Assembly (NCBI GenBank): GCA_963807605.1
Contig: CAWECG010000003.1
Location: 352,001 to 416,000, forward strand
Direction: 5' to 3'
Length of the DNA stretch: 64,000 nucleotides
Origin: Candidatus Bathyarchaeota archaeon
GTDB taxonomy: Archaea; Thermoproteota; Bathyarchaeia; 40CM-2-53-6; RBG-13-38-9
Positions 1-64,000 of the stretch are shown in pieces. The notes beneath the pieces are model-generated. The model was not told the DNA's origin, searched no databases, and was given only the letters and a program-made list of their open reading frames with translations. Made by a program: the position numbers and the translations under genes. Each line of letters starts with the position of its first letter. Within the stretch, counting starts at the first letter, position 1.

Positions 1-2433
1 GAAGACCGCTCCTACGCAGGCAACAACGCCAAGCTCGGTCACAACCCCCCCTGCTCCTGCCGTATAGACTGGGATGAAGTACACTTCATCGTCTCCTATT
101 CTGTAAAGGATATTGTCGCCTATTCTGGGCTGTCTGAGTAGGGTCTCTAAGGATGCGAACTCAGCGTTCTTCTCTAAGGCCTCGATCGCGCCTGTGGGCC
201 CGAGAAGCTTAATCTTTGATTCATTGGTGGGCTGGTAATAGAAAATGGTCTCTCCCAGCTGTGGGTAATCATTACGAACTACCATGTATCCGGCGAGGTT
301 TCTTCCAAGCGCTCCCCGCAACTCGAGAGATATCAGCCCCATGAACTCCGGTTTTTCAAATCCTGGTGGCTGAGTCATCATATAGTAGGTCTTTAGGCCT
401 GACGGAACTTCGAAAAATTCATTAGCGACTATATATGATGACGGGTCGGTTACGTGGTAGTAATTGTACATGGAGACCCGCCAGTCGAAAAGTTCCTCTG
501 GATACCTGAGCTGCTTGTAAAGCCATTGTGGAACCTCCTCAGTAACATAGTCGGCATATAGCATCTTGAAGAGTTGGCTGAAATAGTCTTGGCCTAAAAC
601 GATGATCTTGAAGTCCCCATTGTATATGTCCACTAGCAGGTAGCCGACGTGTCTCATGAGGGGATCGTTATTGCTCCAGGGGACCTTGCTTGTGTCGAGT
701 TTGACGATTAAAGGTATGAGATAGTACGTGTTCTGTCCATCGGTTACTGGATAACTATCTACATGTGTGTCATTGAAGTAATACTCGAAGTAGGGGAAAA
801 GGTTGCTCACTCTATCGTAGACGTCTCGGTAGCGGAGTAGACGAATGGTCTCGTCGCGGTGCGCTAGAAAGAAGTTGAACTCGAAGATCCAGCTGAGTGG
901 GGGATTAAGATCAACTCCTCCTCGACCATTGTAGAAGAATCCGTCCAGTTCGTCACTTCTTTCGCGGTCTTTAGGATACGCAGCCCATGTCGTCGAGAGC
1001 AGCCCGCCCTCTCCATAATAGATGCTTCTTTGCTTGAAGAAATCACCTGCATCCATAATCCTTCCATCATGTGCATTCAACATGAGTAGGCCGTTCGGCG
1101 CGTGCGTGTAGACGAAATGTTCAGCGTACCACGTATCCTGCGGTCTGACAGTTGCTGGAAGTATCGGTTTCATAGTCGAGGCCCAGTAGAGCGTAGAATT
1201 GAATCTTAAGATGTCTGAGTCCTCGTAGTCGAGGTAGGGAATTAGTCCTATCTCAGGCTTGAGTTTGGCCAAGGCGCCATCCCTGTCCCAGAGGCGGATC
1301 CGTCCAATCAAATCACTATTCGCGTCTACATGTTTAGGAATCTCTTCGGGTGAAACCGGATTCAAACTGAAGTTGAAGGGTATCTCTTTGACTTTATCTA
1401 ATTCAGCGAGGTAGCGATTGACCGCAATCTGCTGGGCAACGTAAGGTCCGAGCCGCTCAATTTTGCGCGTATCTGCGATGCTAGTGTTTATCGTCATCAG
1501 TGAACCTGTTGCAAGAGCTATCAGGAATATGCTGAGAACTCTGATGTAGGCTCTCTTGCGAGTTAGGGTTGAGAATCCCTTCGAATAGCGCCAATCCAGG
1601 TAGAAGAAAAACCCAAAAAGCACTCCTCCAGCACCGAGACCCAATATTAGGTAGCGAGTGTTGTAATCTACGGATGGTGAAAAGAAACTGTTAAACATCG
1701 ACCAGAAGAGTGCAAGTGACAGCAGCCCTTCAAGCGATGCAACTCGCCAGCTTATTCCCAAGGCCGTGGCTCCGGAAGCCTCGTCTACGGTTGGAGTAAG
1801 TATCCTTCCAAGTTGGGTTACACCAATAAGAAGGATTAGGCGAAGTCCTATTGCGCTCAGCAGTGGACCTATGAAAAGCGTCAGTGCAGGAATCATGGGT
1901 AGGACATTGGCTTGGGCAAACGAGCCGTCTAGAGGGATATCAGCGAAGGGAAGACTGAAGACTCTCGAGACATGATTTAGACCTATGTCCCAGCCCTGCG
2001 ACATTGCGTAAATGGACATGCCGAAGACATAGTTTCGGAAGACCATTATGCCAAGAAGAAATTTGGTAGCTTGCCACATCACGAACTTCATAGGCGACAA
2101 TTTGAAGGATTTGAAGTCGATTCGAGTCTGGGAAATCCCACCGTATCCTCTTAACATGGTTATGACTAACTGGATGAACCACCCTGTCAGAGAGCGTCTA
2201 TTGAGGAAATCAAACCTGACAAATGCTACGGTGGCAAGAATGGCGCCACCTACGATCTCGAAATAAACAGGCCTGATGAAGAGTTCACCGAACTCCTCCA
2301 CGTTCAGCCAGAACCAGATAAGCTGGCCAGCAACCGACCAAATGACGAAGATCGTGAATAGAATGACTATGGCAAGTACAATTCTTCTTGCCGGAAGTGC
2401 CGATTCTTGGTGCTCAACTTTGAAAGGTCCCAT
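1..2433 (-). CDS. UPF0182 family membrane protein (3' end outside window)
   Basis: Not in the ORF track because no stop lies in the window. Spot-translated from ATG at 2433: MGPFKVEHQESALPARRIVLAIVILFTIFVIWSVAGQLIWFWLNVEEFGELF..., several TM segments, then RIRLWD and HFVYTHA motifs typical of UPF0182. Confidence 0.8.
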   Translation of the reverse strand, partial: MGPFKVEHQESALPARRIVLAIVILFTIFVIWSVAGQLIWFWLNVEEFGELFIRPVYFEIVGGAILATVAFVRFDFLNRRSLTGWFIQLVITMLRGYGGISQTRIDFKSFKLSPMKFVMWQATKFLLGIMVFRNYVFGMSIYAMSQGWDIGLNHVSRVFSLPFADIPLDGSFAQANVLPMIPALTLFIGPLLSAIGLRLILLIGVTQLGRILTPTVDEASGATALGISWRVASLEGLLSLALFWSMFNSFFSPSVDYNTRYLILGLGAGGVLFGFFFYLDWRYSKGFSTLTRKRAYIRVLSIFLIALATGSLMTINTSIADTRKIERLGPYVAQQIAVNRYLAELDKVKEIPFNFSLNPVSPEEIPKHVDANSDLIGRIRLWDRDGALAKLKPEIGLIPYLDYEDSDILRFNSTLYWASTMKPILPATVRPQDTWYAEHFVYTHAPNGLLMLNAHDGRIMDAGDFFKQRSIYYGEGGLLSTTWAAYPKDRERSDELDGFFYNGRGGVDLNPPLSWIFEFNFFLAHRDETIRLLRYRDVYDRVSNLFPYFEYYFNDTHVDSYPVTDGQNTYYLIPLIVKLDTSKVPWSNNDPLMRHVGYLLVDIYNGDFKIIVLGQDYFSQLFKMLYADYVTEEVPQWLYKQLRYPEELFDWRVSMYNYYHVTDPSSYIVANEFFEVPSGLKTYYMMTQPPGFEKPEFMGLISLELRGALGRNLAGYMVVRNDYPQLGETIFYYQPTNESKIKLLGPTGAIEALEKNAEFASLETLLRQPRIGDNILYRIGDDEVYFIPVYTAGAGGVVTELGVVACVGAVF

Positions 2434-2581
2434 TCTGGCGAATCTCGCATAGATAGCAACTCTACTCTTTAAAGCTTAGGGGTTAGTCTCGTGACCTTAC
2501 CAGAATTGACGAAGTCCGGGTCCTTCTGCTGACATTAGCGTTATCTTGAAGAACATCCTCAAATAATCACCATGAATGTCC

Positions 2582-2686
2582 GCGGGGATCGCCGAGCTAG
2601 GTCAAAGGCGTAGAAGCGGAAACTACGTAGGCTTCAGGAGCCTATCCCGTAGGGGTTCGTGGGTTCGAATCCCACTCCCCGCACCA
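2582..2686 (+). tRNA. tRNA-Leu(CAG) with a 17-nt non-canonical intron
   Basis: Acceptor GCGGGGA/TCCCCGC-A-CCA; D arm GCCGAGCTAGGTCAAAGGC; anticodon stem TAGGC/GCCTA with loop TT-CAG-GA; long variable arm; T arm GTGGG-TTCGAAT-CCCAC. An extra 17 nt (~2611-2627) sit 5' of the anticodon loop. Confidence 0.93.
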
Positions 2687-2862
2687 ATACGCGCCTGCGT
2701 GTTGACGCAAGCCCGCGCGTGTCTCGGCAAGATTAGCTCGGAATTTCACGGCAGTCCTACAAAGAAATCGCGGTGACGCCGCTGAAGCTGCACGACAATT
2801 GTACAATTTAAGATTCAAGTACGTCTCAAAGAGGAAGTTCCGTGAGCGATTCTTGGAGAAGG

Positions 2863-3087
2863 CTAATACAATCTATCTTTTACTTTACTATCGAGTTCTA
2901 AAGTGGCCTTCTCGTGATGGGTCGTGCCAGGAAGTTTGATTGTGTTGTCCGGTTCGGGCTGGATATGTCTGATACTTCGAAGGGCGCTTGTAAAATGTGC
3001 TTTTCTACAGACATCGCAGTATCTTAAGCCTCTGCTCGTCTTTCTTCCGCAATCAACACATTTCTCAGATAGGTCCAGCACCAGCAA
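2863..3087 (-). CDS. small zinc-finger protein
   Basis: 74 aa with CVDC and CDVC pairs. Confidence 0.45.
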   Translation of the reverse strand: MLVLDLSEKCVDCGRKTSRGLRYCDVCRKAHFTSALRSIRHIQPEPDNTIKLPGTTHHEKATLELDSKVKDRLY

Positions 3088-3363
3088 CTCACCAACGATT
3101 TACGATACGGGAACCAGAATAACGACTGAGAGCAAAACTATCCCACAAAGCCGTTGTCCCTTCAAGACATTATGTCATGAAGTTAGTTAAGAGCTATAAT
3201 ATAAAACCATTTGTCACCTTGGCGTTTCGAACTCGGTTACAGTAGAACCCTCCGGTAGTTCTCTTGACGGCAAAATTAACTGACCGTCTGGTTTTTATGC
3301 TCGCATTTCGATTTGCAGATTTACAGACTGATGAAAATCGACCTCTCTTGGTAAGACCTTGAT

Positions 3364-4158
3364 CTAAACCTTCTTGATCTCTCTGAGCACTTCGCAGATC
3401 TTGTCGACTAACGATTCGAGGACTACTTGTCCGATCTTAGGGCTGGCTTTTGTGGGGTCACCTATTACACCAGAATTTGAGACGTCGTCTATCAACCATG
3501 AAGACTGCACACCCCTACTTCCACCAAGTTTAAGGTAGTGATATCCACTCTTTTCAGTGAATCTTGATGGTATCTCTTTGGAGGCATTCTGGGCATGAAC
3601 AAGCTCTGGCCTCAACGACATCATGAATGAAGTCTCGAGTGCGCATGCGTGAAAGACATCCATCTCCTGCAGCTCTTTGAATCTTGACAGTGGCTCCGCG
3701 AGTAACTCTTCGGAATATAGATAAATTGAGAAGATGAATGATCCAGTTTCCTCTCTTATCTCTCTCAGCATCATATTGAGGAGATCTGTGTTGCCGCCGT
3801 GGCCATTGATAAACACTATCTTCGTAAAACCATGGCGTGCCAGGTCTTTGCAGAGCCCCATCAGAAGATCCTCAAGAACTCTTGGTTTGATCGAAATAGT
3901 TCCAGGTCTTGTCGCATGTTCCACGGATTTTCCGAATGGGATCAACGGTCCAACAAGCACGAAAAATTCGGGTCTGATACGTTCGGCAACCATTTTGGTT
4001 ACTTCGCAAGCAATTATCGAGTCTGTTGCTAGTGGTAGGTGTCTTCCGTGTTGTTCAAAAGAGCCAATCGGGATCAGAACCATTTCCGCCCGAGTAAGAA
4101 CTTTGTTGACGTCTTCACTAGTTAAATCGCCGAGATAGATGCTGGACATAACTATCAA
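3364..4158 (-). CDS. creatininase/creatinine amidohydrolase family protein
   Basis: Motifs PIGSFEQHGRHLPLATD, NGHGGN, HACALETS, GVIGDPTKA. Confidence 0.92.
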   Translation of the reverse strand: MIVMSSIYLGDLTSEDVNKVLTRAEMVLIPIGSFEQHGRHLPLATDSIIACEVTKMVAERIRPEFFVLVGPLIPFGKSVEHATRPGTISIKPRVLEDLLMGLCKDLARHGFTKIVFINGHGGNTDLLNMMLREIREETGSFIFSIYLYSEELLAEPLSRFKELQEMDVFHACALETSFMMSLRPELVHAQNASKEIPSRFTEKSGYHYLKLGGSRGVQSSWLIDDVSNSGVIGDPTKASPKIGQVVLESLVDKICEVLREIKKV

Positions 4159-4469
4159 CTAGCGTACTTCATGAAGACTAAATGAATTGGTTTGAACAGT
4201 CTCGTTGAAGCGAATCCGGTCTAGCATATTCTGCTCACGTCATTGGTTCTAGCATTAGTGCCCAATTAATAGCGCGTTTAATCAAAGCCTTCCATCGCTA
4301 ATAAACGCTGATTGAGAATAAGAAGAATCTTGCATAATTGATTTTACTTGATATGCCGTAAGACGCGGGCGTTCAGAACAATCCATAACTAACCACCAGC
4401 GCTCCAGCGTTGGGATTCCGTGACTTAAGGCATAAGGCTGTTCAGTTACGCAGTTCAACCGAGATGATA

Positions 4470-4491
4470 TGGCGGGCCCGCCGGGACTCGA
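4470..4491 (-). repeat. duplicated tRNA 3' end (att core, left boundary of island)
   Basis: Reverse complement reads TCGAGTCCCGGCGGGCCC-G-CCA: T-loop half, T stem, acceptor strand, discriminator G and CCA of an archaeal tRNA (Arg/Lys-like). The rest of the tRNA is absent. Confidence 0.8.
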
Positions 4492-4555
4492 TGCGTTATT
4501 GAGTCTGAAAGTGGGCTCAAAATTCGTGGAGGTTCGGACCTTGAAGGGTTTGAAC
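4484..4555 (+). repeat. att-arm-like junction repeat, copy 1 of 3
   Basis: GGACTCG-N25-CTCAAAATTCGTGGAGGTTC-N13-TTTGAAC aligns without gaps to 12331-12402. Confidence 0.75.
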
Positions 4556-4628
4556 CTGATTTATAAAGGCCTTGGCTGAGCGTGGGTGAATTACTTTAGT
4601 GTTCAGGCTGTTTTCTTTCATAGAGGTT

Positions 4629-4636
4629 TTTATATA
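4629..4636 (+). promoter_or_regulatory. archaeal TATA box of the TA operon
   Basis: TTTATATA ends 28 nt upstream of the ATG at 4665, consistent with a leaderless transcript. Confidence 0.45.
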
Positions 4637-4664
4637 AGGCCGCTTTGCATAGGGTCAGCTTGCC

Positions 4665-5567
4665 ATGAGTTTCTCTAAGGCTGAGGTCTCTCGGACGATA
4701 GTTCCACAGAGGGCCAGCATTCTTCTATTCATGCTTAATCACCTCGGGGAAATAGTTACTGAGCTTAAACTGCAGAAGCTGGTGTTTCAGGTTCAGAACG
4801 AGGCGAAGATTCCTGAAGGTTATCGCTATCTCAAGCATTACTATGGACCGTACTCGCAGGAGTTGAGTATGGATAGTGTGACATTGATGAACGAGGGGCT
4901 TATTGAGAGGCAGGCAGTGATTGGTCGCAACTACCCGTATTGGGTTTTCAGGGTTACCGAGAAAGGTAAAGAGTACTTTGCTGAATCGGTGCTGCCGGCT
5001 ATGGCGCCCAAGAGTATTGAGAGGATGCGTAAGGTATTGGACAAGTACTCAGGATATAATCATTACGAGTTGGCTAAGATCGTTTATCATGAGTGGAAGA
5101 TAAAGGAATTCGGGAACCTAGACTTAGAGATTAGAGAATTGGAAAGAGATCTTCAAGCGGTTACCAGTTTTTGGGAGACGATGTACTTTCCTGCGTGTCC
5201 AGCTATAACTTACTTTCTTGCATTCTTGGAATACTCGCAAGAGGCCCTCACAAAGGTTGCATCAACCAAAGATACTGTGATCAAGTCAGTCTTGGCAAGA
5301 GCCTGCCGGGAGTTGACTGATAACCTGGCAAGCGTTGCTCAGGTCTGCTCTAAGAAAGACGTATGTCCGATGGAGGCTGAGAGGGGTCTTTGTAAGACTC
5401 CAGATCCTTCTATTTACGAGATTTTCAATTTCATTGAAGATTTCTGTGAACGACAAAACATTCTGCCAAAAATGTCACAGAGAGAGCTGACAGAGCTGAT
5501 GACGGAGGATGAATACAAACGCCTCCAGAACACATTCAGGACTTTGACCGCCTCGTCTTCTTTCTAG
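4665..5567 (+). CDS. Panacea/SocA (DUF4065/YwgA-like) antitoxin domain protein with Cys-containing C-terminal extension
   Basis: KLQKLVF...Y.KHYYGPYSQEL...VTEKG wHTH signature; lies directly upstream of a PIN-like gene. Confidence 0.7.
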   Translation: MSFSKAEVSRTIVPQRASILLFMLNHLGEIVTELKLQKLVFQVQNEAKIPEGYRYLKHYYGPYSQELSMDSVTLMNEGLIERQAVIGRNYPYWVFRVTEKGKEYFAESVLPAMAPKSIERMRKVLDKYSGYNHYELAKIVYHEWKIKEFGNLDLEIRELERDLQAVTSFWETMYFPACPAITYFLAFLEYSQEALTKVASTKDTVIKSVLARACRELTDNLASVAQVCSKKDVCPMEAERGLCKTPDPSIYEIFNFIEDFCERQNILPKMSQRELTELMTEDEYKRLQNTFRTLTASSSF

Positions 5568-6181
5568 AGACCTCAACCTGTATAGACTATGCATTGAGAG
5601 TCGACTCAAATATCCTTTCAGTCTACAACCAATCCGTGACAGATTTCATAGGGTTCTTGAGGGCGAGCCGTATTAGAATGGTCACTTCCACCACTGTAAA
5701 GGACGAAGCGACGAGACAATTCCCCTCTGCCAGCAATCGACTGGTAGATATGGCTCACCCTCAGAGACTAAAACAAGTCAGAGCGGTAGCGTTAACAAAG
5801 TGTACAAACAGACTTCGAGAACTGTGGTCACGTGTTGATGTCTTGACGTTGCATGGCAATTTATCACTCGCAAAGAAATTCTATCAAAAACTGTCGGATG
5901 ACCCTCTTACTAGGACGCGCCTAGAGAAGGTCAGAAAGTTCAAGAAGCGCAGCAGTTTCGCGCCCGAGGAGTCCGACCTTGAGATTATGTCCGAAGCCAT
6001 CAGTCTCAAAAGAAGCGATAACGAAGTTTACTTTGTAACGAAGGACGAGCACTTTTGCGAGTTCCCGGAAGAGATTCATGAAGAGTTTGGGCTACGAGTA
6101 TTGCCTGTACAAGAACTCATTAAATTCAAAGAGCAGTTAGAGGAGCTAAGGAAATCCCTAGATCAAGAAAGAAGCGCTTGA
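5513..6181 (+). CDS. PIN-domain protein (putative toxin); true start probably upstream of TTG 5594
   Basis: The frame is open from 5513 and gives LVFFLETSTCIDY (first PIN motif), then STTVKDE, ESDLEIMSEA, FVTKDEHF. Confidence 0.7.
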   Translation: MQTPPEHIQDFDRLVFFLETSTCIDYALRVDSNILSVYNQSVTDFIGFLRASRIRMVTSTTVKDEATRQFPSASNRLVDMAHPQRLKQVRAVALTKCTNRLRELWSRVDVLTLHGNLSLAKKFYQKLSDDPLTRTRLEKVRKFKKRSSFAPEESDLEIMSEAISLKRSDNEVYFVTKDEHFCEFPEEIHEEFGLRVLPVQELIKFKEQLEELRKSLDQERSA

Positions 6182-6868
6182 ACGAAGCAAGATTTTCTTC
6201 CGTTGCTGTGGCAGAAGTTGGACTCAAATCGTGGGGTCCAGACTTTGTAAGTTCGAACCTGTGGTCTTCTGGGAGGCGATTTTTCTCTGTGGACTGGTCT
6301 TGATGGGAGGTAGTTGAGCCAGCTGGCTCATCATCCTTCCGTGCGCCCTTCCGAATCCTGGATACTGCGAATCCCACTCCATGGATTTCCTCTGGTAGGG
6401 TTCAAGCTTCACTGCGTAAGGCTTGCCGACGATTCTGTGCTTGTAATTGCCCAGGGTCTGCCTGTTTCTCACATAGATTTGGTTCATAATATGATTTCAG
6501 ATTTGTCAGCGCTGTTCAAGTCATTTTTGGGGGTTCGTTTCCGGTGAGTTTGGGCGTGAATCTTGATTCTGGTGATTGCTCCCTATGTCTTATCTTTCGA
6601 AAATGCTAACTGTAACTTGGAGGGTTTGGCATGTTCCGCAATCAGGACGAGCTTATCGATTATTTCGCGCCGCCTTAGTCCTGAATTCCTCCTCTGGCGT
6701 TATCACCTTCGTCGCAGTACTATTCTCAGAGAACTTGAAATCTGGAGGAACCCTAAGACCCTCCAATAGCGCCCGCTGCTTCTTAATCTCGGGAGGAAGA
6801 ATCTTAATTACCGGCTCCTCCTTATTCTCCTCTTGAACAGCCCTAATCACGTACACTTGAAAACTGGT

Positions 6869-7957
6869 TTAGCGTCTCTTGCTTTTCCTTTGCTCCCATC
6901 CAATCGTTTCGTAGACTATTTCTTTCTGTCCTGGTTTGAAGGAGATACACAGCGGAACACATCCGTCGCGATACAACAGCCGTTGCTTGGGGCAAGGACG
7001 TGTCTCCGAACCTGCAAAGTAGCTGTCCCTTAGCTCATTCGTGGGCGTGCCATTCCACATTATGCTCATCGCACGGCTGTCAAACCATCCGACGCAATAG
7101 GGCGTACCAATTGTGAGCGCGCACACCCTAAGTATTCCGTTGGGATGGACCAGAATTCTCTCTCCTAGCAATTCGGGGCAATATCCATAGTAATCTGGAT
7201 TCTGATGGAACTCCTCTGAGGTTACCGAGCGTTGCGGAATTCTGACTACGATTCTGAGCTTCCCACTTCTAGCAATGTTCGATATGATGGAGTAGATTGA
7301 TGCCCATTCGTCGGCCGATATGTACGAGTCGGAGACCCATGTGTCTCGTGCGACTCCCATTTCCATGATTGGGTGGAAATTTGCGAAAGCGACCCCGATG
7401 TCTTCGAGAAATCCCACAAGCTGTTCGACGTGAGCCGCGTTCCATTTGTTTACAGTCGAAGTCACCTGCACATTATAGTTCAAATCCAGCGCAAGCCGCA
7501 TGTTTGCAACTATTTGCTCAAGGCTGCCTCCAGCTCGGACTTTGTCGTTGACCTCCTTCTTCGGGCTATCAATGCTGAACGTGATTTCATCCAAGAGCCT
7601 AAAGTCATCATCGCGCAACAGAGCACCATCAAACATTCCATTGGTGTCTAGCCTCACGTATTCGTATCCGACCCCTCTCTTTGCATATCTCACTACATCA
7701 AGAAGCGCTTGCCTGTCATAGAGAGTTGGCTCTCCACCCATGACAGTCAGCTTGATTGCACCAAGTTCCCTGAAGTCCGAAATCAGGTCCTTCGCTATAT
7801 CACTCGGAACTTCCTTATCCGACAAATGAAAGTTCAGGTCAGGTTTGTACAGGCAATACTCGCATCGCATGTTGCATTCGTCTGTGATGTACAGGAAGAC
7901 CTGTTTCAGACGGCCCTCGAAATATCGGCGAAAATCGGGGTCAATCCTGAAATACAT
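6869..7957 (-). CDS. radical SAM protein
   Basis: CNMRCEYC (CxxxCxxC), MGGEPT, DTNG, FSIDS; Cys-containing C-terminal extension. Confidence 0.9.
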   Translation of the reverse strand: MYFRIDPDFRRYFEGRLKQVFLYITDECNMRCEYCLYKPDLNFHLSDKEVPSDIAKDLISDFRELGAIKLTVMGGEPTLYDRQALLDVVRYAKRGVGYEYVRLDTNGMFDGALLRDDDFRLLDEITFSIDSPKKEVNDKVRAGGSLEQIVANMRLALDLNYNVQVTSTVNKWNAAHVEQLVGFLEDIGVAFANFHPIMEMGVARDTWVSDSYISADEWASIYSIISNIARSGKLRIVVRIPQRSVTSEEFHQNPDYYGYCPELLGERILVHPNGILRVCALTIGTPYCVGWFDSRAMSIMWNGTPTNELRDSYFAGSETRPCPKQRLLYRDGCVPLCISFKPGQKEIVYETIGWEQRKSKRR

Positions 7958-8098
7958 TCAATTCATCCTTAACCTAATCTCTGCCTTCACCTTGAGCTCT
8001 GATGTCATCCCGGCAAGTAGCCAGTCTGATTCTCGGATTTGAACTGCCATTTGCTCGCTGAGGGAGAGCATCTGGCTTGATATCACGTGGGACGACAT
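7958..8098 (-). CDS. 46-aa small ORF
   Basis: MSSHVISSQMLSLSEQMAVQIRESDWLLAGMTSELKVKAEIRLRMN*. Starts 3 nt after the previous stop, and its TGA directly abuts the in-frame ATG of the radical SAM gene. Confidence 0.35.
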   Translation of the reverse strand: MSSHVISSQMLSLSEQMAVQIRESDWLLAGMTSELKVKAEIRLRMN

Positions 8099-8101
8099 CA
8101 G

Positions 8102-8419
8102 TTAGGTGACCTCGACCCATCCACGCTCTTTGTACTCCGCCGTTCTCTCCCGGTAGCGCTCGATCGCGAATCTTCTTACTTCTTCTTCGTCCACACCAAG
8201 TTCAAGGCACAAGATTGAAAGCTGCATGAAAAGATCCGCCAAACTGATCTTCAAGTTCGCCCTGTGTGCCCGAGCCTCTGAGGGAATCCTGTGGATCCCT
8301 ATGATGTCGGCGTGCACTTCACCTAGGTGATGTGTAATTAACGAAAGCCTGAAAAACACGTGCGCCTTCGGCTCCTTTACCTCCTCCACAACCTTTCTTA
8401 TTTCCTCTGCACTGACCAA
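8102..8419 (-). CDS. MazG-like all-alpha NTP pyrophosphohydrolase fold protein
   Basis: LGEV...LADLFMQL...LGVD pattern; the acidic residues are partly replaced (HHLGEV, ISLAD). RBS GGAGGTGA. Confidence 0.55.
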   Translation of the reverse strand: MVSAEEIRKVVEEVKEPKAHVFFRLSLITHHLGEVHADIIGIHRIPSEARAHRANLKISLADLFMQLSILCLELGVDEEEVRRFAIERYRERTAEYKERGWVEVT

Positions 8420-8447
8420 AAGCTCACCTCCATGAAGCCATTCAAGA

Positions 8448-8987
8448 CTATTTAGTGGTGGGCTGCTGTTTTCTTCCTCCTAGCCTTCGTTCGATCAACG
8501 ACACGATCAGCAGGGCTGCGGTAACCCATATGAATTGGACCTGGAACATATCAGTAGACAGCACTATGAGAGCTGCTCCGACTGTCAATCCAAAGACCGC
8601 AACGAAGTAAGTCAGTGTGAAAAGTTCTGATAACCATGAGGAGAGCCAGCAAAGGAACTTGACCTTCGTTGGAAGCGTTGTAGTTCTAGGATCGTAACCT
8701 CCAAACCCTGACAAGTATAGTGGAAGAGCCGTCACAGCAGCATTGATTCCGTTGACGACTCCAGTAAGGACAATGTCGCCCCCGCCAATGGCACTGCCAA
8801 TCAGTCCAATGATCATCCCGACGATTGCGCCCCTCCACCATCCCAAAAGCACTCCTGCCAAGGGAGCAATCATAATCCCAGGTGAGAGTTCTATCATACC
8901 CGGAACTACTATGATAGCGAGGCCCCTAAGGACCACGCCAATTGCCGCCAGTGTGGCGGCGAGCGCTACAGTCTCAGAGCGTTTCAA
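8448..8987 (-). CDS. ECF transporter S-component-like membrane protein
   Basis: About 5-6 TM segments; LAATLAAI (AxxxA) and LAGVLLGWWRGAIVG motifs. Confidence 0.7.
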   Translation of the reverse strand: MKRSETVALAATLAAIGVVLRGLAIIVVPGMIELSPGIMIAPLAGVLLGWWRGAIVGMIIGLIGSAIGGGDIVLTGVVNGINAAVTALPLYLSGFGGYDPRTTTLPTKVKFLCWLSSWLSELFTLTYFVAVFGLTVGAALIVLSTDMFQVQFIWVTAALLIVSLIERRLGGRKQQPTTK

Positions 8988-8991
8988 CAGC

Positions 8992-10089
8992 TCATCTCAT
9001 CTGTGCTGCCACTATAGAGCATGAAGGATCTGGAATTGTCAAGTCGCCGTAGTCATACCAACGCTCAGCCCGGCACTCGCCTCCTCTGCACGTGACGAAT
9101 TTGGCGCACTCGTTGCAAGGAAAGGGAGGGTTGTCGCTAACGTATCGGCACAACTGAAAGACTGGCGCCTTGGTCCAGATTTCCTTCAGCTCCTGCTCCC
9201 TGACGTTTCCGGCCCTCAAGAAATAATCGGCTAGGGGGGCGCAAGGGTACACGTCTCCAACCGGGTTTACATAGAGCTTCACCCTGCCGGCGGGGCAATG
9301 TTCGACGCTTCCACAGATGGGCTTTTTCAGATTCTCAGTGAGAAGTTCTGGGAACGCTCTTGTCGCGGCCCAGCCCGCCGGAAGTACAACCATTCCCTCT
9401 CTTTTAGCGGCCTTCCTCATAGCCACCGCGAATTCCGATCTCTGTTCGGGTGTGAGCCGCAGCTGCCGGAAGTTGTCTCGGCCTCTTCCCGCAGGAGATA
9501 TTCTGAACACGCTTATGGCTGGCTCTGCGTTAGGAGTGGATTCAGAGCCAGGATCGATGCCAATCTTCTTGGCGAGCTCGACAAGATTGGGTAAGTCTTT
9601 GTAGTTGTGCTGCATTACGACCGTGTTGAATCCCGTGTTGACACCTTCGTCCAGCAAGACCGATATGCCACGCATTGTCGCTTCCCATGAAGTCGGAATC
9701 CCGGTTACTGCTTCATGGATCTCTGGCTTACTGGCGTACATGGAGACCCAGACCTTGCGCACATTCGCTTCTTTGAGTTCTATCGCCGTTTCGCGAGTAA
9801 TGAAAGATGCATTCGTCACTACGTAGCAAGTCATCCCCAGCGTTGCGGTGCAGTGTAGTGCCAATTCCAAAAGAGCTTCCTTCCGCATCAGGGGTTCGCC
9901 GCCCGACAGAACGACCGCCTTCACTCCCAATTCATGGCCTGCATCTAGCACCTTGGCCTTGAATTCAGAAGTTGTCAATTCGTCGTTTCGTTTTTCGCCA
10001 CCGCGCGCTGAGCAGTGGACACAAGCGTGATTGCATTCCGCGGTTATTTCGATCAACATGTCTTCCGGCGTTGGCACTGGCCTAAACAT
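8992..10089 (-). CDS. radical SAM/SPASM domain protein (PqqE/NirJ/MftC-like)
   Basis: CNHACVHC, SGGEPL, and SPASM cysteines CPAG...GDVYPC...CNEC...CRGGECRA...DPSC. Confidence 0.92.
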   Translation of the reverse strand: MFRPVPTPEDMLIEITAECNHACVHCSARGGEKRNDELTTSEFKAKVLDAGHELGVKAVVLSGGEPLMRKEALLELALHCTATLGMTCYVVTNASFITRETAIELKEANVRKVWVSMYASKPEIHEAVTGIPTSWEATMRGISVLLDEGVNTGFNTVVMQHNYKDLPNLVELAKKIGIDPGSESTPNAEPAISVFRISPAGRGRDNFRQLRLTPEQRSEFAVAMRKAAKREGMVVLPAGWAATRAFPELLTENLKKPICGSVEHCPAGRVKLYVNPVGDVYPCAPLADYFLRAGNVREQELKEIWTKAPVFQLCRYVSDNPPFPCNECAKFVTCRGGECRAERWYDYGDLTIPDPSCSIVAAQMR

Positions 10090-10185
10090 GATGTCCTACC
10101 CCAAACCCTCATATGATGTTTCCAGTTCTATGCGATATGAAGTTAATGTATATAGAATACACAGAGGCGTATGCATCGGACTTTC

Positions 10186-11127
10186 CTAGAACTGGTCCAC
10201 AACTTGCTCGGCGAACAGTTCCATTCCTTCCAGTTCACTGCGGGGTCCGAAATTGACGATAAGATGGTCGATCCCGGCATCTTGAAAGTCTTGCACATGT
10301 CTTCTGACTTGGTCCGGCGTACCGGCGATTAGGCCCTCCCTCCACCTGCCATCAGGCACGGCCGCTTGCTGCTCTCGGATAGCTTCACGAAGGTGTCTAT
10401 CATCCTTGACAATGATTACATGACTGAGTTTTGTTTTCAGGATTTCATCATAGTTTCTGCCAATAGTCTTACAGCATGTGCGCAGGAGGGACAGCTTTCG
10501 TCTCACCGTGTCTGGCGAGCCGAAAAGGTTGCACGCGTTCGCATGCTGCGCCACAATTTGCAGTGTTCGCTTCTCTCCCCCGCCTGCTATCAAAATCGGT
10601 GGATAGGGCACCTGGATTGGCTTCGGATTGCAGTACGCACCGCGAATTCTGTAGTATTTGCCATCGAAGTTCGTGACTTCCTGGGTCCACATCTTCTTGA
10701 GAATCTGCACTGCCTCTTCTACTCTATCCAGTCTTTCCCGAGCTCGCGGAAAGGGAATGCCGTATGCTAGCGTCTCTTCCTTATTCCATCCCGCCCCTAC
10801 CCCCATGATGGTCCTGCCTTTGGCGAGCACGTCCAATGTGGCACCCATTTTTGCTAGTAAGGAAGGATGTCTGTAGATGACCGCCGTAACCAACGTTCCT
10901 AGTTTCAATTTGGAGCTGAGACCCGCAGCATAACTGAGCGCCACCCAGCTTTCGAGCATAGGCTCACTTGGTTGCCCGAAATTTCTAATCTGATGCAGAT
11001 GGTCCATTAGCCAGAATGAGTCGAAATCAAGGCGCTCGGCCTCCGACACCAATCGTCCCAGGAAATCAGGCATGTCTTTTTTCTGGCGAACCTGAGTGAA
11101 ATCCGTGTGTTGTATGCCGAACTTCAG
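10186..11127 (-). CDS. LLM class F420-dependent oxidoreductase (probable CTG start at 11127)
   Basis: WLMDHL, YRHPSLLAKMGATLD, GVGAGW, PILIAGGGEKRTL. The in-frame upstream extension LKFGIQH follows a GGTGA RBS. Confidence 0.9.
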   Translation of the reverse strand: MKFGIQHTDFTQVRQKKDMPDFLGRLVSEAERLDFDSFWLMDHLHQIRNFGQPSEPMLESWVALSYAAGLSSKLKLGTLVTAVIYRHPSLLAKMGATLDVLAKGRTIMGVGAGWNKEETLAYGIPFPRARERLDRVEEAVQILKKMWTQEVTNFDGKYYRIRGAYCNPKPIQVPYPPILIAGGGEKRTLQIVAQHANACNLFGSPDTVRRKLSLLRTCCKTIGRNYDEILKTKLSHVIIVKDDRHLREAIREQQAAVPDGRWREGLIAGTPDQVRRHVQDFQDAGIDHLIVNFGPRSELEGMELFAEQVVDQF

Positions 11128-11193
11128 GGGCGAGTCACCATGCCACCAGGATAGACGAAATATGCTTCCTGAATCGCTTCAGCGCAGATCCCG

Positions 11194-12009
11194 TTAGTCC
11201 GCCGGCCGAGTTATTTCCACAACCATTGCAGAATGATCACTGAGCTTCTCCAATCTCGGCTCATGAATGTAAAAGCAGCGTTGAAGGGACGGCACCGCAC
11301 TTCTCGTCGCAAAGATGTGGTCGAAACGATAACCGCTGCCGCTGTGTCCGAACCATGAATACTCTTTCTCTCCCTGATGAAAATGTCGAAATACATCGAC
11401 AAACCCGTGTTTGCAGAGGGCCGTGTAGAAACATTCCCAAGGTTTGTACTCCGAGTATTCAGGCACATGATTGGGTTCGAGCACGTTCAAATCACCGACA
11501 ATAAATCGGTTCTCAGTCTTCTTCAAATCGTCCCTGCAGACTAGCTTCTCAAAGTCGTCGAGAAACCTTTTCTTTTGTTCATTTCTCCATACCGGCGCGT
11601 AAACTCCTGTTACGAGAACGCCCTTACCTATGCTACAGACCACTGAACAAGTTCTGTACGGTAGGTATTCTGTTGAAACATTCAGTCTTTCTCTCAGGAA
11701 ACCTCTGACGGCAACAATCACTCCATAGTCCTGTGGGTCCGGATCGGGGAAGCTGACGGCATAACCAAGGCCTTCGAGCCTGTCTCTGATGTAGATACAA
11801 CCTTCGGAAAGCCTAGCTTCTGTCAGGACGACTATGTCATAGCTTTGACTCGTCATCCAGTCTACTTGCTTCGGTGCTCTTAGAAGGGATGGGTTTCTGA
11901 TGTTCCAGTTGAGGAATTTGACCACATTGGATTGCTGAGTTTCTCTCTGTTTCGGAGATGTGAGTTCGTCGAGGAATCCCTGCCTTCCCTTCCCAGACAT
12001 TTTCTTCAT
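11194..12009 (-). CDS. exonuclease III-like endonuclease/exonuclease/phosphatase (EEP)
   Basis: LNWNI, LTE, GDLN, YSW, YRFDHIF, SDH motifs. Confidence 0.88.
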   Translation of the reverse strand: MKKMSGKGRQGFLDELTSPKQRETQQSNVVKFLNWNIRNPSLLRAPKQVDWMTSQSYDIVVLTEARLSEGCIYIRDRLEGLGYAVSFPDPDPQDYGVIVAVRGFLRERLNVSTEYLPYRTCSVVCSIGKGVLVTGVYAPVWRNEQKKRFLDDFEKLVCRDDLKKTENRFIVGDLNVLEPNHVPEYSEYKPWECFYTALCKHGFVDVFRHFHQGEKEYSWFGHSGSGYRFDHIFATRSAVPSLQRCFYIHEPRLEKLSDHSAMVVEITRPAD

Positions 12010-12081
12010 ATTGATAGGTTAGCTCTCAGTAGCCATTAAGCTGATTGATTATAGGCATTTGTTTTGGCTGATTTCCAGAAC

Positions 12082-12330
12082 TCAGATCTTGTTGTACAGT
12101 CGTTTCTTCAACTCGCAAATCATTTCATCGCCATACTTCTCGACAACCTTCACTGCGTCGTGGTCGGTTTCTATTTTTTCCTCGGGAAACAAATCTGCCA
12201 GCTTGTCCAAGGCTTCGTCGTCGAAAACTATGTTGCGGTAGTGCTTCGGGTTGTCATAGTCGCATTCTTTCTTTGCTTGCTGGACAAGCAGCAACGCCGG
12301 AAGATAGTCCTCCTTTTTCACGTACAGGTC
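12082..12330 (-). pseudogene. 3' fragment of a paralogue of the gene at 48484-49155
   Basis: DLYVKKEDY...DYDNPKHYRNIVFDDEALDKLADLFPEEKIETDHDAVK matches ELYVKKDK...DYNNPKWYRNIIFDSEALTKLAQLFPERNIKTDHDAVK. Similarity ends at the junction repeat at 12331. Confidence 0.85.
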
Positions 12331-12402
12331 GGACTCGGAGCGTTTTCGGTGCTGGATTTGGTCTCAAAATTCGCGGAGGTTCATGCCTCCATAAATTTGA
12401 AC
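12331..12402 (+). repeat. att-arm-like junction repeat, copy 2 of 3
   Basis: GGACTCG-N25-CTCAAAATTCGCGGAGGTTC-N13-TTTGAAC, same spacing as copy 1. Confidence 0.75.
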
Positions 12403-12972
12403 TTGTTAGAAGAGCTGAATCTAATTGTGTTAGCCCGCCCGTATGCACTTAGAAAATTAAGTGAATCCTGCCAAAAATATGCAACTTTTATTGCACAGAT
12501 CTGAGTGACAGCGAGGCTGTCAGAGGAGGGTCTGGGCTCTGTGTGACTATTAACGGCATGCTTGCATGGAGACTCGATCAGATGAGGCGTTACTACCAGA
12601 TTACGCTCGCGTACTCGATTTACAAACGGCGTTGTTTGGGTAGCAGCCAAGGCGATTGACAATAGCACTCGCGCGCGAAGGATTCAGAGGGCGTCAAGAG
12701 ATGTCCGAACTGCTACGGCAGAAAGTGGAGGGATCGAAGTGACGCTGTGGTTGGCAATCAGAAAAGAGTATCTTGACGCCATTCTGAAATGGCTTGCCCA
12801 TTTCGAAGAAATGTCTTGTTGTTGATTTTTAGATAGGTGTAGGTTTCAGGATTGTAGTAGTCTTTGAGCGAATCCAAGTTTCGTATGGCGTGGGTATCAG
12901 AGTGGCAGTTTAGTTTGCTTTGTCTCTCTGCCTTTTAAGTAGATTTGAACCAAAATATATCGTAGTGTCTAG

Positions 12973-14148
12973 ATGCGAATACTGCAGACAGCAGACAACC
13001 ATGTCGGTGAGACAGCATACTCACGAATAGACCCAGAGACAAATCTCAACGCAAGAAGTCTCGATTTTCTGAATTCTTTCAAGCACTTGGCTGACCTGGC
13101 TATCAAAGAAAGAGTTGATGTTTTTCTCATAGTGGGCGATTTCTTCACCAAGGTAAACCCACACTCAAAGTATATACTAGAGGCTATTCGCAAGCTCAAG
13201 CAAGTTACTCGCGCTGGGAGCAACACGATTATCGTGAGCGGCAATCACGAGACTCCTCGGATGGCGACTACCCTTAATCCGCTGACCTTGCTCGGAGAGG
13301 TCGAGGGCGTGCATGTCGCGCTTGAGCCAACGACTATACAAGTGAATGATTACGATTTTGTATGCGTTCCAGCGCCACCCAATTTTGATGAAATACGTAA
13401 CCTCTTCCAGCTACTACTCTCAATAGCACTGCAGAACTCGAAATCAAAAAAAAGGATATTGGCAGCGCACATCCCTATTGGTCAAGCAATCACAAGCTCC
13501 GAAGTGACGTTAGAAACATTTGTCGGCGAAAACGTAGAGATGAGCCAGATTCCCCAAGAATTCGAATATGTTGCGCTCGGTCACATGCACAAGTTCCAGC
13601 AGATTAACCACGATAAAATGCCTGTGTGCTATTCAGGATCATCAGAGAGATGCGAATTCAACGAGGAACATGACGACAAATATGCTCTGCTTGTGGAGCT
13701 TCAGGACGGAGTGAACGTTTCGCCAATCAAGCTGAATGTACGGAGAATGATTACGCTTGTTGACCAAGACTGCTCAGGACTCTCGGCGTCTAAGATAGCA
13801 AAACTTGTCCTGAACGAAATCGACAAACGTGGAGGCACAATCGCTGACGCCTTGGTGAGAGTGAAACTTGAGAACATCGACATTGATGAAAGCAGACTAA
13901 TCAACTGGGATGAGGTAAAGGCTCGTCTGAACAAGGAGAAGGTCTTCGACTACAAGTTTCAGCCTAGAACGACTGTATCCTTGCCTGAGTCTTCTGAACT
14001 GGCTGGCGGATATATTCTTCCCCCTTCCAAGGAATTGGAGCTCTACGTCAAAGGAAAGAGACCATATCGGGGCAAAACGAGGCTTCTCCTGAAACTGGGA
14101 TACGAGATAATCAACCAAGCCAAGGAGATGATGAGAGTTGAAGCTTAA
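12973..14148 (+). CDS. mre11: Mre11/SbcD family nuclease
   Basis: Phosphoesterase motifs ADNHVG, GDFF, GNHE, AH, YVALGHMH, YSGS.ER..FNE; overlaps the Rad50-like gene. Confidence 0.88.
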   Translation: MRILQTADNHVGETAYSRIDPETNLNARSLDFLNSFKHLADLAIKERVDVFLIVGDFFTKVNPHSKYILEAIRKLKQVTRAGSNTIIVSGNHETPRMATTLNPLTLLGEVEGVHVALEPTTIQVNDYDFVCVPAPPNFDEIRNLFQLLLSIALQNSKSKKRILAAHIPIGQAITSSEVTLETFVGENVEMSQIPQEFEYVALGHMHKFQQINHDKMPVCYSGSSERCEFNEEHDDKYALLVELQDGVNVSPIKLNVRRMITLVDQDCSGLSASKIAKLVLNEIDKRGGTIADALVRVKLENIDIDESRLINWDEVKARLNKEKVFDYKFQPRTTVSLPESSELAGGYILPPSKELELYVKGKRPYRGKTRLLLKLGYEIINQAKEMMRVEA

Positions 14149-16651
14149 GAGAGTGACCATGAGGGGATTTATGAGGTTCAAAGACAGCTTCGACATCAAG
14201 TTCCCACAAAACCAAGTTACGCTTATTGCTGGCGAGAACGGCGCAGGCAAGACATCAATTCTCGACGGGATTTGTGTCTGCCTTTACGGAAAGACTTTCA
14301 GGACCTCAGGAAAAACTACCTCGGGATATCTGAGAATCAACGATCTTGTCAATCACGAATCCCCTAATGCCACGATTAGGGTGGAATTCGAAAATCACGG
14401 CCACAATTACGTGGTAACCAGAGAGATCACGAAGCATGGTTCAGAAGGCGAACTATTTGAGGACGGAGAATCGAAAGCGCGAGGCCAGCGTGTCTATGAT
14501 TATGTTAAGAACAGGGCAATCGGCCTAGACTGGGAAGGCTTCAGAAAATCAACAATCATACTTCAAGGTGAAATGAATTCGCTTACGCAGCTTGAACCAA
14601 GCAAGAGAAAAGAAGCGTTTGTCACCCTGTTTGGTCTTGACAAGTATTTTGACTATCATAAGCTGGCACAAGAGAAGGCCAAAGGCAAGCAGTCAGATAT
14701 CGATAAGATAAAGGAAGCAAACAAGATACTCTCGTCAGACGTTCAGAAAATACCTGGAGTCAAGCAAGATATCAAGCGTATAACGCGATTGGTTGATTCC
14801 TTAGAAAGGAAGAAATTGCGACTCGATAAGACGGTTGGGCAGAGAAAACAAGAGAAGGACGCTTTAGAAGGAGACTATAATCGTTATGCCGTAGAGAAGG
14901 AAAAACTCAATGGAATAATCGGCCTGCTCAAAGAAGCGAGGAAGACTGTAAGAACGAATAATCAGGAACTTGGCAGGCTGCTACGGCTGCAAAAGAAATT
15001 CCCAAAACTAGAGGTATCTTACCAAGACTTTTCTTCGCTGGAAAGCAAGATCTCCAGTTTGAGGCCAGTCAAGTCAGAGTACGACGGATATGGTTCCGAA
15101 GTCACAGGACATAGAACCTCTCTAAAAGAAACAAAGGGAAAGCTCTCAGAGAATCTCCGTGACATTAGGCAGACTAAACAGGAGATATCTAGTCTTAGGA
15201 GACAGATTCCATCGCGGAGAAGACTGTCATCGGCAGAAGAGTCCGTGGAGAAAAGCCAGAGCCGCAAGAGTCAGCTGGAAAAGGACGAGGCTGGGTTGAA
15301 AGCCGAAATCAAACGAATCAATGAGTCCATCCAATCTTTGGAAAGTGATATGAGGCGTGTCAAAGGCAAGGCAAAGTGCCCCGTTTGCTTGCAGAAAATC
15401 ACAGAGCCGGAACAGGTGATGGGGCACTATCTGGGTGAAATTCGCACACTGGGGTCAGAGAAGCGGCAAAAAGAAAAGAGGCTCAAATCCGTAGGGGCCG
15501 ATCTGCAGGCTGTTTCGGACAAGCTCAACAAAGTTAGGCTGACCCTGACGGGGTTGAAAGAGAGGGCGGCCAAGAAAGGTGAGCTGAGCAGGGAACTAAG
15601 GAGGCTATCCACTCTCAGCGAAAAGAAGAAACAATTGAGAACCGAAATAAGCAAGGTCAAAAAGAGAATCGAAGAACTACTTCAACTGCAAGGAAAACTC
15701 AGTCTTGATCCTGACGAATATGACGACTTAGAAAAAAAGATGATGGCATTCCGTAGGAACAAGATCGCTGAAAAGTTTTCGAAGGCCAAGACCGAATTGG
15801 ACAGACTGACGAGTGTGAAAGAAAATCTGGAAAAGTCGAAAAATCGTCTTTCCAGCAGCCTAGCCGACAGAGACAATGTCATTGGAGAAATAAGAAAGTT
15901 CGGCAACATAGCGTTGCGGTACAGCACGGCTAAAACTCGCTTCGAAAAGGCACAGGATGCATTCAACAGAAATAACAGTACGCTCGCATCCAAGTCCCAA
16001 AACAAGAAACAGTTCGAGGACCAGCTGAAGGAGCTGAAAGAGAAAGAGAGAATTCTGAAGGATAACGAAAGAGCCATTCGGATTTCCCGCGAAGAGATTA
16101 CAGTTTTTGAGGAGTTGCGAGATGTATTCAAGAACATACCGGAGAACATCATGCGTAGACTCAGACCGTTCATTGAAAAGGAGGGGACGGACATCATAAA
16201 CGATCTTTCAAACAACGAGTTAACTGCTCTCAATATCGAAGAAGAAACGTTGAACGTAGCAGCTACTACGAACGGAGTGATCAGGCCCATTCATTATTTC
16301 TCAGGAGGACAGAAGACCAGAATCAATATGGCTCTTAGAGTTGCGATTTCTCGGATACTGAGCAAGTTGCCTCAAACTGAGGAACACACATTTGCTGTTA
16401 TGCGGACTTTGTTCGTCGATGAAGGAGATTTCGGCGATTTGGACGAGGCTGGCGTTCGTGAGGCAATTGCTGTTGTAAGAAACCTGACGAAGGAGTTTGA
16501 TTGTGTCATCTTGATTAGTCACGTTGACACTATCAGGGAAATATTCCATGGATACACCATTGAGGTTATTAAGACAGATATGGCCGAAAGCACCATCAAG
16601 ACATTCGGAGGCAGGGTCAGAGAATTGGACGCGCCGGAAATAGCCCTATAG
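14138..16651 (+). CDS. rad50: Rad50/SbcC family SMC-like ATPase
   Basis: Walker A GENGAGKT, Q-loop LQGE, coiled coil, zinc hook CPVC, signature FSGGQ, Walker B FVDEG, ISH. Confidence 0.9.
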   Translation: MKLKRVTMRGFMRFKDSFDIKFPQNQVTLIAGENGAGKTSILDGICVCLYGKTFRTSGKTTSGYLRINDLVNHESPNATIRVEFENHGHNYVVTREITKHGSEGELFEDGESKARGQRVYDYVKNRAIGLDWEGFRKSTIILQGEMNSLTQLEPSKRKEAFVTLFGLDKYFDYHKLAQEKAKGKQSDIDKIKEANKILSSDVQKIPGVKQDIKRITRLVDSLERKKLRLDKTVGQRKQEKDALEGDYNRYAVEKEKLNGIIGLLKEARKTVRTNNQELGRLLRLQKKFPKLEVSYQDFSSLESKISSLRPVKSEYDGYGSEVTGHRTSLKETKGKLSENLRDIRQTKQEISSLRRQIPSRRRLSSAEESVEKSQSRKSQLEKDEAGLKAEIKRINESIQSLESDMRRVKGKAKCPVCLQKITEPEQVMGHYLGEIRTLGSEKRQKEKRLKSVGADLQAVSDKLNKVRLTLTGLKERAAKKGELSRELRRLSTLSEKKKQLRTEISKVKKRIEELLQLQGKLSLDPDEYDDLEKKMMAFRRNKIAEKFSKAKTELDRLTSVKENLEKSKNRLSSSLADRDNVIGEIRKFGNIALRYSTAKTRFEKAQDAFNRNNSTLASKSQNKKQFEDQLKELKEKERILKDNERAIRISREEITVFEELRDVFKNIPENIMRRLRPFIEKEGTDIINDLSNNELTALNIEEETLNVAATTNGVIRPIHYFSGGQKTRINMALRVAISRILSKLPQTEEHTFAVMRTLFVDEGDFGDLDEAGVREAIAVVRNLTKEFDCVILISHVDTIREIFHGYTIEVIKTDMAESTIKTFGGRVRELDAPEIAL

Positions 16652-16873
16652 GCTGGCCCGCTATTGCTGCGAAAGATAGGGGTGCCGAGGTGTTTCCTTT
16701 TTTCTCAAACTTAAGTCCCTTTGGAAAGAACTCTAGTCCATGGGCAAGAAGAAGGAAGAAGCTCCAGAGACGCCTGTCCTGACCGATACGCACGCGCACG
16801 TGAACCCAAAGGCGGACACTTAATCATATGAACATGAAGGACCATAGTTCTAATTGAGAAAAAGGCCCTGCAT

Positions 16874-17647
16874 ATGTTAACGGAAGGGGAATCAATGTCC
16901 AAGAGGGAATCATATTTCATACGGTCTGAGGGGCCTGACCAAGACAGCGTGAAGAAAGCCTTCTCGTGGCTGCTGCAGAGAGGAAAGCCCCTGGGGTATA
17001 TTGCCCTGAATGTTTACGGTAACCTCGAAGTGGTAATCAAAGACATCGTTGGCGATTTCGGCATCAAATCTCTAAAGCAATATGGCAAGCTCAATGTTTC
17101 AGGTAGCGAGATTCTGCTGGTGACCGAGCGCAAGATGATCTACAACGCAGGAAACGCACCGCTGGTTGCATTCTACCCGGCCAAGAAATTCCTGGACGAG
17201 CTCGACTCAATACCAAACATCTCGGCCATGCTTGTGGTTCCGTGGACTTTATCAGAAGTTGAACCATGGATTCGCGCATGGAACGCAAGCGAACTCGGAG
17301 CCCCTCCAGCGAAACGTATTGAGCCTTTGGTTCGGAACAAGGTTGTCGAGCGGGCTTTGAGAAGTCTCACCTCCTGTGTGAATCTTTCAACTGGCATATC
17401 GCACTCTCGTGATCGCAGTGCCGCTGTCCAGATGTTCGAGATTCTGAGAGATGCCAGAGAGTCATTCGAACCAGAAGAAGTGAAGGCTTGGCTTGTCGGC
17501 GAAGGTGGATGGAAGGCTACAGATGCTGATGAGGTTGCAGAAGTCGCCAGAAAGATTCTGGCAGGCCGAAAACTGAGGACAGGAATGCCCGCATGGGCTG
17601 ACAACATTCTTGACATCTGGAAGAAAGAAGTGGCGGAGAGCTCTTAG
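16874..17647 (+). CDS. hypothetical protein, C-terminal DUF1889-like helical domain
   Basis: 257-aa ORF; the VNLSTGISHSRD...GW....A..V pattern recalls DUF1889. Confidence 0.55.
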   Translation: MLTEGESMSKRESYFIRSEGPDQDSVKKAFSWLLQRGKPLGYIALNVYGNLEVVIKDIVGDFGIKSLKQYGKLNVSGSEILLVTERKMIYNAGNAPLVAFYPAKKFLDELDSIPNISAMLVVPWTLSEVEPWIRAWNASELGAPPAKRIEPLVRNKVVERALRSLTSCVNLSTGISHSRDRSAAVQMFEILRDARESFEPEEVKAWLVGEGGWKATDADEVAEVARKILAGRKLRTGMPAWADNILDIWKKEVAESS

Positions 17648-17743
17648 ACCAGGCGCACTTTGATTCTTGATGCTAGCTTGCTCATCAAGAAATGGTGCAG
17701 AAATCCGAGCTAGAAGCGTTGTGGTGTTAACCGGGAGTGTTAT

Positions 17744-17824
17744 GGGCCCGCCCGGAACTGGACCGTTCTTGTAGCTGGTTTTAGAGTCAAATTCACGCGG
17801 GTTTGGCCCTTGCAGGTTCAAACT
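17744..17824 (+). repeat. degenerate att core + arm junction repeat, copy 3 of 3
   Basis: GGGCCCGCCCGGAACTG (compare GGGCCCGCCGGGACTCG at 4474), then N25 and GTCAAATTCACGCGGGTTTGGCCCTTG (compare CTCAAAATTCGTGGAGGTTCGGACCTTG). Confidence 0.6.
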
Positions 17825-17863
17825 ATTCTAGAGATACCAAAGCGCTTATGGTTTACAGGCTCA

Positions 17864-17899
17864 ACGGGATGCGGTCCCGCGATAACGCAAGGGTTCAAC
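17864..17899 (+). repeat. cassette-boundary direct repeat, copy 1 of 4
   Basis: ACGGGATGCGGTCCCGCGATAACGCAAGGGTTCAAC. Confidence 0.85.
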
Positions 17900-18172
17900 A
17901 TTTCTATAGGTGCCCCTCACGAGTCAGAACTCGTGATTCTGAAGTCTCCATGTAGGTACCCAACGCGATCTCGTGTCATTCGGTAGCTATAGGACTATTT
18001 AATGGGAGCCGGTATGGAGCGTGCCCCTTCCTTAGTCTCTGCTCCTAGTCATCCTTCCCCAAGGTTTTGCTGGCACTTCAGCCATACTCAGCCGAGATAA
18101 GAAGGCATATCCGCAAGTTGTCTGAAGTCTTTATGTTATTGATGGTAATATTCCTCCTGGTGCATTATTCCT

Positions 18173-21100
18173 TTGACCGAGGCTCTTAGAGAAACACTAA
18201 CCTGGTTGTTTCTTTGTGCACCCATCATTCAAGAGCTTGGAAGTTCTGTCCTCAAAGACTTAGGAATAGCGCTGTCGGCTGATCAACTACCACACGTAGT
18301 CGAGAAGATAGCTGACCACGTCCGACCTCGAACACCATCAACGATTTTCAAAAGCGCTTTCAAGAAATCGGTAAAGCAACTGAGGAAAAAATGGAAAACA
18401 GAAACTATCAAAGATCTGGACAGAATGACCGAGAACATATGGAAGAATGTACGAGACTTAGTCAACAGTATGACTATCGATGAAATCATTGGTGACAAGC
18501 CGAAAATTATTCTACGACGAGCAATTGAGATCGCAGACGTCAAATTGGATGATGCTGAGTATGAAGAGCTTTTTCTTACTCTGAAACGTGGCCTTTCCGA
18601 CGAAATCGTCTCGCATGAGGATTCATTTCGAGAAATCGTTCTCCAGTCACTACAGGTAATGAATGAAAATCTGAGTCTCACAAGGCAGTTTACAGGGCAA
18701 GGAAGGTTACGAGTGTATCGTTCCCTCGAATCCCTCAAGTTAGGCTTCGATGCTTTGCTCGGTGGACGGATCGAGGTTATAGAAAGGGATGACGCTAGAA
18801 AGCTGGCTGAGGAATTAGCGAAGAAGAAGCTAAAGGTAGTTGTGGAAGGACCACCATTTATTGGAAAGTCATGCGTCGCCTATTTAGTGGCGAAACATTG
18901 GATAGCAAAAGGAAAATCCGTCGCGATGATTCGAGGAGAGATGCTACCGGCAGACATTAAGATTCTTCAAGAAAATCAAGATCTTCTCTTGATTATTGAT
19001 TCCTCTAACTTAGGTCTATCCTGGAGCGATGTGCCCAGTCAAATAGAAATCGCTAACAGAGCTCTAGTGGTGAGAAGGTTTGGAGATCCTCGAGGTATTA
19101 ATGTAAATGATGTCAGAGACTATCTGGATAGTTTCGAGTACACGGCAAATATTTCCGAGAAACTCGGTGTATCCAAGATAAGACTTAGGCTCGGGCAAGA
19201 GCTTCGTATGGATCTCGTGATTGCGTCACTCTCAAAAGAGTTCGCAATAGTGATTAGTGACGAATTAAGTGAAGACTTTTCGAGAATCTGTAAAGGGCCG
19301 GGTTTTGAGCCTATACCCGGATTAGCCAGGCTTCTTTTCATCTTCTTGAAGAAATTAATCGATCAAGGCTCGGTTAGATCCCCTGTCTTGGCTACTGATG
19401 TAGAATACGCAATGATAACTCTCAGCAAGCTATCCAAGTATGAAGCAATGATAAAGCAGTTACTTTCCTGGCTAGGTGATGACATAGTCGACTTTTTGGT
19501 GACTCTCAAGTTTCTGCAACCATACTTAGGCTATTCCAATGTCTTCCTAAAAGAAACGGTAGAATCCACACATCACGCGTATCACAAGAAACCACTTGAA
19601 GAACGGATCCTAAGGGATTTGAAAAGGTTAAGCATTCTCATGGACGTCGGCGACGCCCCCTTCTACTTACTTTGGCATGGTTTTTTGGCGGATGTTGTGG
19701 AGCTGCAAACTTCCCATGCCAAACTTATACTCACAATCAAAGACTTGACCTCCGATTTGGAAAAAATCCTCTCTACAACCCCCACTAACAACCTCCTCAG
19801 ACTAGATACGGGAAGAATCGAGTGGGATGTTGATCCAAAAGAAGCGATACGAAACCTGAAGAGATGTATGACTGTTTTCGAAATTAGATTCGTAGCAGGA
19901 GAATTTCTTGCGGTCAAAATCCTAGATTCTTTAGATCTGGATGATCTCGAAAGGTCTGGAGAGTCGATGCAAAAATACTTTGAACTGCTCGGCGACGATG
20001 AGTATGGAAATGAGATCAAAATCAATGTTTTGAGTACGCTTCCACTGTTGGTCGGCTCAACGAATCTGATAGAGTATCTTGCCCGCGTGAATAAAATCGC
20101 CCTTCACACCATTCAAAAAATGCCAGAGCCCCAAGATGGACTTCATAATTTCTATTCAATGTGTATCGCAAAGATCATTGAATCATCAACCTTAAATGAT
20201 GCAGTTAAAGAGAACTACATCGGCCATGTTGACAACATGGCAATCCAAGCTTTCGAGGGGATTCCAAACCCCGAATCAGGGTTCATGAACTACTTTTCAA
20301 TGCGGATCTCGAAGACAGCAAGCCCGAAAAGTATCAGTTTAGAAAATAAGAAACGCTGGATAAGCTACCTCAACAATAAAGCATTAGAGGTTATCCACAG
20401 AAGATCTAACCCTGACAATATGCTGTGGAACTACTATTCACTGGCTATCTCGCATATAGCTACATCGAAGTTCATCGAGGAACAGGACAAGGATCTGTGG
20501 GTGGCCTATGTAGACAATATGGCAACCCAAGTTTTCAGTAGCTTGCGGAATCCTTTGGAACACTTTTCTAACTACTATTCAATGTGTATCGCAAAGATAA
20601 TTGAACTTACAACCATAGCAAATGAAGATAAGGAGAAATTGACAATTCATTTAGACAGGAAAATCTTCCAGAAAGTCCAAGAGAGACCTAATCCCGAAGA
20701 TATGGTATCAGACTATTATGCTGGGTGCATTATCCATGTAATCGAATCTCAATTGCTCCAGAATGAAGAGAAGGAACAATGGATAAATTGGATCGAGATG
20801 ATGGCTAATAGGACATTCGAGAAAATGACGAATCGGGAAATACTATTCGCCGTCTTCTATTCAATGTCCATCGTAAAGACTGCAGGCTCCCCATTGGTTA
20901 AGGATAAAGACAAGGAAGATTGGGCAGTTAGAATCTTAATTAGGGCAGAAGAAACGGGACACTTTTCAGATATGATGATACTCAAAACACTGACCGAACT
21001 TGCGCTGCACAGGATATCTCTTGACAGTCTTTGGCAGATGATGATAGCGAGAACATTAAGAAAGGAAGAGCTACGATTCTCTCTTGAACTAATGATACAA

Positions 21101-21175
21101 CAATTTGGAGATTATGCAGGTCTCGACACTAGTGAACCCCTAAGAATTGTGAGACAAATGTTCGGTCCTATGTAG
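18173..21175 (+). CDS. large P-loop (STAND-like) NTPase with C-terminal 47-aa helical repeats
   Basis: Walker A VVVEGPPFIGKS, Walker B-like LLLIID, and about six 47-aa repeats (NP.....NYYSMCIAKIIE). Confidence 0.7.
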   Translation: MTEALRETLTWLFLCAPIIQELGSSVLKDLGIALSADQLPHVVEKIADHVRPRTPSTIFKSAFKKSVKQLRKKWKTETIKDLDRMTENIWKNVRDLVNSMTIDEIIGDKPKIILRRAIEIADVKLDDAEYEELFLTLKRGLSDEIVSHEDSFREIVLQSLQVMNENLSLTRQFTGQGRLRVYRSLESLKLGFDALLGGRIEVIERDDARKLAEELAKKKLKVVVEGPPFIGKSCVAYLVAKHWIAKGKSVAMIRGEMLPADIKILQENQDLLLIIDSSNLGLSWSDVPSQIEIANRALVVRRFGDPRGINVNDVRDYLDSFEYTANISEKLGVSKIRLRLGQELRMDLVIASLSKEFAIVISDELSEDFSRICKGPGFEPIPGLARLLFIFLKKLIDQGSVRSPVLATDVEYAMITLSKLSKYEAMIKQLLSWLGDDIVDFLVTLKFLQPYLGYSNVFLKETVESTHHAYHKKPLEERILRDLKRLSILMDVGDAPFYLLWHGFLADVVELQTSHAKLILTIKDLTSDLEKILSTTPTNNLLRLDTGRIEWDVDPKEAIRNLKRCMTVFEIRFVAGEFLAVKILDSLDLDDLERSGESMQKYFELLGDDEYGNEIKINVLSTLPLLVGSTNLIEYLARVNKIALHTIQKMPEPQDGLHNFYSMCIAKIIESSTLNDAVKENYIGHVDNMAIQAFEGIPNPESGFMNYFSMRISKTASPKSISLENKKRWISYLNNKALEVIHRRSNPDNMLWNYYSLAISHIATSKFIEEQDKDLWVAYVDNMATQVFSSLRNPLEHFSNYYSMCIAKIIELTTIANEDKEKLTIHLDRKIFQKVQERPNPEDMVSDYYAGCIIHVIESQLLQNEEKEQWINWIEMMANRTFEKMTNREILFAVFYSMSIVKTAGSPLVKDKDKEDWAVRILIRAEETGHFSDMMILKTLTELALHRISLDSLWQMMIARTLRKEELRFSLELMIQQFGDYAGLDTSEPLRIVRQMFGPM

Positions 21176-21212
21176 ATGTGGTCAGAGAGTTCAGTCACCC
21201 AGTATGACAGAC

Positions 21213-21283
21213 CGACGGGATACTAACCCGCGATAACACATGGGTTAACTTCTTGATCTGAAGTCATCGGAGCAACGCGCGCG
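21213..21283 (+). repeat. cassette-boundary direct repeat, copy 2 of 4 (long form)
   Basis: CGACGGGATACTAACCCGCGATAACACATGGGTTAACTTCTTGATCTGAAGTCATCGGAGCAACGCGCGCG. Confidence 0.9.
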
Positions 21284-21410
21284 ATTCTGTGAGAATTCAT
21301 TAGGATTTTTGAAAGTAGCTTACTCTGTGTCCTTACTGTTGGGTCGATAGCAGCACGCGTGCTCAAAGCGATCGTGATTATGTTTAGACCTGAGATTTCT
21401 TTCTTTATTG

Positions 21411-24400
21411 TCAGTGTAGTATTTGAGCAACTTTAGTTACTTGTTCTGGGTAGAACTTTACAAGCAAGCTACATACAACATCAGCAGCTTCAAGATATTG
21501 CGCACATGGCATAAGAAGTAGTTTGAACTTTTCTCTATTACCTGTTTCGGCAACTGCTTCGGCCACTCTAACCAGATGCGTGGCACGGTCGGTCAAGATA
21601 TTCCCGGTCGTAAGTAATGCCTCCTCTACCAACCCCCTCGTTGCTTGAGCTCTGGCAATTTCTGCAAGAGCCGGAACTCGGAACATTTCATCATCCATAT
21701 GTTTTGCAGCGTTGATCGCCTGTTCGAATTCACCTTTCCTTACGTAGGCTTCTACGATGGGTTCAAAGGAAGATTGCCCAAAGATATGTTCTTGTTTGGC
21801 AATAATGATCGCTTGTTCATACGGACCAATTTCAGCTTGCGCTCTAATGATATCTTTAAAAATCAAAAGACGTTCTAAGTCGCCAGTTCTTTTTGCGTTG
21901 GTGATTGCCTCTTCAAGTAGTCTATTTGCTGCTTCTTTTTGACCTGATTTAGCCTGAGCTACAGCAATATCTACGAGAGCTGAAAGGCGTGATAGCACCC
22001 CATCCATACTTTCTGTAATAGCTGTTGCTTCTCCAAGAAACCTATGCGCGTCATCCTTTCGATTCAGTTCAGCTTGAGCACATGCAATATCTGCAAGAGC
22101 TTCAGCGTGTGACCAGGCGGCACTTATCTGTTTTGCAATGGTGATTGCTTCCTCAAGTAGTCTATTTGCTGCTTCTTTTTGACCTGATTTAGCCTGAGCT
22201 ACTGCAATGTCCGTAAGTGTTAATACTCGTGATGTTGCGTCGTCTATTTGATTCGCCGTATCTACCGCTCGTGCAAACTCATTCATCCGATTCAGGGCCA
22301 CTACGATATTCTTCAAAGTGAAAGTCCGGATCCATTCGTCGCCTATATGTTTCTCGATACTAGCAACTTCCTCAATAGACTCGCGGGCTGCTTCTTTCTG
22401 ACCTGCTTTGGCTTGGGCGGCAGCAATAGATGCGAGGGACGCCGCTCTTTGCGGCTCATTCTCAATAATAGCCGTGGTACTACTCGCTTGCGATAACTCG
22501 TCCGTTTCTGCTTGAGCTATTGCAATGATTGTGAGAGCAGAATCGCGCGACGATGCATCATCTATATTCTTGGCAATTGAGCTTGCTTTCTCAAGAAGCC
22601 GGTGCGCTCCATCTTTTTGATCCAATCTAGCTTGAGCTACGGCAACGAAAGACAAGGCAACTACTCGTGATCGCATATCATCTATTCTTTCTGTAATGGT
22701 GATTGCTTCCTCAAGTAGTCTATTTGCTGCTTCTTTTTGACCTGATTTAGCCTGAGCTACTGCAATGGTTGCAAGAGCCCAACCACGTTCCCCATCATTT
22801 TTTATTTGTTTTGCGGTAGCAATAACTTCTTCAAGAAGCTCACGGGTTCCCACTTTATGATCCAATTCTGCCAAGGAGTTTGAAATGGCATCGATAGCTG
22901 AAGCACGTCCCTTGTCACCATTTATTCGTTCCAAGGTCATAATCACCTGCTCAAACTTACCCACTTTTATTTGAGCTGTTGCGATTTTTTTGAGCGCTGA
23001 GACTCGCCACGGTGCACGGTCTATCATTTCTTCAATCTTAATGGCTTCTTTGAGGAGTCTATCTACCATCTCTTTCTGGTGCTTCCTGGTTTCAGATCCG
23101 GCGATTCGTGCAAGATATGAAACGGTTTCCCATCTGTCAGCTGCCTGTCTTGTGGTGGCGATCGCCTGCTCAATCTCACCTCTGTCTGCCTGAGCCCTTG
23201 CGATGGATTCAAGAATTGCCCTTCGGGCGAAAATCCGTCCCTCTGCTCTATTCTCCTGTTTGGCAATAGTGATCGCCTGGGGAAACTCACCTTTCTTTAC
23301 TAGAACTTCTACGATATCTCCAAGTGCGGAAGACTTTTCCAATTGAGCATCTATCTGTTTTGCAGTTACGATAGCTTGCTCAATCTCACCTCTTTCAGCC
23401 TGGGCTTGGGCCATGAACAAAAGGGTGAGATCCTGCTGGGACCCCATCTCTTTAGCGAAGGCGATCGCTTGTTCAGACTCACCTATCTCTGCTTGAGCCC
23501 ACGCCAAATTTTGAAAAATCAAGTTTCCAGAATGCACATCGTCTATCTGTTTGGCGGTAGCGATAGCTTCTTGGAGGATCTTATGAGCTTCTTCCTTCTG
23601 GCCCGTTCTTGCTTGAGCTTTCGCGATTTCGGCAAAAGCAAAAACTTGAGAATCTTTATCATCTATCTGTTTTGCGTTAGCTATGGCTTCTTCGAGCACT
23701 TTATGCGCTTCTTCGTTCTGGCCTGATCCTGTTTGAGCTTTCGCGATTTCGGCAAGAGCTCTAACTCGTATTACCCCTTTTTCTATTCTACTTGCTGTAG
23801 TAGTTGCTTGCTTAAACTCGCCTCTTCTTATTTGGTCTTCTACGATGGACTCAAAAGCAGAAGATCTTTCCTGCACATCATCTATCTGTGCTGCGGTGAC
23901 CATTGCTTGTTCAAACTCATCCCTTTCCAATTGGATCTTTACGATCGATTCGAGGATTGAGGCCTGAATTGAAACTCGTTTCTGTTCGTCGTTTATCTCT
24001 CTTGCATAGGTAATCGCTTGTTCGAACTCATCCCTTCTTAGTTGAGCCAGTATGACAGATTGAAGAGCGGAAGATCGTTCTACACTATCTATTTGTTTTG
24101 CAGTGGTTATTGCCTGCTTAAACTCGCCCATTTCTGCTTGAGTGTCTACGATGCTTGAAAGAGCGGATGATCGTTTCCACTTATCGTGTATCTGTTTCGC
24201 GGTGCCAATAGCTTCTTCAAGAAGCTCACGGGCTTCCTCTTTGCGGCCTAATGCTGCTAGGGCTTTTGCAATGTCAGCGATAGCTGAAGCACGTTTCGTT
24301 AGGTCTTCTATTTGTTTTGCAGTGGTTATTGCCTGCTTAAACTCGCCCATTCTAAACTGAGCTTCTGCTATGCCTGTGAGTGCAAAAGCACGGTGCCATT

Positions 24401-27400
24401 CATTATCAATCTGTTTTGCCAGAGTGATCGCATGCCCGACGTCGCCTTTTTTCATGAGCATTCTTGCAATTGAAGCAAAAACTGAGGGCAAGCTTGAAGC
24501 CCACACCATTTGGTTGTCTATTTGACTCACGGCGGCAATTGCTTGGTCAAACTTACCTTCTCTTGCTTCAGTCTCTGCAATACCTGCGAGAGCCCAACCA
24601 CGCCTCCAATCATCTTCTATTTGTTTTGCAGTGGTTATTGCCTGCTTAAACTCGCCCATTTCTGCTTGAGTGTCTACGATGCTTGAAAGAGCGGATGATC
24701 GTTTCCACTTATCGTGTATCTGTTTCGCGGTGCCAATAGCTTCTTCAAGAAGCTCACGGGCTTCCTCTTTGCGGCCTAATGCTGCTAGGGCTTTTGCAAT
24801 GTCAGCGATAGCTGAAGCACGCGATCTCTTATCATCAATCTGCTTTGCATTAGCCAAAGCCTTTAGAAGGAAGCTGCCAGCAACCTCACCCTCGCCCAAT
24901 TCTACCATGGCTTCAGTTACATCTGCAAGAGTCATGGTGCCTTCCGCTGTGTCAAGTAATTGCCTTACAGCGGCGATAGCTTCTTCAAGAAGCTCACGGG
25001 CTTCCTCTTTGCGGCCTAATGCTGCTAGGGCTTTTGCAATGTCAGCGATAGCTGAAGCACGCGATCTCTTATCATCTATCTGTTTTGCATTAGCTATGGC
25101 TTCTTCGAGCACTTTATGCGCTTCTTCCTTCTGGCCTGATCCTGTTTGAGCTTTCGCGATCTTTACTAGAGTTGAAACTCGTGGCTCTTTGCTATCGATT
25201 CGTCCAGCAGTAGCGATAGCTCGCTCAAACTCCATCTTCTCGATGTAAGCTTTTGTGACGGATTCAAATGCCAGTTCACGGGCTGGTTCGTCATCTGCCT
25301 GATCTATGGTGGCTATAGCCTCCTCAAGCTTACCCTCTTTTATATGAGCTACTACAATGCTGTGAAGAGCTGAAGCTTGCCAAGATTCTTCATGCGCTAT
25401 CCTTGCCAACTTTACAGCTTTGCCAAAGAGTGCGGGAGTTGACAGATACTTTGTGTTGGTACTTGACTGCAAATCGCCTAGTAGGCTCTTGACGAGTTCA
25501 GAAATAACATCGGACTGAATATCATGCAGCTTAAGTAACAGGCAGAAAGCACATAAACCCTGCCACCCTGATAGGCTCGTAAGTTCTTTAAGACTTAGAC
25601 GCTCAAGCGTTTGGATCGCTTGATTGTTAAGCCTTTTTTCTTTCAGCGCCCAAGCTAACAGCAAATACCATAGGCTGCAGTATTCAATTTCTAACAAGTC
25701 GGCCAACTGCCAAGCTCGCTGCAGGTTTCCCATCCTTAGAGCTTGCAAGGGAGTCTCCTCAGTAGTTCCAAGCTTCTGTCTGGCATGTAGTATTGAGAAT
25801 TCCACCATACTCGCTGCGTCATCACTTCTAATAGCGGCAACGAGCGCCATCTGAATAGTTCGTAAGGTGACAGTCGGTTCGTCAATCAGAGTCTCTTTTT
25901 GCGCTGATGCAAAGGCATTATCTCTTGCAAGTTTGTAAAGAGCATCGATTTGATTCTCTTCCAGCAAATGCTCTGCATAATGTCTCATTGCATAGCTGCT
26001 TTTGCTCTCTCTCCAGTTGGCACAGTATTCTAGTAGTTTCTGACGATAGCTTTGTGCGTCTCTTTCACTGAAGGCATAACGTCGGTATCCCTCAGCAATC
26101 GCAGAATGAGAATAAAAGTAGAAATTTAGGTTATTCTCTCTTTCTATGGTTAGCCACCTTCTCACTTCCCATGGCAGGCTAACAAAATCCCGTTTGCGAA
26201 GCCCTGTTAGCTCCATAAGATCACTTTCAGAAAGTCGGCTCTTCGCAAATGCTAGTATGCATAAAGCTTCATCCCACTCCTGCCGTACCTTGCCAGCATT
26301 GGCAATTTGAGCCACGAAGTCTTCGAATTTGGACGGCAGCTTGTCGATTATTTCTCTCCAATGTTGTTCATTTGTCTGCTTGAGTTCTTCTGTCAGATGT
26401 CGGAGATAGATGGCTAATCCACCTGTGATTTTCAATAGTTGGCTGACAAATGCAGCATCTTCTGCTTTTGTCTTGAGTCTCTCGTTTCCAGATATCAGCA
26501 GAAGTTCTTTTACTGCAGCAGCGCCCAGCTCAGGTAGAAGGAAGTTCTTCATGGATTGCAGGCCTAGCTGGTCACACAATTTCCGTGTTGTAGCCTCACC
26601 TTCTGTGGCACGTGCTGTGAATATCACTACTGAATTTTCGCCCAATGTCTCAGGAAACAGGCCTTTTCGGAAGGCAAACTCACCGGGGTGTTGCGCATCG
26701 CGCGCTTCGTCTAGCCCATCGACAATAATGACTAATCTTGAAGGATGAGGGTTCGAAAGCACACTGGTGATTATTGCACGCAGTTTCAGCGGTTCGCTTT
26801 CCCATATCTCACCAGTCATGTTATGAACACGTAAAAGCTGTTCACTCAAACATGCAAGAAAGCCGTTGAAATCTTCCGTGCCCCACTTGGAACTAAGAAA
26901 GTGGTAGCACATCTTCAAATCATTTTTTTGTGATGCCAGGGAATTCAGCCAGTGCGCCATAAGGGAAGACTTGCCACCACCAGCAGGAGACGTGGTCAAA
27001 AGGTAACCAGTACCTGAAAGCACGAATTGATTCAGCCTAAAAATTGAATCCTCCCGACCGACAAACGGTGTCCTTTCGGTCAATTCACGCAGTACGCGCT
27101 CATCATGCTGTCGTCGCCTATACTCTACAGTCTCCCCCTCTTGTATAAACCGCCCACTAGTCAGTTCTTTCAGATCTTCGATCGTATGTGCTATCCTGTT
27201 AAGTGCCTCTGATCGCTCATGACTGATCTCCTCCATGCGGCTAATCCCTTCATGGACCAACGACAGCAATTGGACAACTGACTGAGCAAGTTGCGCAAGA
27301 AGACTAGGCACAGTCGCCAGAGTATTCAGCCTAAGCTTCAATTCATCAAACTCCTGTCGCTGTTCTTCAGTAAGGTCGGTCAAACGTATTTTCAACTTGT

Positions 27401-28085
27401 CAAGCAATTCCACGGTTTGGAGTAAGAATGAGCGTTGAAAATCGATCCAAGCTCGGCTATATTGCGGATTTTTGATGATTTCAGCCAGTGACGTCTCTAG
27501 GTTTTGCAGGAGGTTGTCCTTTAGGAAGTTGCGCAAGCCTTGGGGCATGGTCTGTACGCCACCCCAGGTGAGCAGCATCTGTTCAGTTAAGCGCCACTGC
27601 GACTCTTCTGCGTCTTCTCCATTTGCCATTGTCAGAATTTCATTGAGCTTCAAATCTCCCAAAAAGAACTCGTCGAGTGTCTGCTCATCGTGTTTAGCTT
27701 GCTTCAACTTGTTAAGCCATACGTCAAAGAGGCGCTCCTCCATATCGGTGAGCCGCTTGCTTCGAACCAAGCGCTTTTTGACTCCTTGCTTGGCTCGAAA
27801 TTCTTTTCGCTTGTTTCTGATTGCCATTGATAGAGCTGCTGCCATGGCTCGTTGAATATCATGATTTGGGGGTACCGAAATCTCCTTGGCAAGATCTTCA
27901 ACAAGATCGGCAGAGATTCCGCTGAAGATGCCGGCACCTGCTTGGGCATAGCCTTCTATTATCATGCTCAGTGCTCCACCAGCCAAATTGCCCAAGATGC
28001 TGCCGATGGGACCGACAGCTGCAGCGCAACTCACTGAAGCGATCAATCTGAGCGCATTTCGAAAGGAGTAATGCACAGATCTCAC
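21411..28085 (-). CDS. NACHT/STAND NTPase with a very long TPR-like solenoid (NLR/Avs-like), 2224 aa
   Basis: FVGRE, Walker A SPAGGGKS, Walker B IIVDGLDE, GGLAIYL, wHTH YSH..IAE, then about 1300 aa of A...AKQIDD...R..AL..IA repeats. Confidence 0.85.
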   Translation of the reverse strand: MRSVHYSFRNALRLIASVSCAAAVGPIGSILGNLAGGALSMIIEGYAQAGAGIFSGISADLVEDLAKEISVPPNHDIQRAMAAALSMAIRNKRKEFRAKQGVKKRLVRSKRLTDMEERLFDVWLNKLKQAKHDEQTLDEFFLGDLKLNEILTMANGEDAEESQWRLTEQMLLTWGGVQTMPQGLRNFLKDNLLQNLETSLAEIIKNPQYSRAWIDFQRSFLLQTVELLDKLKIRLTDLTEEQRQEFDELKLRLNTLATVPSLLAQLAQSVVQLLSLVHEGISRMEEISHERSEALNRIAHTIEDLKELTSGRFIQEGETVEYRRRQHDERVLRELTERTPFVGREDSIFRLNQFVLSGTGYLLTTSPAGGGKSSLMAHWLNSLASQKNDLKMCYHFLSSKWGTEDFNGFLACLSEQLLRVHNMTGEIWESEPLKLRAIITSVLSNPHPSRLVIIVDGLDEARDAQHPGEFAFRKGLFPETLGENSVVIFTARATEGEATTRKLCDQLGLQSMKNFLLPELGAAAVKELLLISGNERLKTKAEDAAFVSQLLKITGGLAIYLRHLTEELKQTNEQHWREIIDKLPSKFEDFVAQIANAGKVRQEWDEALCILAFAKSRLSESDLMELTGLRKRDFVSLPWEVRRWLTIERENNLNFYFYSHSAIAEGYRRYAFSERDAQSYRQKLLEYCANWRESKSSYAMRHYAEHLLEENQIDALYKLARDNAFASAQKETLIDEPTVTLRTIQMALVAAIRSDDAASMVEFSILHARQKLGTTEETPLQALRMGNLQRAWQLADLLEIEYCSLWYLLLAWALKEKRLNNQAIQTLERLSLKELTSLSGWQGLCAFCLLLKLHDIQSDVISELVKSLLGDLQSSTNTKYLSTPALFGKAVKLARIAHEESWQASALHSIVVAHIKEGKLEEAIATIDQADDEPARELAFESVTKAYIEKMEFERAIATAGRIDSKEPRVSTLVKIAKAQTGSGQKEEAHKVLEEAIANAKQIDDKRSRASAIADIAKALAALGRKEEARELLEEAIAAVRQLLDTAEGTMTLADVTEAMVELGEGEVAGSFLLKALANAKQIDDKRSRASAIADIAKALAALGRKEEARELLEEAIGTAKQIHDKWKRSSALSSIVDTQAEMGEFKQAITTAKQIEDDWRRGWALAGIAETEAREGKFDQAIAAVSQIDNQMVWASSLPSVFASIARMLMKKGDVGHAITLAKQIDNEWHRAFALTGIAEAQFRMGEFKQAITTAKQIEDLTKRASAIADIAKALAALGRKEEARELLEEAIGTAKQIHDKWKRSSALSSIVDTQAEMGEFKQAITTAKQIDSVERSSALQSVILAQLRRDEFEQAITYAREINDEQKRVSIQASILESIVKIQLERDEFEQAMVTAAQIDDVQERSSAFESIVEDQIRRGEFKQATTTASRIEKGVIRVRALAEIAKAQTGSGQNEEAHKVLEEAIANAKQIDDKDSQVFAFAEIAKAQARTGQKEEAHKILQEAIATAKQIDDVHSGNLIFQNLAWAQAEIGESEQAIAFAKEMGSQQDLTLLFMAQAQAERGEIEQAIVTAKQIDAQLEKSSALGDIVEVLVKKGEFPQAITIAKQENRAEGRIFARRAILESIARAQADRGEIEQAIATTRQAADRWETVSYLARIAGSETRKHQKEMVDRLLKEAIKIEEMIDRAPWRVSALKKIATAQIKVGKFEQVIMTLERINGDKGRASAIDAISNSLAELDHKVGTRELLEEVIATAKQIKNDGERGWALATIAVAQAKSGQKEAANRLLEEAITITERIDDMRSRVVALSFVAVAQARLDQKDGAHRLLEKASSIAKNIDDASSRDSALTIIAIAQAETDELSQASSTTAIIENEPQRAASLASIAAAQAKAGQKEAARESIEEVASIEKHIGDEWIRTFTLKNIVVALNRMNEFARAVDTANQIDDATSRVLTLTDIAVAQAKSGQKEAANRLLEEAITIAKQISAAWSHAEALADIACAQAELNRKDDAHRFLGEATAITESMDGVLSRLSALVDIAVAQAKSGQKEAANRLLEEAITNAKRTGDLERLLIFKDIIRAQAEIGPYEQAIIIAKQEHIFGQSSFEPIVEAYVRKGEFEQAINAAKHMDDEMFRVPALAEIARAQATRGLVEEALLTTGNILTDRATHLVRVAEAVAETGNREKFKLLLMPCAQYLEAADVVCSLLVKFYPEQVTKVAQILH
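24088..24821. repeat. identical ~206-bp intragenic duplication (24088-24293 and 24616-24821)
   Basis: Two blocks offset by 528 bp that match by eye; a third partial copy lies near 24976-25080. Confidence 0.85.
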
Positions 28086-28250
28086 CTTCTATCCAGAAAC
28101 TGCCCTTATAGCTGCACTGCGATATTTCGCAGTTCTAGAATAAAACTCATGACTCTTTTCATGACATATAAAACAATGGCTCTCACTATCCGTGCTAGAG
28201 CCCGCCAGACGGCATAGGCGAAAATGGCACACCTTCTGATATGGAGAACT

Positions 28251-28289
28251 CGACGGGATACTAGCCCGCGATAACGCAAGGGTTCAACT
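28251..28289 (+). repeat. cassette-boundary direct repeat, copy 3 of 4
   Basis: CGACGGGATACTAGCCCGCGATAACGCAAGGGTTCAACT, 14 nt from the stop codon of the HAD gene. Confidence 0.9.
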
Positions 28290-28303
28290 ACCAGAGTGTC
28301 CAT

Positions 28304-29020
28304 TCACTTGGAGCTTCCAGATAAACCTCGGTTAAGGTCGCTTCGTTGTCTCATTTCTTGGAACAATCTAGTCCTTTTGAGATCAGATATATGTGGGATG
28401 ATGGCATCAACGTAATTTTGACTGTTTTCAACAATACATCGTAGTCTCTCTTCGACTAGAATAGATCTCATGTTAAGAATTGCACCGCCAAGTATGTCAG
28501 TTCTTATCTTGTCGCCAACAACGACCGCATTTTGCGGCGTGATTTTGAGCTTGTCTAAAGCCAGTTTGAAGATTCTTGGGTCTGGTTTCAAATATCCTAC
28601 GTCACACGAAAAAATAATTACTTCAAATCGTTCCCGGAGTTCTAATAAGTCCAATATATAGTGGCTGGTGGGCGGGGTATTTGAAATTAGGGCTAATTTC
28701 ATTCCTTCGCCGCGCAAATCGTCGAGGATTTCCGATGCCCCAGGCTCAAGCTTAGCATGTTGGACGCTATTCATCCAAGCTGTTTGAACTTTGTGGCTGA
28801 GAGCCGCATCCCCCATTGGATTTACAACTCGATCGAAACGTTTTAGGAAATCTTGCATATTCTGTCTCGGGAATTTGTCGCAGAGTCTGTATATCACAGA
28901 CCTTACTTGTTCTGTACTAGCATACTCAAGAAGTTCAGCCAGACAGCGCTCCTCGTCAAATTCGTCCGGAATTGACATCAAAGTATTCCCAAGATCGAAT
29001 ATCCAAGCGGAGATTCCCAT
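28304..29020 (-). CDS. HAD-superfamily hydrolase
   Basis: FDLGNTL, LISNT, KPDPRIF, VGDKIRTDI. Confidence 0.9.
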   Translation of the reverse strand: MGISAWIFDLGNTLMSIPDEFDEERCLAELLEYASTEQVRSVIYRLCDKFPRQNMQDFLKRFDRVVNPMGDAALSHKVQTAWMNSVQHAKLEPGASEILDDLRGEGMKLALISNTPPTSHYILDLLELRERFEVIIFSCDVGYLKPDPRIFKLALDKLKITPQNAVVVGDKIRTDILGGAILNMRSILVEERLRCIVENSQNYVDAIIPHISDLKRTRLFQEMRQRSDLNRGLSGSSK

Positions 29021-29021
29021 A

Positions 29022-30185
29022 TCACCATCTTCCTGCTAGATTGGTCTTGAAAATAAACCTCATCACTCGCATTGTTGCACGTTCGATAAGTTGACGAGCG
29101 TTTGTTATCGATTCTTCAAGTGAAATGGGGCCCTCAGAAATACATTCCACTGCGTCAATTCCATTATAGAAGATGTCCTCATGATCAAGAGCTATCGAGC
29201 CGACGATGGCTATCACGGGCAAGTCATATTTCTTTGCCTTAAGTGCAACTCCGCAAGCAATCTTGCCAGTCGCAGTCCGGTCATCGATTCGACCTTCTCC
29301 TGTTAGGACAAGGTCTGTTTGAGACAGATAACGGTCTAGATGAACATATTGGTCTACTACATCTATGCTGTAGAGGAGACGTGCACCAAAAAAAGCATAT
29401 AGTGACGCTGCAAGTCCTCCCGCACCTCCCGCCCCCGGGATAAAAGACAGATCAATCCCGCGTTCCTTGAAGACCAAATCAACGAAATGGTCCACTCCTC
29501 CAGATAAGAGGGACACTTGTTTTGGAGTGGCTCCTTTCTGAGGAGCATAGACTCGGCTGGTTCCCTCGGGTCCACATAGGATGCTAGTTAGGTTACATGC
29601 CACAGTGATCTCTACGTCAGAAAGCTTCTTGGCAGCATCAGCATAATCAATTCGCATTACATTGTTCAGATCAGATCCTGTCGGGAAGCTCAACGGCCTT
29701 GCACTTCTATTAGAATAGAATTTGACACCAAGTGCAGTCGCGCACCCAATGCCGCAGTCATTTGTAGCGCTATCTCCACATCCAACAATAATTCTTCTTG
29801 CACCGCCTTCGATTGCTTTGCTAATTAGCTGTCCAACCCCAAAGGTAGATGTCAGAAGTGGATCACGTTTGTTCCTCGGGACGAGAGATAATCCAGCAGC
29901 AGTTGCGCTCTCGACTATTGCTGATTCTCCATCTCCCAAAAATCCAAAATAGGAGTCTATCTCTTCTCCGAGCGGATCCTTTACTTTAACATTTTCTAGG
30001 CGTCCTCCTGTAACCTCTGTCAGGAGTCTCGCTATGCCAGAGCCTCCGTCAGAAAGTGGTCGGACAGTTACAGAGGCAGTAGGAACGATCTCCTCCACGC
30101 CGGTCTTCATTGCCTTGGCGACTTCGAAGGAACTGAGGCATTCTTTGTAGGGTCCAGGTGCAACAAGAATGTTAGAAAGATCCAT
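29022..30185 (-). CDS. glxK: glycerate kinase (GlxK/GarK family)
   Basis: APGPYKECLS, PLSDGGSG, STFGVGQLI, GDSATNDCG, YAPQKGA, GAGGAGGL, TGEGRID. Confidence 0.85.
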   Translation of the reverse strand: MDLSNILVAPGPYKECLSSFEVAKAMKTGVEEIVPTASVTVRPLSDGGSGIARLLTEVTGGRLENVKVKDPLGEEIDSYFGFLGDGESAIVESATAAGLSLVPRNKRDPLLTSTFGVGQLISKAIEGGARRIIVGCGDSATNDCGIGCATALGVKFYSNRSARPLSFPTGSDLNNVMRIDYADAAKKLSDVEITVACNLTSILCGPEGTSRVYAPQKGATPKQVSLLSGGVDHFVDLVFKERGIDLSFIPGAGGAGGLAASLYAFFGARLLYSIDVVDQYVHLDRYLSQTDLVLTGEGRIDDRTATGKIACGVALKAKKYDLPVIAIVGSIALDHEDIFYNGIDAVECISEGPISLEESITNARQLIERATMRVMRFIFKTNLAGRW

Positions 30186-30187
30186 AT

Positions 30188-30952
30188 CTACTGTCGATCC
30201 ATGTGTTTGACAACAAACTTCTCTGCGTCATCAAAGTCAGACGGGACATTGATGTTACACACAGGAATATCGACAATCCGAGAATAGACTGTAATACCCG
30301 AAAGAACCATTGCCTTGAGTATCAAGATCCATCCAGTTTGAAATGGCTTCAAATTATCTGGCACACTGTCCTTTGTTATGGGTTTAGGCAATATCTTCCT
30401 TATTTTTGCAAGGGATCGTTTTGTCAAAATTAGTAATACACGTTCAAAACTAGTTTGTGTGTCTTTCTTGTTGATATCGTTTAGGCAATTGTCCTTAACA
30501 ATGAACTCCCATTTCTTGTGGCCAGGTTTTGGGAGCTCAACAAACAGGGCTGTATCATGCTTCTCGTTCTTAGAGAAGTCGCTCAGGACTTCCCTGACAG
30601 CTCTTTTTGGCACAAGAACATCTGAGCTCATTCCAAGGAATGCTTCCGCAGAGTCCTCTTCTGCCACTTCAAAGACTGATTCTGCCATCGTCCTATTTGG
30701 CAAGTTGCGGAATTCGACATTATCTCTTTCGAAGAAGGCACGTATGAGCTCGCCTTTGTAGTCAATTGCGATTATTGGTCTCAACATTCCGGTGCCCAAT
30801 AACGAGTTAAGTGCGTACCAAAGGATTGGCCTTCCGCTCACTGGTAACAGTGGTTTAGGAAGGTCGTAGGTTCTCGGTCTAAGCCGGGTGCCAAGACCAC
30901 CCGCCAAAACAATAGGGCGTATCTTGTTCCCAGTATGCTTGCCTACTGTCAT
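30188..30952 (-). CDS. sugar-phosphate nucleotidyltransferase family protein
   Basis: LAGGLGTRLRPRTYDLPKPLLPV; C-terminal NINVPSDF. Confidence 0.85.
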   Translation of the reverse strand: MTVGKHTGNKIRPIVLAGGLGTRLRPRTYDLPKPLLPVSGRPILWYALNSLLGTGMLRPIIAIDYKGELIRAFFERDNVEFRNLPNRTMAESVFEVAEEDSAEAFLGMSSDVLVPKRAVREVLSDFSKNEKHDTALFVELPKPGHKKWEFIVKDNCLNDINKKDTQTSFERVLLILTKRSLAKIRKILPKPITKDSVPDNLKPFQTGWILILKAMVLSGITVYSRIVDIPVCNINVPSDFDDAEKFVVKHMDRQ

Positions 30953-31626
30953 AGTTCCATTTCTTCACCAAAACCTAAGACACAAGCCTTGATTCCGTAT
31001 CTGTTTGCCTTCTCTGCAAATTCCTTTGGATCAACTCGATCTTTGTCTTTGGGTGAATCGTAGTGTAGCGGAATTACTAACAATGGTTTTAGCTCGCTAG
31101 CAAATACGAGCGCATCGTCAATCCCCATCACCACTCCACGGTCAGATATGGGCACAAAAAGATATTTCGTCCGAGTTTCCTCAGGAAGCAGCGATGGGTC
31201 CATGAATCGAGTGTCGCTTGTATAGTAAATACTGGTCCCATCTGCCGATATGACCAAACCAAAATTGGCTATATTCTCGCCCCTTACTACGTGGTCGGTC
31301 TTTGTCGCTGTAAGGGTGAATCCTGCCTCCACAATCTTAGTTCCTTCCACTATCACTTTTGAGTCTATTCCTTCATTATGCAAAATCTTGTCGATTTCCG
31401 AATTTGTGAGGATTACAGGCTTACTCCTGGACAAGATTGACTTTAACAACTCGAGGTCGAAATGATCAGCATGCTTGTGGGTAATTGCAATTACATCTGC
31501 AATTGGGAAATCTTTTGAAGTCACCCTACCTGGATCTAAGTTATACTTGCCTGGATCAATCAAGAGTCGTCTGCCCGTTTGCGCAGTGAGCAGAACGGTG
31601 CTTTGTGCAAGCCGCCTAAGTTTCAA
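30949..31626 (-). CDS. MBL-fold metallo-hydrolase
   Basis: IDPG, THKHADH, YTSDT, IPLHY. Confidence 0.9.
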   Translation of the reverse strand: MKLRRLAQSTVLLTAQTGRRLLIDPGKYNLDPGRVTSKDFPIADVIAITHKHADHFDLELLKSILSRSKPVILTNSEIDKILHNEGIDSKVIVEGTKIVEAGFTLTATKTDHVVRGENIANFGLVISADGTSIYYTSDTRFMDPSLLPEETRTKYLFVPISDRGVVMGIDDALVFASELKPLLVIPLHYDSPKDKDRVDPKEFAEKANRYGIKACVLGFGEEMEL

Positions 31627-31813
31627 GTATTGACCCCCTTTCCATCATGCCTGTTATTAATCTGTGCACTGAAGTTCATATAACTTTAGCATAGCTCTTC
31701 GTCTCGACCTCTCGTCTTTTCATCCTGTATTGTACATAAGCTCAAAGAGATTGAGTCAGAAAAGCCAAATTAGTAGAGAAGCTGTTCGAGTTCTTCACAT
31801 GTCATGTTTCAGG

Positions 31814-31881
31814 GGGGTACTAACCCGCGATAACGCATGGGTTTAACTTCTGAATCTGAAGTCATCGGAGCAACGCGCGCG
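31814..31881 (+). repeat. cassette-boundary direct repeat, copy 4 of 4 (long form)
   Basis: GGGGTACTAACCCGCGATAACGCATGGGTTTAACTTCTGAATCTGAAGTCATCGGAGCAACGCGCGCG. Confidence 0.9.
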
Positions 31882-31974
31882 TAACTTCTTCCTTAACGAT
31901 CCCACATCACTTCTTTTCGTTCAGATAAACCTCTTTTCATCATTATCTTAATATCAATAGGAAAAGAAACACTA

Positions 31975-32655
31975 CGATTGAGAAAATTGATTTCGCCTAA
32001 GTCAAAGAGACCGCTCGTCAAATTTTCATTTTATTCAAGAAGCAAACTGACGGGGCAAACGTTGACATAGACGAACTGGCAAGAGGCAACGTTCGCAATT
32101 TTTATTTCAAGAACAGCATCCCAGAATCGGATGTTGCCGAGGCGTTCCAGCTCTTGCAGCTCCGTAATCTCATAATGCCATCTACAAATACCCCGACCTA
32201 CTATCAACTCACGAGCTTCGGAAAATCCATTGAGGCAGATGATCTCTTCGAAAAGATAGTGGACCGTACCTTAGTTTCTCAACTTTCAGAGGTAATAGAC
32301 ACCGATCTTGCCCGAGGATGCCTCGATAAATCATATGAGGATGCCATCACTTCGGCTTTCCGCATACTTGAGGAGCGCATGCGCAAACGTATCAATGCAG
32401 GCGCCGAGCTTTTCGGACTGCCACTGGTCGAAGAAGCTTTTCATCCCCAGAAAGGAAAGCTGATCTTCGGAGAAACGTCCGCTGAGAGAGAGAGAGGCAC
32501 TTCACCAGATTTTTAGGTCAGCCTTCCTGATGCTCCGTAACCCGCCGTCACATCGATATTTGAAAGACTTCACTGGAATGGAAATCGTTGAGATCGTGCT
32601 TTTCGTGGACTTCCTGCTAAAGGTACTAAGCAAGACTTTGGATAGAAATCCGTAG
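31975..32655 (+). pseudogene. TIGR02391 (Ymh-like) family protein, disrupted
   Basis: YEDAITSAFRILEERMR...GLPLVEEAF, then a frameshift in a (GA)6G run at 32484-32496. The shifted frame continues ALHQIFRSAFLMLRNPPSH...VDFLL to TAG 32655. An in-frame TAA also lies near 31998. Confidence 0.75.
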
Positions 32656-32766
32656 CGCGCCGGTGTATAAGAAAACAACGCAAGAATGCTAATATCGGGA
32701 CAATCCCGCGCGCTCATTAGATCACTTCAAAAATAAATCCTTGTATTGTGACTTAATTAATAGAAT

Positions 32767-33066
32767 ATGACGAGCGGAGAGGACAAGTTGTCGAAGGAAG
32801 ACGGGGACAAGTTAGAATCCATAGACAAGACTCTACGGGAAATTTTGAAGTGGACACGGTTTGCGAATATTTCCAAATTGAAAGAGACTCTAGAGACCGA
32901 GCTAGATAGTGACGAGAAGAAACTCGCATATGAGAATACGAATGATCTTAGCGGACTGAAGGAAGTGGCGGCTATCGCCATTACTCTGACTAGCACCATC
33001 GCTGGAACTAGTACTGTTATTGGAAGCATCAAATACGCGATTTCCACTTATATTCAGCTGTTGTAG
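32767..33066 (+). CDS. hypothetical protein (possibly truncated)
   Basis: 99-aa ORF with ATG start; the N-terminal 70 aa look protein-like. Confidence 0.45.
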   Translation: MTSGEDKLSKEDGDKLESIDKTLREILKWTRFANISKLKETLETELDSDEKKLAYENTNDLSGLKEVAAIAITLTSTIAGTSTVIGSIKYAISTYIQLL

Positions 33067-33128
33067 ATAGTCCTAAGCCAAATGCAAGTTGGCAAGTTAC
33101 TGAGCCATCATTGTGCGAGGAGACGAAT

Positions 33129-33545
33129 ATGAAAGATGACCTTAAGGGGTATATGTTCAAAGAAGTGGAGATAATCCAGAGTATCATAAGGCGAATGGCT
33201 TCAAATTCTTTCTTGGTAAAGGGATGGACGATAACTCTAGTTGCAGTGACCCTCTTATTCAAAGGAACAAGATATCACGTGTTTATCGCCTTCATTCCCC
33301 TGATAGCTTTCTGGTATCTGGATGCATACTTCTTGTGGCAGGAGAGACTCTATAGGAAATTGTACGAATGGGTGATTAACAACAGACTGAAAACTGACCA
33401 GTATTTGCTCGATATGAATGCCTACAGATTTAGAGATGAAGTCGAGTCGGTTCCAAGAATCATGCGATCTCTGACGTTGGGGCTATTCTACGGCTTGCTA
33501 GGAATGTTAACGGTAATATACATAATTGTTCTTATCTTGGTGTAG
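33129..33545 (+). CDS. multi-TM membrane protein, TIR-associated putative effector
   Basis: IQSIIRRMASNSFLVKGWTITLV...FWYLDAYFLWQERLYRKLY; about 3 TM segments; ends 14 nt before the TIR gene. Confidence 0.7.
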   Translation: MKDDLKGYMFKEVEIIQSIIRRMASNSFLVKGWTITLVAVTLLFKGTRYHVFIAFIPLIAFWYLDAYFLWQERLYRKLYEWVINNRLKTDQYLLDMNAYRFRDEVESVPRIMRSLTLGLFYGLLGMLTVIYIIVLILV

Positions 33546-33559
33546 AGAGCGGATGTTGA

Positions 33560-34009
33560 ATGGCAAGACGAGTGTTTTTCAGTTTCCATTATGAGAAGGA
33601 TGCATGGCGAGCCAGCCAAGTTCGTAACAGCTGGGTGACGAAACCTGACAGAGATGCTGCTGGGTTTTTAGACGCTGCTGATTGGGAACAAGTGAAGAGA
33701 GGTGGGGAGAACGCGGTAAGAAGCTGGATTGATAAGCAGCTGGAAGGCACGTCCGTGACGGCAGTTCTTATTGGAGCTGAAACTGCCAACAGGGAATACG
33801 TGTTGTATGAAATAGATCAAAGCTACAAAGAACGACATGGATTACTAGGAATCTACATACACAATCTTAAGGATCAGTATGGCAAGACAGACTACAAGGG
33901 CTCTAATCCTTTGTCCAGCATTTACCCCACGTATGACTGGGTAAGTGATAATGGATACGAAAGATTTGCTGAATGGGTAGAAAGGGCGGCAACGGACGCC
34001 GGAAGATGA
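33560..34009 (+). CDS. thsB: ThsB-like TIR domain protein (DUF1863)
   Basis: RRVFFSFHYEKDAWRASQVRNSW, IDKQLEGTSVTAVLIG, catalytic Glu in YVLYEI. Confidence 0.85.
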   Translation: MARRVFFSFHYEKDAWRASQVRNSWVTKPDRDAAGFLDAADWEQVKRGGENAVRSWIDKQLEGTSVTAVLIGAETANREYVLYEIDQSYKERHGLLGIYIHNLKDQYGKTDYKGSNPLSSIYPTYDWVSDNGYERFAEWVERAATDAGR

Positions 34010-34342
34010 CTTTTGTCAAAGACATCCTGATCGTTTCATTAGTCGAACGATATTCTAAGCCTATCTCCCAGTGCGATCGCTTAGATTCCGACTATTAGTC
34101 GAAGTAAGCTGGTGGTGCTCACCAGCTACGGCACACACACAAAAAAAATTACAAAACCTAGCGGTCCAAATTAAGCTGCTCTCACCAGCTATGGCGACGA
34201 CGATGTCCCTTGGTGAGCGACGATGAATCATATGGTGGAGAGAATTTCCTCAAATCCCTTGAGTGAATCTGTCACTCAAGGCTTGGGAGCGGAGTCTCGG
34301 AATCATTAAATCGATTTTCGACGCAGAACTAAAAGAGCCTAG

Positions 34343-35183
34343 ATGCCATTCTGTTCTCGATGCGGAAGAGAACTGCTTCCTAATTCGAAATTCTGCATGC
34401 ATTGTGGAACATCTATTAATGCACCTATCCCTCCACCCCCAGCCATTCCACCGTCACCGGCAAAGCCATCGCATATCAACAGAAACATAGCTATCGTTGT
34501 AATCTTCATCATAGTTGTCGGGATTTTCGCGGCTGCTTCTTCTGGACCTAGACTTGAAACTACCACTCAAACAGCGACTCCAGTCTTGAGAACTGAGACA
34601 CCAATAACGACCGCAACTCCGTTACCGCAAGGCAGCATAATACGACTGGGACAACCCCTCATTCTGAAAGAAGGCTACCCAGAGATTCCGGTGGAGATAA
34701 CCTTCACCGCAGCTCGGTTCACTACAAAATATGGTTACTACGAAGCAGATAAGGGATACGAATTCTTGGTCTTGGAAATTACGTCAAGAAACGTTGGCAT
34801 GAAAGAAACCGATTGTTTCCACTCCTAGATGGGATGTGACTGTTGACAAAGGATACGTCTATGACAAAAAATCCTGTAATTTGACATATACGTCGCTTCG
34901 ACCGGAAGAAACCAAGACTGGCTATGTCATGTTTGAGATACTTGAGACAACCATTCCTTTAGAAATACGTTATTATGGTGGCTTGTTCGGAAAAGACCCG
35001 GCTTTTGTTCTAGATATTCGGGGCGAGTCTATTCCATTAAGCACTGCCGCTACCAACGAAGAACCCAGAACGAGTTTATGCTCATTGACATTTGGACATG
35101 ATTCAATCATAGAGTGTAGGTTATTCAGCTTGATGCAAGTTGCTCCCCGTTCTATTGCCACCTATGACGGAGTGGAATTCTAA
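34343..35183 (+). pseudogene. zinc-ribbon + TM + DUF4352-like Ig domain protein, frameshifted near 34810-34830
   Basis: ORF 34343-34828 (CSRC..CMHC, TM, ADKGYEFLVLEITSRNVG) continues in another frame as VTVDKGYVY...LRPEETKTGYVMFEI. Confidence 0.6.
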
Positions 35184-35629
35184 TGGTGGAGAGAACCGCA
35201 GAATTCATACTTGGACTCATAGGCGGAATATTTGGAATACTCACCGTTCCAGGCCTATTCATTCTAGGAGGACTCTCAGCAGCTTTCGGTGGATCGGCAA
35301 CACTGGCATACTGGGCTGTTGGAGGAGGGATTCTCTCAATCATCGGCTTAATTGGTGCAGCATTCGTGAAGAGCCACCCCAAGCTAGCAGGTGGGATAAT
35401 GTTATTTAGCGGTTTCTTCGGCCTCTTCGTCGCGTTAGGATTTTGGATAGGCGCACTTCTGCTAATTGTTGCCGGAATAATCGCATTGATCAGGAAGGAG
35501 AAGCCCGTGCAAACTCCCGCACAAACCCCCGCTCAACCGGCGTACTATTGTACGAACTGCGGGAAGACCTTGACTTTCATGTCACAAAGCAAGAGGTTGT
35601 ACTGCGAGGACTGTAAAATCTACATGTAG
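35183..35629 (+). CDS. DUF4064-like membrane protein with C-terminal zinc ribbon
   Basis: RTAEFILGLIGGIFGI, about 4 TM segments, CTNC...CEDC. Confidence 0.7.
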   Translation: MVERTAEFILGLIGGIFGILTVPGLFILGGLSAAFGGSATLAYWAVGGGILSIIGLIGAAFVKSHPKLAGGIMLFSGFFGLFVALGFWIGALLLIVAGIIALIRKEKPVQTPAQTPAQPAYYCTNCGKTLTFMSQSKRLYCEDCKIYM

Positions 35630-35814
35630 CTCACGCTAGCTACAGCTATTCCTGACTGTAAGCGCGAGTATTTAGGAAAGGTTGAAGACTCTAGGCACAA
35701 CGGCACAACCCACTTCAGGCGGACGCGCGTTATCAACCACATTCTAGTTCGAGGACTCTGACAAAAAAAATCTCGGTTGGGATATTGTAAAATAGCGGCT
35801 GAATCTCTTATAGT

Positions 35815-37299
35815 ATGAGCATTGTGGTCAGCGTACTCCAAATATCGGATTTGCACAGGTCGAAGGATACTCCTGTCTCCAATGATTTTCTTTTGTCGTG
35901 CTTGCTCTCAGATATTGACAAACATGCAACGGAATCGCCCAAAATTCCAAAGTGCGACCTCATAGTCATTACAGGCGATTTAGTGGCTGGCGCTAAGATA
36001 GATGACGAGAACGCTCCTGACACCTTAAAAAAACAGTACGCACAAGCGAAGGATTTCCTAGTCCGGCTTTGCAAGAAATTGTTGAAGGGGGACTTAAGCC
36101 GACTCTTCATTGTTCCAGGGAATCATGATGTTTCCTGGCCAGCCAGTAGGAGATCCATGGAGAGGGTTGAAGACGTGGGCTCTATTGATGTTCCAAACGC
36201 ACTTGCAAGAGTTAACAGTCCATACCGTTGGTCTTGGAAGGAACTGACCATGTATCGTATTAGGAGTATGGAGGAGTATGCGGAGCGACTTTCGAGCTTC
36301 AAGGAGTTCTTTGATGATTTTTATCAGAGCCTCAAACTTAGATTTAGTCTCCAAGATCAGAGGCAAGCATTGAATTTTGTCACACCTGACGGCCGAGCCC
36401 TTTTTACGGGATTCTGTTCTCTCCATGAAAATGATTGTTTCAACCGACGAGGTAAGATATCAATTGACGACATCGCTCGCAACAATTTGAGCATCAGAGA
36501 ATCAATAATGAACGAGATTTCTTTGAAAGTCGCTTTTTGGCATCATAGTGTCGAGGGAACTGGATACCATGATGATCACTTAAACTCCTTTGAAGTTCTT
36601 CCGCACCTCATAGACCACGGCTATGCCCTGGGTCTGCATGGGCATCAACACAAAAGCGCTGTTGTATCTTATGCCTATAGTCTGAATCCGAAACTAGTAA
36701 TGCCAATTATTGCGGGTGGTTCGCTATGCGCAGGTCCATACGATATCCCCCCCGGTTATAGAAGACAGTACAATATCATTGAGATCGACGATGCGAATGC
36801 AAGAATAAGGGTTCATGTTAGAGAGTGGTTCGACGACACCATCTGGGCTCCTGCCAGACTTCAAGAATTCGGTGGAAAGAGCTGCATGGAAGTAGACATG
36901 CCAATCCTGCAGGAAGTTCTTCAGACATCAAAGCAAAAGACAAATGCAGCGGTCATCCAAGCGGTCCAACAAGGAGAAGCGTCCGTCCGAGCTAAGGACT
37001 ATGATAGTGCCTTGATAGCTTTAGCTAGCATCCCGAGAGATATTCTACTGGTTCGCAAGCTGCTTATAGAGTCATTCCAAATGCTGGGCCGATGGCCGGA
37101 GCTAATTGATCTCATTGGAAATCCTACGAATACCGAAGAACTCGCCCTGATGGTAGATGCCCTGGCCAAAGTCAAGGATTTCTCGAAGGCTGAGAGAATA
37201 TTGGAAACGTGTTCTAACGAGCCGGAAAGATATGATCGCACCTTCATTGATGAGTTGAGGAAGAGATTGGACGCTGAAAGGAGATATGTGGGCGTATGA
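35815..37299 (+). CDS. calcineurin-like metallophosphoesterase with C-terminal TPR-like helices
   Basis: QISDLH, ITGDL, VPGNHD, WHH, LHGHQH, YNIIEI. Confidence 0.85.
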   Translation: MSIVVSVLQISDLHRSKDTPVSNDFLLSCLLSDIDKHATESPKIPKCDLIVITGDLVAGAKIDDENAPDTLKKQYAQAKDFLVRLCKKLLKGDLSRLFIVPGNHDVSWPASRRSMERVEDVGSIDVPNALARVNSPYRWSWKELTMYRIRSMEEYAERLSSFKEFFDDFYQSLKLRFSLQDQRQALNFVTPDGRALFTGFCSLHENDCFNRRGKISIDDIARNNLSIRESIMNEISLKVAFWHHSVEGTGYHDDHLNSFEVLPHLIDHGYALGLHGHQHKSAVVSYAYSLNPKLVMPIIAGGSLCAGPYDIPPGYRRQYNIIEIDDANARIRVHVREWFDDTIWAPARLQEFGGKSCMEVDMPILQEVLQTSKQKTNAAVIQAVQQGEASVRAKDYDSALIALASIPRDILLVRKLLIESFQMLGRWPELIDLIGNPTNTEELALMVDALAKVKDFSKAERILETCSNEPERYDRTFIDELRKRLDAERRYVGV

Positions 37300-39620
37300 T
37301 GAGTGAGAGAATAAAGTTTCAAATCGATGTATCACGGATTTTGGAAGTACTTACCAGGCAGATTTACGATTCTCCGTATGCATTACTTCGTGAGAACATA
37401 CAAAATGCTTACGATGCAATTCTGGTACGAATGTTTAGGAAGCGCACGAGCTTTGACCCTTTGATAACAGTCACTATCACAGAACGGATGGTTAAGGTAG
37501 AAGACAACGGAATCGGGATGAGTTCTGATGAGCTCAAGAACAATTTCTGGCGTACAGGGGCAAGCGGCAAGAACACAGATGAAGCACGTTCAGCAGGCGT
37601 CGTAGGAACTTTCGGAATCGGGGGACTGGCGAACTTTGGAATTTGTCGGATTCTGACCGTTGAGACGGAATCAATGAGAGATGGCACACGGACGAAATCT
37701 ATCGCTGATCGAGATTCTCTTTCACTCGAACAGGACTGTATTCTGCTTGAGAGACTGACCCCCACCGGGCAGCCAGGAACGACGATTACAGCCGAATTGG
37801 CGTCAAATCACACAATTGAGGTTGGTAATGCAATCGCTTACCTGCAGCCATTCGTTAGCCACATACCGATGCCAGTAATAGTCAATGGCATCCTAGTAAG
37901 TACAAAACCTCTGGAAGAATCTTGCCCTAGTGATGCATCTCGTTGGACACGTTCTGTTGCAGGATGCACAGCCCAATCGTGGCAATGTGATCTTGAAATC
38001 AGAATCTCTGAAAATGGCGTCGTCTGGACCAGTATCGACAACATCAAGCTAAACGGGACTTCGTTAGAGGGTAAGGTAGTGCTAAAACAGGGAATGGGTC
38101 AAGTTATGGCATTTCGAAGCGGTTTTGGACTAGCTAGGACAGGTGTGTTGTCGTACTATACGTTTGGAGGCGCCGCTGATATGAGAATACTTCAGCCCAC
38201 CGCAGGACGTGATGCATTAACTGGCCAAAGTATCCAGACAGTTCAATCTCTGGTTTCTGCCGTTGAGGAAATGATCGCGCCAATTATCGCCGAGACACAA
38301 TACGTGGATTTGAATACGTCATTCATGAATTGGGTGGTTCATCGCAACAGGTACGACCTTTGTGGAAATCTCAGCGTTACTATCATGCCCGGGGAGAGAA
38401 AGATGAGCCTGCAAGAGGTTTCAGAGCTTTCGAAGCGAATGCCCGTGAACTCCTATAGCGGCTTCGACGAAGCTATAACCAAAGCTTATGCCTCTGATGA
38501 GAATCCGCTCATACTTATCTCTCACAGCAACCCTCGTGCTCAATGCGAAGAAAATTACCTGGCTCGCTATGCCAAAGTAACTAAGGTCTCAAGCGAACCG
38601 CAGGCCGTCAGTGTTCGACCCGAATCTTCTTGGACGATGGCAGAAGCAGCATTAGCTTTCAGGCTTGCACAAATACTGGACAATGACTACTTTGTTCCAG
38701 TGAGGATTCAATACGGAGAAATATCGCACAATCTTCCAATGCTGGTAAAGGAAGACACAAAGCCGACTCTGCTGACGTTATCATCCAAGAATTCCTCAAT
38801 AGCAATGCTTCTGCAATGCTATGCATCCGACTATTCAGCTTTCGGTCCGTTCGTGAAAGATTTCATAAGGAATGTCGTTTTCCAGCGTATCGCCCATCTT
38901 GTGCCGAGTAGCACAAGAGAAGGCGCTGAGAGTTTTCTTAAGATGCTACGTCGACAGCGTGAGACTTTCGAATACGATTTGAATGATATGCGCAGAATGG
39001 AAGAGGTGATCGCTGGCTTCTCTAAAGGAGACTTGTCATTTACTGAGGTGGTAAACGTAGCGCTTGCCACAGCTCAGAAACAACAGCAAGTAGTTTCCGT
39101 GCAGGACATGCGTTCAGCTGTTTCTGTGATTCCTGATGTCGTTCAGTACCAGGAAGTTTTGCAAAAGGAAGAATCCGGGGCCGCTAAAGAGGTTCTGTTC
39201 CCCTTTTCACCAAAACCTTCGATACTTCGCCCAGATGTTGAGACAGACGCAAAGCTTCTGGTCTTGGATGAAACGGAGAACACGTATGGGTTCAAGGGTT
39301 TGCTAAGATTATCCGAAAAGGCGTACAATGACAAGGGGGAATTTTTCTTACAGCCACACAGTACAGAAGTGATTTGGGGAGGCCAACGCATAATATTCAT
39401 CTTCAGACACATGTCTGGAGCATTTGGGTTCTATTACGATGTGCAATTGAATGAACTTCTGTCTATTCCGTCGGCGGGAAGAATCTTCGAAACCTTGACA
39501 ATTGTGTTAAAGAACTCGATATTTATTCCGATACCTTCAGATCTGTATCAGTATTTTACACCAGTGGGAAATGAAAAGAAAAGATTCGATGTGAGGTACG
39601 ACATTCTGTATCCCGAGTGA
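37296..39620 (+). CDS. Hsp90/GHKL-type ATPase with long uncharacterised C-terminal region
   Basis: IYDSPYALLRENIQNAYDA, VEDNGIGM, GASGK, VGTFGIG, PGTTI; ATGA overlap with the upstream gene. Confidence 0.85.
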   Translation: MMSERIKFQIDVSRILEVLTRQIYDSPYALLRENIQNAYDAILVRMFRKRTSFDPLITVTITERMVKVEDNGIGMSSDELKNNFWRTGASGKNTDEARSAGVVGTFGIGGLANFGICRILTVETESMRDGTRTKSIADRDSLSLEQDCILLERLTPTGQPGTTITAELASNHTIEVGNAIAYLQPFVSHIPMPVIVNGILVSTKPLEESCPSDASRWTRSVAGCTAQSWQCDLEIRISENGVVWTSIDNIKLNGTSLEGKVVLKQGMGQVMAFRSGFGLARTGVLSYYTFGGAADMRILQPTAGRDALTGQSIQTVQSLVSAVEEMIAPIIAETQYVDLNTSFMNWVVHRNRYDLCGNLSVTIMPGERKMSLQEVSELSKRMPVNSYSGFDEAITKAYASDENPLILISHSNPRAQCEENYLARYAKVTKVSSEPQAVSVRPESSWTMAEAALAFRLAQILDNDYFVPVRIQYGEISHNLPMLVKEDTKPTLLTLSSKNSSIAMLLQCYASDYSAFGPFVKDFIRNVVFQRIAHLVPSSTREGAESFLKMLRRQRETFEYDLNDMRRMEEVIAGFSKGDLSFTEVVNVALATAQKQQQVVSVQDMRSAVSVIPDVVQYQEVLQKEESGAAKEVLFPFSPKPSILRPDVETDAKLLVLDETENTYGFKGLLRLSEKAYNDKGEFFLQPHSTEVIWGGQRIIFIFRHMSGAFGFYYDVQLNELLSIPSAGRIFETLTIVLKNSIFIPIPSDLYQYFTPVGNEKKRFDVRYDILYPE

Positions 39621-39629
39621 ATAAAAGAG

Positions 39630-39722
39630 CGATTCTTTTAGCTGACCTTCCCTGTGAATAAGTCTAGTTGGAATGAAGGCTTCAGTTAATGGTAACTCAT
39701 TGTGGATTATTTCGTCTCCCAC
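39630..39722 (-). pseudogene. Orc1/Cdc6 N-terminal remnant
   Basis: IIHNELPLTEAFIPTRLIHREGQLKE is the typical Cdc6 N-terminus; similarity is lost after about 30 codons. Confidence 0.7.
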
Positions 39723-39895
39723 TATTGTCTTTTAGTGGCATACATTCATATCAATTTCGTTCCTCTAGAAGTCCCGCTAGATGATAACTATTTATGTTTT
39801 AAAAACAAATGAATATTTGATTGCCATAATTTCCGAGAAATTCAGGACATGTGATTGTGCTAGTTTTCCCAGCCTCGGCGTAACGGCACAATTGC

Positions 39896-41149
39896 ATGTC
39901 CCTAACAGATATTTCAGGCAGAGGGTTATGTGATTGTGTGAATCTCAAGAACAAAATCTATGGGTACGAGAAGAAAATTGAGAACATCTTAAGAAGAATT
40001 AAGGAGTCATCTATAAACGATGATAGTAAGGAGAAAATCCTAGAATTTTATGATGAACTTCTGGCTCAAGGCTACAGTAAAGCGAGAATAGTAAAGTACC
40101 TAGATACTCTGTGCAGAATTGCCGTCATGTTGGGCAAGCCCTTTGTTGAGGCAAACAGGGACGATATCGCATGTTTCGTTCGTAAGATCGAAGCAAAAGA
40201 TTACTCTGAATGGACAAAGCACGACTACAAGGTCATTCTGAAATTATTCTACAGATGGCTCAGGAAGGCCGAAGAGTATCCGGAAGAAGTTAGATGGATT
40301 AAACCGAGAATAAAGAACAACAACCTCTTACCTGACGGACTTCTAACAGAGGAGGAGATCAAAGGCCTGGCTGAGGCAGCGGGTAACCCAAGAGATAGGG
40401 CACTAGTTCTGGTACTCTATGAATCCGGCTGCAGAATCGGAGAGATCCTTTCCCTAAGTATCAAGAACGTCCAGTTCGATGAGTATGGTGCCCAATTGAT
40501 AGTCAGCGGAAAAACAGGCTCAAGAAGGGTAAGAATAATCTTCTCAGCCCCAAGACTTGCTCAATGGATTGAAAACCATCCATTAAGAAATGACCCCGAT
40601 GCTCCTCTCTGGGTCAGCTTGGGCACAAGAGATAGGAATGAGGCCTTAACGTATGGCGCTGCGAAATCAGTAATCAAGGACCTCGCTTCAAAAGCGAACA
40701 TCAGAAAGCGCATTTATCCACATCTTTTCAGGCACTCCAGAGCCACCTACCTCGCAAATCACCTAACAGAGGCTCAGATGAAGCACATGTTCGGCTGGGT
40801 CCAGAGCTCGAAAATGGCAGGCACCTATGTCCACCTCTCCGGAAGAGATGTTGATAAACCGCTACTGAAATTGAGCGGAATAAGATCTGATTACGAACAA
40901 GAGTCTAAAGAATTTCAGATTAGATTTTGTCCCCGGTGCAAGACAAGGAACTCGCCGGATTCCAAATTCTGCAATTCCTGTGGCCTTTGCTTTGATGTGA
41001 AGAGCACCGTGCAAATCGATGAGATGAGAGAGAAAGCTGATAGATTGATGACGGAACTTGTGAAACAACCTGAAGTCTTGGCTGTTCTTCTTAAAGCCCT
41101 TGAGAAATCCGAGAGATCAAGCCTTGACACGAAATCCCATGAGATATAG
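39896..41149 (+). CDS. tyrosine recombinase/integrase with C-terminal zinc ribbon
   Basis: LYESGCRIGE (R), GKTG (K), HLFRHSRAT (HxxR), FGW (W), TYVH (Y); CPRC...CNSC. Confidence 0.95.
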   Translation: MSLTDISGRGLCDCVNLKNKIYGYEKKIENILRRIKESSINDDSKEKILEFYDELLAQGYSKARIVKYLDTLCRIAVMLGKPFVEANRDDIACFVRKIEAKDYSEWTKHDYKVILKLFYRWLRKAEEYPEEVRWIKPRIKNNNLLPDGLLTEEEIKGLAEAAGNPRDRALVLVLYESGCRIGEILSLSIKNVQFDEYGAQLIVSGKTGSRRVRIIFSAPRLAQWIENHPLRNDPDAPLWVSLGTRDRNEALTYGAAKSVIKDLASKANIRKRIYPHLFRHSRATYLANHLTEAQMKHMFGWVQSSKMAGTYVHLSGRDVDKPLLKLSGIRSDYEQESKEFQIRFCPRCKTRNSPDSKFCNSCGLCFDVKSTVQIDEMREKADRLMTELVKQPEVLAVLLKALEKSERSSLDTKSHEI

Positions 41150-41206
41150 CATGCGCTCTTTGATAGCGCCTTAAATACTTTCATAGTTAGAATTAGTGCG
41201 AACGAT

Positions 41207-42310
41207 ATGGTAGAAACTCTTGACCAGAGAATAAGCAGAAGGAGATTTTTGAAGTACAGTGGAGCGGCTGTTGTGGCTGCCGGTGCTGCCGCTCTAGGGG
41301 TGTATGAATATTCTGAGTACTATAAGCAAGCAACAGTGAGCCCAATTCCAACTGCTAGCTCGACAATTACACCTACTCAAACTCCTACTCCGACCTCTAC
41401 CACTCAAGAGAAACTTCTTTATTTAGCTGGAAAAATACTTTACAATGAAAAAGGAAATGGAATCCAAAGTCCAAGTGATTCAAAGCTTGCCGATGCACCA
41501 TTTCGATTAATAGATAATACGGGAAAAATCACTTCTACTACAACCAACTCAGCTGGCGAATATAGATTTGATGTCCCTCGTGAAAATTATTCTCTACAGA
41601 TTTATGCTAGGGGAAAATATTGGGCGATGTGTCACTCTAAGAATGATGTAGCACCTGCATGGGGTCCATATGATGAGTGTGGTTATCCAATTAAGTTGCG
41701 TGAAGACCAAGAAGGTGTGGACTTCGGGGTCATGGAAGGAATTTTAACTCAACCAGTAAGTGAGGGGACTAAATTCCATATAGACAGATATTATGATTGG
41801 GACCCTAGACCGGCAACATCATTGTGGTGGGATGGGACTGTTGGAAATGATCCATGGAATCATGATGGAATTGATTATGGTATGGATGAAGGTAAAGATC
41901 TTCTTGCAATGGCTCCTGGTAATGTTACAGGAGTAATAACTAACAAACAAGGCCTCGGAGTTGCGTTAAATCATTATGCTAACATTTACACGATATATGG
42001 ACATATAAGCAAAGCATTAGTTAAAGAAGGTGATTCTATATCAAGAGGACAAAAGATTGCAGAATCAGGAAAAACAGGTGTAGATTATCCACACACACAC
42101 GTTAGCCTTTTTTCAATGGGACTACCCATTACGTTTTTCGATCCTTACCACCCCATATTTAAGATGGAACCTCTCTTCAATGGTTATTGGATTAATGATG
42201 GAGAATTTGAAGAATATGGACAGAAATGGGTAGACTGTAACGGAAGAGATAATCCTAACCTTGATTATCCAAACTTTTGGACAAAATTTAATAAACCAGT
42301 ATTTGCATAG
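41207..42310 (+). CDS. Tat-exported M23 family metallopeptidase
   Basis: SRRRFLK + hydrophobic helix, Thr/Pro linker, Ig-like segment, NHDGIDY (HxxxD), YGHIS, GQKIAESGKTG, PHTH (HxH). Confidence 0.88.
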   Translation: MVETLDQRISRRRFLKYSGAAVVAAGAAALGVYEYSEYYKQATVSPIPTASSTITPTQTPTPTSTTQEKLLYLAGKILYNEKGNGIQSPSDSKLADAPFRLIDNTGKITSTTTNSAGEYRFDVPRENYSLQIYARGKYWAMCHSKNDVAPAWGPYDECGYPIKLREDQEGVDFGVMEGILTQPVSEGTKFHIDRYYDWDPRPATSLWWDGTVGNDPWNHDGIDYGMDEGKDLLAMAPGNVTGVITNKQGLGVALNHYANIYTIYGHISKALVKEGDSISRGQKIAESGKTGVDYPHTHVSLFSMGLPITFFDPYHPIFKMEPLFNGYWINDGEFEEYGQKWVDCNGRDNPNLDYPNFWTKFNKPVFA

Positions 42311-42406
42311 TCAAGAATTAAATTAGCGCGCGCTATGCGGCGCTCAGGAGGCACTGCAACGGTAATTCTATCCGTCGGTAAAGTACATGCTTAGCTGCTG
42401 CTTCCT

Positions 42407-42652
42407 TTGTACATGAGATGTTCTATTTGCAGAAAAGAAATAATAGGCACAGCATTTTGGCTCGATGGAAAACCAATATGTGGCGACTGTTGCTATAGGT
42501 ATTCGCCAAAAAATCGAAAACCCAAGTCAGGAGATAATCCATACATTACCCGAGAAGATAGTCCTGACGACTACTCGAAGGAGTATGATACACAAGAAGA
42601 GTCCGTGGAGGAGTTGTCTTACTCTGATGAAGGAAATGAAGTCGAATCGTAA
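42407..42652 (+). CDS. small zinc-finger protein with acidic tail
   Basis: CSIC...ICGDC. Confidence 0.5.
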   Translation: MYMRCSICRKEIIGTAFWLDGKPICGDCCYRYSPKNRKPKSGDNPYITREDSPDDYSKEYDTQEESVEELSYSDEGNEVES

Positions 42653-42797
42653 TTCCTTCTTTTGTATGCTTGTCGAAGGACCCTGAACCACTCTGGCATT
42701 TTCTCAAGTGTTACCTCATCTATGTCCTCGTAGAGAATTTGCAGCAGCTCCATGTTATGATCCCTCAGTTTGCTTTCTCAGCAATGGCACCATTGCC

Positions 42798-43748
42798 CTA
42801 ACCGTCTGCGTTCTCCTGAGTGATCTCGTAGACCCTTCCTGTCTTATCTCCAACTGATTTCGCCAACCCTTTGACGCATAGATCTTTCATGTAGTTTCGG
42901 TAAGACCTCTCTCCCTTAGGATACCTCGTCTTCTCGCAATAGAGCGCGAACAACCTTGAGCTCGGTAGGCCTTTCTGTTCTTTGAGTATGTTAAGCAGTA
43001 CTTTCTCATCCTGGTTCAACTCTGATTCAGGGCAATCGATTTCTGGAACATCACTCTCTTCAATCTTAGCTCTATTTTCTGATTCGGCTTTGAGCGCAGC
43101 TGTCCTCAGGAGATTCAGTCCCAGTGAAATGTTGCCTTTGCATTGCACAGTTATTTTCTTGAGGAGCGAGTCTGAGTAGGCCCATTCTTTGAGTGATAGT
43201 TTAGCTCGTTCGCTTAAGATCGCCAGGGTCTGTTCAGGGCTATAAGTTGGAATCTTCAGCATGTTTGTGAAGCTACTTCTTGTCTGTAGGTCAAGTCTTA
43301 GATAGTTTTCTTCCTTGTCTGCGACCAAGACCACAATGAAGCCTAACCCAACTAGCTTCGATACTACTTCTACCTCTCTGAGGTGGTCAAAGTGATCCAA
43401 ACATAGTAGGAATTTGCCATTCTTGGTTTTCTCCTTGATTCGTTTCAGAAGGTCGTAATTGCTCCTGCTCATGACCAGACTTGAGAGAGCCGATAGGATT
43501 TCTCTTAAGATCGCGTTTGTCGTCTGGTAAAGGCCGCAGTCTATGTGTATGTTTCTGCCTTTGAACTCGGGGATAACATGCTTTACGAGCGTGGATTTAC
43601 CTATTCCCGCATCTCCATGTAGGAATGTGTGAACCTGATTTGTCATCGCATTTTGTAGCTGGGATATCTCGCTGTCTCTAAACGAGATCTTCTCTGGTAC
43701 GTATAACGGAGATAGTGCCTGTGGGTTGGAGAGGACTCTAGAGGTCAC
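42798..43748 (-). CDS. cdc6: Orc1/Cdc6 family replication initiator
   Basis: LSPLYVPEKISFRDSEI, Walker A GDAGIGKS, Walker B variant LCLDHFD, YSPEQTLAILSER, C-terminal wHTH. Confidence 0.85.
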   Translation of the reverse strand: MTSRVLSNPQALSPLYVPEKISFRDSEISQLQNAMTNQVHTFLHGDAGIGKSTLVKHVIPEFKGRNIHIDCGLYQTTNAILREILSALSSLVMSRSNYDLLKRIKEKTKNGKFLLCLDHFDHLREVEVVSKLVGLGFIVVLVADKEENYLRLDLQTRSSFTNMLKIPTYSPEQTLAILSERAKLSLKEWAYSDSLLKKITVQCKGNISLGLNLLRTAALKAESENRAKIEESDVPEIDCPESELNQDEKVLLNILKEQKGLPSSRLFALYCEKTRYPKGERSYRNYMKDLCVKGLAKSVGDKTGRVYEITQENADG

Positions 43749-43965
43749 AATACGAATGTAATCTTAAAGCTTTAGTAGTTTGCGAGTGTGTGATTTGCCG
43801 ATAATTCCGATAACGTTTGAGTGAGAACGAAATCTCAACATAGCTCGCGTAAAGAGCTTGACAGTCGATGATACTGTTACCCTACCTTTTGCCCGCGAAC
43901 CACATTTAGTTTTTTACCTGGTTGTCCCTCATCAATAAATAGTTAACAGACCTAAGTGAACCTAT

Positions 43966-44838
43966 ATGCCCAAGTTACATAATGAAATGCCAACACGACA
44001 TCTGGCTAATGAAGTCGACATCAACCTCATAGACGTTTCTGGACTTAACACGCGCAAGGACTTGGAGGCCGGTACGGAAGATAGTGGACTGGATGATCTG
44101 GCCGAAAGCATTTCTGAGAAAGGATTACTCAGCCCCATCATTGTAAGGCGAAAAGGCCAAAGATACGAACTAATTGCTGGGCAAAGGCGCTACCTTGCGT
44201 GCAGGAGACTAAAGTGGAAGACGATTCCATGCTTCATAAGAGACGATCTTAGCGACAGCGATGCTACGGCCATCTCCCTTATTGAAAACGTACATCGCGC
44301 CGAAATGAACCCGATAGATAAAGCAAATGCCCTAGAAAGCTTATTGAAATATCATAAGAAAGACTACAATAAAGTTTCAAAGGAAACAGGAATTAGCACG
44401 CCTACGGTCAGACGCTATATTTCATTGCTTGAGCTTCCTGAAGAATTGAAACGCAAGATTTCAACTACAGAAGGACCAGCCAAAGTTCAATCCCTTTCAC
44501 TTCTGTCGAAGACCTTTACCGATAAAGGGGAGATGCTTACAGTATATGATAAGACCTCTGGTTTCACCCAACAGGTTCAGATGGAGATAATCAGGCAAAG
44601 CAAGGGGGACCTACGTAGTATAGACCAATTGGTTGAAAAAGCACACGAAGGTATTTTTAGTGTGCATAGATGCAGAGGAGTTGACGATTGCTCATTTGTC
44701 CCACAATGGATCAAAGTTGTCGATGATACCATAAGCGGTCGTGATGATTCTGTTGAGAATTCTGGAATAAAAGACATAATGTTGAAGCTTAGAAAGAATG
44801 TTGACTTCGAGATAGCCGGTAAGACTAGAAAAGGATGA
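43966..44838 (+). CDS. ParB/Spo0J-like partition protein
   Basis: LAESISEKGLLSPIIVR, LIAGQRRYLA, LIENVHR, HTH. Confidence 0.88.
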   Translation: MPKLHNEMPTRHLANEVDINLIDVSGLNTRKDLEAGTEDSGLDDLAESISEKGLLSPIIVRRKGQRYELIAGQRRYLACRRLKWKTIPCFIRDDLSDSDATAISLIENVHRAEMNPIDKANALESLLKYHKKDYNKVSKETGISTPTVRRYISLLELPEELKRKISTTEGPAKVQSLSLLSKTFTDKGEMLTVYDKTSGFTQQVQMEIIRQSKGDLRSIDQLVEKAHEGIFSVHRCRGVDDCSFVPQWIKVVDDTISGRDDSVENSGIKDIMLKLRKNVDFEIAGKTRKG

Positions 44839-46268
44839 ATCTGATGGCCGTTCTGAAAGAGACTGTCGGTAAGCTTCAACCAGTCTTAGAGGAATATGCT
44901 ACAGAAAAGGCCAATATAGAACAACAGCTTATGAGCAAGGGGATTATTCCAATTACCATCTGTGAAAGATGCTCCAGGCGAACCATAGTTCGTGTTTCAA
45001 AATTAAACGATGGCTCTCAGAAATCCGTTGCAAGTCTACTTAATTGGATGCAGGAAAATGATACCACTGATCTAGAGTCGAACGGTGAGATTCTAGCCTT
45101 CAAATCGACTAAAAAAACTGTTGAAGGCGTACAAGGCTCCATCCCTCTTGTAACTATTGGGAGCACTCTGAAATCTTCGGCCGAAAAAATTTCTTACGAT
45201 TATAAAATGTCAACGTCGAGACTCAAGCGAAAACCCTTTTCTAGGTTGCTAGATTTTCCGTTTGCGACCTTTCGTACATGCAGTCATTTGACAAAAGACA
45301 ATCTCCAAAACAAATCTTCTCCAGTCTTGTTGACTCACAAGGCAGAATATCCATTCATCGAAAGGTCACATAAGGTGGAGAAGATGTGGCAAGAAGAGGA
45401 GCCTCAAAATGAGCTTAGGCTGTTGTGCGGAGAATGCGTCAATCGAATTGATTCCATAGGCTGTGAAGACAGTATTAGGAAAGAAGGATTCGTATACAGG
45501 TATTCATTCTGTCCACTCAGCCGCGTTTTGTTAGAGCAACTTCTCGAAAAGCATAAAATCGAATACGTTGCTCCTCAGGAAGAGAACTCATATCGCGATG
45601 GGTTCATTTTTCATCTTCCGGAATATGGAGTGGTTCTAACAGGTAGCTACCGGGAGATAGAAAGCACAATCCAAGCGGTGAAGCCTGAATGCGTAGTTGC
45701 TTTCGGAGCCAAGCAAGAGCTGGTTCGCTACCTCGGACTAGGCGTCAACGTAATCGTCTTTGATGAACAAGCAGCGAATGACCGTTTCACAATACTTGAC
45801 AGAGAAGTGAAGGTCGAGCAATCGATTGAAAATATAATCCAAACAATAGTTGAGAAATTGGACCAGTACTCAAGCGAAGTAAGAGGAAAAGAACATGATA
45901 GGTTGATCGCTGCGTTTCAGAAAATTGGACGGGAACTTGGTTTTATTGCTCAGCAAGAACTTTCTCAAAAGGGAGCAAGGGTAGATGTGGTCTGGTTGAA
46001 CCGCGAAGGCGGGGTTGATGTCGCGATTGAAGTCCAAGTCTCGGCCCAATGGAAAAAGGACATAGTCACAACATGGGAAACAGGACCAAAGCTTGCAGTT
46101 GTTTTAACACACTACAAAACGGATAAGGCATTAACCGATGTGATCCAATACAATCTTCTGCAATACATGCCGCACAAATTGCTTCTAATCAATTATTCGC
46201 TAAAAAAGGCCTACTTGTTGGAGAAACAAGAAATTATCAGAGCATACGACCTTAAGACCGCAACGTGA
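44835..46268 (+). CDS. hypothetical protein with C-terminal PD-(D/E)XK nuclease-like domain
   Basis: IGRELGF...E...RVDVVW...VAIEVQ; ATGA overlap with the ParB-like gene. Confidence 0.55.
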   Translation: MNLMAVLKETVGKLQPVLEEYATEKANIEQQLMSKGIIPITICERCSRRTIVRVSKLNDGSQKSVASLLNWMQENDTTDLESNGEILAFKSTKKTVEGVQGSIPLVTIGSTLKSSAEKISYDYKMSTSRLKRKPFSRLLDFPFATFRTCSHLTKDNLQNKSSPVLLTHKAEYPFIERSHKVEKMWQEEEPQNELRLLCGECVNRIDSIGCEDSIRKEGFVYRYSFCPLSRVLLEQLLEKHKIEYVAPQEENSYRDGFIFHLPEYGVVLTGSYREIESTIQAVKPECVVAFGAKQELVRYLGLGVNVIVFDEQAANDRFTILDREVKVEQSIENIIQTIVEKLDQYSSEVRGKEHDRLIAAFQKIGRELGFIAQQELSQKGARVDVVWLNREGGVDVAIEVQVSAQWKKDIVTTWETGPKLAVVLTHYKTDKALTDVIQYNLLQYMPHKLLLINYSLKKAYLLEKQEIIRAYDLKTAT

Positions 46269-46384
46269 AATGCGAGTTCTTTGAAGTTAGCGACCATTGT
46301 TATCTGCCCTATTCATGATTTGGGAATTGTCGGAAGTCATATCCTTCGATAAGACAGATTTGAATTCGTTAACATCCATCTGTA

Positions 46385-47266
46385 GTGATTCTTCCAAAAG
46401 GCACAACAGACCATTCGATAAACAAATCGGGCAAGAGAGATCTTCTTGTTAGTGTTTGGGATTTCAGTCCTGCTCATCCTCAAAGTGAGCGCTCGCACTA
46501 TCTTCTGAACGACCATCCTGCCAAGATGCGCCCATGTCTCGCTAGAGCTATCTTACAGATTTATGGAGAATCGCCTGTTCTTGACCCTATGGCAGGTATC
46601 GGCACTACCCTGGTCGAGGCCATGTTGCTCGGAATGGATGCCGTAGGTGTTGAATACGAAAAGAAGTTCGTAGATCAAGCCAACAAGAACGTTCACCATG
46701 CAAGGAAACTCCATCCTAACCAAAAACTCGGGAACCCTGTTTGTATCCGAGGAGATGCAAGAAACCTGAGTTTTCTTCACAGTGACGTCAACGCCGTGAT
46801 TTTCAGTCCTCCTTTTGGAGAAGCCAATAGAGGCTCCGGAATAGCAAAGAAAGGATACGAAGGCAAATACGGGAAAGACGAAAACCTAAAGGATAGGTGT
46901 GACAGACCGCTTTCAAATAATAAGAATAACATCAGCAACTGTCGTTATGGTAGAACCTATCTTGGACAGATGTTCAAGGTCTATCTCGAATGTTTCAAAG
47001 CTCTGAAGTCAAATAAGTTCATGGTTGTTGTGGTGAGAGATGTCAGACGTAGAGGTCTTACGATACCGCTAGGTGCAGATACGACAAAATTGTGTCAGCT
47101 TGCTGGTTTCGAAGTTTTTGACATAATAGTCAACAAAATGTACTTTCCATCTTTCTGGCAGTTAACTCACGCTCAGAAAGCCCAAGCCAAGAAAGTGCCG
47201 ATGACATTGCGGACCCATGAATACGTACTGGTTTTCAAGAAACCGCAGTTGAATTCTCACTTGTGA
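46385..47266 (+). CDS. amino (N4-C/N6-A type) DNA methyltransferase
   Basis: HPAKM, VLDPMAGIGTT, GVEYE, GDAR, FSPPF, HEYVLVFKK. Confidence 0.8.
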   Translation: MILPKGTTDHSINKSGKRDLLVSVWDFSPAHPQSERSHYLLNDHPAKMRPCLARAILQIYGESPVLDPMAGIGTTLVEAMLLGMDAVGVEYEKKFVDQANKNVHHARKLHPNQKLGNPVCIRGDARNLSFLHSDVNAVIFSPPFGEANRGSGIAKKGYEGKYGKDENLKDRCDRPLSNNKNNISNCRYGRTYLGQMFKVYLECFKALKSNKFMVVVVRDVRRRGLTIPLGADTTKLCQLAGFEVFDIIVNKMYFPSFWQLTHAQKAQAKKVPMTLRTHEYVLVFKKPQLNSHL

Positions 47267-47469
47267 CTTGAATTCATCGACCATACATATTTGATGCTGG
47301 CTTGACCCTCGTCCAAGTCTAGCCGGATAGGTTGGTAGCCTCTTTCTGCATACCTGCTGGCTAGGTAGAACATTGCCAGACTCCAAGCTGTAATAAGAAG
47401 GTACCACAGTGGCAACCAAGTGAATCCCAGAGCGCGCGCTCAAAGTTTCTCGATTCTGAGTGGGGGAAT

Positions 47470-47760
47470 CGTAGAAGCGATCAACCAAATCCTCTAGGTA
47501 ATAATCGTGATTTCCACGGAGGAATGTGACCTTACGGGGACGGGACAGAATATGCTCTATGATCCGTTGGTTCTCCACAGTAGCTTTGCGTTCTGTCTTC
47601 TCCAGAAATCGAATATGTCCCCGATGAGTATGAAACGATCTGTATCATTCCATCCAGGATACGTGTCAATAAATCTTAGGAAGGCATCGCTATCTGATCG
47701 GCTGTACCCCAAATGAACATCAGATACGACGACTGCTTTTTGACAGTCGATTGGAGGCAT
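47470..47760 (-). pseudogene. metallophosphoesterase (LpxH-like) fragment, frameshifted and truncated
   Basis: VVSDVHLG and IGDIFDFW lie in one frame, FLRGNHDY in another; the later motifs are missing. Confidence 0.7.
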
Positions 47761-47894
47761 GTTTTCTCGACCTCCACTCTGTTTAGAAGCCCCTTGCCAG
47801 GTTATTGCATCTGCCTCATTATAAGATGAAGAGATGGATGAACTGAAATCTCTAACGGAATTAATGGAGGAGGTATTCGTCGATAATCTAGATT

Positions 47895-48185
47895 TTGCCT
47901 GCAAACAATAACAAAGTCATGCCTGTTGACCGTGACCTAGCATACGAATCATTGAAGTGGGTTGAACCTGAAGTCTACAGAATCTATTGTAAGCTTAGAT
48001 ACATAGAAGTGAACCCCGGGGAAATTAATGGATATACCGAAAGCCTACGTAAGTTCTATCTTACCGAGAAACTGAACGATGCCCTTGACATGCTTGAAGC
48101 TAAGGGCCACATTACAATCCTGAATGACTATCAGAATGAGCAAATACTCTACACGAAGAACGGCGAGAATGCCTTGGATGTCTAA
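47895..48185 (+). CDS. hypothetical protein (wHTH-like C-terminus)
   Basis: ALDMLEAKGHI...YTKNG; first gene of a compact three-gene run. Confidence 0.5.
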   Translation: MPANNNKVMPVDRDLAYESLKWVEPEVYRIYCKLRYIEVNPGEINGYTESLRKFYLTEKLNDALDMLEAKGHITILNDYQNEQILYTKNGENALDV

Positions 48186-48196
48186 GGAGTGGTTCA

Positions 48197-48484
48197 GTGC
48201 CATACAGATGTGACATCTACATAGGTAGCGACAATGATTCAAGGAAAATTTGCGATAGCTATCTGAAGAAGGTTAGAGACTGGGCTAGTACCACTTTTCC
48301 CAATGGATATACGCTTGTTAAAGGTGAAGGGTGCTATCGCGGCATTTCCGAGGACTCGGTTCTAATCTATGCATTCTTTAGCGAAGATGCAACTCTGCGA
48401 AATCGGTTAGAGACATTGAAACGCGAATTGAAACAGGAAGCCATACTTCTTGTCAAATCAGCGGTTGATTTTGAGGTGGTCTAG
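48197..48484 (+). CDS. hypothetical protein (DUF3574-like small fold)
   Basis: FPNGYTLVKGEG...E...LKRELKQEAIL; GGAG RBS. Confidence 0.6.
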   Translation: MPYRCDIYIGSDNDSRKICDSYLKKVRDWASTTFPNGYTLVKGEGCYRGISEDSVLIYAFFSEDATLRNRLETLKRELKQEAILLVKSAVDFEVV

Positions 48485-49155
48485 TGAAATGTACAATGTG
48501 CGACCAGAGGATCAAAAGATCTCAGGCCTACTTTGGCGACCAGGGGACTCTCTACGAAGGTAAGCCGCTGTGTGAGACATGCTATCACGAAGATGAGCCT
48601 GCAGCAACGGTCCTCTACGGTAGAGATGATGAGCCTCACATAATCAGCCATACTAGAAATGAGGCCGAAGACGACTTCAGCGTACAATGGCACAGCACAG
48701 ACCCCTGGCGAGGATACTACGAGACTAAGAGTGAGAAATATTCCCTGGTCAACAATGCCGAACTTCTAGCCTATCACGAAAGCGAACAAATGCTGAAAGA
48801 ATTTGACGAGAAAGTGAGAGAACTATTTGACTCTTCAGGAATAGAGTATGCCAGAGTATTCGCAAGAAGTTCCAATGTCTTCTGCCAGAATTACGAACTA
48901 TACGTGAAGAAAGACAAGGAACTTATTGCTAGACTCCTCGTCGCCAAAGCAAAGGCTGAAGTTGACTACAACAATCCAAAATGGTACAGGAACATCATCT
49001 TCGACAGTGAGGCACTAACTAAGCTGGCCCAGCTATTTCCTGAAAGAAATATCAAGACGGACCACGACGCCGTTAAGCTCGTTGAAGAACTAGGAGACAA
49101 GACTCTCCCTGAATTACAAAAGAGGTTGAATGCGACGGGGAGAAAGAACCGGTGA
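48484..49155 (+). CDS. conserved element protein with N-terminal zinc finger
   Basis: CTMC...LCETCY, WHSTDPWRGYY; a paralogous fragment at 12082-12330 supports coding status. Confidence 0.8.
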   Translation: MKCTMCDQRIKRSQAYFGDQGTLYEGKPLCETCYHEDEPAATVLYGRDDEPHIISHTRNEAEDDFSVQWHSTDPWRGYYETKSEKYSLVNNAELLAYHESEQMLKEFDEKVRELFDSSGIEYARVFARSSNVFCQNYELYVKKDKELIARLLVAKAKAEVDYNNPKWYRNIIFDSEALTKLAQLFPERNIKTDHDAVKLVEELGDKTLPELQKRLNATGRKNR

Positions 49156-49259
49156 TATGTCAGTAATCCATTTAACATCGGCGCATATTTCCAGGGCGAG
49201 CATGTGAATCATCAAGAGATAAATACCTAACATACGAACAATCACTTGATGTCGATAGT

Positions 49260-50576
49260 ATGACCGAGACAGCCAGACAAAGTACGGAACCAAAGGTCAG
49301 CCGAAGAAGATTCCTGTATGTAGGCGCGGGCATAGTAGTTGCAGCAGCCGCGGGCGGAGGATACTATTATTTGACCAAACCCGGACAAATTATGACTCCT
49401 ACCGCAAATCAGACCATTACTGGCTCACCTATCCCTCAAAATCCAAATGCCACCACTGTTTTGGACCCTATTACTGAAAAATATGGCGGAAAATTCCCTC
49501 CTCAGATAATTGATAGATTAAGAATTTTGGGTACAAATGGGATTGATGAAAATGAAACTAAATTGTTAGATTTACTTTACAATATAGAAAAATCAGAAGA
49601 AATGAAAGGTAAAGGAATTAATGTCAGTAATTTGGAGAATAGATTAATTGATGTTTCTGTGGAAAATGGTACGGTTTCAGCCGAGAGTGGAACTGCTCTA
49701 GGTTATATGAACACTAATTTGAGTAAAAGTGAAGTTGAGGTGGGTTTCATGGACCTCAGTTTAGATAATGATAGTTTTAATAGGCTAAAGGAAAATGTTG
49801 GAATAAAAGATATTGACAAAATTAATCCTGATTTGGTTTTTGAAACTGCTAGAATGAGTGATTTTGCAGATAAAGAAGTTAGAGATTTGGCTTTTAGCCT
49901 TTATGAAACATACAAAGGTTCTATTGGCTTTATGCTTAATGAAGGTATTCCAAGCAAGAGAAGAAAATGCACTCCTTTAGAGGCTTGGGCATGGATTTAT
50001 AAAGATAGAGGAAGTGAAGGAGCTAAGAAATCATTGGTACTAAATCCTATAAGTATTGTTATCGATGCGTGGACAAAGACAAGTATTTCCGATGATTACA
50101 GATCTGAGATATGGAGTGATCTTAATGAAGTTACTGCTAGATTAAATTCTCCGAGACTAGTTGAAAGGTACATGCAAGATAATTTCGTTTATTCTTATAT
50201 ACCATACGAACCCGAAGGAGTGAAAAGTGTGCAACAAATTTTCTCTTCTGGTCTAACTGGAGGGAAGAAAAAAGGTGCTTGTTATGATCATGCACTATTT
50301 GCAGGATTTTGTTTAAAGAAGAATGGGTATGATGCAAAAGGTATGAAAGTAGATTTTAGTCAAGCAAGAGGTATGTATACTGGACATGTGGTTTGTTTAT
50401 ATAATGACCACAAGTATTTCATTATTGATGTGTGGGATTTGAAAGATGAAATTTATGGACCATTTGAAACGGAAGAGAAAGCTGCTTTATTTGCCTGCCA
50501 TGGACAAGGATTAAAATCATTTGGAACTTATGATATCAACATTGATATGGGAAGATACGCAAGAATTTGGGATTGA
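49260..50576 (+). CDS. Tat-exported transglutaminase-like (papain-fold) protein
   Basis: SRRRFLY + TM, Thr/Pro linker, predicted triad GACYDHA / GHVVCLY / IID. Confidence 0.75.
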   Translation: MTETARQSTEPKVSRRRFLYVGAGIVVAAAAGGGYYYLTKPGQIMTPTANQTITGSPIPQNPNATTVLDPITEKYGGKFPPQIIDRLRILGTNGIDENETKLLDLLYNIEKSEEMKGKGINVSNLENRLIDVSVENGTVSAESGTALGYMNTNLSKSEVEVGFMDLSLDNDSFNRLKENVGIKDIDKINPDLVFETARMSDFADKEVRDLAFSLYETYKGSIGFMLNEGIPSKRRKCTPLEAWAWIYKDRGSEGAKKSLVLNPISIVIDAWTKTSISDDYRSEIWSDLNEVTARLNSPRLVERYMQDNFVYSYIPYEPEGVKSVQQIFSSGLTGGKKKGACYDHALFAGFCLKKNGYDAKGMKVDFSQARGMYTGHVVCLYNDHKYFIIDVWDLKDEIYGPFETEEKAALFACHGQGLKSFGTYDINIDMGRYARIWD

Positions 50577-50615
50577 TGATTCCAACTCTGGAATGTATTT
50601 AAATTAGAAATTAAA

Positions 50616-50996
50616 TTAAACCAATTTGTGTTTACCTATTAATTGTCCATTAGAATATTGTATATCTGTTACTGAAGTATAACCTCCACCTCCTGAACTA
50701 CTCGCACAACTTGGCCCACCCCAACACGCAAAACCACCACAAGTAACACTGCAACCTTGTCCAGGACCAGCACAGCCGCATGAACCCGAAGCCCCACCAG
50801 TTCCCCCAGCACTACCGCCACCAGCAGTGCAACTACAAACACAACTGCAACCAGCTGCCACAGGAGCAACTTGCACACCCACAGCCGCCACTACAACTCC
50901 TAAGCCGACAGCTGTCTTCTTTGAAATACTGCCCTCTTCTCCTGATAAAAACGAAGATATGCTCTTTTTAATCGAAGGAATTTCCAACTTCATCAA
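50616..50996 (-). CDS. Cys/Gly-rich peptide precursor
   Basis: Leader KKSISSFLSGEEGSISKK + hydrophobic stretch, then a core with 10 Cys in a Gly/Ser-rich context. Confidence 0.65.
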   Translation of the reverse strand: MMKLEIPSIKKSISSFLSGEEGSISKKTAVGLGVVVAAVGVQVAPVAAGCSCVCSCTAGGGSAGGTGGASGSCGCAGPGQGCSVTCGGFACWGGPSCASSSGGGGYTSVTDIQYSNGQLIGKHKLV

Positions 50997-51054
50997 TGTT
51001 TGGTGATTAATCTCCTATTCTGTTTCTCAGAATTAACGGAAACCTTGTGTATCG

Positions 51055-51516
51055 ATGAATGTCTTGGGGGTGTATAATGCAATTATTAAGATGAGTCGGG
51101 AGACCTTTCTTCGCAAACAGTATGAGAAACTGACGCGGCTTGGAATAGACCTGGAAGGGTTGAATACGATACGACTTCAGGGCTCCGAGGACTTCAATCA
51201 TGCTCTAACCAAGTTCATAGTCTGTTTTGGAATCTTAAGAGGTGGGCATCGATTTAAGACCGAGCAGAGAATCAACAGTTCGATATGCGACATCATAGAC
51301 TTGGACAACTTCATTATATACGAGATAGAGTCCAACGCTGATTCGGCTAAGCACAAGAGCAAACTCGGAGACTTCTACCATCCATACATTGAGGACATCG
51401 TCATCATAGACCTCAAGAAGTTGAGCGGGTGGGAGGCTGTCGGCAGCCTTTTCGATTCTGTATGTTCTCGATACGGTATTCTGACAGAAAGAAGGGCTAG
51501 GCTTGTGAGAATGTGA
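51055..51516 (+). CDS. hypothetical protein, PD-(D/E)XK nuclease-like
   Basis: H...K...FKTE...ICDIID...IYEIESN. Confidence 0.55.
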   Translation: MNVLGVYNAIIKMSRETFLRKQYEKLTRLGIDLEGLNTIRLQGSEDFNHALTKFIVCFGILRGGHRFKTEQRINSSICDIIDLDNFIIYEIESNADSAKHKSKLGDFYHPYIEDIVIIDLKKLSGWEAVGSLFDSVCSRYGILTERRARLVRM

Positions 51517-51544
51517 AACTAAGAAAACTTGCAAGAGGTGGAGA

Positions 51545-51826
51545 ATGAGAGGATACTGCCCGAGATGCAAAGAGTATAGAAGCGACAGGGACGAGGATGC
51601 TTGGTCGATAGTCTGGAAGAATGGCTATCCAAGCTGTGAAAGATGCGGTTCATTTGTAGATGTTGAGTATTACGTAGAGATTAGGAATTGCAAGAATAGA
51701 AGGGGAAGAAGGAAGAACAAAGAAAGAGAGAAGTGCAAACATAAGAAGACTGCCGAAATAATTCGCTCAGTTGCTTTCTCTCACTCGAAAGGTACCCAAT
51801 TTCACGAGATTAGGGGATCAAGATAG
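51545..51826 (+). CDS. small zinc-ribbon protein with basic tail
   Basis: CPRC...CERC; GAGGTGG RBS. Confidence 0.55.
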   Translation: MRGYCPRCKEYRSDRDEDAWSIVWKNGYPSCERCGSFVDVEYYVEIRNCKNRRGRRKNKEREKCKHKKTAEIIRSVAFSHSKGTQFHEIRGSR

Positions 51827-51838
51827 TTTGGTGGTTGA

Positions 51839-53542
51839 GTGGCCGACGATCACTTGGATGATTATGCAAAGTGGGAGAGATGGGCGTACGAGCAGAGGTA
51901 CGGACAGGGAAGCTGGGACGCAGACCACAGCGTGAGTGAGGACACAAGGACAGAAGGACACGCAGGTTTCCGAGATTACAAAGATCCTTTCAAGACATAT
52001 TGGAGCGACGAGCATTCTATCGGCATTTTGGAGAGGGATAGGAAGTTCATCGGAGTTGCTTGCATAGTTGCCAAGGAAGTTGTAGACAAGGAGAGTTTTG
52101 TCAGAAGGTTCGGATTGAGCTTTGAGAAGGACATTCAATGGAAAGCTGCCGCTAGTCTTCTAGATCATCTCTCAAGATCTCCTTTGTTCAAAGCAGTTCT
52201 CGTCACAGTCAACAAGGTTCCTTTCAAGCTTGAGCCAGATGTACCTGAGGAATTGCAGGGAAGAACGAACTGGTCAAAGAGAAATTACGAGTTCCATAAA
52301 GACAAAGCTGACACGTTTAAGCTCCAACTTGAACAGCAGAGGAATTCTCCTGTGTTTGGCGGGCCTTTTCCAAAATATTTGCCAAAGCAGATGAAGGAAG
52401 AGGAAGATTATGCCAAGAAGTTCCTCGAACTGTCCAAAAGCCTGGAGATGCAGGCTCAAGAACATCTCAAACAGTATTTCTTGATAAAGGAAAACCTGTT
52501 TGTTGCTGCTCTGTTTCTCTACGTCTACACAAACCCATCCGATGACTTTAATCAAACTGTTAACGACATCCTTGCCAGAAGAAGAGCAGCCGAGATTGAA
52601 GCGAACCTGACTTACTTCGTCAAATGCTCGCCAGTCAAAGACCCTATAATCGCTCTCAGACCGGAGTTTTTTCTTCTTTGGGACGAGGTCCAACCATACT
52701 ACTCCTTAGCCCTAGCAGACGATTGCGCAGGTTTCGGCTCAAACAAAGAGATAGCGGCGATCATGAGGAAGATGTTTACTTCCGCATTAGAACTTCCAAA
52801 GGAAGAGTCAATCGAAGAACAAATTCACATACCTTCAGAGGAAGTCAGCCTCGAAGGACCAAGAAAGGCATTGCTTGGGTACATTGTCGAATCTGTTGTC
52901 AAGGGCAAGATTACAAAAAGGAGAGTGTACTTTCCTCTTGACGTTCTGACCGGACATGGAATAATCTTCGGTAAGACACGTGTGGGTAAGAGCTTTTTTT
53001 CCTTGATATTGATTCAGGAAGCTTTGGCAAATGGGATAAGAGTTGTTGTGTTCGACCCACACGGGACTCTGGCTAACAGACTGAAGGAGAATGAATTACT
53101 AAAAGTAGTGTACACTAAAGGAAAGGCAGACATCACAAGCGAACTGGAAGAGATCTACCAAGATGCTTCTGCTTGGCCTGAAACAAACGAACTGAAATTA
53201 CTAGTTGTACTTGATGAGACCAGGCTGTTAAGAGCGAAGAATCTTGCCCAATGTTTGAATGAACTAGGTAAACGGGGTTTAGGCTTCATTCTTGTGACGC
53301 AGTACTCGACGAGCATTCCACCTGAGGCAAGAAATCTTGGAACTTACTTTATCATGGCAGCCATGAGCGAGACTGAGATTCAACGCTTTAAGGAAGTGAC
53401 TCTACATCCAAGTTCAAAGTTGATAACAAGATTACCTAGGGCGACGAGTTTTATCTTTAGTCCCTACTGGTATCCTGAGCCGTTCTTTGTTAGACATCGA
53501 AAGATGACCGAGAGCAAGGTCTCAGGAGATGCTGTCAAATAG
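51839..53542 (+). CDS. HerA/VirB4-like (DUF87) ATPase
   Basis: HGIIFGKTRVGKS, VFDPHG, VLDE, RGLGFILVTQ. Confidence 0.8.
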   Translation: MADDHLDDYAKWERWAYEQRYGQGSWDADHSVSEDTRTEGHAGFRDYKDPFKTYWSDEHSIGILERDRKFIGVACIVAKEVVDKESFVRRFGLSFEKDIQWKAAASLLDHLSRSPLFKAVLVTVNKVPFKLEPDVPEELQGRTNWSKRNYEFHKDKADTFKLQLEQQRNSPVFGGPFPKYLPKQMKEEEDYAKKFLELSKSLEMQAQEHLKQYFLIKENLFVAALFLYVYTNPSDDFNQTVNDILARRRAAEIEANLTYFVKCSPVKDPIIALRPEFFLLWDEVQPYYSLALADDCAGFGSNKEIAAIMRKMFTSALELPKEESIEEQIHIPSEEVSLEGPRKALLGYIVESVVKGKITKRRVYFPLDVLTGHGIIFGKTRVGKSFFSLILIQEALANGIRVVVFDPHGTLANRLKENELLKVVYTKGKADITSELEEIYQDASAWPETNELKLLVVLDETRLLRAKNLAQCLNELGKRGLGFILVTQYSTSIPPEARNLGTYFIMAAMSETEIQRFKEVTLHPSSKLITRLPRATSFIFSPYWYPEPFFVRHRKMTESKVSGDAVK

Positions 53543-55021
53543 CGATCCATTCATTTCATGGCAACAGGAAGGACATCTGAATACGTCCATCGTATCCCCT
53601 CGCAGTGCGCCGCAAGCTGGACAGCGTCCTAAGGTCAATTTGCGGAAAGGAAACAGCAGTAACACACCTAATGTGATCATCAAGATGAACAGCAGATCTG
53701 GAGTGATAACTGCCGAGATGAAGAATACGATCAGTACCAGTTCCACCAGCAGAAACTTAGTATTCTTTGAGAAATATGGGTACGCGAACAATATCATTGT
53801 CATCACAAATGCAAGGAGAAGAGCAAGAGCAATCAAGGAGATCATGAGTACGGCGTTCAAAGCTGAAGCCAAGACAAGATCAGCGATAGCTCTTACTGCG
53901 TAGGTTTGGTAGCCAAGAAAGCCAATAGCGACACCGGCCAAGAATTTCAGGAGCTGAAGGAACAGTCTCAATCCCTTCATGGCCACTAGGAAAAAGAAAG
54001 GTAGAAACATTGTAGAAAAGAGAGTGAAGCTTGTTGTCAGTAAAGCGACTTCAGGAAGCAAAGTCACATTCCAAGCAAACTTGAAAGAGATCAGGGAGAT
54101 ACTGACACCAGATCTGAAAAACGCAAGGAGCAAACCCAGTGTCAATCCATACTCAATTCTGGGAATAAAGAGCCAACTATTGTCCCGCAGCATCTTGATT
54201 CTCTCTATGGCAGTTGGTCCTCCTTTGATCTTCTCCTGCCAACTACCTTTAGTAACGAACAGTTGAAGGTTCAAAATGAGTTTCATTGTTGTTTTTTGGA
54301 GTGAAGCAACTCTTGCATCTGCATAAGCTTCTCTAACCCTCAAGAGTTGACCATTCACTAGATAGATTGCCAGCGTCGGCACTAGATATAGCTCCCTCAA
54401 CCAGAACGAATGAAAATCGAAGAAGAATTCTGACACAAACGGTCGTGTCGCAAGAAAAAAGGTCGCGTGAACGATCAGAAGAATCAGGTAAGACTTTATC
54501 AACTTCTCCGCAATCGTATGTTTCACAAGATCCCTGTTTTTCAAATGAGAAAGCTCGTGAAGCATTGTTGATTCGACAAACTCGCGCTTTACGTAGAACA
54601 TCTTGCAAAACCCTTCACTAAGTGTCAAGTAGGTTTCTCTATGGTTTCCAAAGATCACTGCCCGGTAGTCTGTAGCATTTGACCACAAGATGGTTGGCGA
54701 GGATACATCTATCTCTCCGGAAAGCTGGTCTACGAAATTACGCAGCTCCGGACATCTTGAGTCGATTCTTTCGAGGTGCTGTTTTCTTATCTTCCTTTGA
54801 GGATCGTAAAGATAGAACAATAACGTAAGCAATGTCAAACCCATAACTGTTAAAAGCGAAAATGACGCGAAAATGATTTTTCCTACGATGCTGGTAGCCA
54901 GCGGGATTAGTCCGACATAAAGTGCTCCTATACTTATCGCTGGAGATACAGCAGTGATTACCAAAATGATGAACAAGATAGTATGATATGATGGAAAGGC
55001 GAATGGGTTTAGCCTATTCAT
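53522..55021 (-). CDS. M48 (HtpX-like) membrane metalloprotease with C-terminal zinc ribbon
   Basis: LNPFAFPS, HELSHLKNRD, REAYADAR, many TM segments, CPAC..CPSC. Confidence 0.85.
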   Translation of the reverse strand: MNRLNPFAFPSYHTILFIILVITAVSPAISIGALYVGLIPLATSIVGKIIFASFSLLTVMGLTLLTLLFYLYDPQRKIRKQHLERIDSRCPELRNFVDQLSGEIDVSSPTILWSNATDYRAVIFGNHRETYLTLSEGFCKMFYVKREFVESTMLHELSHLKNRDLVKHTIAEKLIKSYLILLIVHATFFLATRPFVSEFFFDFHSFWLRELYLVPTLAIYLVNGQLLRVREAYADARVASLQKTTMKLILNLQLFVTKGSWQEKIKGGPTAIERIKMLRDNSWLFIPRIEYGLTLGLLLAFFRSGVSISLISFKFAWNVTLLPEVALLTTSFTLFSTMFLPFFFLVAMKGLRLFLQLLKFLAGVAIGFLGYQTYAVRAIADLVLASALNAVLMISLIALALLLAFVMTMILFAYPYFSKNTKFLLVELVLIVFFISAVITPDLLFILMITLGVLLLFPFRKLTLGRCPACGALRGDTMDVFRCPSCCHEMNGSLFDSIS

Positions 55022-55150
55022 CTCTCAGATCTCTCCATAACAAGCTCTTAATATCCTCGACAGCCAAGAGTATTTCCAGATACCTCTCCCTCAGCAATTG
55101 CACTGTCACTTGCTTGTTCTGGCTTTTTGTTTTCTGGCGTTCGTTAAAGC

Positions 55151-56749
55151 TCAGATTGCAGCTGTTGGACGCTCCCAGCCATCTAGAGTTATGAAGAATT
55201 CTTGGTTGATGGGATGCGAGCAATGCCGACATCGAAAAAGACTGAAAGGGACGATCGACTTACGACAGAACGGACACTTCGCATACTTGTTGGACATTAA
55301 TAAGAGACTCAAGCCAAAGAGAAGCACTGTAATTCCAATCGCGTAAAGAGCCGGCTCGCCCAAGTTTAGGATATGGATAAGCCATCCCATAGGTAGAAGA
55401 ACCAGAACAAAGTTGGGAATAAGTAACTTCAACTGCGGCCCAAGGTTAAGAGAAAAGAAAGAGAGACTGAACTGAAGTAGAAGCTTCTGAATAAGCAAGA
55501 ACATGTACGTGGCTATGAAGAGATAGAGCAACAGATCAATCCCCGGACGGAGCGGCAAGATCGTCAAAGTAAGCACTGAAGTCAACACTATGCTGATCTT
55601 CAAGGGCGTCACAAATGTATGGAAAAGGTCTTGTCGAGTGTTCCGAATGTTGCTGAGAATTGAGACCCAGAATGGCAAGCACATCAATAGGAAAATGAAA
55701 TAATTGGTTGCAAGAAAGAAAACACCTACAAACATAGAGAATGGCAGATATCCGATCACATTCCACACGATGGCCAAAGAGCCGAGAGAGAGAAAGCCAG
55801 ACAACCACGAAAATCCGCTAACCGCCGCGCAGATGAGTCCTCTTTCAATAGTGTGCCTGAAAATGTCTTGCTTTATGATTTTGATCCTTCGTGCTGAAGT
55901 TAGAAGAAAGGGAGAAAATAGTCTCGCAGGGAAGCTTGACTGTGGGAATCCGCTGAAAAAGCTTAGCACGTTGAGCATATTTCTGTCGGTTTTCTCAATA
56001 CATATAGTTCTGGCATCCGCGTAGATCTCTCTCCATCTTGCTATGACGTTGTTCAGATAGAAGACCGCAACAAGGGGAATCAGATAGACCAGCATAACCG
56101 CCGGCAACCAGTCAAGAATAAGATTATGGCTAGAAATTAGGGCAAAGAAAATACTGACAAAAGTGACCACAGCAAACGATCTCCATAGGCTTTCAGCGAT
56201 TTCATGTTGCACGAGATCTCTATTCTTGATATGTGATAGCTCGTGAATCAGAATCGTCTCTACCAAGGATTGAAAAGTGTGCCACTTTTCGCAGAGCCCG
56301 GTTGAAATCAAAAGCCTACCATGCTTTTCGGAGCCAAAGGCCAATGCATTTATTTCTGCACTATCGACGTAGAATGTCTCAGGAGTCTGCAAGTTCATTC
56401 GTTCGCACAGTTGTCGAAGAAGCGTAAGGATCTCTGGACGCTGGACTTCAAGCTTGTATTGTCCATATTTTTTCATCCTGCTTTTGATTGTGTGAGTGTA
56501 GAAAACATATGTCAGGACGGGAAACAGAAAGAGGTTGAACGGCGCAAGAACGATCAGAGGATACCTAGCAGGGTCCAACGTAAAAAGGGGATACAGGAAA
56601 TATGTAATGACTGAAACAGCTAGACTAGAAGCTGGGCCAACAAGAGACATCAACATATAGACGAAGTAAAGCGTTAGTTCTGATGGGAAGACGAATGGGT
56701 TAAGTAGCTTCCTTTCCTTCGCAGGATCCTCGACGCTGCACGAGTTCAA
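55151..56749 (-). CDS. M48 (HtpX-like) membrane metalloprotease paralogue
   Basis: LNPFVFPS, NALAFG, HELSHIKNRD, REIYADAR, CPFC..CRHC. Confidence 0.85.
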   Translation of the reverse strand: MNSCSVEDPAKERKLLNPFVFPSELTLYFVYMLMSLVGPASSLAVSVITYFLYPLFTLDPARYPLIVLAPFNLFLFPVLTYVFYTHTIKSRMKKYGQYKLEVQRPEILTLLRQLCERMNLQTPETFYVDSAEINALAFGSEKHGRLLISTGLCEKWHTFQSLVETILIHELSHIKNRDLVQHEIAESLWRSFAVVTFVSIFFALISSHNLILDWLPAVMLVYLIPLVAVFYLNNVIARWREIYADARTICIEKTDRNMLNVLSFFSGFPQSSFPARLFSPFLLTSARRIKIIKQDIFRHTIERGLICAAVSGFSWLSGFLSLGSLAIVWNVIGYLPFSMFVGVFFLATNYFIFLLMCLPFWVSILSNIRNTRQDLFHTFVTPLKISIVLTSVLTLTILPLRPGIDLLLYLFIATYMFLLIQKLLLQFSLSFFSLNLGPQLKLLIPNFVLVLLPMGWLIHILNLGEPALYAIGITVLLFGLSLLLMSNKYAKCPFCRKSIVPFSLFRCRHCSHPINQEFFITLDGWERPTAAI

Positions 56750-57546
56750 GAACTACACACAATCTTCTTCAGTCTGCGCAAGCGTTCCTCAACAAGCGTT
56801 TGTTTTCCCAGATATCTTTCTCTCAATATTTCGTAGTAATTCTTGCTCACTCTGCCTTCGCTGAAGCCCTGTTCTAATTGTCTCAGTGTATTCTTGATAT
56901 TGTACAGTTGACTGTTGAAATCCGTAACATCCTCGATCAGGGAGAGAAACCTTTCCTCCTTTTCATGCTCATCCTCTATGGATATCGCTGCAACTAGTTG
57001 GCCTATGTCATCCGCAGACATGAAGTGCAGCTCTCTCTCGCTGAACGCCGACCTGTAGTGAATAGCCATCTCCTTAATTCTTTTTCTTAGAGTGTGGAGT
57101 CGTTCTTCTAGATCATTCTCAGTGATCTGACCCTTTGCAAAACTTACGTAAATCTCATCCCATTCTTTAGCTATCACTTTTCTCTGGTGCTTTAGCCAAT
57201 CCGTGTTTATTTGACTCTTCAATTCCTCAGAATAATCCTCGGATTTCAGTATGTTTTCAGGTGGCTCAATCAGAACCTTTCCATCTTCCTGAATGAAACA
57301 TATGGGGAAACTATCAATGCATTTCCCCGCCTTCTTGTCATGAGGTACATCATATCTTACTTTTCTCCAATGCTCCTCAACTATCACTATCGGTATTGTT
57401 ACTTTAGCTGAACCGCCGCTGGGAATGGCGACCCGCATGTCTACGTACCGAAGTTTCATGCTTAACCCTACCAGGGGAACCATGATAAAATTCCATCGAT
57501 GACCGGTAACAATAGCAGAACGGTAACATCGCTCTTCTGACCGCAA
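56746..57546 (-). CDS. hypothetical coiled-coil protein with two SHOCT-like motifs (start uncertain)
   Basis: FAKGQITENDL and FSEGRVSKNYYEIL helices; 4-nt stop/start overlap with the M48 gene. Confidence 0.55.
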   Translation of the reverse strand: MRSEERCYRSAIVTGHRWNFIMVPLVGLSMKLRYVDMRVAIPSGGSAKVTIPIVIVEEHWRKVRYDVPHDKKAGKCIDSFPICFIQEDGKVLIEPPENILKSEDYSEELKSQINTDWLKHQRKVIAKEWDEIYVSFAKGQITENDLEERLHTLRKRIKEMAIHYRSAFSERELHFMSADDIGQLVAAISIEDEHEKEERFLSLIEDVTDFNSQLYNIKNTLRQLEQGFSEGRVSKNYYEILRERYLGKQTLVEERLRRLKKIVCSS

Positions 57547-57599
57547 GGTTGTAAAAATGCGTAGTTCTAGCTAACAGAGCCTCTTCTACATTGCTCATT

Positions 57600-57626
57600 T
57601 TCGGTAATATCCCATAAGTTACCGAA
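57600..57626. promoter_or_regulatory. inverted repeat (putative operator) between divergent genes
   Basis: TTCGGTAA-N11-TTACCGAA. Confidence 0.5.
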
Positions 57627-57662
57627 GCTTCAAGACCTCATCGCACTCTATAGCGAGAAAAA

Positions 57663-58130
57663 ATGAACCCGAACAATGGAAGGTCTCCCGGAAATGGCAG
57701 AAGGAGACTCAAGGATTTCCTGAGGCAACTCAGGGTCCTAACGCCTGGCGCTTTGGTGCGATGGAATACTATAGCTGCAATCATAGAAATCCTACTAGGA
57801 AAGTTGAAAGTTGGAATGATTTACAATAGGACGTTCGCGCGGCCATGGGAACTAAAAGACTATGAAATCAAGCCAGGAAGCGCACTCACCATTATTAGAA
57901 GACTGGTCAAGTTGAATATCCTTGAACCTCTTGACCGCAAAGTTGAACCTCCTGAGGTTCAACTTTCCAAGAACGGTTTGCTGAAACTAAACGAAGAGTT
58001 AGAGATATGGCACGAAGTTTTCAGGCTCACTAACGGGTTCCTACTGGAGAGACCTATGCTGCAAGTGCTCGGCGAGAGACTTGACGAACTCCAAAGATTG
58101 ATCGAAGGCACGGAAGAAAGCCAATCCTAA
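57663..58130 (+). CDS. winged-helix (PadR-like) transcriptional regulator
   Basis: IKPGSALTIIRRLVKLNIL...QLSKNGL..L. Confidence 0.55.
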   Translation: MNPNNGRSPGNGRRRLKDFLRQLRVLTPGALVRWNTIAAIIEILLGKLKVGMIYNRTFARPWELKDYEIKPGSALTIIRRLVKLNILEPLDRKVEPPEVQLSKNGLLKLNEELEIWHEVFRLTNGFLLERPMLQVLGERLDELQRLIEGTEESQS

Positions 58131-58589
58131 AGTTAGAATATTGGGATGTCTTCGCAGCGGATACCAATCACTTGGAACGTATATATCTGTGGTGCCATAC
58201 TTCTCTAACGCAAACTCATTGAGCAGTTTCCTAACCTTTGCCATTTGGCTGAACTCAAACCATATTCTCCCAGCTTCCCCTGAAGGGCCATACTCATACA
58301 TATCCTTGTAGGTTCTATCTAGTTCCTCAAACTCTTCTGGAGTGTAGCCATGGCGAACCAATAGTAACGGATAAGGCTTTTCTAAGAAACCTGTTACGTC
58401 TCGCTCCATTGTTTCTGCGTTATCAGAGTGTATGTCTAACACCCAACCAGCATCGTATTCTTTTAACAACTTACTGAATATTCTCTTTCCAGGTGACTCC
58501 TTAACGATAATTCCATCTAAATGAAGGTTATCCAGTGCAAGAGCTATGTCCCTGCCATACTCTTCTATTGGATGATGATAGCTATGCAA
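58041..58589 (-). CDS. hypothetical protein, possible M14/desuccinylase-like zinc hydrolase fragment
   Basis: HPIE (HxxE) and VLDIHS motifs; convergent 90-nt overlap with the regulator. Confidence 0.4.
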   Translation of the reverse strand: MHSYHHPIEEYGRDIALALDNLHLDGIIVKESPGKRIFSKLLKEYDAGWVLDIHSDNAETMERDVTGFLEKPYPLLLVRHGYTPEEFEELDRTYKDMYEYGPSGEAGRIWFEFSQMAKVRKLLNEFALEKYGTTDIYVPSDWYPLRRHPNILTLGLAFFRAFDQSLEFVKSLAEHLQHRSLQ

Positions 58590-58780
58590 GACGAGCAGGT
58601 TCTTCTTCTTTTCATCTCTGATGGAATCACCTTTGAAAATTTTTCAGCTAATAAAAATCTTTTAGAGGTTGTAAATTGGCTAGCCTCTAAAATCATTTCA
58701 AAAAATGGGCTTTTAACTATAAATAGATGTTTTTCAGTTCATTTTTTCTTAATCAAATGCGTACGCTTCTCCGATGATAA

Positions 58781-58966
58781 ATGCCAGAAGCAGAAGTTAT
58801 TGGTTTAATGGAGACCAAACTAGAAGCCTTTGACTGCCCACTTTGCTCCTCAAGTCTAAACGAACACCTCAAAGGACCTGCCACCCTCTTCACTTGTCCT
58901 AACTGCGGCTTTAAGATACTAACGACTAGAAAACACTTCTCAAAATGTTTCAAAGAGGTATCGTGA
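58781..58966 (+). CDS. small zinc-ribbon protein
   Basis: CPLC...CPNCG. Confidence 0.55.
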   Translation: MPEAEVIGLMETKLEAFDCPLCSSSLNEHLKGPATLFTCPNCGFKILTTRKHFSKCFKEVS

Positions 58967-59075
58967 TCAGATCGTGAGAGAAGATGCGATACTGCCGTAG
59001 CGAATACTCAATTCAGCGAGCGCGCGCTATGACTGGTCATGCTCATACTCAAGAGAAGAGAAAGGAAGCAAAGAA

Positions 59076-59240
59076 ATGAGAGATATTCCGGATAACAGCG
59101 TTTTAGTGGTAGACAAGAAACGTTTTCACTTATGGGCTGTCGAAACTCGAAATTCTCTGCAAGAAAAGAGAAACGAAATCGACCAAGACATAGAGTTGAT
59201 TGATCGCTACCTCCACAGTGAGCATATCCAAGAAAATTAA
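59076..59240 (+). CDS. 54-aa hypothetical protein
   Basis: MRDIPDNSVLVVDKKRFHLWAVETRNSLQEKRNEIDQDIELIDRYL...; below the ORF-track cutoff. Confidence 0.4.
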   Translation: MRDIPDNSVLVVDKKRFHLWAVETRNSLQEKRNEIDQDIELIDRYLHSEHIQEN

Positions 59241-59266
59241 GACCTCAGTCTTCGTTACATATGTAA

Positions 59267-60058
59267 GTGTTCACGGGCTCGCTGGTTGTGATGAAGCCTT
59301 TTATTTTGGTGAAGGTTAGGGCGAGCTCCCAATACTCCGCATGTAAGATTGAGGATACAGAATACAAACGCGTTATACTATTTAAAATTCCACCCGAGAT
59401 CAGAAGGGAGCTGGAGTCTTGGAGGAGTAGACTCAGTCAAGAGCTAAAACATCGTGGCATATATTGGAAGACTCTGGGAGTAACACTGTACCCTCATTCA
59501 TCCAAAGATAAGATCGTGGAGATTGTCTCTAGTTTCGAAAAAGAATACTACAAAATCATAGACGAAATAGAAGATGACTCAATAAGGAGTAAATTTCGTT
59601 TTTCAGTTATCCACGGACAGTTTTTGCCTTTACAGCCTTATTTTTCGAAGTTCATATCACAGTTCTTGAACGATGCATTGACAACTCTTAAACGACAAGT
59701 AGAGGTGTTACGTACAAAAGTTGGAGTGCAAGATGCTTTTATCAGTCTAGTGAGGTCCGTTGAAGAAGCTCTTATGGACGTGGAAAACAAAAGACTTGAT
59801 TCGATCTTCAGTTGGGGGCGTGAAAACATCATACTGTTCTCAAACCTGCTCGCCTTGCTGGTCTACGCACCTCTGGAAGCCAAGCAAATTCGTAGTCTAA
59901 GGGCAGACTTAACCAAGCTTCGAGGGTTCATACTGGACCTTATCCCGGGGTTGTGTTCAGTTCTTGACTTGACAATATCTTTGATATCAAAAGCCGAAGT
60001 TGAGGGCAATCTGAGCCAAGAAGAAATCTTAGAGAATTTAGAAGCACTGGCAATCTGA
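59267..60058 (+). CDS. hypothetical helical protein
   Basis: 263-aa ORF with no recognisable motif. Confidence 0.6.
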   Translation: MFTGSLVVMKPFILVKVRASSQYSACKIEDTEYKRVILFKIPPEIRRELESWRSRLSQELKHRGIYWKTLGVTLYPHSSKDKIVEIVSSFEKEYYKIIDEIEDDSIRSKFRFSVIHGQFLPLQPYFSKFISQFLNDALTTLKRQVEVLRTKVGVQDAFISLVRSVEEALMDVENKRLDSIFSWGRENIILFSNLLALLVYAPLEAKQIRSLRADLTKLRGFILDLIPGLCSVLDLTISLISKAEVEGNLSQEEILENLEALAI

Positions 60059-60294
60059 TCTTTAAGAAATGATGATAAGAAGGTACAGCGGGTAGAGAGC
60101 TTCAAGAAGTATTTTAGTTCTGACTAGAACCAGCTTCTGATAATAGCTTTTCTGACATTACCAGACTTTACGTTCCTTCACATGCCCATCCCAATTTTTG
60201 ATATCCAGCAATCGCTCTTGCGAGTGGTTACTGGCCTGGTAGGCTCCTCAGGATACAGCCAGCAATGGCTGTTTGAAAGCGAGCCAAGAAAGAG

Positions 60295-60984
60295 GTGAAA
60301 AATATGGTATATCGAAAAGTTGTGCCGCAGGGCCTTTTGAACCAGAACAGAGTTGTCGTCGAGGGATCTCCGGATGAATGTCTTCCAAGCGGACAGGTGT
60401 ACGTTTCACCAGCGTCTGGAAGAGTATACAACCGAGACAAAGGCGATAAGCTAGCGAACCTACCGCAGGACGCAACTGAGATCCCAAAGACAACCTGGTG
60501 GTTGAAGGCCCCGCAACTGTGGAGAGGGAGAGGAGCAGACAAAGCTCCTCAAACCCCTTTTCCAGTTCCAAAGTCTGTCGCGGAAGCAAGTCAGGAGACA
60601 CATTGGTACTTCACTCCAATCGGAATAGAGCGACTCAAAACCGAATACCAAGAGATGAAACGATACTTTCCAGACTTCGAGCTGTACCAAGACGACCTTG
60701 GCATGCTGTTGTGGATGGGCAAACTCGAAGGCTTGGGCGAAATAAGACTTCACTATCCTGCCGATTATCCAATCAGTCCTTTCAACGTAGCCGTGATGGA
60801 CACAACTGAATCAAAGGATGTCAAATTGAACGAAAAGATATCTGAGTACAGAACACTCGGCATCACACCGACCGGCGCATTGATCGTGGTTTTGAGATTT
60901 TTCCTAAAGGAGAGAGGAGCAAATGTGGTATCAGACAATCCAAGGACAGAGGAGACTCCAAGTAGAGATAGAACAGATGCGTAG
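60295..60984 (+). CDS. two-domain protein: unknown N-terminal domain + Cys-less E2/UBC-like fold
   Basis: ERLKTEYQEMKRYFPDF...LWMGKL...LHYPADYPISPFNV matches the UBC helix-1/strand/YPxxYPxxP pattern; no Cys in this domain. Confidence 0.65.
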   Translation: MKNMVYRKVVPQGLLNQNRVVVEGSPDECLPSGQVYVSPASGRVYNRDKGDKLANLPQDATEIPKTTWWLKAPQLWRGRGADKAPQTPFPVPKSVAEASQETHWYFTPIGIERLKTEYQEMKRYFPDFELYQDDLGMLLWMGKLEGLGEIRLHYPADYPISPFNVAVMDTTESKDVKLNEKISEYRTLGITPTGALIVVLRFFLKERGANVVSDNPRTEETPSRDRTDA

Positions 60985-61273
60985 GAATACTTCATTCTCG
61001 CTCAATCGAGACGATGAAAACGGAAAGCTTGCTTGGAAAGGCCATCTTGGCGGCCACGAAATTCTGCTTGAGTATTCTGACAGTCATCCGGGCGAAAAGA
61101 TGCGAGTATACGTATCGAACCCGCGACTGCCATCCGTTAACCTTCACATCCATTCTGACGGCACTATCTGTTACATGAAGGATCAAGAGTGGAGCCCTGA
61201 CTGGACTGCGTATACTGTCTATCTGACAATAATCAGGTTTCTGGATGATTTCCACAGAGGCAGAATGATATGA
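60923..61273 (+). CDS. E2 ubiquitin-conjugating-like enzyme
   Basis: RRLQVEIEQM...WKG...LEYSDSHP...HIHSDGTICY...EWSPDW: UBC active-site segment with catalytic Cys and WSP. Confidence 0.8.
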   Translation: MWYQTIQGQRRLQVEIEQMRRNTSFSLNRDDENGKLAWKGHLGGHEILLEYSDSHPGEKMRVYVSNPRLPSVNLHIHSDGTICYMKDQEWSPDWTAYTVYLTIIRFLDDFHRGRMI

Positions 61274-62571
61274 TTCATCCGAACAAAGTAATCATCCACA
61301 GAGACGTTCTTCGAGAGATCCGCGAGGACGTGAAGCATTGGAGTGAAAGACAATTGGAGTCCGGCGGCTATCTTCTGGGCAATATCCACACACCGACTCT
61401 AGTTCTTGAGATCACTGATTTCATAGATGGAGGACCAAATGCAATACACACCGGGATTAGTTTCTCACCTGACAATGAATATGCAACCGTGGCTAAAGCA
61501 GAGCTTCAAGCAGCTAAGCCAGATATTCGTTTGGTCGGCGAGTATCACCTTCATCCTTGGAGCGGTTATCCTCGTCCGAGTGGAGGGGACAAACACCAGC
61601 TTCAGCAGATCAAGAACAGCCTAAGACCATGGTATGTCATAATGTTAGCAACACCCAATGGATTCAGGCTTTGGGACTTGGATGAAGAAACAGCGTTCAC
61701 CGAATTGCCTCACCAAGTCATCCGGGTCTCAACACGCATCGATCAAACAGAATTGCTTAACAGGATCTCAGAAATCACACAGCATGAGCTTCTTGCAAAG
61801 AAACGGGTCACAATAATCGGTCTGGGTAGCGGCGGCTCAGTAATATCGAAATATCTTGGAAACACCGGAATTGGCAACTTCATTCTCATCGACGATGAAA
61901 GACTTGAACTTACAAACGTAATTCGTCATGAAGGGACACTAGAAGAGATAGGGAGGCCCAAGACTGAGATCTGCAAGAGAATTATTGAACTGCACAACCC
62001 GTTTGCAGTCGTCAAGACATTTGAGATAGATGTCCTAGAGGAGAAAAACAAATTCGAGGAAATCGTGACAAGCTCAGACCTGGTTATAGCATCCAGCGGT
62101 AATGCAAAAGTCAATAATCTGATCAACAAAATTTCCATTGAAAAGAATATTCCGGTAGTGTACGGCGGCATCTTTGAAAAGGCATCCGGAGGCTATGTCC
62201 TTCCAGTAATTCCTAACAGAACCGCATGCTTCAACTGCCTGTTCAATTTGACAGCGCAATCGTACCATGTAGATAAATCAGCTGCACAAGCATACAATGT
62301 TCCCGAGGCAGAACTACACAACCAACAAGGACTATGGATAGACATATCGATACCCGCTCTCTTTTTGGCAAAGTCTGCGTTGATGATACTCCAGGGAGAA
62401 GTGCTTGAGCACAACCTGCTGTTATACAAGAATCCATTCGATCTCAAGAAGTTCAAAATAGACAGAAGAGGCGACTGCTCAGTCTGCAATTTTGACGGAT
62501 GGCTAGAGAAGCAAGAAGTTCAAAACAAGAAACGATCAATTTTCTCGAGGTTCAAGAGAGCCAGACAGTAG
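61270..62571 (+). CDS. JAB/MPN+ isopeptidase fused to an E1/ThiF-like adenylyltransferase
   Basis: JAB: ESGGYLLG, GEYHLHP...PSGGD. E1: IIGLGSGGS, IDDERLELTNVIRH, IGRPK, zinc CFNC / CSVC. Confidence 0.9.
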   Translation: MIHPNKVIIHRDVLREIREDVKHWSERQLESGGYLLGNIHTPTLVLEITDFIDGGPNAIHTGISFSPDNEYATVAKAELQAAKPDIRLVGEYHLHPWSGYPRPSGGDKHQLQQIKNSLRPWYVIMLATPNGFRLWDLDEETAFTELPHQVIRVSTRIDQTELLNRISEITQHELLAKKRVTIIGLGSGGSVISKYLGNTGIGNFILIDDERLELTNVIRHEGTLEEIGRPKTEICKRIIELHNPFAVVKTFEIDVLEEKNKFEEIVTSSDLVIASSGNAKVNNLINKISIEKNIPVVYGGIFEKASGGYVLPVIPNRTACFNCLFNLTAQSYHVDKSAAQAYNVPEAELHNQQGLWIDISIPALFLAKSALMILQGEVLEHNLLLYKNPFDLKKFKIDRRGDCSVCNFDGWLEKQEVQNKKRSIFSRFKRARQ

Positions 62572-62581
62572 CTCTCCACAC

Positions 62582-63262
62582 ATGATTTCTTTGGTGACTG
62601 GAATGAGCAGTACACAGAATATTTGGCAGGTTCTAGAGCAAACATTGGCGCGAGTTAACAATCGACTAGGTCAAGTTGAGAACAGGCTCGTCCAACTTGA
62701 AAACCAGCAAGAAAGACCACGAACGATGTTCAGTGAGAGAAGGGTTGTCGAGGCTGCCGGGCTTCTTGGTGGGAGAGAACTTCTAACCTCTGCAGATAAT
62801 AGCATCACAAGAGTAACACACCAACCAGTCTGCGATATATGCGGTCGCGTATTACGAATTGAGGACGAAGAATTCAGCATCTGTCGTTCATGTGGAAAGA
62901 AGCTGTGCCGAGAATGCGGAATAAAATACTCGAGTGCACTCTATTGCATTGCCTGTCTTAGGCGACAGGTTCCTCTCGAGAAAGCCTCGTACAAAATCCT
63001 TGTAGCAGTGGCAAACTGTGTAACTCGGGCAAGCACAATAGCTGAGCTGGTTAAGTTACCGAGGAAGAACGTGGAAGACCGACTGACCGAACTATTCAAC
63101 ACTAATCTGATCATGAAACAAGGTCTTTCAATATTCTCTCGGATCTCTGTTACCGCCGAAGGACTGGAAGCTATCGGGGTCTTTCGTGGAGCGTACGGGT
63201 CAGACGAGGATGCCCTGCAGTTTGACAGTGAGTTACGCAGATACTTGATGACCCGAGGGTGA
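62582..63262 (+). CDS. coiled-coil + 8-Cys zinc finger + winged-helix protein
   Basis: Heptad N-terminus; CDIC, CRSC, CREC, CIAC; wHTH STIAELVKLPRKNVEDRLTEL...VTAEG. Confidence 0.7.
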   Translation: MISLVTGMSSTQNIWQVLEQTLARVNNRLGQVENRLVQLENQQERPRTMFSERRVVEAAGLLGGRELLTSADNSITRVTHQPVCDICGRVLRIEDEEFSICRSCGKKLCRECGIKYSSALYCIACLRRQVPLEKASYKILVAVANCVTRASTIAELVKLPRKNVEDRLTELFNTNLIMKQGLSIFSRISVTAEGLEAIGVFRGAYGSDEDALQFDSELRRYLMTRG

Positions 63263-63266
63263 GGTT

Positions 63267-63467
63267 GTGGGCTTCAGAGATTCAATGGACAGAGCAATAA
63301 CCGCGTTGATCGTTCTGGGCTTGGCCCTCTTCAGCATTGGGCTGATTTCATGGATCGCCAATCTACTGCAGAGATACAACCTATCATGGGAACTTCAACT
63401 AGCCGCGATTGGTGTGGTCTTGATTCTTCTCGCGTCGATTGCTGCGAAGCTATTCTCAAGAGATTAA
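63267..63467 (+). CDS. small 2-TM membrane protein
   Basis: Two hydrophobic helices; GAGG RBS; operon spacing. Confidence 0.6.
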   Translation: MGFRDSMDRAITALIVLGLALFSIGLISWIANLLQRYNLSWELQLAAIGVVLILLASIAAKLFSRD

Positions 63468-63501
63468 GTCTGAACAAAATGCCGGTCTGGGTGATAGACT
63501 C

Positions 63502-64000
63502 TTGGTAGAACACACGTTTGCAGCAAACAGCATCAGAGAGCGCAAAGAAAAAGTTGCCCAGCTTCTTGACAAACAACTGGTTCGATCATCAATACTCTCC
63601 CAACTTGCGGATGACACGACTGATTCAATAGAGGGCGACCTAAACGCATATCTCACTATCCATTATCTTCCAGAACTCGCCGGAGAAGTTCCAGTATTCA
63701 ACTATCCAGATCCGACCACAGCGGACGGCGATTTTCTAATCGGAGCAATCAACGATCACAACAAAACGTTTCGATTCGCCACACGAAAGCAGGAGATGAT
63801 TCGCCATCTCCTTTTTGCAGGCTCAAGCGGAAGTGGTAAGACCAATCTGGCTCTGCTGCTAGTCAGTCAGTTTCTCAGAAAAGGCAAGCCCTTTCTCGTG
63901 GTTGACTGGAAGCGCAACTATCGTGACCTGATTACTCTCCCTGAAGCAACCGGCAAGGAAATACTAGTCTTCACGGTCGGCCGTGAAGTCTGTCCATTTC
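63502..64000 (+). CDS. HerA/VirD4-like (DUF87) ATPase, truncated by window edge
   Basis: Translated by hand from TTG after GGTGA: ...EMIRHLLFAGSSGSGKTN...FLVVDWKRNYRDL. Confidence 0.8.
   Translation, partial: MVEHTFAANSIRERKEKVAQLLDKQLVRSSILSQLADDTTDSIEGDLNAYLTIHYLPELAGEVPVFNYPDPTTADGDFLIGAINDHNKTFRFATRKQEMIRHLLFAGSSGSGKTNLALLLVSQFLRKGKPFLVVDWKRNYRDLITLPEATGKEILVFTVGREVCPF

Follow-up and report, generated by a model that had tools for sequence, protein, structure and literature searches.

Co-oriented tRNA-like repeats as candidate attachment sites of stacked gene units in Bathyarchaeia

Results

The window studied here, the whole 64,000-nucleotide stretch of DNA from a Candidatus Bathyarchaeota archaeon, contains four direct copies of a short repeat (family D10 of a repeat search, 70–88% identity to the reference copy). 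All four lie between open reading frames, and the three intervals they bound hold one unit each. We refer to the sites, which are read on the minus strand, as A1 (17852–17899, D10 copy 17860–17899), A2 (21208–21283 including an arm of ~35 nt, D10 copy 21211–21250), A3 (28241–28289, D10 copy 28249–28288) and A4 (31809–31881 including its arm, D10 copy 31808–31847). The 20-nt core CCCGCGATAACRCAWGGGTT matches exactly at four places, on the plus strand every time, and shuffled sequence gave no copies, against the four co-oriented ones observed in the window. The repeat search, the core search and the shuffled control thus bear out the first-pass annotation, which had described four co-oriented intergenic repeats with a single unit in each interval, namely a 1000-aa gene (plus strand), a 2224-aa gene (minus strand) and a four-gene operon (minus strand). 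Across the whole 2.65-Mb genome these four are the sole good copies, at a single locus and in one orientation; a profile search of the genome brought up, in addition, a single half-site and, on another contig, a single degenerate copy.

A2 and A4 have in common the arm that follows the site (family D16, 93% over 42 nt), which contains an ACTTC/GAAGT hairpin and has CGCGCGCG at its end. The further shared stretch that had been noticed in copies 2 and 4 is therefore real and runs for ~35 nt up to CGCGCGCG. Since just 3 of the 110 right flanks of sites carry this motif, it is specific to a subfamily rather than a general feature of the site.

Unit 1 (18173–21175, plus strand) encodes the 1000-aa protein, which has a weak match to STAND-type P-loop proteins and internal 141-nt repeats. 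Unit 2 (21411–28085, minus strand) encodes a 2224-aa NACHT and TPR (STAND_TPR) protein. Unit 3 (28304–31626, minus strand) is an operon for an MBL-fold hydrolase, a nucleotidyltransferase, a glycerate kinase and a HAD hydrolase. This last unit has no PADLOC hit and is a metabolic operon rather than a known defence system, so that the earlier description of the cargo as defence cassettes fails for Unit 3 and the cargo is not wholly defensive. Neither the Unit 1 protein nor the Unit 3 glycerate kinase has a homologue among 104 other genomes of the order.

The array lies within a larger composite island. At 17744–17824 (minus strand), 36 nt from A1, we find a member of a second att family, B4, made up of a degenerate tRNA-Lys(UUU) 3′ end (17744–17757) and its own arm of ~80 nt; the att-like junction reported near the first copy is therefore genuine. 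B4 is likely to be the attR of a ~52-kb element to its right. This side of the window carries a 417-aa tyrosine recombinase with a C-terminal zinc ribbon (39896–41149, plus strand; PF00589, E 3.8e-19), found as had been claimed 8 kb beyond the last repeat, and a plasmid/ICE-like backbone (41207–53542) encoding an M23 peptidase, an Orc1/Cdc6-like ATPase, ParB, a DNA methylase and a HerA/VirB4-like ATPase. In other genomes homologues of the M23 peptidase and its neighbouring gene directly adjoin A sites. The outer boundary of the island, 65 kb in length, is an exact 17-nt copy of the tRNA-Lys(UUU) 3′ end (4470–4486, minus strand), and the intact tRNA-Lys(UUU) gene lies outside the window (421410–421529 of the contig). 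In a genome of the same genus the left flank is separated from tRNA-Lys(UUU) by ~160 nt, against 65 kb here; the 65 kb are therefore missing from that relative, which has an empty site. In the explanation that we favour below, the four-site array would be old cargo at the distal end of the ~52-kb element, and that element would in turn form the inner end of the 65-kb stack at tRNA-Lys(UUU). The array is away from its cognate tRNA, as tRNA-Lys(CUU) (position 610580 of the same contig) has no adjacent site, and within the window tRNA-anchored co-orientation is limited to the B family with tRNA-Lys(UUU) and does not extend to the four A copies.

On the minus strand the A copies can be aligned with the tRNA-Lys(CUU) of this genome over the stretch that runs from anticodon loop through T-stem. 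The site, ~45–60 bp long, consists in order of an anticodon-loop-like end (the loop/stem-like start being GTTRAACCC), a non-tRNA insert (WTGCGTTATCG), a T-arm-like hairpin and a decayed acceptor. The insert includes a conserved box of 10 nt, TGCGTTATCG (CGATAACGCA on the plus strand), which stands in place of the variable loop and has no counterpart in tRNA, and the T-loop is non-functional. A1, a pseudo tRNA-Lys(CUU) 3′ half, reads GTTGAACCC-TTGCGTTATC-GCGGG..CCCGT into its decayed acceptor; A3 retains the CCA end of the acceptor-like part, and in A4 the T-arm-like GGG is mutated. Many copies in relatives carry an intact acceptor with CCA, and the next-best matches of a profile derived from the sites are real tRNA 3′ ends. 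With default settings ARAGORN reported no tRNA for either the window or the loci, and it took intron-tolerant settings to find any; Rfam assigned no family within the window and yielded, at two tRNA-like loci, a T-arm match or nothing.

Among the genomes searched, the site family is confined to one order of Bathyarchaeia: it is present in 11 of the 105 genomes searched from that order, some 100 metagenome contigs carry it too, all 296 genomes from other orders lack it, and IMG/VR viral contigs gave no match to the core. In many of the related genomes and metagenome contigs the site likewise bounds heterogeneous units that have no integrase. The 38 intervals between sites range from 58 nt to 7 kb with diverse cargo, and all sites are co-oriented. 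Units may be tiny (a toxin-antitoxin pair, or 58–80 nt); toxin-antitoxin cassettes are frequent, and genes within intervals lie in either orientation and often form multi-gene operons. In four cases (G008:C17, L118, L120 and L011) an intact target tRNA stands at the end of the array, with the copies co-oriented with it. The first of these reads tRNA-Lys(CUU), a MazE/PIN pair, site, a 6.3-kb unit, site, a PIN pair, site.

Comparison of flanks reveals that unrelated DNA meets exactly at the site. Pairs of sites that are alike in the left flank only diverge from +30 to +43, and pairs alike in the right flank only diverge from −2 to +14. Contig L095 corresponds to L058 without one 2.4-kb unit and has a hybrid site, so that the empty state is seen for a single unit as well. 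Serial insertion is seen beside one two-gene cassette (115 and 90 aa), which adjoins a real tRNA in L118 and in L109, L112 and L143 adjoins a site, followed by three different units. These joints, together with the four copies at one locus, tie the repeats to gene-content breakpoints, as the first reading had supposed, and support the view that the repeats are recombination joints rather than dispersed repeats or IS/MITE ends. The breakpoints fall at more than one position, either at the border of acceptor and T-stem or just left of CGATAACG, and homologous exchange, or the action of two distinct enzymes, could give such a scatter too. When the loci were compared end to end, none overlapped with itself, and hence none was a circular contig.

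A few sites have an integrase, or a fragment of one, on their acceptor side. In one other genome (G002) a fragment of a homologue of the 39896 integrase lies ~90 nt from an A site, again on the acceptor side. We tested three integrase families for co-occurrence with the site: that of the window, the L115 type and the type adjoining tRNA-Lys(UUU), whose gene here lies at 421537–422937 of the contig. None of them tracks the site (3 of 9, 2 of 11 and 4 of 11 site-bearing genomes, respectively), and two of the three are about equally common in genomes without it; because metagenome-assembled genomes are incomplete, this counts as weak counter-evidence. A split integrase of the SSV type was considered and rejected, since the window sites have no flanking integrase fragments and their variable positions have no period of three.

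Discussion

We suggest, with somewhat more confidence than doubt, that the A sites are att sites of tRNA-targeting integrative elements and that the arrays arose by serial site-specific insertion, in the manner of CIMEs and IMEs. Through a tyrosine integrase, a DNA circle bearing such a site would recombine into the tRNA gene or into a site already in place, and each insertion would displace earlier units outward and add one co-oriented site. The targets would be genes of the tRNA-Lys(CUU) and tRNA-Arg(UCU) types, the latter by our own parse. Since most units are without an integrase, they would rely on an integrase provided in trans, like the CIMEs and IMEs of bacteria; the recombinase at 39896–41149 is a candidate. 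We infer the supply in trans, and likewise which integrase acts; we also infer that the exchange is site-specific rather than homologous and where exactly the crossover falls. Counting against this explanation are the lack of an integrase family that tracks the site, the distance of the window's array from tRNA-Lys(CUU), the scatter of the breakpoints and the conserved box that tRNA does not have.

A less probable explanation, to which we nevertheless give appreciable weight, is that the sites are dead scars: once autonomous elements would have integrated at the tRNA, their own integrases would later have been deleted, and no mobilisation in trans would have taken place. Integrase fragments do lie beside sites in three loci (L019, L026 and L072), full integrases stand in the canonical position in two others (L069 and L115), and the acceptor parts of the window copies are decayed. 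Loss of the integrase after integration is also documented in archaea (PMC8371274). Against this history, a tblastn search with nine integrases, which found integrases elsewhere in the site-bearing loci, detected neither an integrase nor a fragment in any of the 36 complete intervals longer than 300 nt (97 kb). Units as small as a single toxin-antitoxin pair or 58–80 nt also speak against it. Moreover, the window copies have 3–8 changes each in the acceptor 12-mer yet hardly any in the box and the T-arm-like part, a disparity that is unexpected for neutral scars of equal age.

A bolder version of the insertion model, which we put forward tentatively and think rather unlikely, is an archaeal analogue of the integron. 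Here a double-stranded site that mimics a tRNA and has a box dedicated to recognition, ATAACGCA, would allow a trans-acting tyrosine recombinase to take up cassettes without integrases, stack them and change their order, at tRNA genes as well as within the plasmid/ICE-like elements of this Bathyarchaeia order. An inverted copy of this box occurs in the B1 arm.

Improbable in our judgement is a dedicated integron-like platform in the stricter sense, with attC-like single-strand folding and one specialised recombinase that shuffles promoterless cassettes. The small integrase-less units bounded by one conserved co-oriented site would suit it, as would the strong conservation of the box and the abundance of toxin-antitoxin cassettes, a feature of chromosomal integrons. 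The folding it calls for is however not apparent. The AACCC/GGGTT hairpin proposed for the core gives way to the T-arm-like hairpin as the preferred fold in three of the four window copies (z-scores −0.2 to −1.4), and the variable positions that would have to pair (K14/N25) have neither covariation nor complementarity in 109 instances, so that the likeness to an attC site did not stand. The sites end in GGGTTCAAC or GGGTTAGAAAG, and the GTTRRRY motif of attC is absent. Mixed gene orientation, the many multi-gene operons, the lack of a recombinase consistently placed at array ends, the tRNA-derived site and arrays that begin at tRNA genes weigh against this platform as well.

A regulatory or RNA element (terminator, small RNA or tRNA-like processing signal) that is intergenic by chance would account for the convergence of genes on the site, where 61 of the 94 neighbours on its right have their ends, the median distance being 69 nt, but we regard it as very improbable given the lack of an Rfam family, the weak fold z-scores, an orientation inconsistent relative to the genes of the window, the joining of unrelated DNA at the site and the restriction of the genome's good copies to four in one island. 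A promoter role was rejected, the orientation of the site relative to genes being inconsistent.

Bathyarchaeia are among the most abundant archaea of sediments, and to our knowledge a genetic system for them is lacking. A ~50-bp site for repeated insertion of foreign genes would explain how defence and metabolic genes found in a single genome arrive, here the glycerate-kinase operon and two giant STAND proteins, of which the kinase and the 1000-aa protein were looked for in the 104 related genomes and are absent there. The site also offers a concrete substrate for tests of archaeal integrases and for integration tools and, if the units do move in trans, cassette stacking would have evolved a second time, independently of integrons.

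Comparison with known systems

Ends of IS200/IS605 elements or MITEs occur as dispersed copies and paired ends with associated TnpA/TnpB. Here, by contrast, four good copies lie in one locus and a single orientation and the units are without transposase, which is why the repeat is no such end. The pdif sites are 28-bp 11-6-11 sites related to the chromosomal dif, and pdif modules lie between inverted pairs. Like Xer-exploiting elements (IMEX), the units described here have no recombinase of their own and are bounded by short sites, and a weak 9-6-9 dyad can be discerned by eye in the core; unlike them, all sites are co-oriented (38 intervals) and tRNA-derived, so that the suggested likeness to dif was not upheld. 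The chromosome, which encodes a XerA-like protein at 769377–770351 of the contig, has no extra dif-like copy, and mimicry of XerA/dif was set aside.

An attC site is an imperfect palindrome that folds as a single strand, with R″/L″–L′/R′ boxes and GTTRRRY; integrons carry IntI and attI at the head of an array of cassettes that are mostly single open reading frames in one orientation. The arrays share with integrons a recombinase-less cassette content, one kind of site and many toxin-antitoxin cassettes. They differ in having no attC fold, R′/R″ boxes or adjacent IntI, and in their mixed orientation and some multi-gene units. Integrons have been reported in archaeal metagenome-assembled genomes (PMC9668308).

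Closer are the CIMEs and IMEs of streptococci, which arise with ICEs by site-specific accretion in tRNA genes (PMC5704250), as well as the ssrA islands that stand in tandem in Dehalococcoides (PMC3146451). There, as here, att-bounded units without recombination genes are stacked at one site beside a plasmid/ICE-like element. The present host is however archaeal, many units are far smaller, down to a lone toxin-antitoxin pair, and mobilisation in trans is a putative feature.

Work by She et al. in 2001–2004 reportedly described the att sites that archaeal tyrosine integrases use when targeting tRNA genes, as well as the tandem arrays that lie at such genes ("gene capture"). As in those systems, the repeat is the 3′ part of a tRNA from anticodon loop to acceptor, some sites have an integrase on the acceptor side, and the arrays are co-oriented, with an intact tRNA at the start in relatives and an empty site in a relative. 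The differences are that a 10-nt box stands where the variable loop would be and the T-loop is not a functional one, that most units lack a cognate integrase, and that the array in this genome lies off its cognate tRNA, inside another element. Archaeal integrases are known to use tRNA 3′ parts spanning the anticodon loop and T-loop, with tandem integration and loss of the integrase gene (PMC8371274, PMC6563490). The description of the system as undescribed is thus not sustained, since tRNA-3′-half att sites (PMC8371274) and their tandem re-use (PMC6563490) were already on record. What we describe is a variant of that known process, built on att sites derived from a tRNA 3′ half, rather than a new integron-like machine.

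The A repeat in the window and its genome

A repeat search of the window returned a four-member family (D10; A1–A4) at 17860-17899, 21211-21250, 28249-28288 and 31808-31847. Its 20-nt core, CCCGCGATAACRCAWGGGTT, has four exact matches there, all on the + strand, and none in 100 shuffles, so the four-copy repeat reported in the first-pass annotation is real and non-random. The extra stretch claimed for copies 2 and 4 was recovered as ~35 nt (family D16), and the ORF layout confirms both that all copies lie between ORFs and that the three units described separate them. Across the entire 2.65-Mb assembly the core matches only at the window's four sites; a profile search of the genome added two relics on another contig, a degenerate full copy (G000:C4:12538-12567) and a half-site (G000:C4:465159-465191) that tracks the A consensus as far as CCCTCGAT and then stops.

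The last unit is a metabolic operon of four genes (28304-31626; MBL hydrolase, nucleotidyltransferase, glycerate kinase, HAD hydrolase) that probably came from outside the group. The order, one of those in Bathyarchaeia, is represented by 104 further genomes, and these contain no homologue of the glycerate kinase or of the first unit's 1000-aa protein. A 141-nt (47-aa) repeat occurs about six times within the 1000-aa protein (20147-20879).

The A repeat as a probable tRNA-mimicking att site

We conclude that the A repeat is an att site that mimics a tRNA and carries a conserved box in addition, and that it brackets integrase-less units. Read on the minus strand, a copy runs GTTRAACCC, WTGCGTTATC, GCGGG-loop-CCCGT and a decayed acceptor. 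From anticodon loop to T-stem the copies align with tRNA-Lys(CUU) of the source genome (C3:610580-610697), a gene that contains an intron, and the alignment fails only at the variable loop, where a non-tRNA box stands instead. Many copies in related genomes retain a perfect acceptor and CCA, and the next-best matches of a profile built from the sites are, in the source genome, real tRNA 3' ends. Another genome (G008:C17) has three sites behind a real tRNA-Lys(CUU): a MazE/PIN pair separates the tRNA from the first site, a 6.3-kb unit lies between the first and the second, and a PIN pair between the second and the third. In the window's sites the acceptor tails carry 3–8 changes while the box and T-arm-like part are nearly unaltered, which argues that the box rather than the tRNA tail is maintained.

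Most tRNA genes of the source genome contain introns, some at unusual positions, so that default tRNA finders miss them and can give the wrong anticodon label. At G000:C3:750759-750830 lies a tRNA-like 3' end that ARAGORN and Rfam both leave uncalled. Its T-arm, acceptor and CCA are perfect, and the region ahead of the T-arm (CCCTCGAATATCGTGGGTT, + strand) is similar to the A-site box.

Comparing site anatomy over 109 distinct instances showed an essentially invariant block, CGATAACGCA, with CCC and GGGTT on its sides. The two variable positions beside it (K14/N25) show no complementarity, the top pairs being T/C (33), G/C (31) and T/T (20). Folding of the window's copies gave z-scores of −0.2 to −1.4, with a T-arm-like hairpin preferred in three of the four. 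This is how a sequence-specific double-stranded site behaves, rather than one that folds. We infer, by eye only, that ATAACG may sit between two imperfect inverted arms of 9 nt each.

Allowing three mismatches, 11 of the 105 genomes of the order contain the site; at one core mismatch or fewer it occurs in seven of them and in none of 296 genomes from other orders of the class. A metagenome scan yielded 108 stretches with a site, nearly all with a flanking GGGAT motif. Matches in bacterial genomes are single, lack this motif and look like chance; the viral contigs searched gave no match.

The site as a joint between unrelated DNA

We compared flanks over 127 A-site instances. Where a pair shares the left flank alone, divergence sets in at +30 to +43; where it shares the right flank alone, at −2 to +14. 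One metagenome stretch (L095) equals another (L058) minus a single 2.4-kb two-gene unit and has a hybrid site. A 115+90-aa cassette adjoins a real tRNA in L118 (Arg(UCU) by our own parse, Pro according to ARAGORN, T-arm only in Rfam) and, in L109, L112 and L143, a site beyond which lies a different unit in each of the three, the outcome of serial insertion at one point. Since breakpoints spread over more than one nucleotide, some at the acceptor/T-stem border and others just left of CGATAACG, homologous exchange may lie behind some of these events.

Neighbouring sites enclose 38 intervals of 58 nt to 7 kb, uniform in site orientation within each, with genes in either direction. The 61 proteins they encode make up a diverse set (radical SAM enzymes, methyltransferases, AbiEii, ABC transporter, PolB, CHAT, HAD). 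In one stretch (L082:2019-2190) three sites within 170 nt are separated by their own acceptor-like tails alone and look like 'empty' units.

Thirty-six intervals exceed 300 nt (97 kb in all), and tblastn with nine integrases gave no match in any of them. Integrases or their fragments were detected by tblastn on the acceptor side of a few sites (L069, L115, L019, L026 and L072), and the acceptor side of an att site is the canonical position of an element's integrase. None of three integrase families mapped across the order tracks the A site, which is weak evidence since the genomes are incomplete MAGs.

The island at tRNA-Lys(UUU)

The last 17 nt of tRNA-Lys(UUU) (C3:421410-421529, minus strand, just outside the window) are repeated exactly at 4470-4486. 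In the same-genus genome G001 (C30) this tRNA lies ~160 nt from the gene that here stands to the left of 4470, and the 65 kb from 4470 to G000:C3:421529 is missing; the whole 65 kb is thus an insertion. Older units, as far as 17824, are marked by a second att family (B) with tRNA-Lys(UUU) 3' ends. What is left, ~52 kb reaching to the tRNA, opens with the A array at a distance of 36 nt from site B4 and continues with a ThsB/PDC-M50 pair, a phosphoesterase and GHKL ATPase pair, an integrase, an M23 peptidase, an Orc1/Cdc6-like protein, ParB, a methylase and a HerA/VirB4-like ATPase. The two genes of the first pair (33111-34009) match components A and B of PDC-M50, a candidate system in PADLOC, and the second of them encodes a ThsB-like TIR protein. 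Homologues of the M23 gene and its neighbour directly adjoin A sites in other genomes.

A 466-aa tyrosine integrase (G000:C3:421537-422937) starts 8 nt from the tRNA 5' end, on the side opposite to the island. The N-terminus of a homologue lies at a contig end (C78) of G001, from which the island is absent; this integrase could be the resident enzyme for B-type sites. The B1 arm (4487-4510), which adjoins the outermost of the tRNA-Lys(UUU) ends, holds TGCGTTAT, which is the A-site box 8-mer but in reversed orientation relative to the tRNA tail. The whole genome has only 58 occurrences of this 8-mer.

Comparison with known systems

The first-pass annotation had proposed an integron-like or pdif-like capture system; on the defining features of each, the A sites belong to neither. 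Archaeal integrases target tRNA 3' parts, which may reach across both anticodon loop and T-loop, and integrate in tandem, with integrase genes often lost (PMC8371274; PMC6563490). Bacterial CIMEs and IMEs, non-autonomous integrative units, are the nearest functional parallel to the A-site units (PMC5704250; PMC3146451). What is known is the tRNA-derived att site; the variant here is its conserved extra box together with integrase-less units.

Follow-up and report, generated by a model that had tools for sequence, protein, structure and literature searches.

Introduction

To our knowledge, the prokaryotic conjugation systems with E1, E2 and JAB proteins that have been characterised (CBASS Cap2/Cap3, Bil and Bub) are all bacterial, and true conjugation has recently been shown. 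In the Type I Bub pathway (6E.1; BubAB, BubCD and BubE), a modifier-E2 fusion is cut by the JAB domain of a JAB-E1 fusion, and the E1 crossover loop is Cys-less with one invariant Tyr (Ye et al., bioRxiv 10.1101/2024.11.21.623953). Type I Bub corresponds to class 6e of Iyer et al. (2006; PMC1779556), for which a zinc-binding accessory protein was noted. The mobilome of ammonia-oxidising archaea is barely characterised, and ubiquitin-like genes go unmentioned in the main survey of thaumarchaeal elements.

Here we describe a conserved conjugation cassette that belongs to a family of integrative elements of Nitrososphaeria. It was found near the end of the window, by which we mean the whole stretch of 64,000 nucleotides that was analysed. 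Its closest precedent is Type I Bub, a system absent from the earlier note on this DNA.

Gene order and conservation of the cassette

The cassette consists of six genes, all on the + strand and overlapping or nearly abutting, as had been noted earlier. This translationally coupled operon occupies window positions 60304-64000 and extends 1.7 kb past the window's end (Table 1). The gene order is that of a first protein (an N-terminal domain, Nd, joined to an E2-like domain), an E2, a JAB-E1 fusion, a zinc-finger-wHTH protein, a 2-TM protein and an ATPase. A search for a conserved order, which the earlier note had proposed, recovered this order in about 35 metagenome loci and in four Nitrososphaeria genomes. 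Because the order is kept in about 35 independent loci, the cassette is far beyond chance, and the description of a distinct, element-borne E1/E2/JAB set linked to a zinc-finger-wHTH protein, a 2-TM protein and a HerA/FtsK/TraG-like ATPase holds. The six genes remain linked at 30-35% identity, also where the zinc-finger gene moves. A UBC-type E2 with an invariant Cys accompanies the E1 at every locus, and a P-loop ATPase directly follows the E1 even in apparently bacterial variants.

Table 1. Features of the cassette (positions counted from the first letter of the window)
Feature	Position	Strand	Remarks
First gene	60304-60984	+	start ATG at 60304 behind a GAGGTG Shine-Dalgarno-like site
Nd, residues 1-66, candidate modifier	60304-60501	+	beta-rich, ending in a conserved aromatic pair
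Linker	60502-60594	+	variable, disordered; pLDDT <50 at residues 72-97 (AF2)
Cys-less E2-like (RWD/UEV-like) domain	60595-60984	+	paralog of the next gene; pLDDT about 90 (AF2)
Small UBC-type E2	60923-61273	+	catalytic Cys83 at 61169-61171, after a conserved His
JAB-E1 fusion, 433 aa	61270-62571	+	JAB, residues 1 to about 140; E1 adenylation domain, about 150-433
Coiled-coil/zinc-finger/wHTH protein	62582-63262	+	eight Cys in four CxxC pairs (double zinc ribbon/treble-clef-like)
2-TM protein, 66 aa	63267-63467	+	two hydrophobic segments, predicted transmembrane helices; end overlaps the ATPase start
HerA/FtsK/TraG-like P-loop ATPase, 747 aa	63439-64000 (first 187 residues)	+	stop 1682 bases past the window; L002 5439-7682

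The first protein and its N-terminal domain

A GTG at 60295 was rejected as the start of the first gene, since it falls inside the Shine-Dalgarno-like site. Nd, the N-terminal domain of the product, is conserved across 28 sequences with a domain length of 45-70 aa, and no Pfam family matched it. The AF2 model has five strands in residues 1-66 (pLDDT 64-86). Ubiquitin alone was matched over the full length of Nd in structural searches, not significantly (TM about 0.40, E >1, Z 2.1) and with a query model of middling confidence (pLDDT 69). The linker that follows, within which the JAB cleavage site is presumed to lie, varies in length and sequence among relatives, and the shortest forms have almost none between Nd and the E2-like domain. 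This last domain aligns with the E2 family (hhalign 98.8%, E 1e-16) with its catalytic loop replaced, and in an alignment of relatives the catalytic position is conserved neither as Ser nor as Cys. Its best Foldseek matches are RWD, UbcH7 (UBC), UFC1 and TSG101-UEV, with weak E-values (0.016-0.2).

A profile search with Nd recovered 36 proteins among 1.84 billion. At least 11 of the 36 are small, stand-alone proteins that end 0-4 residues past the aromatic motif, two of them with Gly-Gly there. A real stop codon, with the E2 gene next, was confirmed for the stand-alone Nd in four loci (L100, L101, L102 and L103). A JAB-E1 gene also lies downstream in L100, L101 and L103; the L102 contig is 784 bp long and ends within the E2-like gene. 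In a second clade, Nd is fused to an active E2 and followed by an invariant Gly, and in L016 and L048 it is a separate ORF (44 and 38 aa, respectively) ending one residue after the invariant Gly. Nd is present at every locus with sequence upstream of the E2, and remote E1/E2 loci were found to lack it. Gly follows the aromatic pair in only about one third of the fused forms, and the window's own clade has no conserved cleavage-site Gly. Nd is an independent module and occupies the position in which modifiers are found. The earlier statement that the operon has no free ubiquitin-like protein (Ubl) is upheld in that no standard Ubl was found, but the domain of the first protein that had been called unknown forms a first gene of its own in relatives, and offers the best modifier candidate.

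E2 and JAB-E1

A profile of 20 members of the E2 family matches only canonical UBC E2s in the PDB (UBE2W at 4e-5, UbcH7, Ubc6 and others), aligning over profile positions 8-113 with the His...Cys active site included. Other matches are Pfam UQ_con (0.005) and the PADLOC E2 (1e-4), and residues H75, C83 and W90 are invariant. To judge from its sequence, with a Cys after the His and a Trp-x-Pro motif, the product of the second gene is a member of the UBC/E2 superfamily, and the profile matches favour the UBC fold that the earlier note had predicted.

In the JAB-E1 fusion, Pfam recognised ThiF (4.5e-31, residues 165-404) and Prok-JAB (2.9e-6, residues 11-136). An alignment of 24 sequences has no variation at the JAMM residues (E30, H93, H95, S104 and D107), in the E1 Gly loop or in either CxxC pair. 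In the same sequences the E1 crossover loop is without Cys, none being present from the first CxxC pair up to the QQG motif, and its Tyr342 is kept in at least 90% of them. Inspection by eye found the crossover loops of L100 and L101 to be likewise Cys-less with a Tyr. Given the invariant catalytic residues of JAMM, E1 and E2, all three enzymes look active. The nearest solved relatives of the E1 are UBA5, MoeB, MccB, ThiF and Cap2, with PaaA also among the nearest. In sequence, no solved Bub protein is nearer to this E1 than are UBA5, MoeB or Cap2, and the PDB search returned none of the solved Bub proteins.

Whole-genome scans for the ThiS and ubiquitin families matched only places away from the cassette, and the 14 kb past the window have no standard Ubl or CD-NTase gene. 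The absence of both from the window, as reported before, extends to these 14 kb.

Zinc-finger protein, 2-TM protein and ATPase-nuclease

The zinc finger alone matches DZR_2 (9e-4) and, weakly, RING, B-box, IBR and FYVE families, and the wHTH has a weak TrmB-type match (7e-4). An alignment of 12 sequences shows complete or almost complete conservation for seven of the eight Cys; two of the Cys are missing from one member of the clade. The gene is located upstream of the first gene in some loci. It is missing from the bacterial-type variants L100 and L103, and the protein is therefore outside the minimal core; the earlier note had suggested that its zinc finger may act as an E3 or adaptor. The 2-TM gene is kept at the same place in nearly all loci.

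The sixth protein matches DUF87/HerA (2.5e-7), the TraG P-loop and, over part of its length, CedD (3e-24). With invariant Walker A (Lys134) and Walker B (Glu346) residues on a HerA/DUF87-type core, it belongs by its predicted domains to the HerA/FtsK-type class. The C-terminus carries a wHTH and a PD-(D/E)xK-like nuclease motif, in which H643, E664 and D674 are invariant and an ExE pair is found at 684/686, with E686 kept in 18 of 19 sequences.

The mobile element and its host

The carrier of the cassette is an integrated mobile element in an archaeon of the ammonia-oxidising type (Nitrososphaerales). An integrase adjoining a tRNA lies 2.4 kb from the cassette, and a 17-nt copy of the tRNA end was found at window positions 4470-4486. 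In related loci, a tyrosine integrase is present in the covered flank of 16 of 29, a count that took in loci of at least 9 kb and in which some are the same contig entered twice. Full-length JAB-E1 occurs in 3 of 401 genomes of the phylum, including the window's genome, and this patchy distribution fits a mobile cassette. Some related loci also show synteny for upstream M48-peptidase-like genes and for a second DUF87 ATPase. Beyond the window, a 193-aa TrmB-MNT nucleotidyltransferase is paired with a HEPN protein and is not kept in related loci. Elsewhere, the host genome has a eukaryote-like operon that encodes a Gly-Gly-terminated ubiquitin together with its own E1 and a canonical HPN E2, and a whole-genome scan found four to five ThiS-family genes.

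Discussion

This analysis establishes the domain identities, catalytic motifs, gene order and mobile-element context of the cassette. We put the probability that the cassette works like the Type I Bub pathway with altered parts at roughly 0.5, and the odds that Nd is its modifier are about even. In such a pathway, the first protein would be a precursor in which a disordered linker joins the small beta-rich Nd to a dead E2 paralog, and the JAB of the JAB-E1 fusion would free or trim Nd. The E1, with complete adenylation motifs and a Cys-less crossover loop, could then adenylate the C-terminus of Nd, which would be passed to Cys83 of the small E2, either directly or via Tyr342 as in BubCD. The E2, perhaps paired with its UEV/RWD-like paralog, would join Nd to targets, and the JAB could reverse this step. 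The zinc-finger-wHTH protein, the 2-TM protein and the membrane-tethered ATPase-nuclease might be the controlled machine or an effector that acts on DNA. There is about an even chance that the cassette serves exclusion or defence; control of the transfer or processing of element DNA seems a less likely role.

The fused or stand-alone placement of Nd, the Bub parallel and the intact catalytic residues argue for Nd as a modifier. The non-significant match to ubiquitin, the lack of a conserved Gly in the clade, the near-absent linker in the shortest forms, the availability of host ubiquitin and ThiS/MoaD, and an E1 no nearer to Bub argue against it. More tentatively, Nd could be a new small modifier, without a recognisable beta-grasp and often aromatic-ended rather than ending in Gly-Gly. 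It would be conjugated by a hybrid cascade, from a Cys-less Tyr E1 to a eukaryote-like Cys E2 with a UEV-like paralog, and would switch a membrane-tethered DNA translocase-nuclease on or off in archaeal and some bacterial mobile elements.

Other explanations place the modifier, or the purpose of the operon, elsewhere. It is unlikely, but worth considering, that the enzymes conjugate a host Ubl, either the Gly-Gly ubiquitin or one of the SAMP/ThiS/MoaD type, with Nd serving as a targeting, E1-docking or substrate-recruiting domain. The genome encodes suitable proteins in its separate ubiquitin operon and its ThiS-family genes, Nd has no conserved terminal Gly in the window's clade, and use of endogenous ThiS/MoaD has been proposed for Ubl-less mobile cassettes (Iyer et al., 2006; PMC1779556). 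However, the host ubiquitin has its own E1 and E2 alongside, and a host Ubl would leave unexplained both the fusion of JAB to E1, a feature of systems in which a fused modifier is processed, and the occurrence of Nd as a separate first gene that ends right past the motif in many lineages, including apparently bacterial ones. We regard as improbable a CBASS-like scheme in which the E1 activates the C-terminus of the zinc-finger-wHTH protein or the ATPase, and conjugation primes or localises this protein, as for Cap2 with the CD-NTase. In its favour, Cap2-type profiles and ThiF give the E1 comparable scores, and Gly is the last residue of the window's zinc-finger protein; several relatives of this protein carry a Gly at a distance of 1-5 residues from the terminus. 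Yet such a Gly is found in only about 11 of 27 full-length zinc-finger proteins, the others ending variously; the C-termini of the ATPase and the 2-TM protein are not conserved; and L100 and L103 lack the zinc-finger gene altogether.

An equally improbable explanation is that the genes are the syntenic backbone of one element family, with the ATPase, 2-TM and zinc-finger part functionally unrelated to E1, E2 and JAB. Backbone synteny does exist, given the M48-peptidase-like genes and the second DUF87 ATPase, but would not account for overlapping or abutting genes that stay linked at such low identity and when the zinc-finger gene moves, nor for the P-loop ATPase retained directly after the E1 in apparently bacterial variants. 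It is very improbable that the E1-like enzyme modifies the C-terminus of an Nd peptide, by MccB/PaaA-type adenylation or cyclisation, for export via the membrane protein and the ATPase. The solved proteins nearest to the E1 include MccB and PaaA, and several loci have a gene for a small peptide ahead of the enzyme genes; however, the E2 with its invariant Cys is found at every locus, a JAB whose residues suggest an intact active site is joined to the E1 across the whole archaeal alignment, and the ATPase has DNA-related domains (wHTH, nuclease-like motif) rather than those of a transporter.

If the Bub-like pathway with Nd as modifier is correct, the known systems would gain a family that is archaeal and element-borne, and whose eukaryote-like UBC E2 has a UEV-like partner. 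This family would be a naturally occurring intermediate between Bub, with its oxyester chemistry, and eukaryotic systems, which use thioesters. Nd would be a candidate modifier missed by standard Ubl searches, and would illustrate how Ubl-less cassettes may hide their modifier. The constant link of conjugation enzymes with a DNA-pump-like ATPase-nuclease points to regulation of DNA transfer, exclusion or defence in the elements of ammonia-oxidising archaea.

Comparison with known systems

The earlier note had judged the layout to be unlike that of CBASS, Bil or the archaeal eukaryote-like operon, and it indeed corresponds to none of these, nor to 6A-MBL. Like Type II CBASS (Cap2/Cap3), the cassette is an E1, E2 and JAB set without a recognisable beta-grasp Ubl on a mobile element, and the E1 and JAB match Cap2-type profiles (4e-26) and the Cap3-type TIGR02256 (1e-9), respectively. 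It differs in having no CD-NTase, no E2-E1 fusion and no catalytic Cys in the E1. Assignment to Type II CBASS was rejected on the separate E2 and E1 genes, the JAB carried on the E1, and a nearby nucleotidyltransferase that is only the TrmB-MNT protein with HEPN. The cassette shares with Bil (BilABCD) a separate small Cys E2, a JAB and an E1, with conjugation of a small protein expected; in Bil, BilA is a beta-grasp Ubl and BilC is a separate protein. Assignment to Bil was likewise rejected: the Bil E1 has tandem adenylation domains and a mobile Cys domain, whereas here there is one ThiF domain of about 240 residues without a Cys domain, and the window has no ubiquitin or ThiS match. For 6A-MBL, the NCBIfam model 6A-MBL_cap2_3 scored 97.9 bits against a cut-off of 320, over the E1 part only, and the cassette has no MBL gene.

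The eukaryote-like ubiquitin operon of Caldiarchaeum type (PMC3082918, PMC5654768) also has an archaeal host and a UBC-type E2 with His...Cys; its true Gly-Gly ubiquitin, own E1 and canonical HPN E2 have no counterpart in the cassette. The Ubc13-Mms2 and UEV-E2 pairs of eukaryotes likewise set an active E2 beside a catalytically dead paralog of the same fold. In the cassette, the dead copy has Nd in front, and the pairing is conjectural.

With respect to Type I Bub, the E2 of the cassette has a Cys after the His, as in eukaryotic UBC proteins, whereas BubB has Ser-His, and the fused E2-fold copy is without the catalytic loop. Where Bub has a beta-grasp Ubl, the cassette has a fused module of 45-70 aa with a non-significant structural match to ubiquitin and no conserved terminal Gly in this clade; the Gly at the Ubl end, a Bub trait, is invariant here only in the clade with a single active E2. 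The cassette has archaeal hosts and additional 2-TM and ATPase-nuclease genes, and is without the DUF6527 serine protease (BubE), which had no match among the cassette proteins or in the whole genome (94% complete). The two nevertheless have in common an N-terminal JAB on a single-domain, homodimer-type E1, a Cys-less crossover loop with a conserved Tyr, and a module ahead of an E2-fold domain (here the E2-like copy) in the gene directly upstream. Both are sporadic and mobile, and the zinc-binding accessory protein noted for class 6e has a predicted counterpart here.

A conserved six-gene cassette

Starting at 60304 and reaching 1.7 kb beyond the end of the window, six genes overlap or nearly abut on the + strand, which confirms the observation of the earlier note. 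They encode a protein with an N-terminal domain (Nd) and an E2-like domain (gene 1), an E2 (gene 2), a JAB-E1 fusion (gene 3), a zinc finger-wHTH protein (gene 4), a 2-TM protein (gene 5), and an ATPase (gene 6). The order is shared by contigs with JAB-E1 homologs of 30-93% identity; it was found in about 35 loci by a metagenome contig scan followed by HMM mapping, and again in four species-representative genomes, with the zinc-finger gene placed 5´ of gene 1 in some loci. The distribution is rare and patchy. Full-length JAB-E1 occurs in 3 of 401 genomes of the phylum, counting the window's own (2.65 Mb in five contigs, the window being C3:352001-416000), and a scan of IMG/VR viral contigs gave no relative. 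Among named genomes, relatives occur only in Nitrososphaera, Nitrosotenuis, and MAGs labelled 'Thaumarchaeota', and one close homolog carries the name 'Nitrososphaerales archaeon'.

The small E2 with a eukaryote-like active site and the JAB-E1 fusion seen in the earlier note were confirmed. Gene 2 encodes a minimal E2 of the UBC type, and its 20-sequence profile matches only canonical E2s in the PDB, with the active site aligned; His75, Cys83, and Trp90 are invariant in the family. In gene 3 the JAMM residues, the Gly-rich loop, an Asn-x-x-Arg motif, a Lys, and both CxxC zinc pairs are invariant. The E1 sequence is about equally near UBA5, MoeB, MccB, and Cap2, and the JAB domain alone found no match among PDB sequences. 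A tblastn search of plasmids with JAB-E1 returned only MoeB/ThiF genes, a Bil-like operon of Bradyrhizobium, and an unrelated Acaryochloris locus.

The gene 4 protein combines a coiled coil, four CxxC pairs resembling a double zinc ribbon, and a weak TrmB-type wHTH; its finger matches RING, B-box, IBR, and FYVE domains, all weakly, and a word-based homolog search found five close relatives only, besides the query. Gene 5 encodes 66 aa with two hydrophobic helices, and gene 6 a 747-aa HerA/FtsK/TraG-like ATPase with a wHTH-like segment at the C-terminus, where a His...Glu...Asp...Glu-x-Glu pattern typical of PD-(D/E)xK nucleases is strongly conserved. The predicted nuclease domain is PD-(D/E)xK-like, assigned by motif rather than by family match. 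A P-loop ATPase is the constant partner of the conjugation genes, its archaeal form having the wHTH and the nuclease-like motif, and in archaeal loci it is probably tethered at the membrane through the 2-TM protein. In two loci its counterpart is divided between two ORFs at the same split point (307/312 aa + 423 aa).

We also noted genes directly 3´ of the ATPase in some relatives (see table). The 250-346-aa proteins are acidic at the C-terminus and basic at the N-terminus, which in L015 and L016 is rich in Gly, Arg, and Tyr, and the corresponding region of L013, L014, and L015 also encodes a 112-116-aa protein; both kinds are missing from the window.

A candidate modifier in gene 1

Translation of gene 1 most likely starts at the ATG at 60304, with a GAGGTG site just 5´ of it. 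In an AF2 model built with 24 homologs, Nd (residues 1-66) is beta-rich (pLDDT 64-86), residues 72-97 form a disordered linker, and the C-terminal domain is modelled well. Foldseek matched this model best to RWD, UBC, and UEV folds, in each case with a weak E-value. The C-terminal domain and gene 2 are paralogs (hhalign 98.8%, E 1e-16), and in the former the stretch equivalent to the catalytic loop of gene 2 is replaced and contains no conserved Ser or Cys. In a second archaeal clade, which includes genomes G100 and G209, a single protein joins Nd to an active Cys E2.

The window contains no gene of the ThiS or ubiquitin families, and to that extent the earlier note was right that a free ubiquitin-like protein is missing; the claim needs amending in that Nd, a candidate modifier, is a stand-alone first gene in relatives. 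An Nd profile found 36 proteins among 1.84 billion representatives, many of them stand-alone proteins of 38-99 aa that stop 0-4 residues past a conserved aromatic motif, two with Gly-Gly there. Five were checked on their contigs. In three of these loci (L100, L101, and L103) a small Nd gene with a real stop comes first in an Nd, E2, JAB-E1 series. A homologous DUF87 ATPase follows in L101, and in L100 and L103 another kind of P-loop ATPase, weakly matching the TraG P-loop, and a Replic_Relax protein. The latter two loci are likely bacterial, given a G+C content of 50-58% and the neighbouring Replic_Relax gene; the L103 contig is 108 kb long and has ParA. A fourth contig (L102, 784 bp) ends inside the E2-like gene next after Nd, and the fifth protein, P0106, is internal to a 2.3-kb contig with another gene after it. 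The Nd core is conserved in both archaeal clades. In the second an invariant Gly follows the aromatic motif, and in L016 and L048 Nd has an ORF of its own, which stops one residue past the invariant Gly.

A small gene in first position, a conserved motif at the extreme C-terminus, a tail that is short and variable, and fusion to an E2 as an option together constitute the signature of a Ubl-type modifier, and Nd is likely a new modifier domain. Pfam assigned a family to none of 28 Nd sequences, and Foldseek against the PDB and a wide VIA search gave only non-significant ubiquitin-like matches for the fold. A complex prediction with two JAB-E1 copies and Nd residues 1-80 scored 0.02 against a mark of 0.32, which speaks neither for nor against binding. 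We considered two other sources of a conjugated C-terminus. The zinc-finger protein, conjugated via a C-terminal Gly, was demoted because its C-terminal ends vary; the C-termini of the 2-TM and ATPase proteins likewise lack conservation. A hidden Gly-Gly stop reached by a +1 frameshift at 60494-60505 in gene 1 was rejected since frame 0 there encodes the aromatic motif, conserved in 24 homologs, and the same frame reads on into the E2-like domain; an open +1 frame extends over 17 codons only.

Other E1 loci turned up in our searches. In a remote group (L055-L082, L094-L097), mostly from marine contigs, plus Dehalococcoidia and Chloroflexota, an E1 of about 413 aa follows a protein of 372-413 aa that is E2-like in part, and Halorubrum loci have two E1-like genes each; Nd is absent from all of these. 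The host also has a separate eukaryote-like (Caldiarchaeum-type) ubiquitin operon on contig C1.

The surrounding element

Coordinates of features in the window, its contig, and related loci (L002 is the stretch running past the window end)
Feature	Location	Details
Copy of tRNA 3´ end	window 4470-4486	exact, 17 nt
Left part of island	window 12973-28085 and 37296-41149	SbcCD-like pair (Metallophos + SMC-like, 837 aa); further integrase; 1000-aa and 2224-aa ORFs without family matches
Second DUF87/TrwB (VirD4-like) ATPase and neighbours	window 51839-57546	ATPase 567 aa; M48-peptidase-like proteins 499 and 532 aa; 266-aa protein
FYVE-like zinc-finger protein, then TrmB-HTH-MNT nucleotidyltransferase and HEPN protein	L002 7789-9396 (window 65789-67396)	finger protein 118 aa, Gly-terminated
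Intron-bearing tRNA between two divergent tyrosine integrases	L002 10078-12937 (window 68078-70937, beyond window)	Rfam 51 bits; missed by ARAGORN
Copy of tRNA 5´ part	C3:457698-457720	23 nt; 36 kb rightward
Caldiarchaeum-type ubiquitin operon	C1 ~276150-278250 (L088 35-2547, minus strand)	83-aa Ub ending Gly-Gly; 194-aa canonical E2 with HPN...Cys motif; 413-aa Ubl-E1 fusion; 133-aa zinc-ribbon/RING-like protein
Split gene 6 counterparts	L016 12165-14356; L048 5332-7538	
Nd series with P-loop ATPase and Replic_Relax	L100 2347-7660; L103 6001-11378	
250-346-aa protein 3´ of ATPase	L013 13675-15075; L015 14247-15519; L016 14358-15110	
Gene in equivalent position	L010 5939-6685	248 aa

A FYVE-like finger protein, a toxin-antitoxin-like TrmB-HTH-MNT and HEPN pair, and an integrase lie 3´ of the cassette; neither the finger protein nor either member of the pair is conserved in related loci. 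The tRNA beyond them is matched by a copy of its 3´ end on one side, with host-like genes to the left, and by a copy of its 5´ part on the other, which suggests two elements on opposite halves of one tRNA. Between the 3´-end copy and the tRNA are genes for an integrase, Orc1/Cdc6, ParB, a DNA methylase, a DUF87/VirD4-like ATPase, and two M48-like proteins. M48-like genes are also found 5´ of the cassette in L014 (two) and L015 (one), so the element backbone is partly conserved. A GHKL-type (HATPase_c_3) ATPase domain occurs in a protein of 774 aa also encoded in the left part of the island. Among loci of at least 9 kb, 16 of 29 have an integrase in the flank, some of these loci being duplicate fetches of one contig; the RM, AbiE, and GmrSD genes near the cassette differ from one related locus to another.

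Possible mechanism and role

We propose that the gene 1 product would be processed by the JAB domain, after which the E1 would adenylate Nd. Nd would then be transferred to Cys83 of the E2, possibly via Tyr342 of the E1, and conjugation would come last, with the UEV-like paralog as helper.

The cassette may serve either in defence or exclusion or in the control of DNA transfer or processing, and we prefer neither. The latter role is favoured by a layout that we take to resemble FtsK/TraB and by the adjacent Replic_Relax genes in L100 and L103. According to a survey, thaumarchaeal ICEs carry ParB and pairs of VirB4/VirD4-type ATPases without relaxases; ubiquitin-like genes go unmentioned in it. 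The precedents of CBASS, Bil, and Bub, the ATPase-nuclease design, and the presence of RM, Abi, and GmrSD genes nearby favour defence or exclusion.

Comparison with Type I Bub

The closest precedent is the bacterial Type I Bub pathway. In BubAB a Ubl is fused to the E2, and JAB cleavage after a Gly separates them; BubCD joins JAB to an E1 with a Cys-free crossover loop, in which a single invariant Tyr is needed for catalysis (Ye et al., bioRxiv 10.1101/2024.11.21.623953). A full-length JAB-E1 profile search of the PDB had no solved Bub protein in the best 60 of 70 matches. The archaeal E1 resembles the BubCD description: the stretch from its first CxxC pair to the QQG motif is free of Cys, and Tyr342 is near-invariant. 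In contrast to the Ser-His E2 of Bub, the archaeal E2 uses Cys, and the fused E2 copy is dead in the window's clade. Nd has no demonstrable beta-grasp, DUF6527 (BubE) is absent from the window's 94%-complete genome, and the archaeal cassette adds ATPase, 2-TM, and zinc-finger genes. The earlier reading is partly supported: it holds for a distinct E1/E2/JAB cassette and needs amending on the missing free ubiquitin-like protein, Nd being the likely modifier. We regard the cassette as a further form of prokaryotic E1/E2/JAB conjugation system, with a modifier domain that is likely new.
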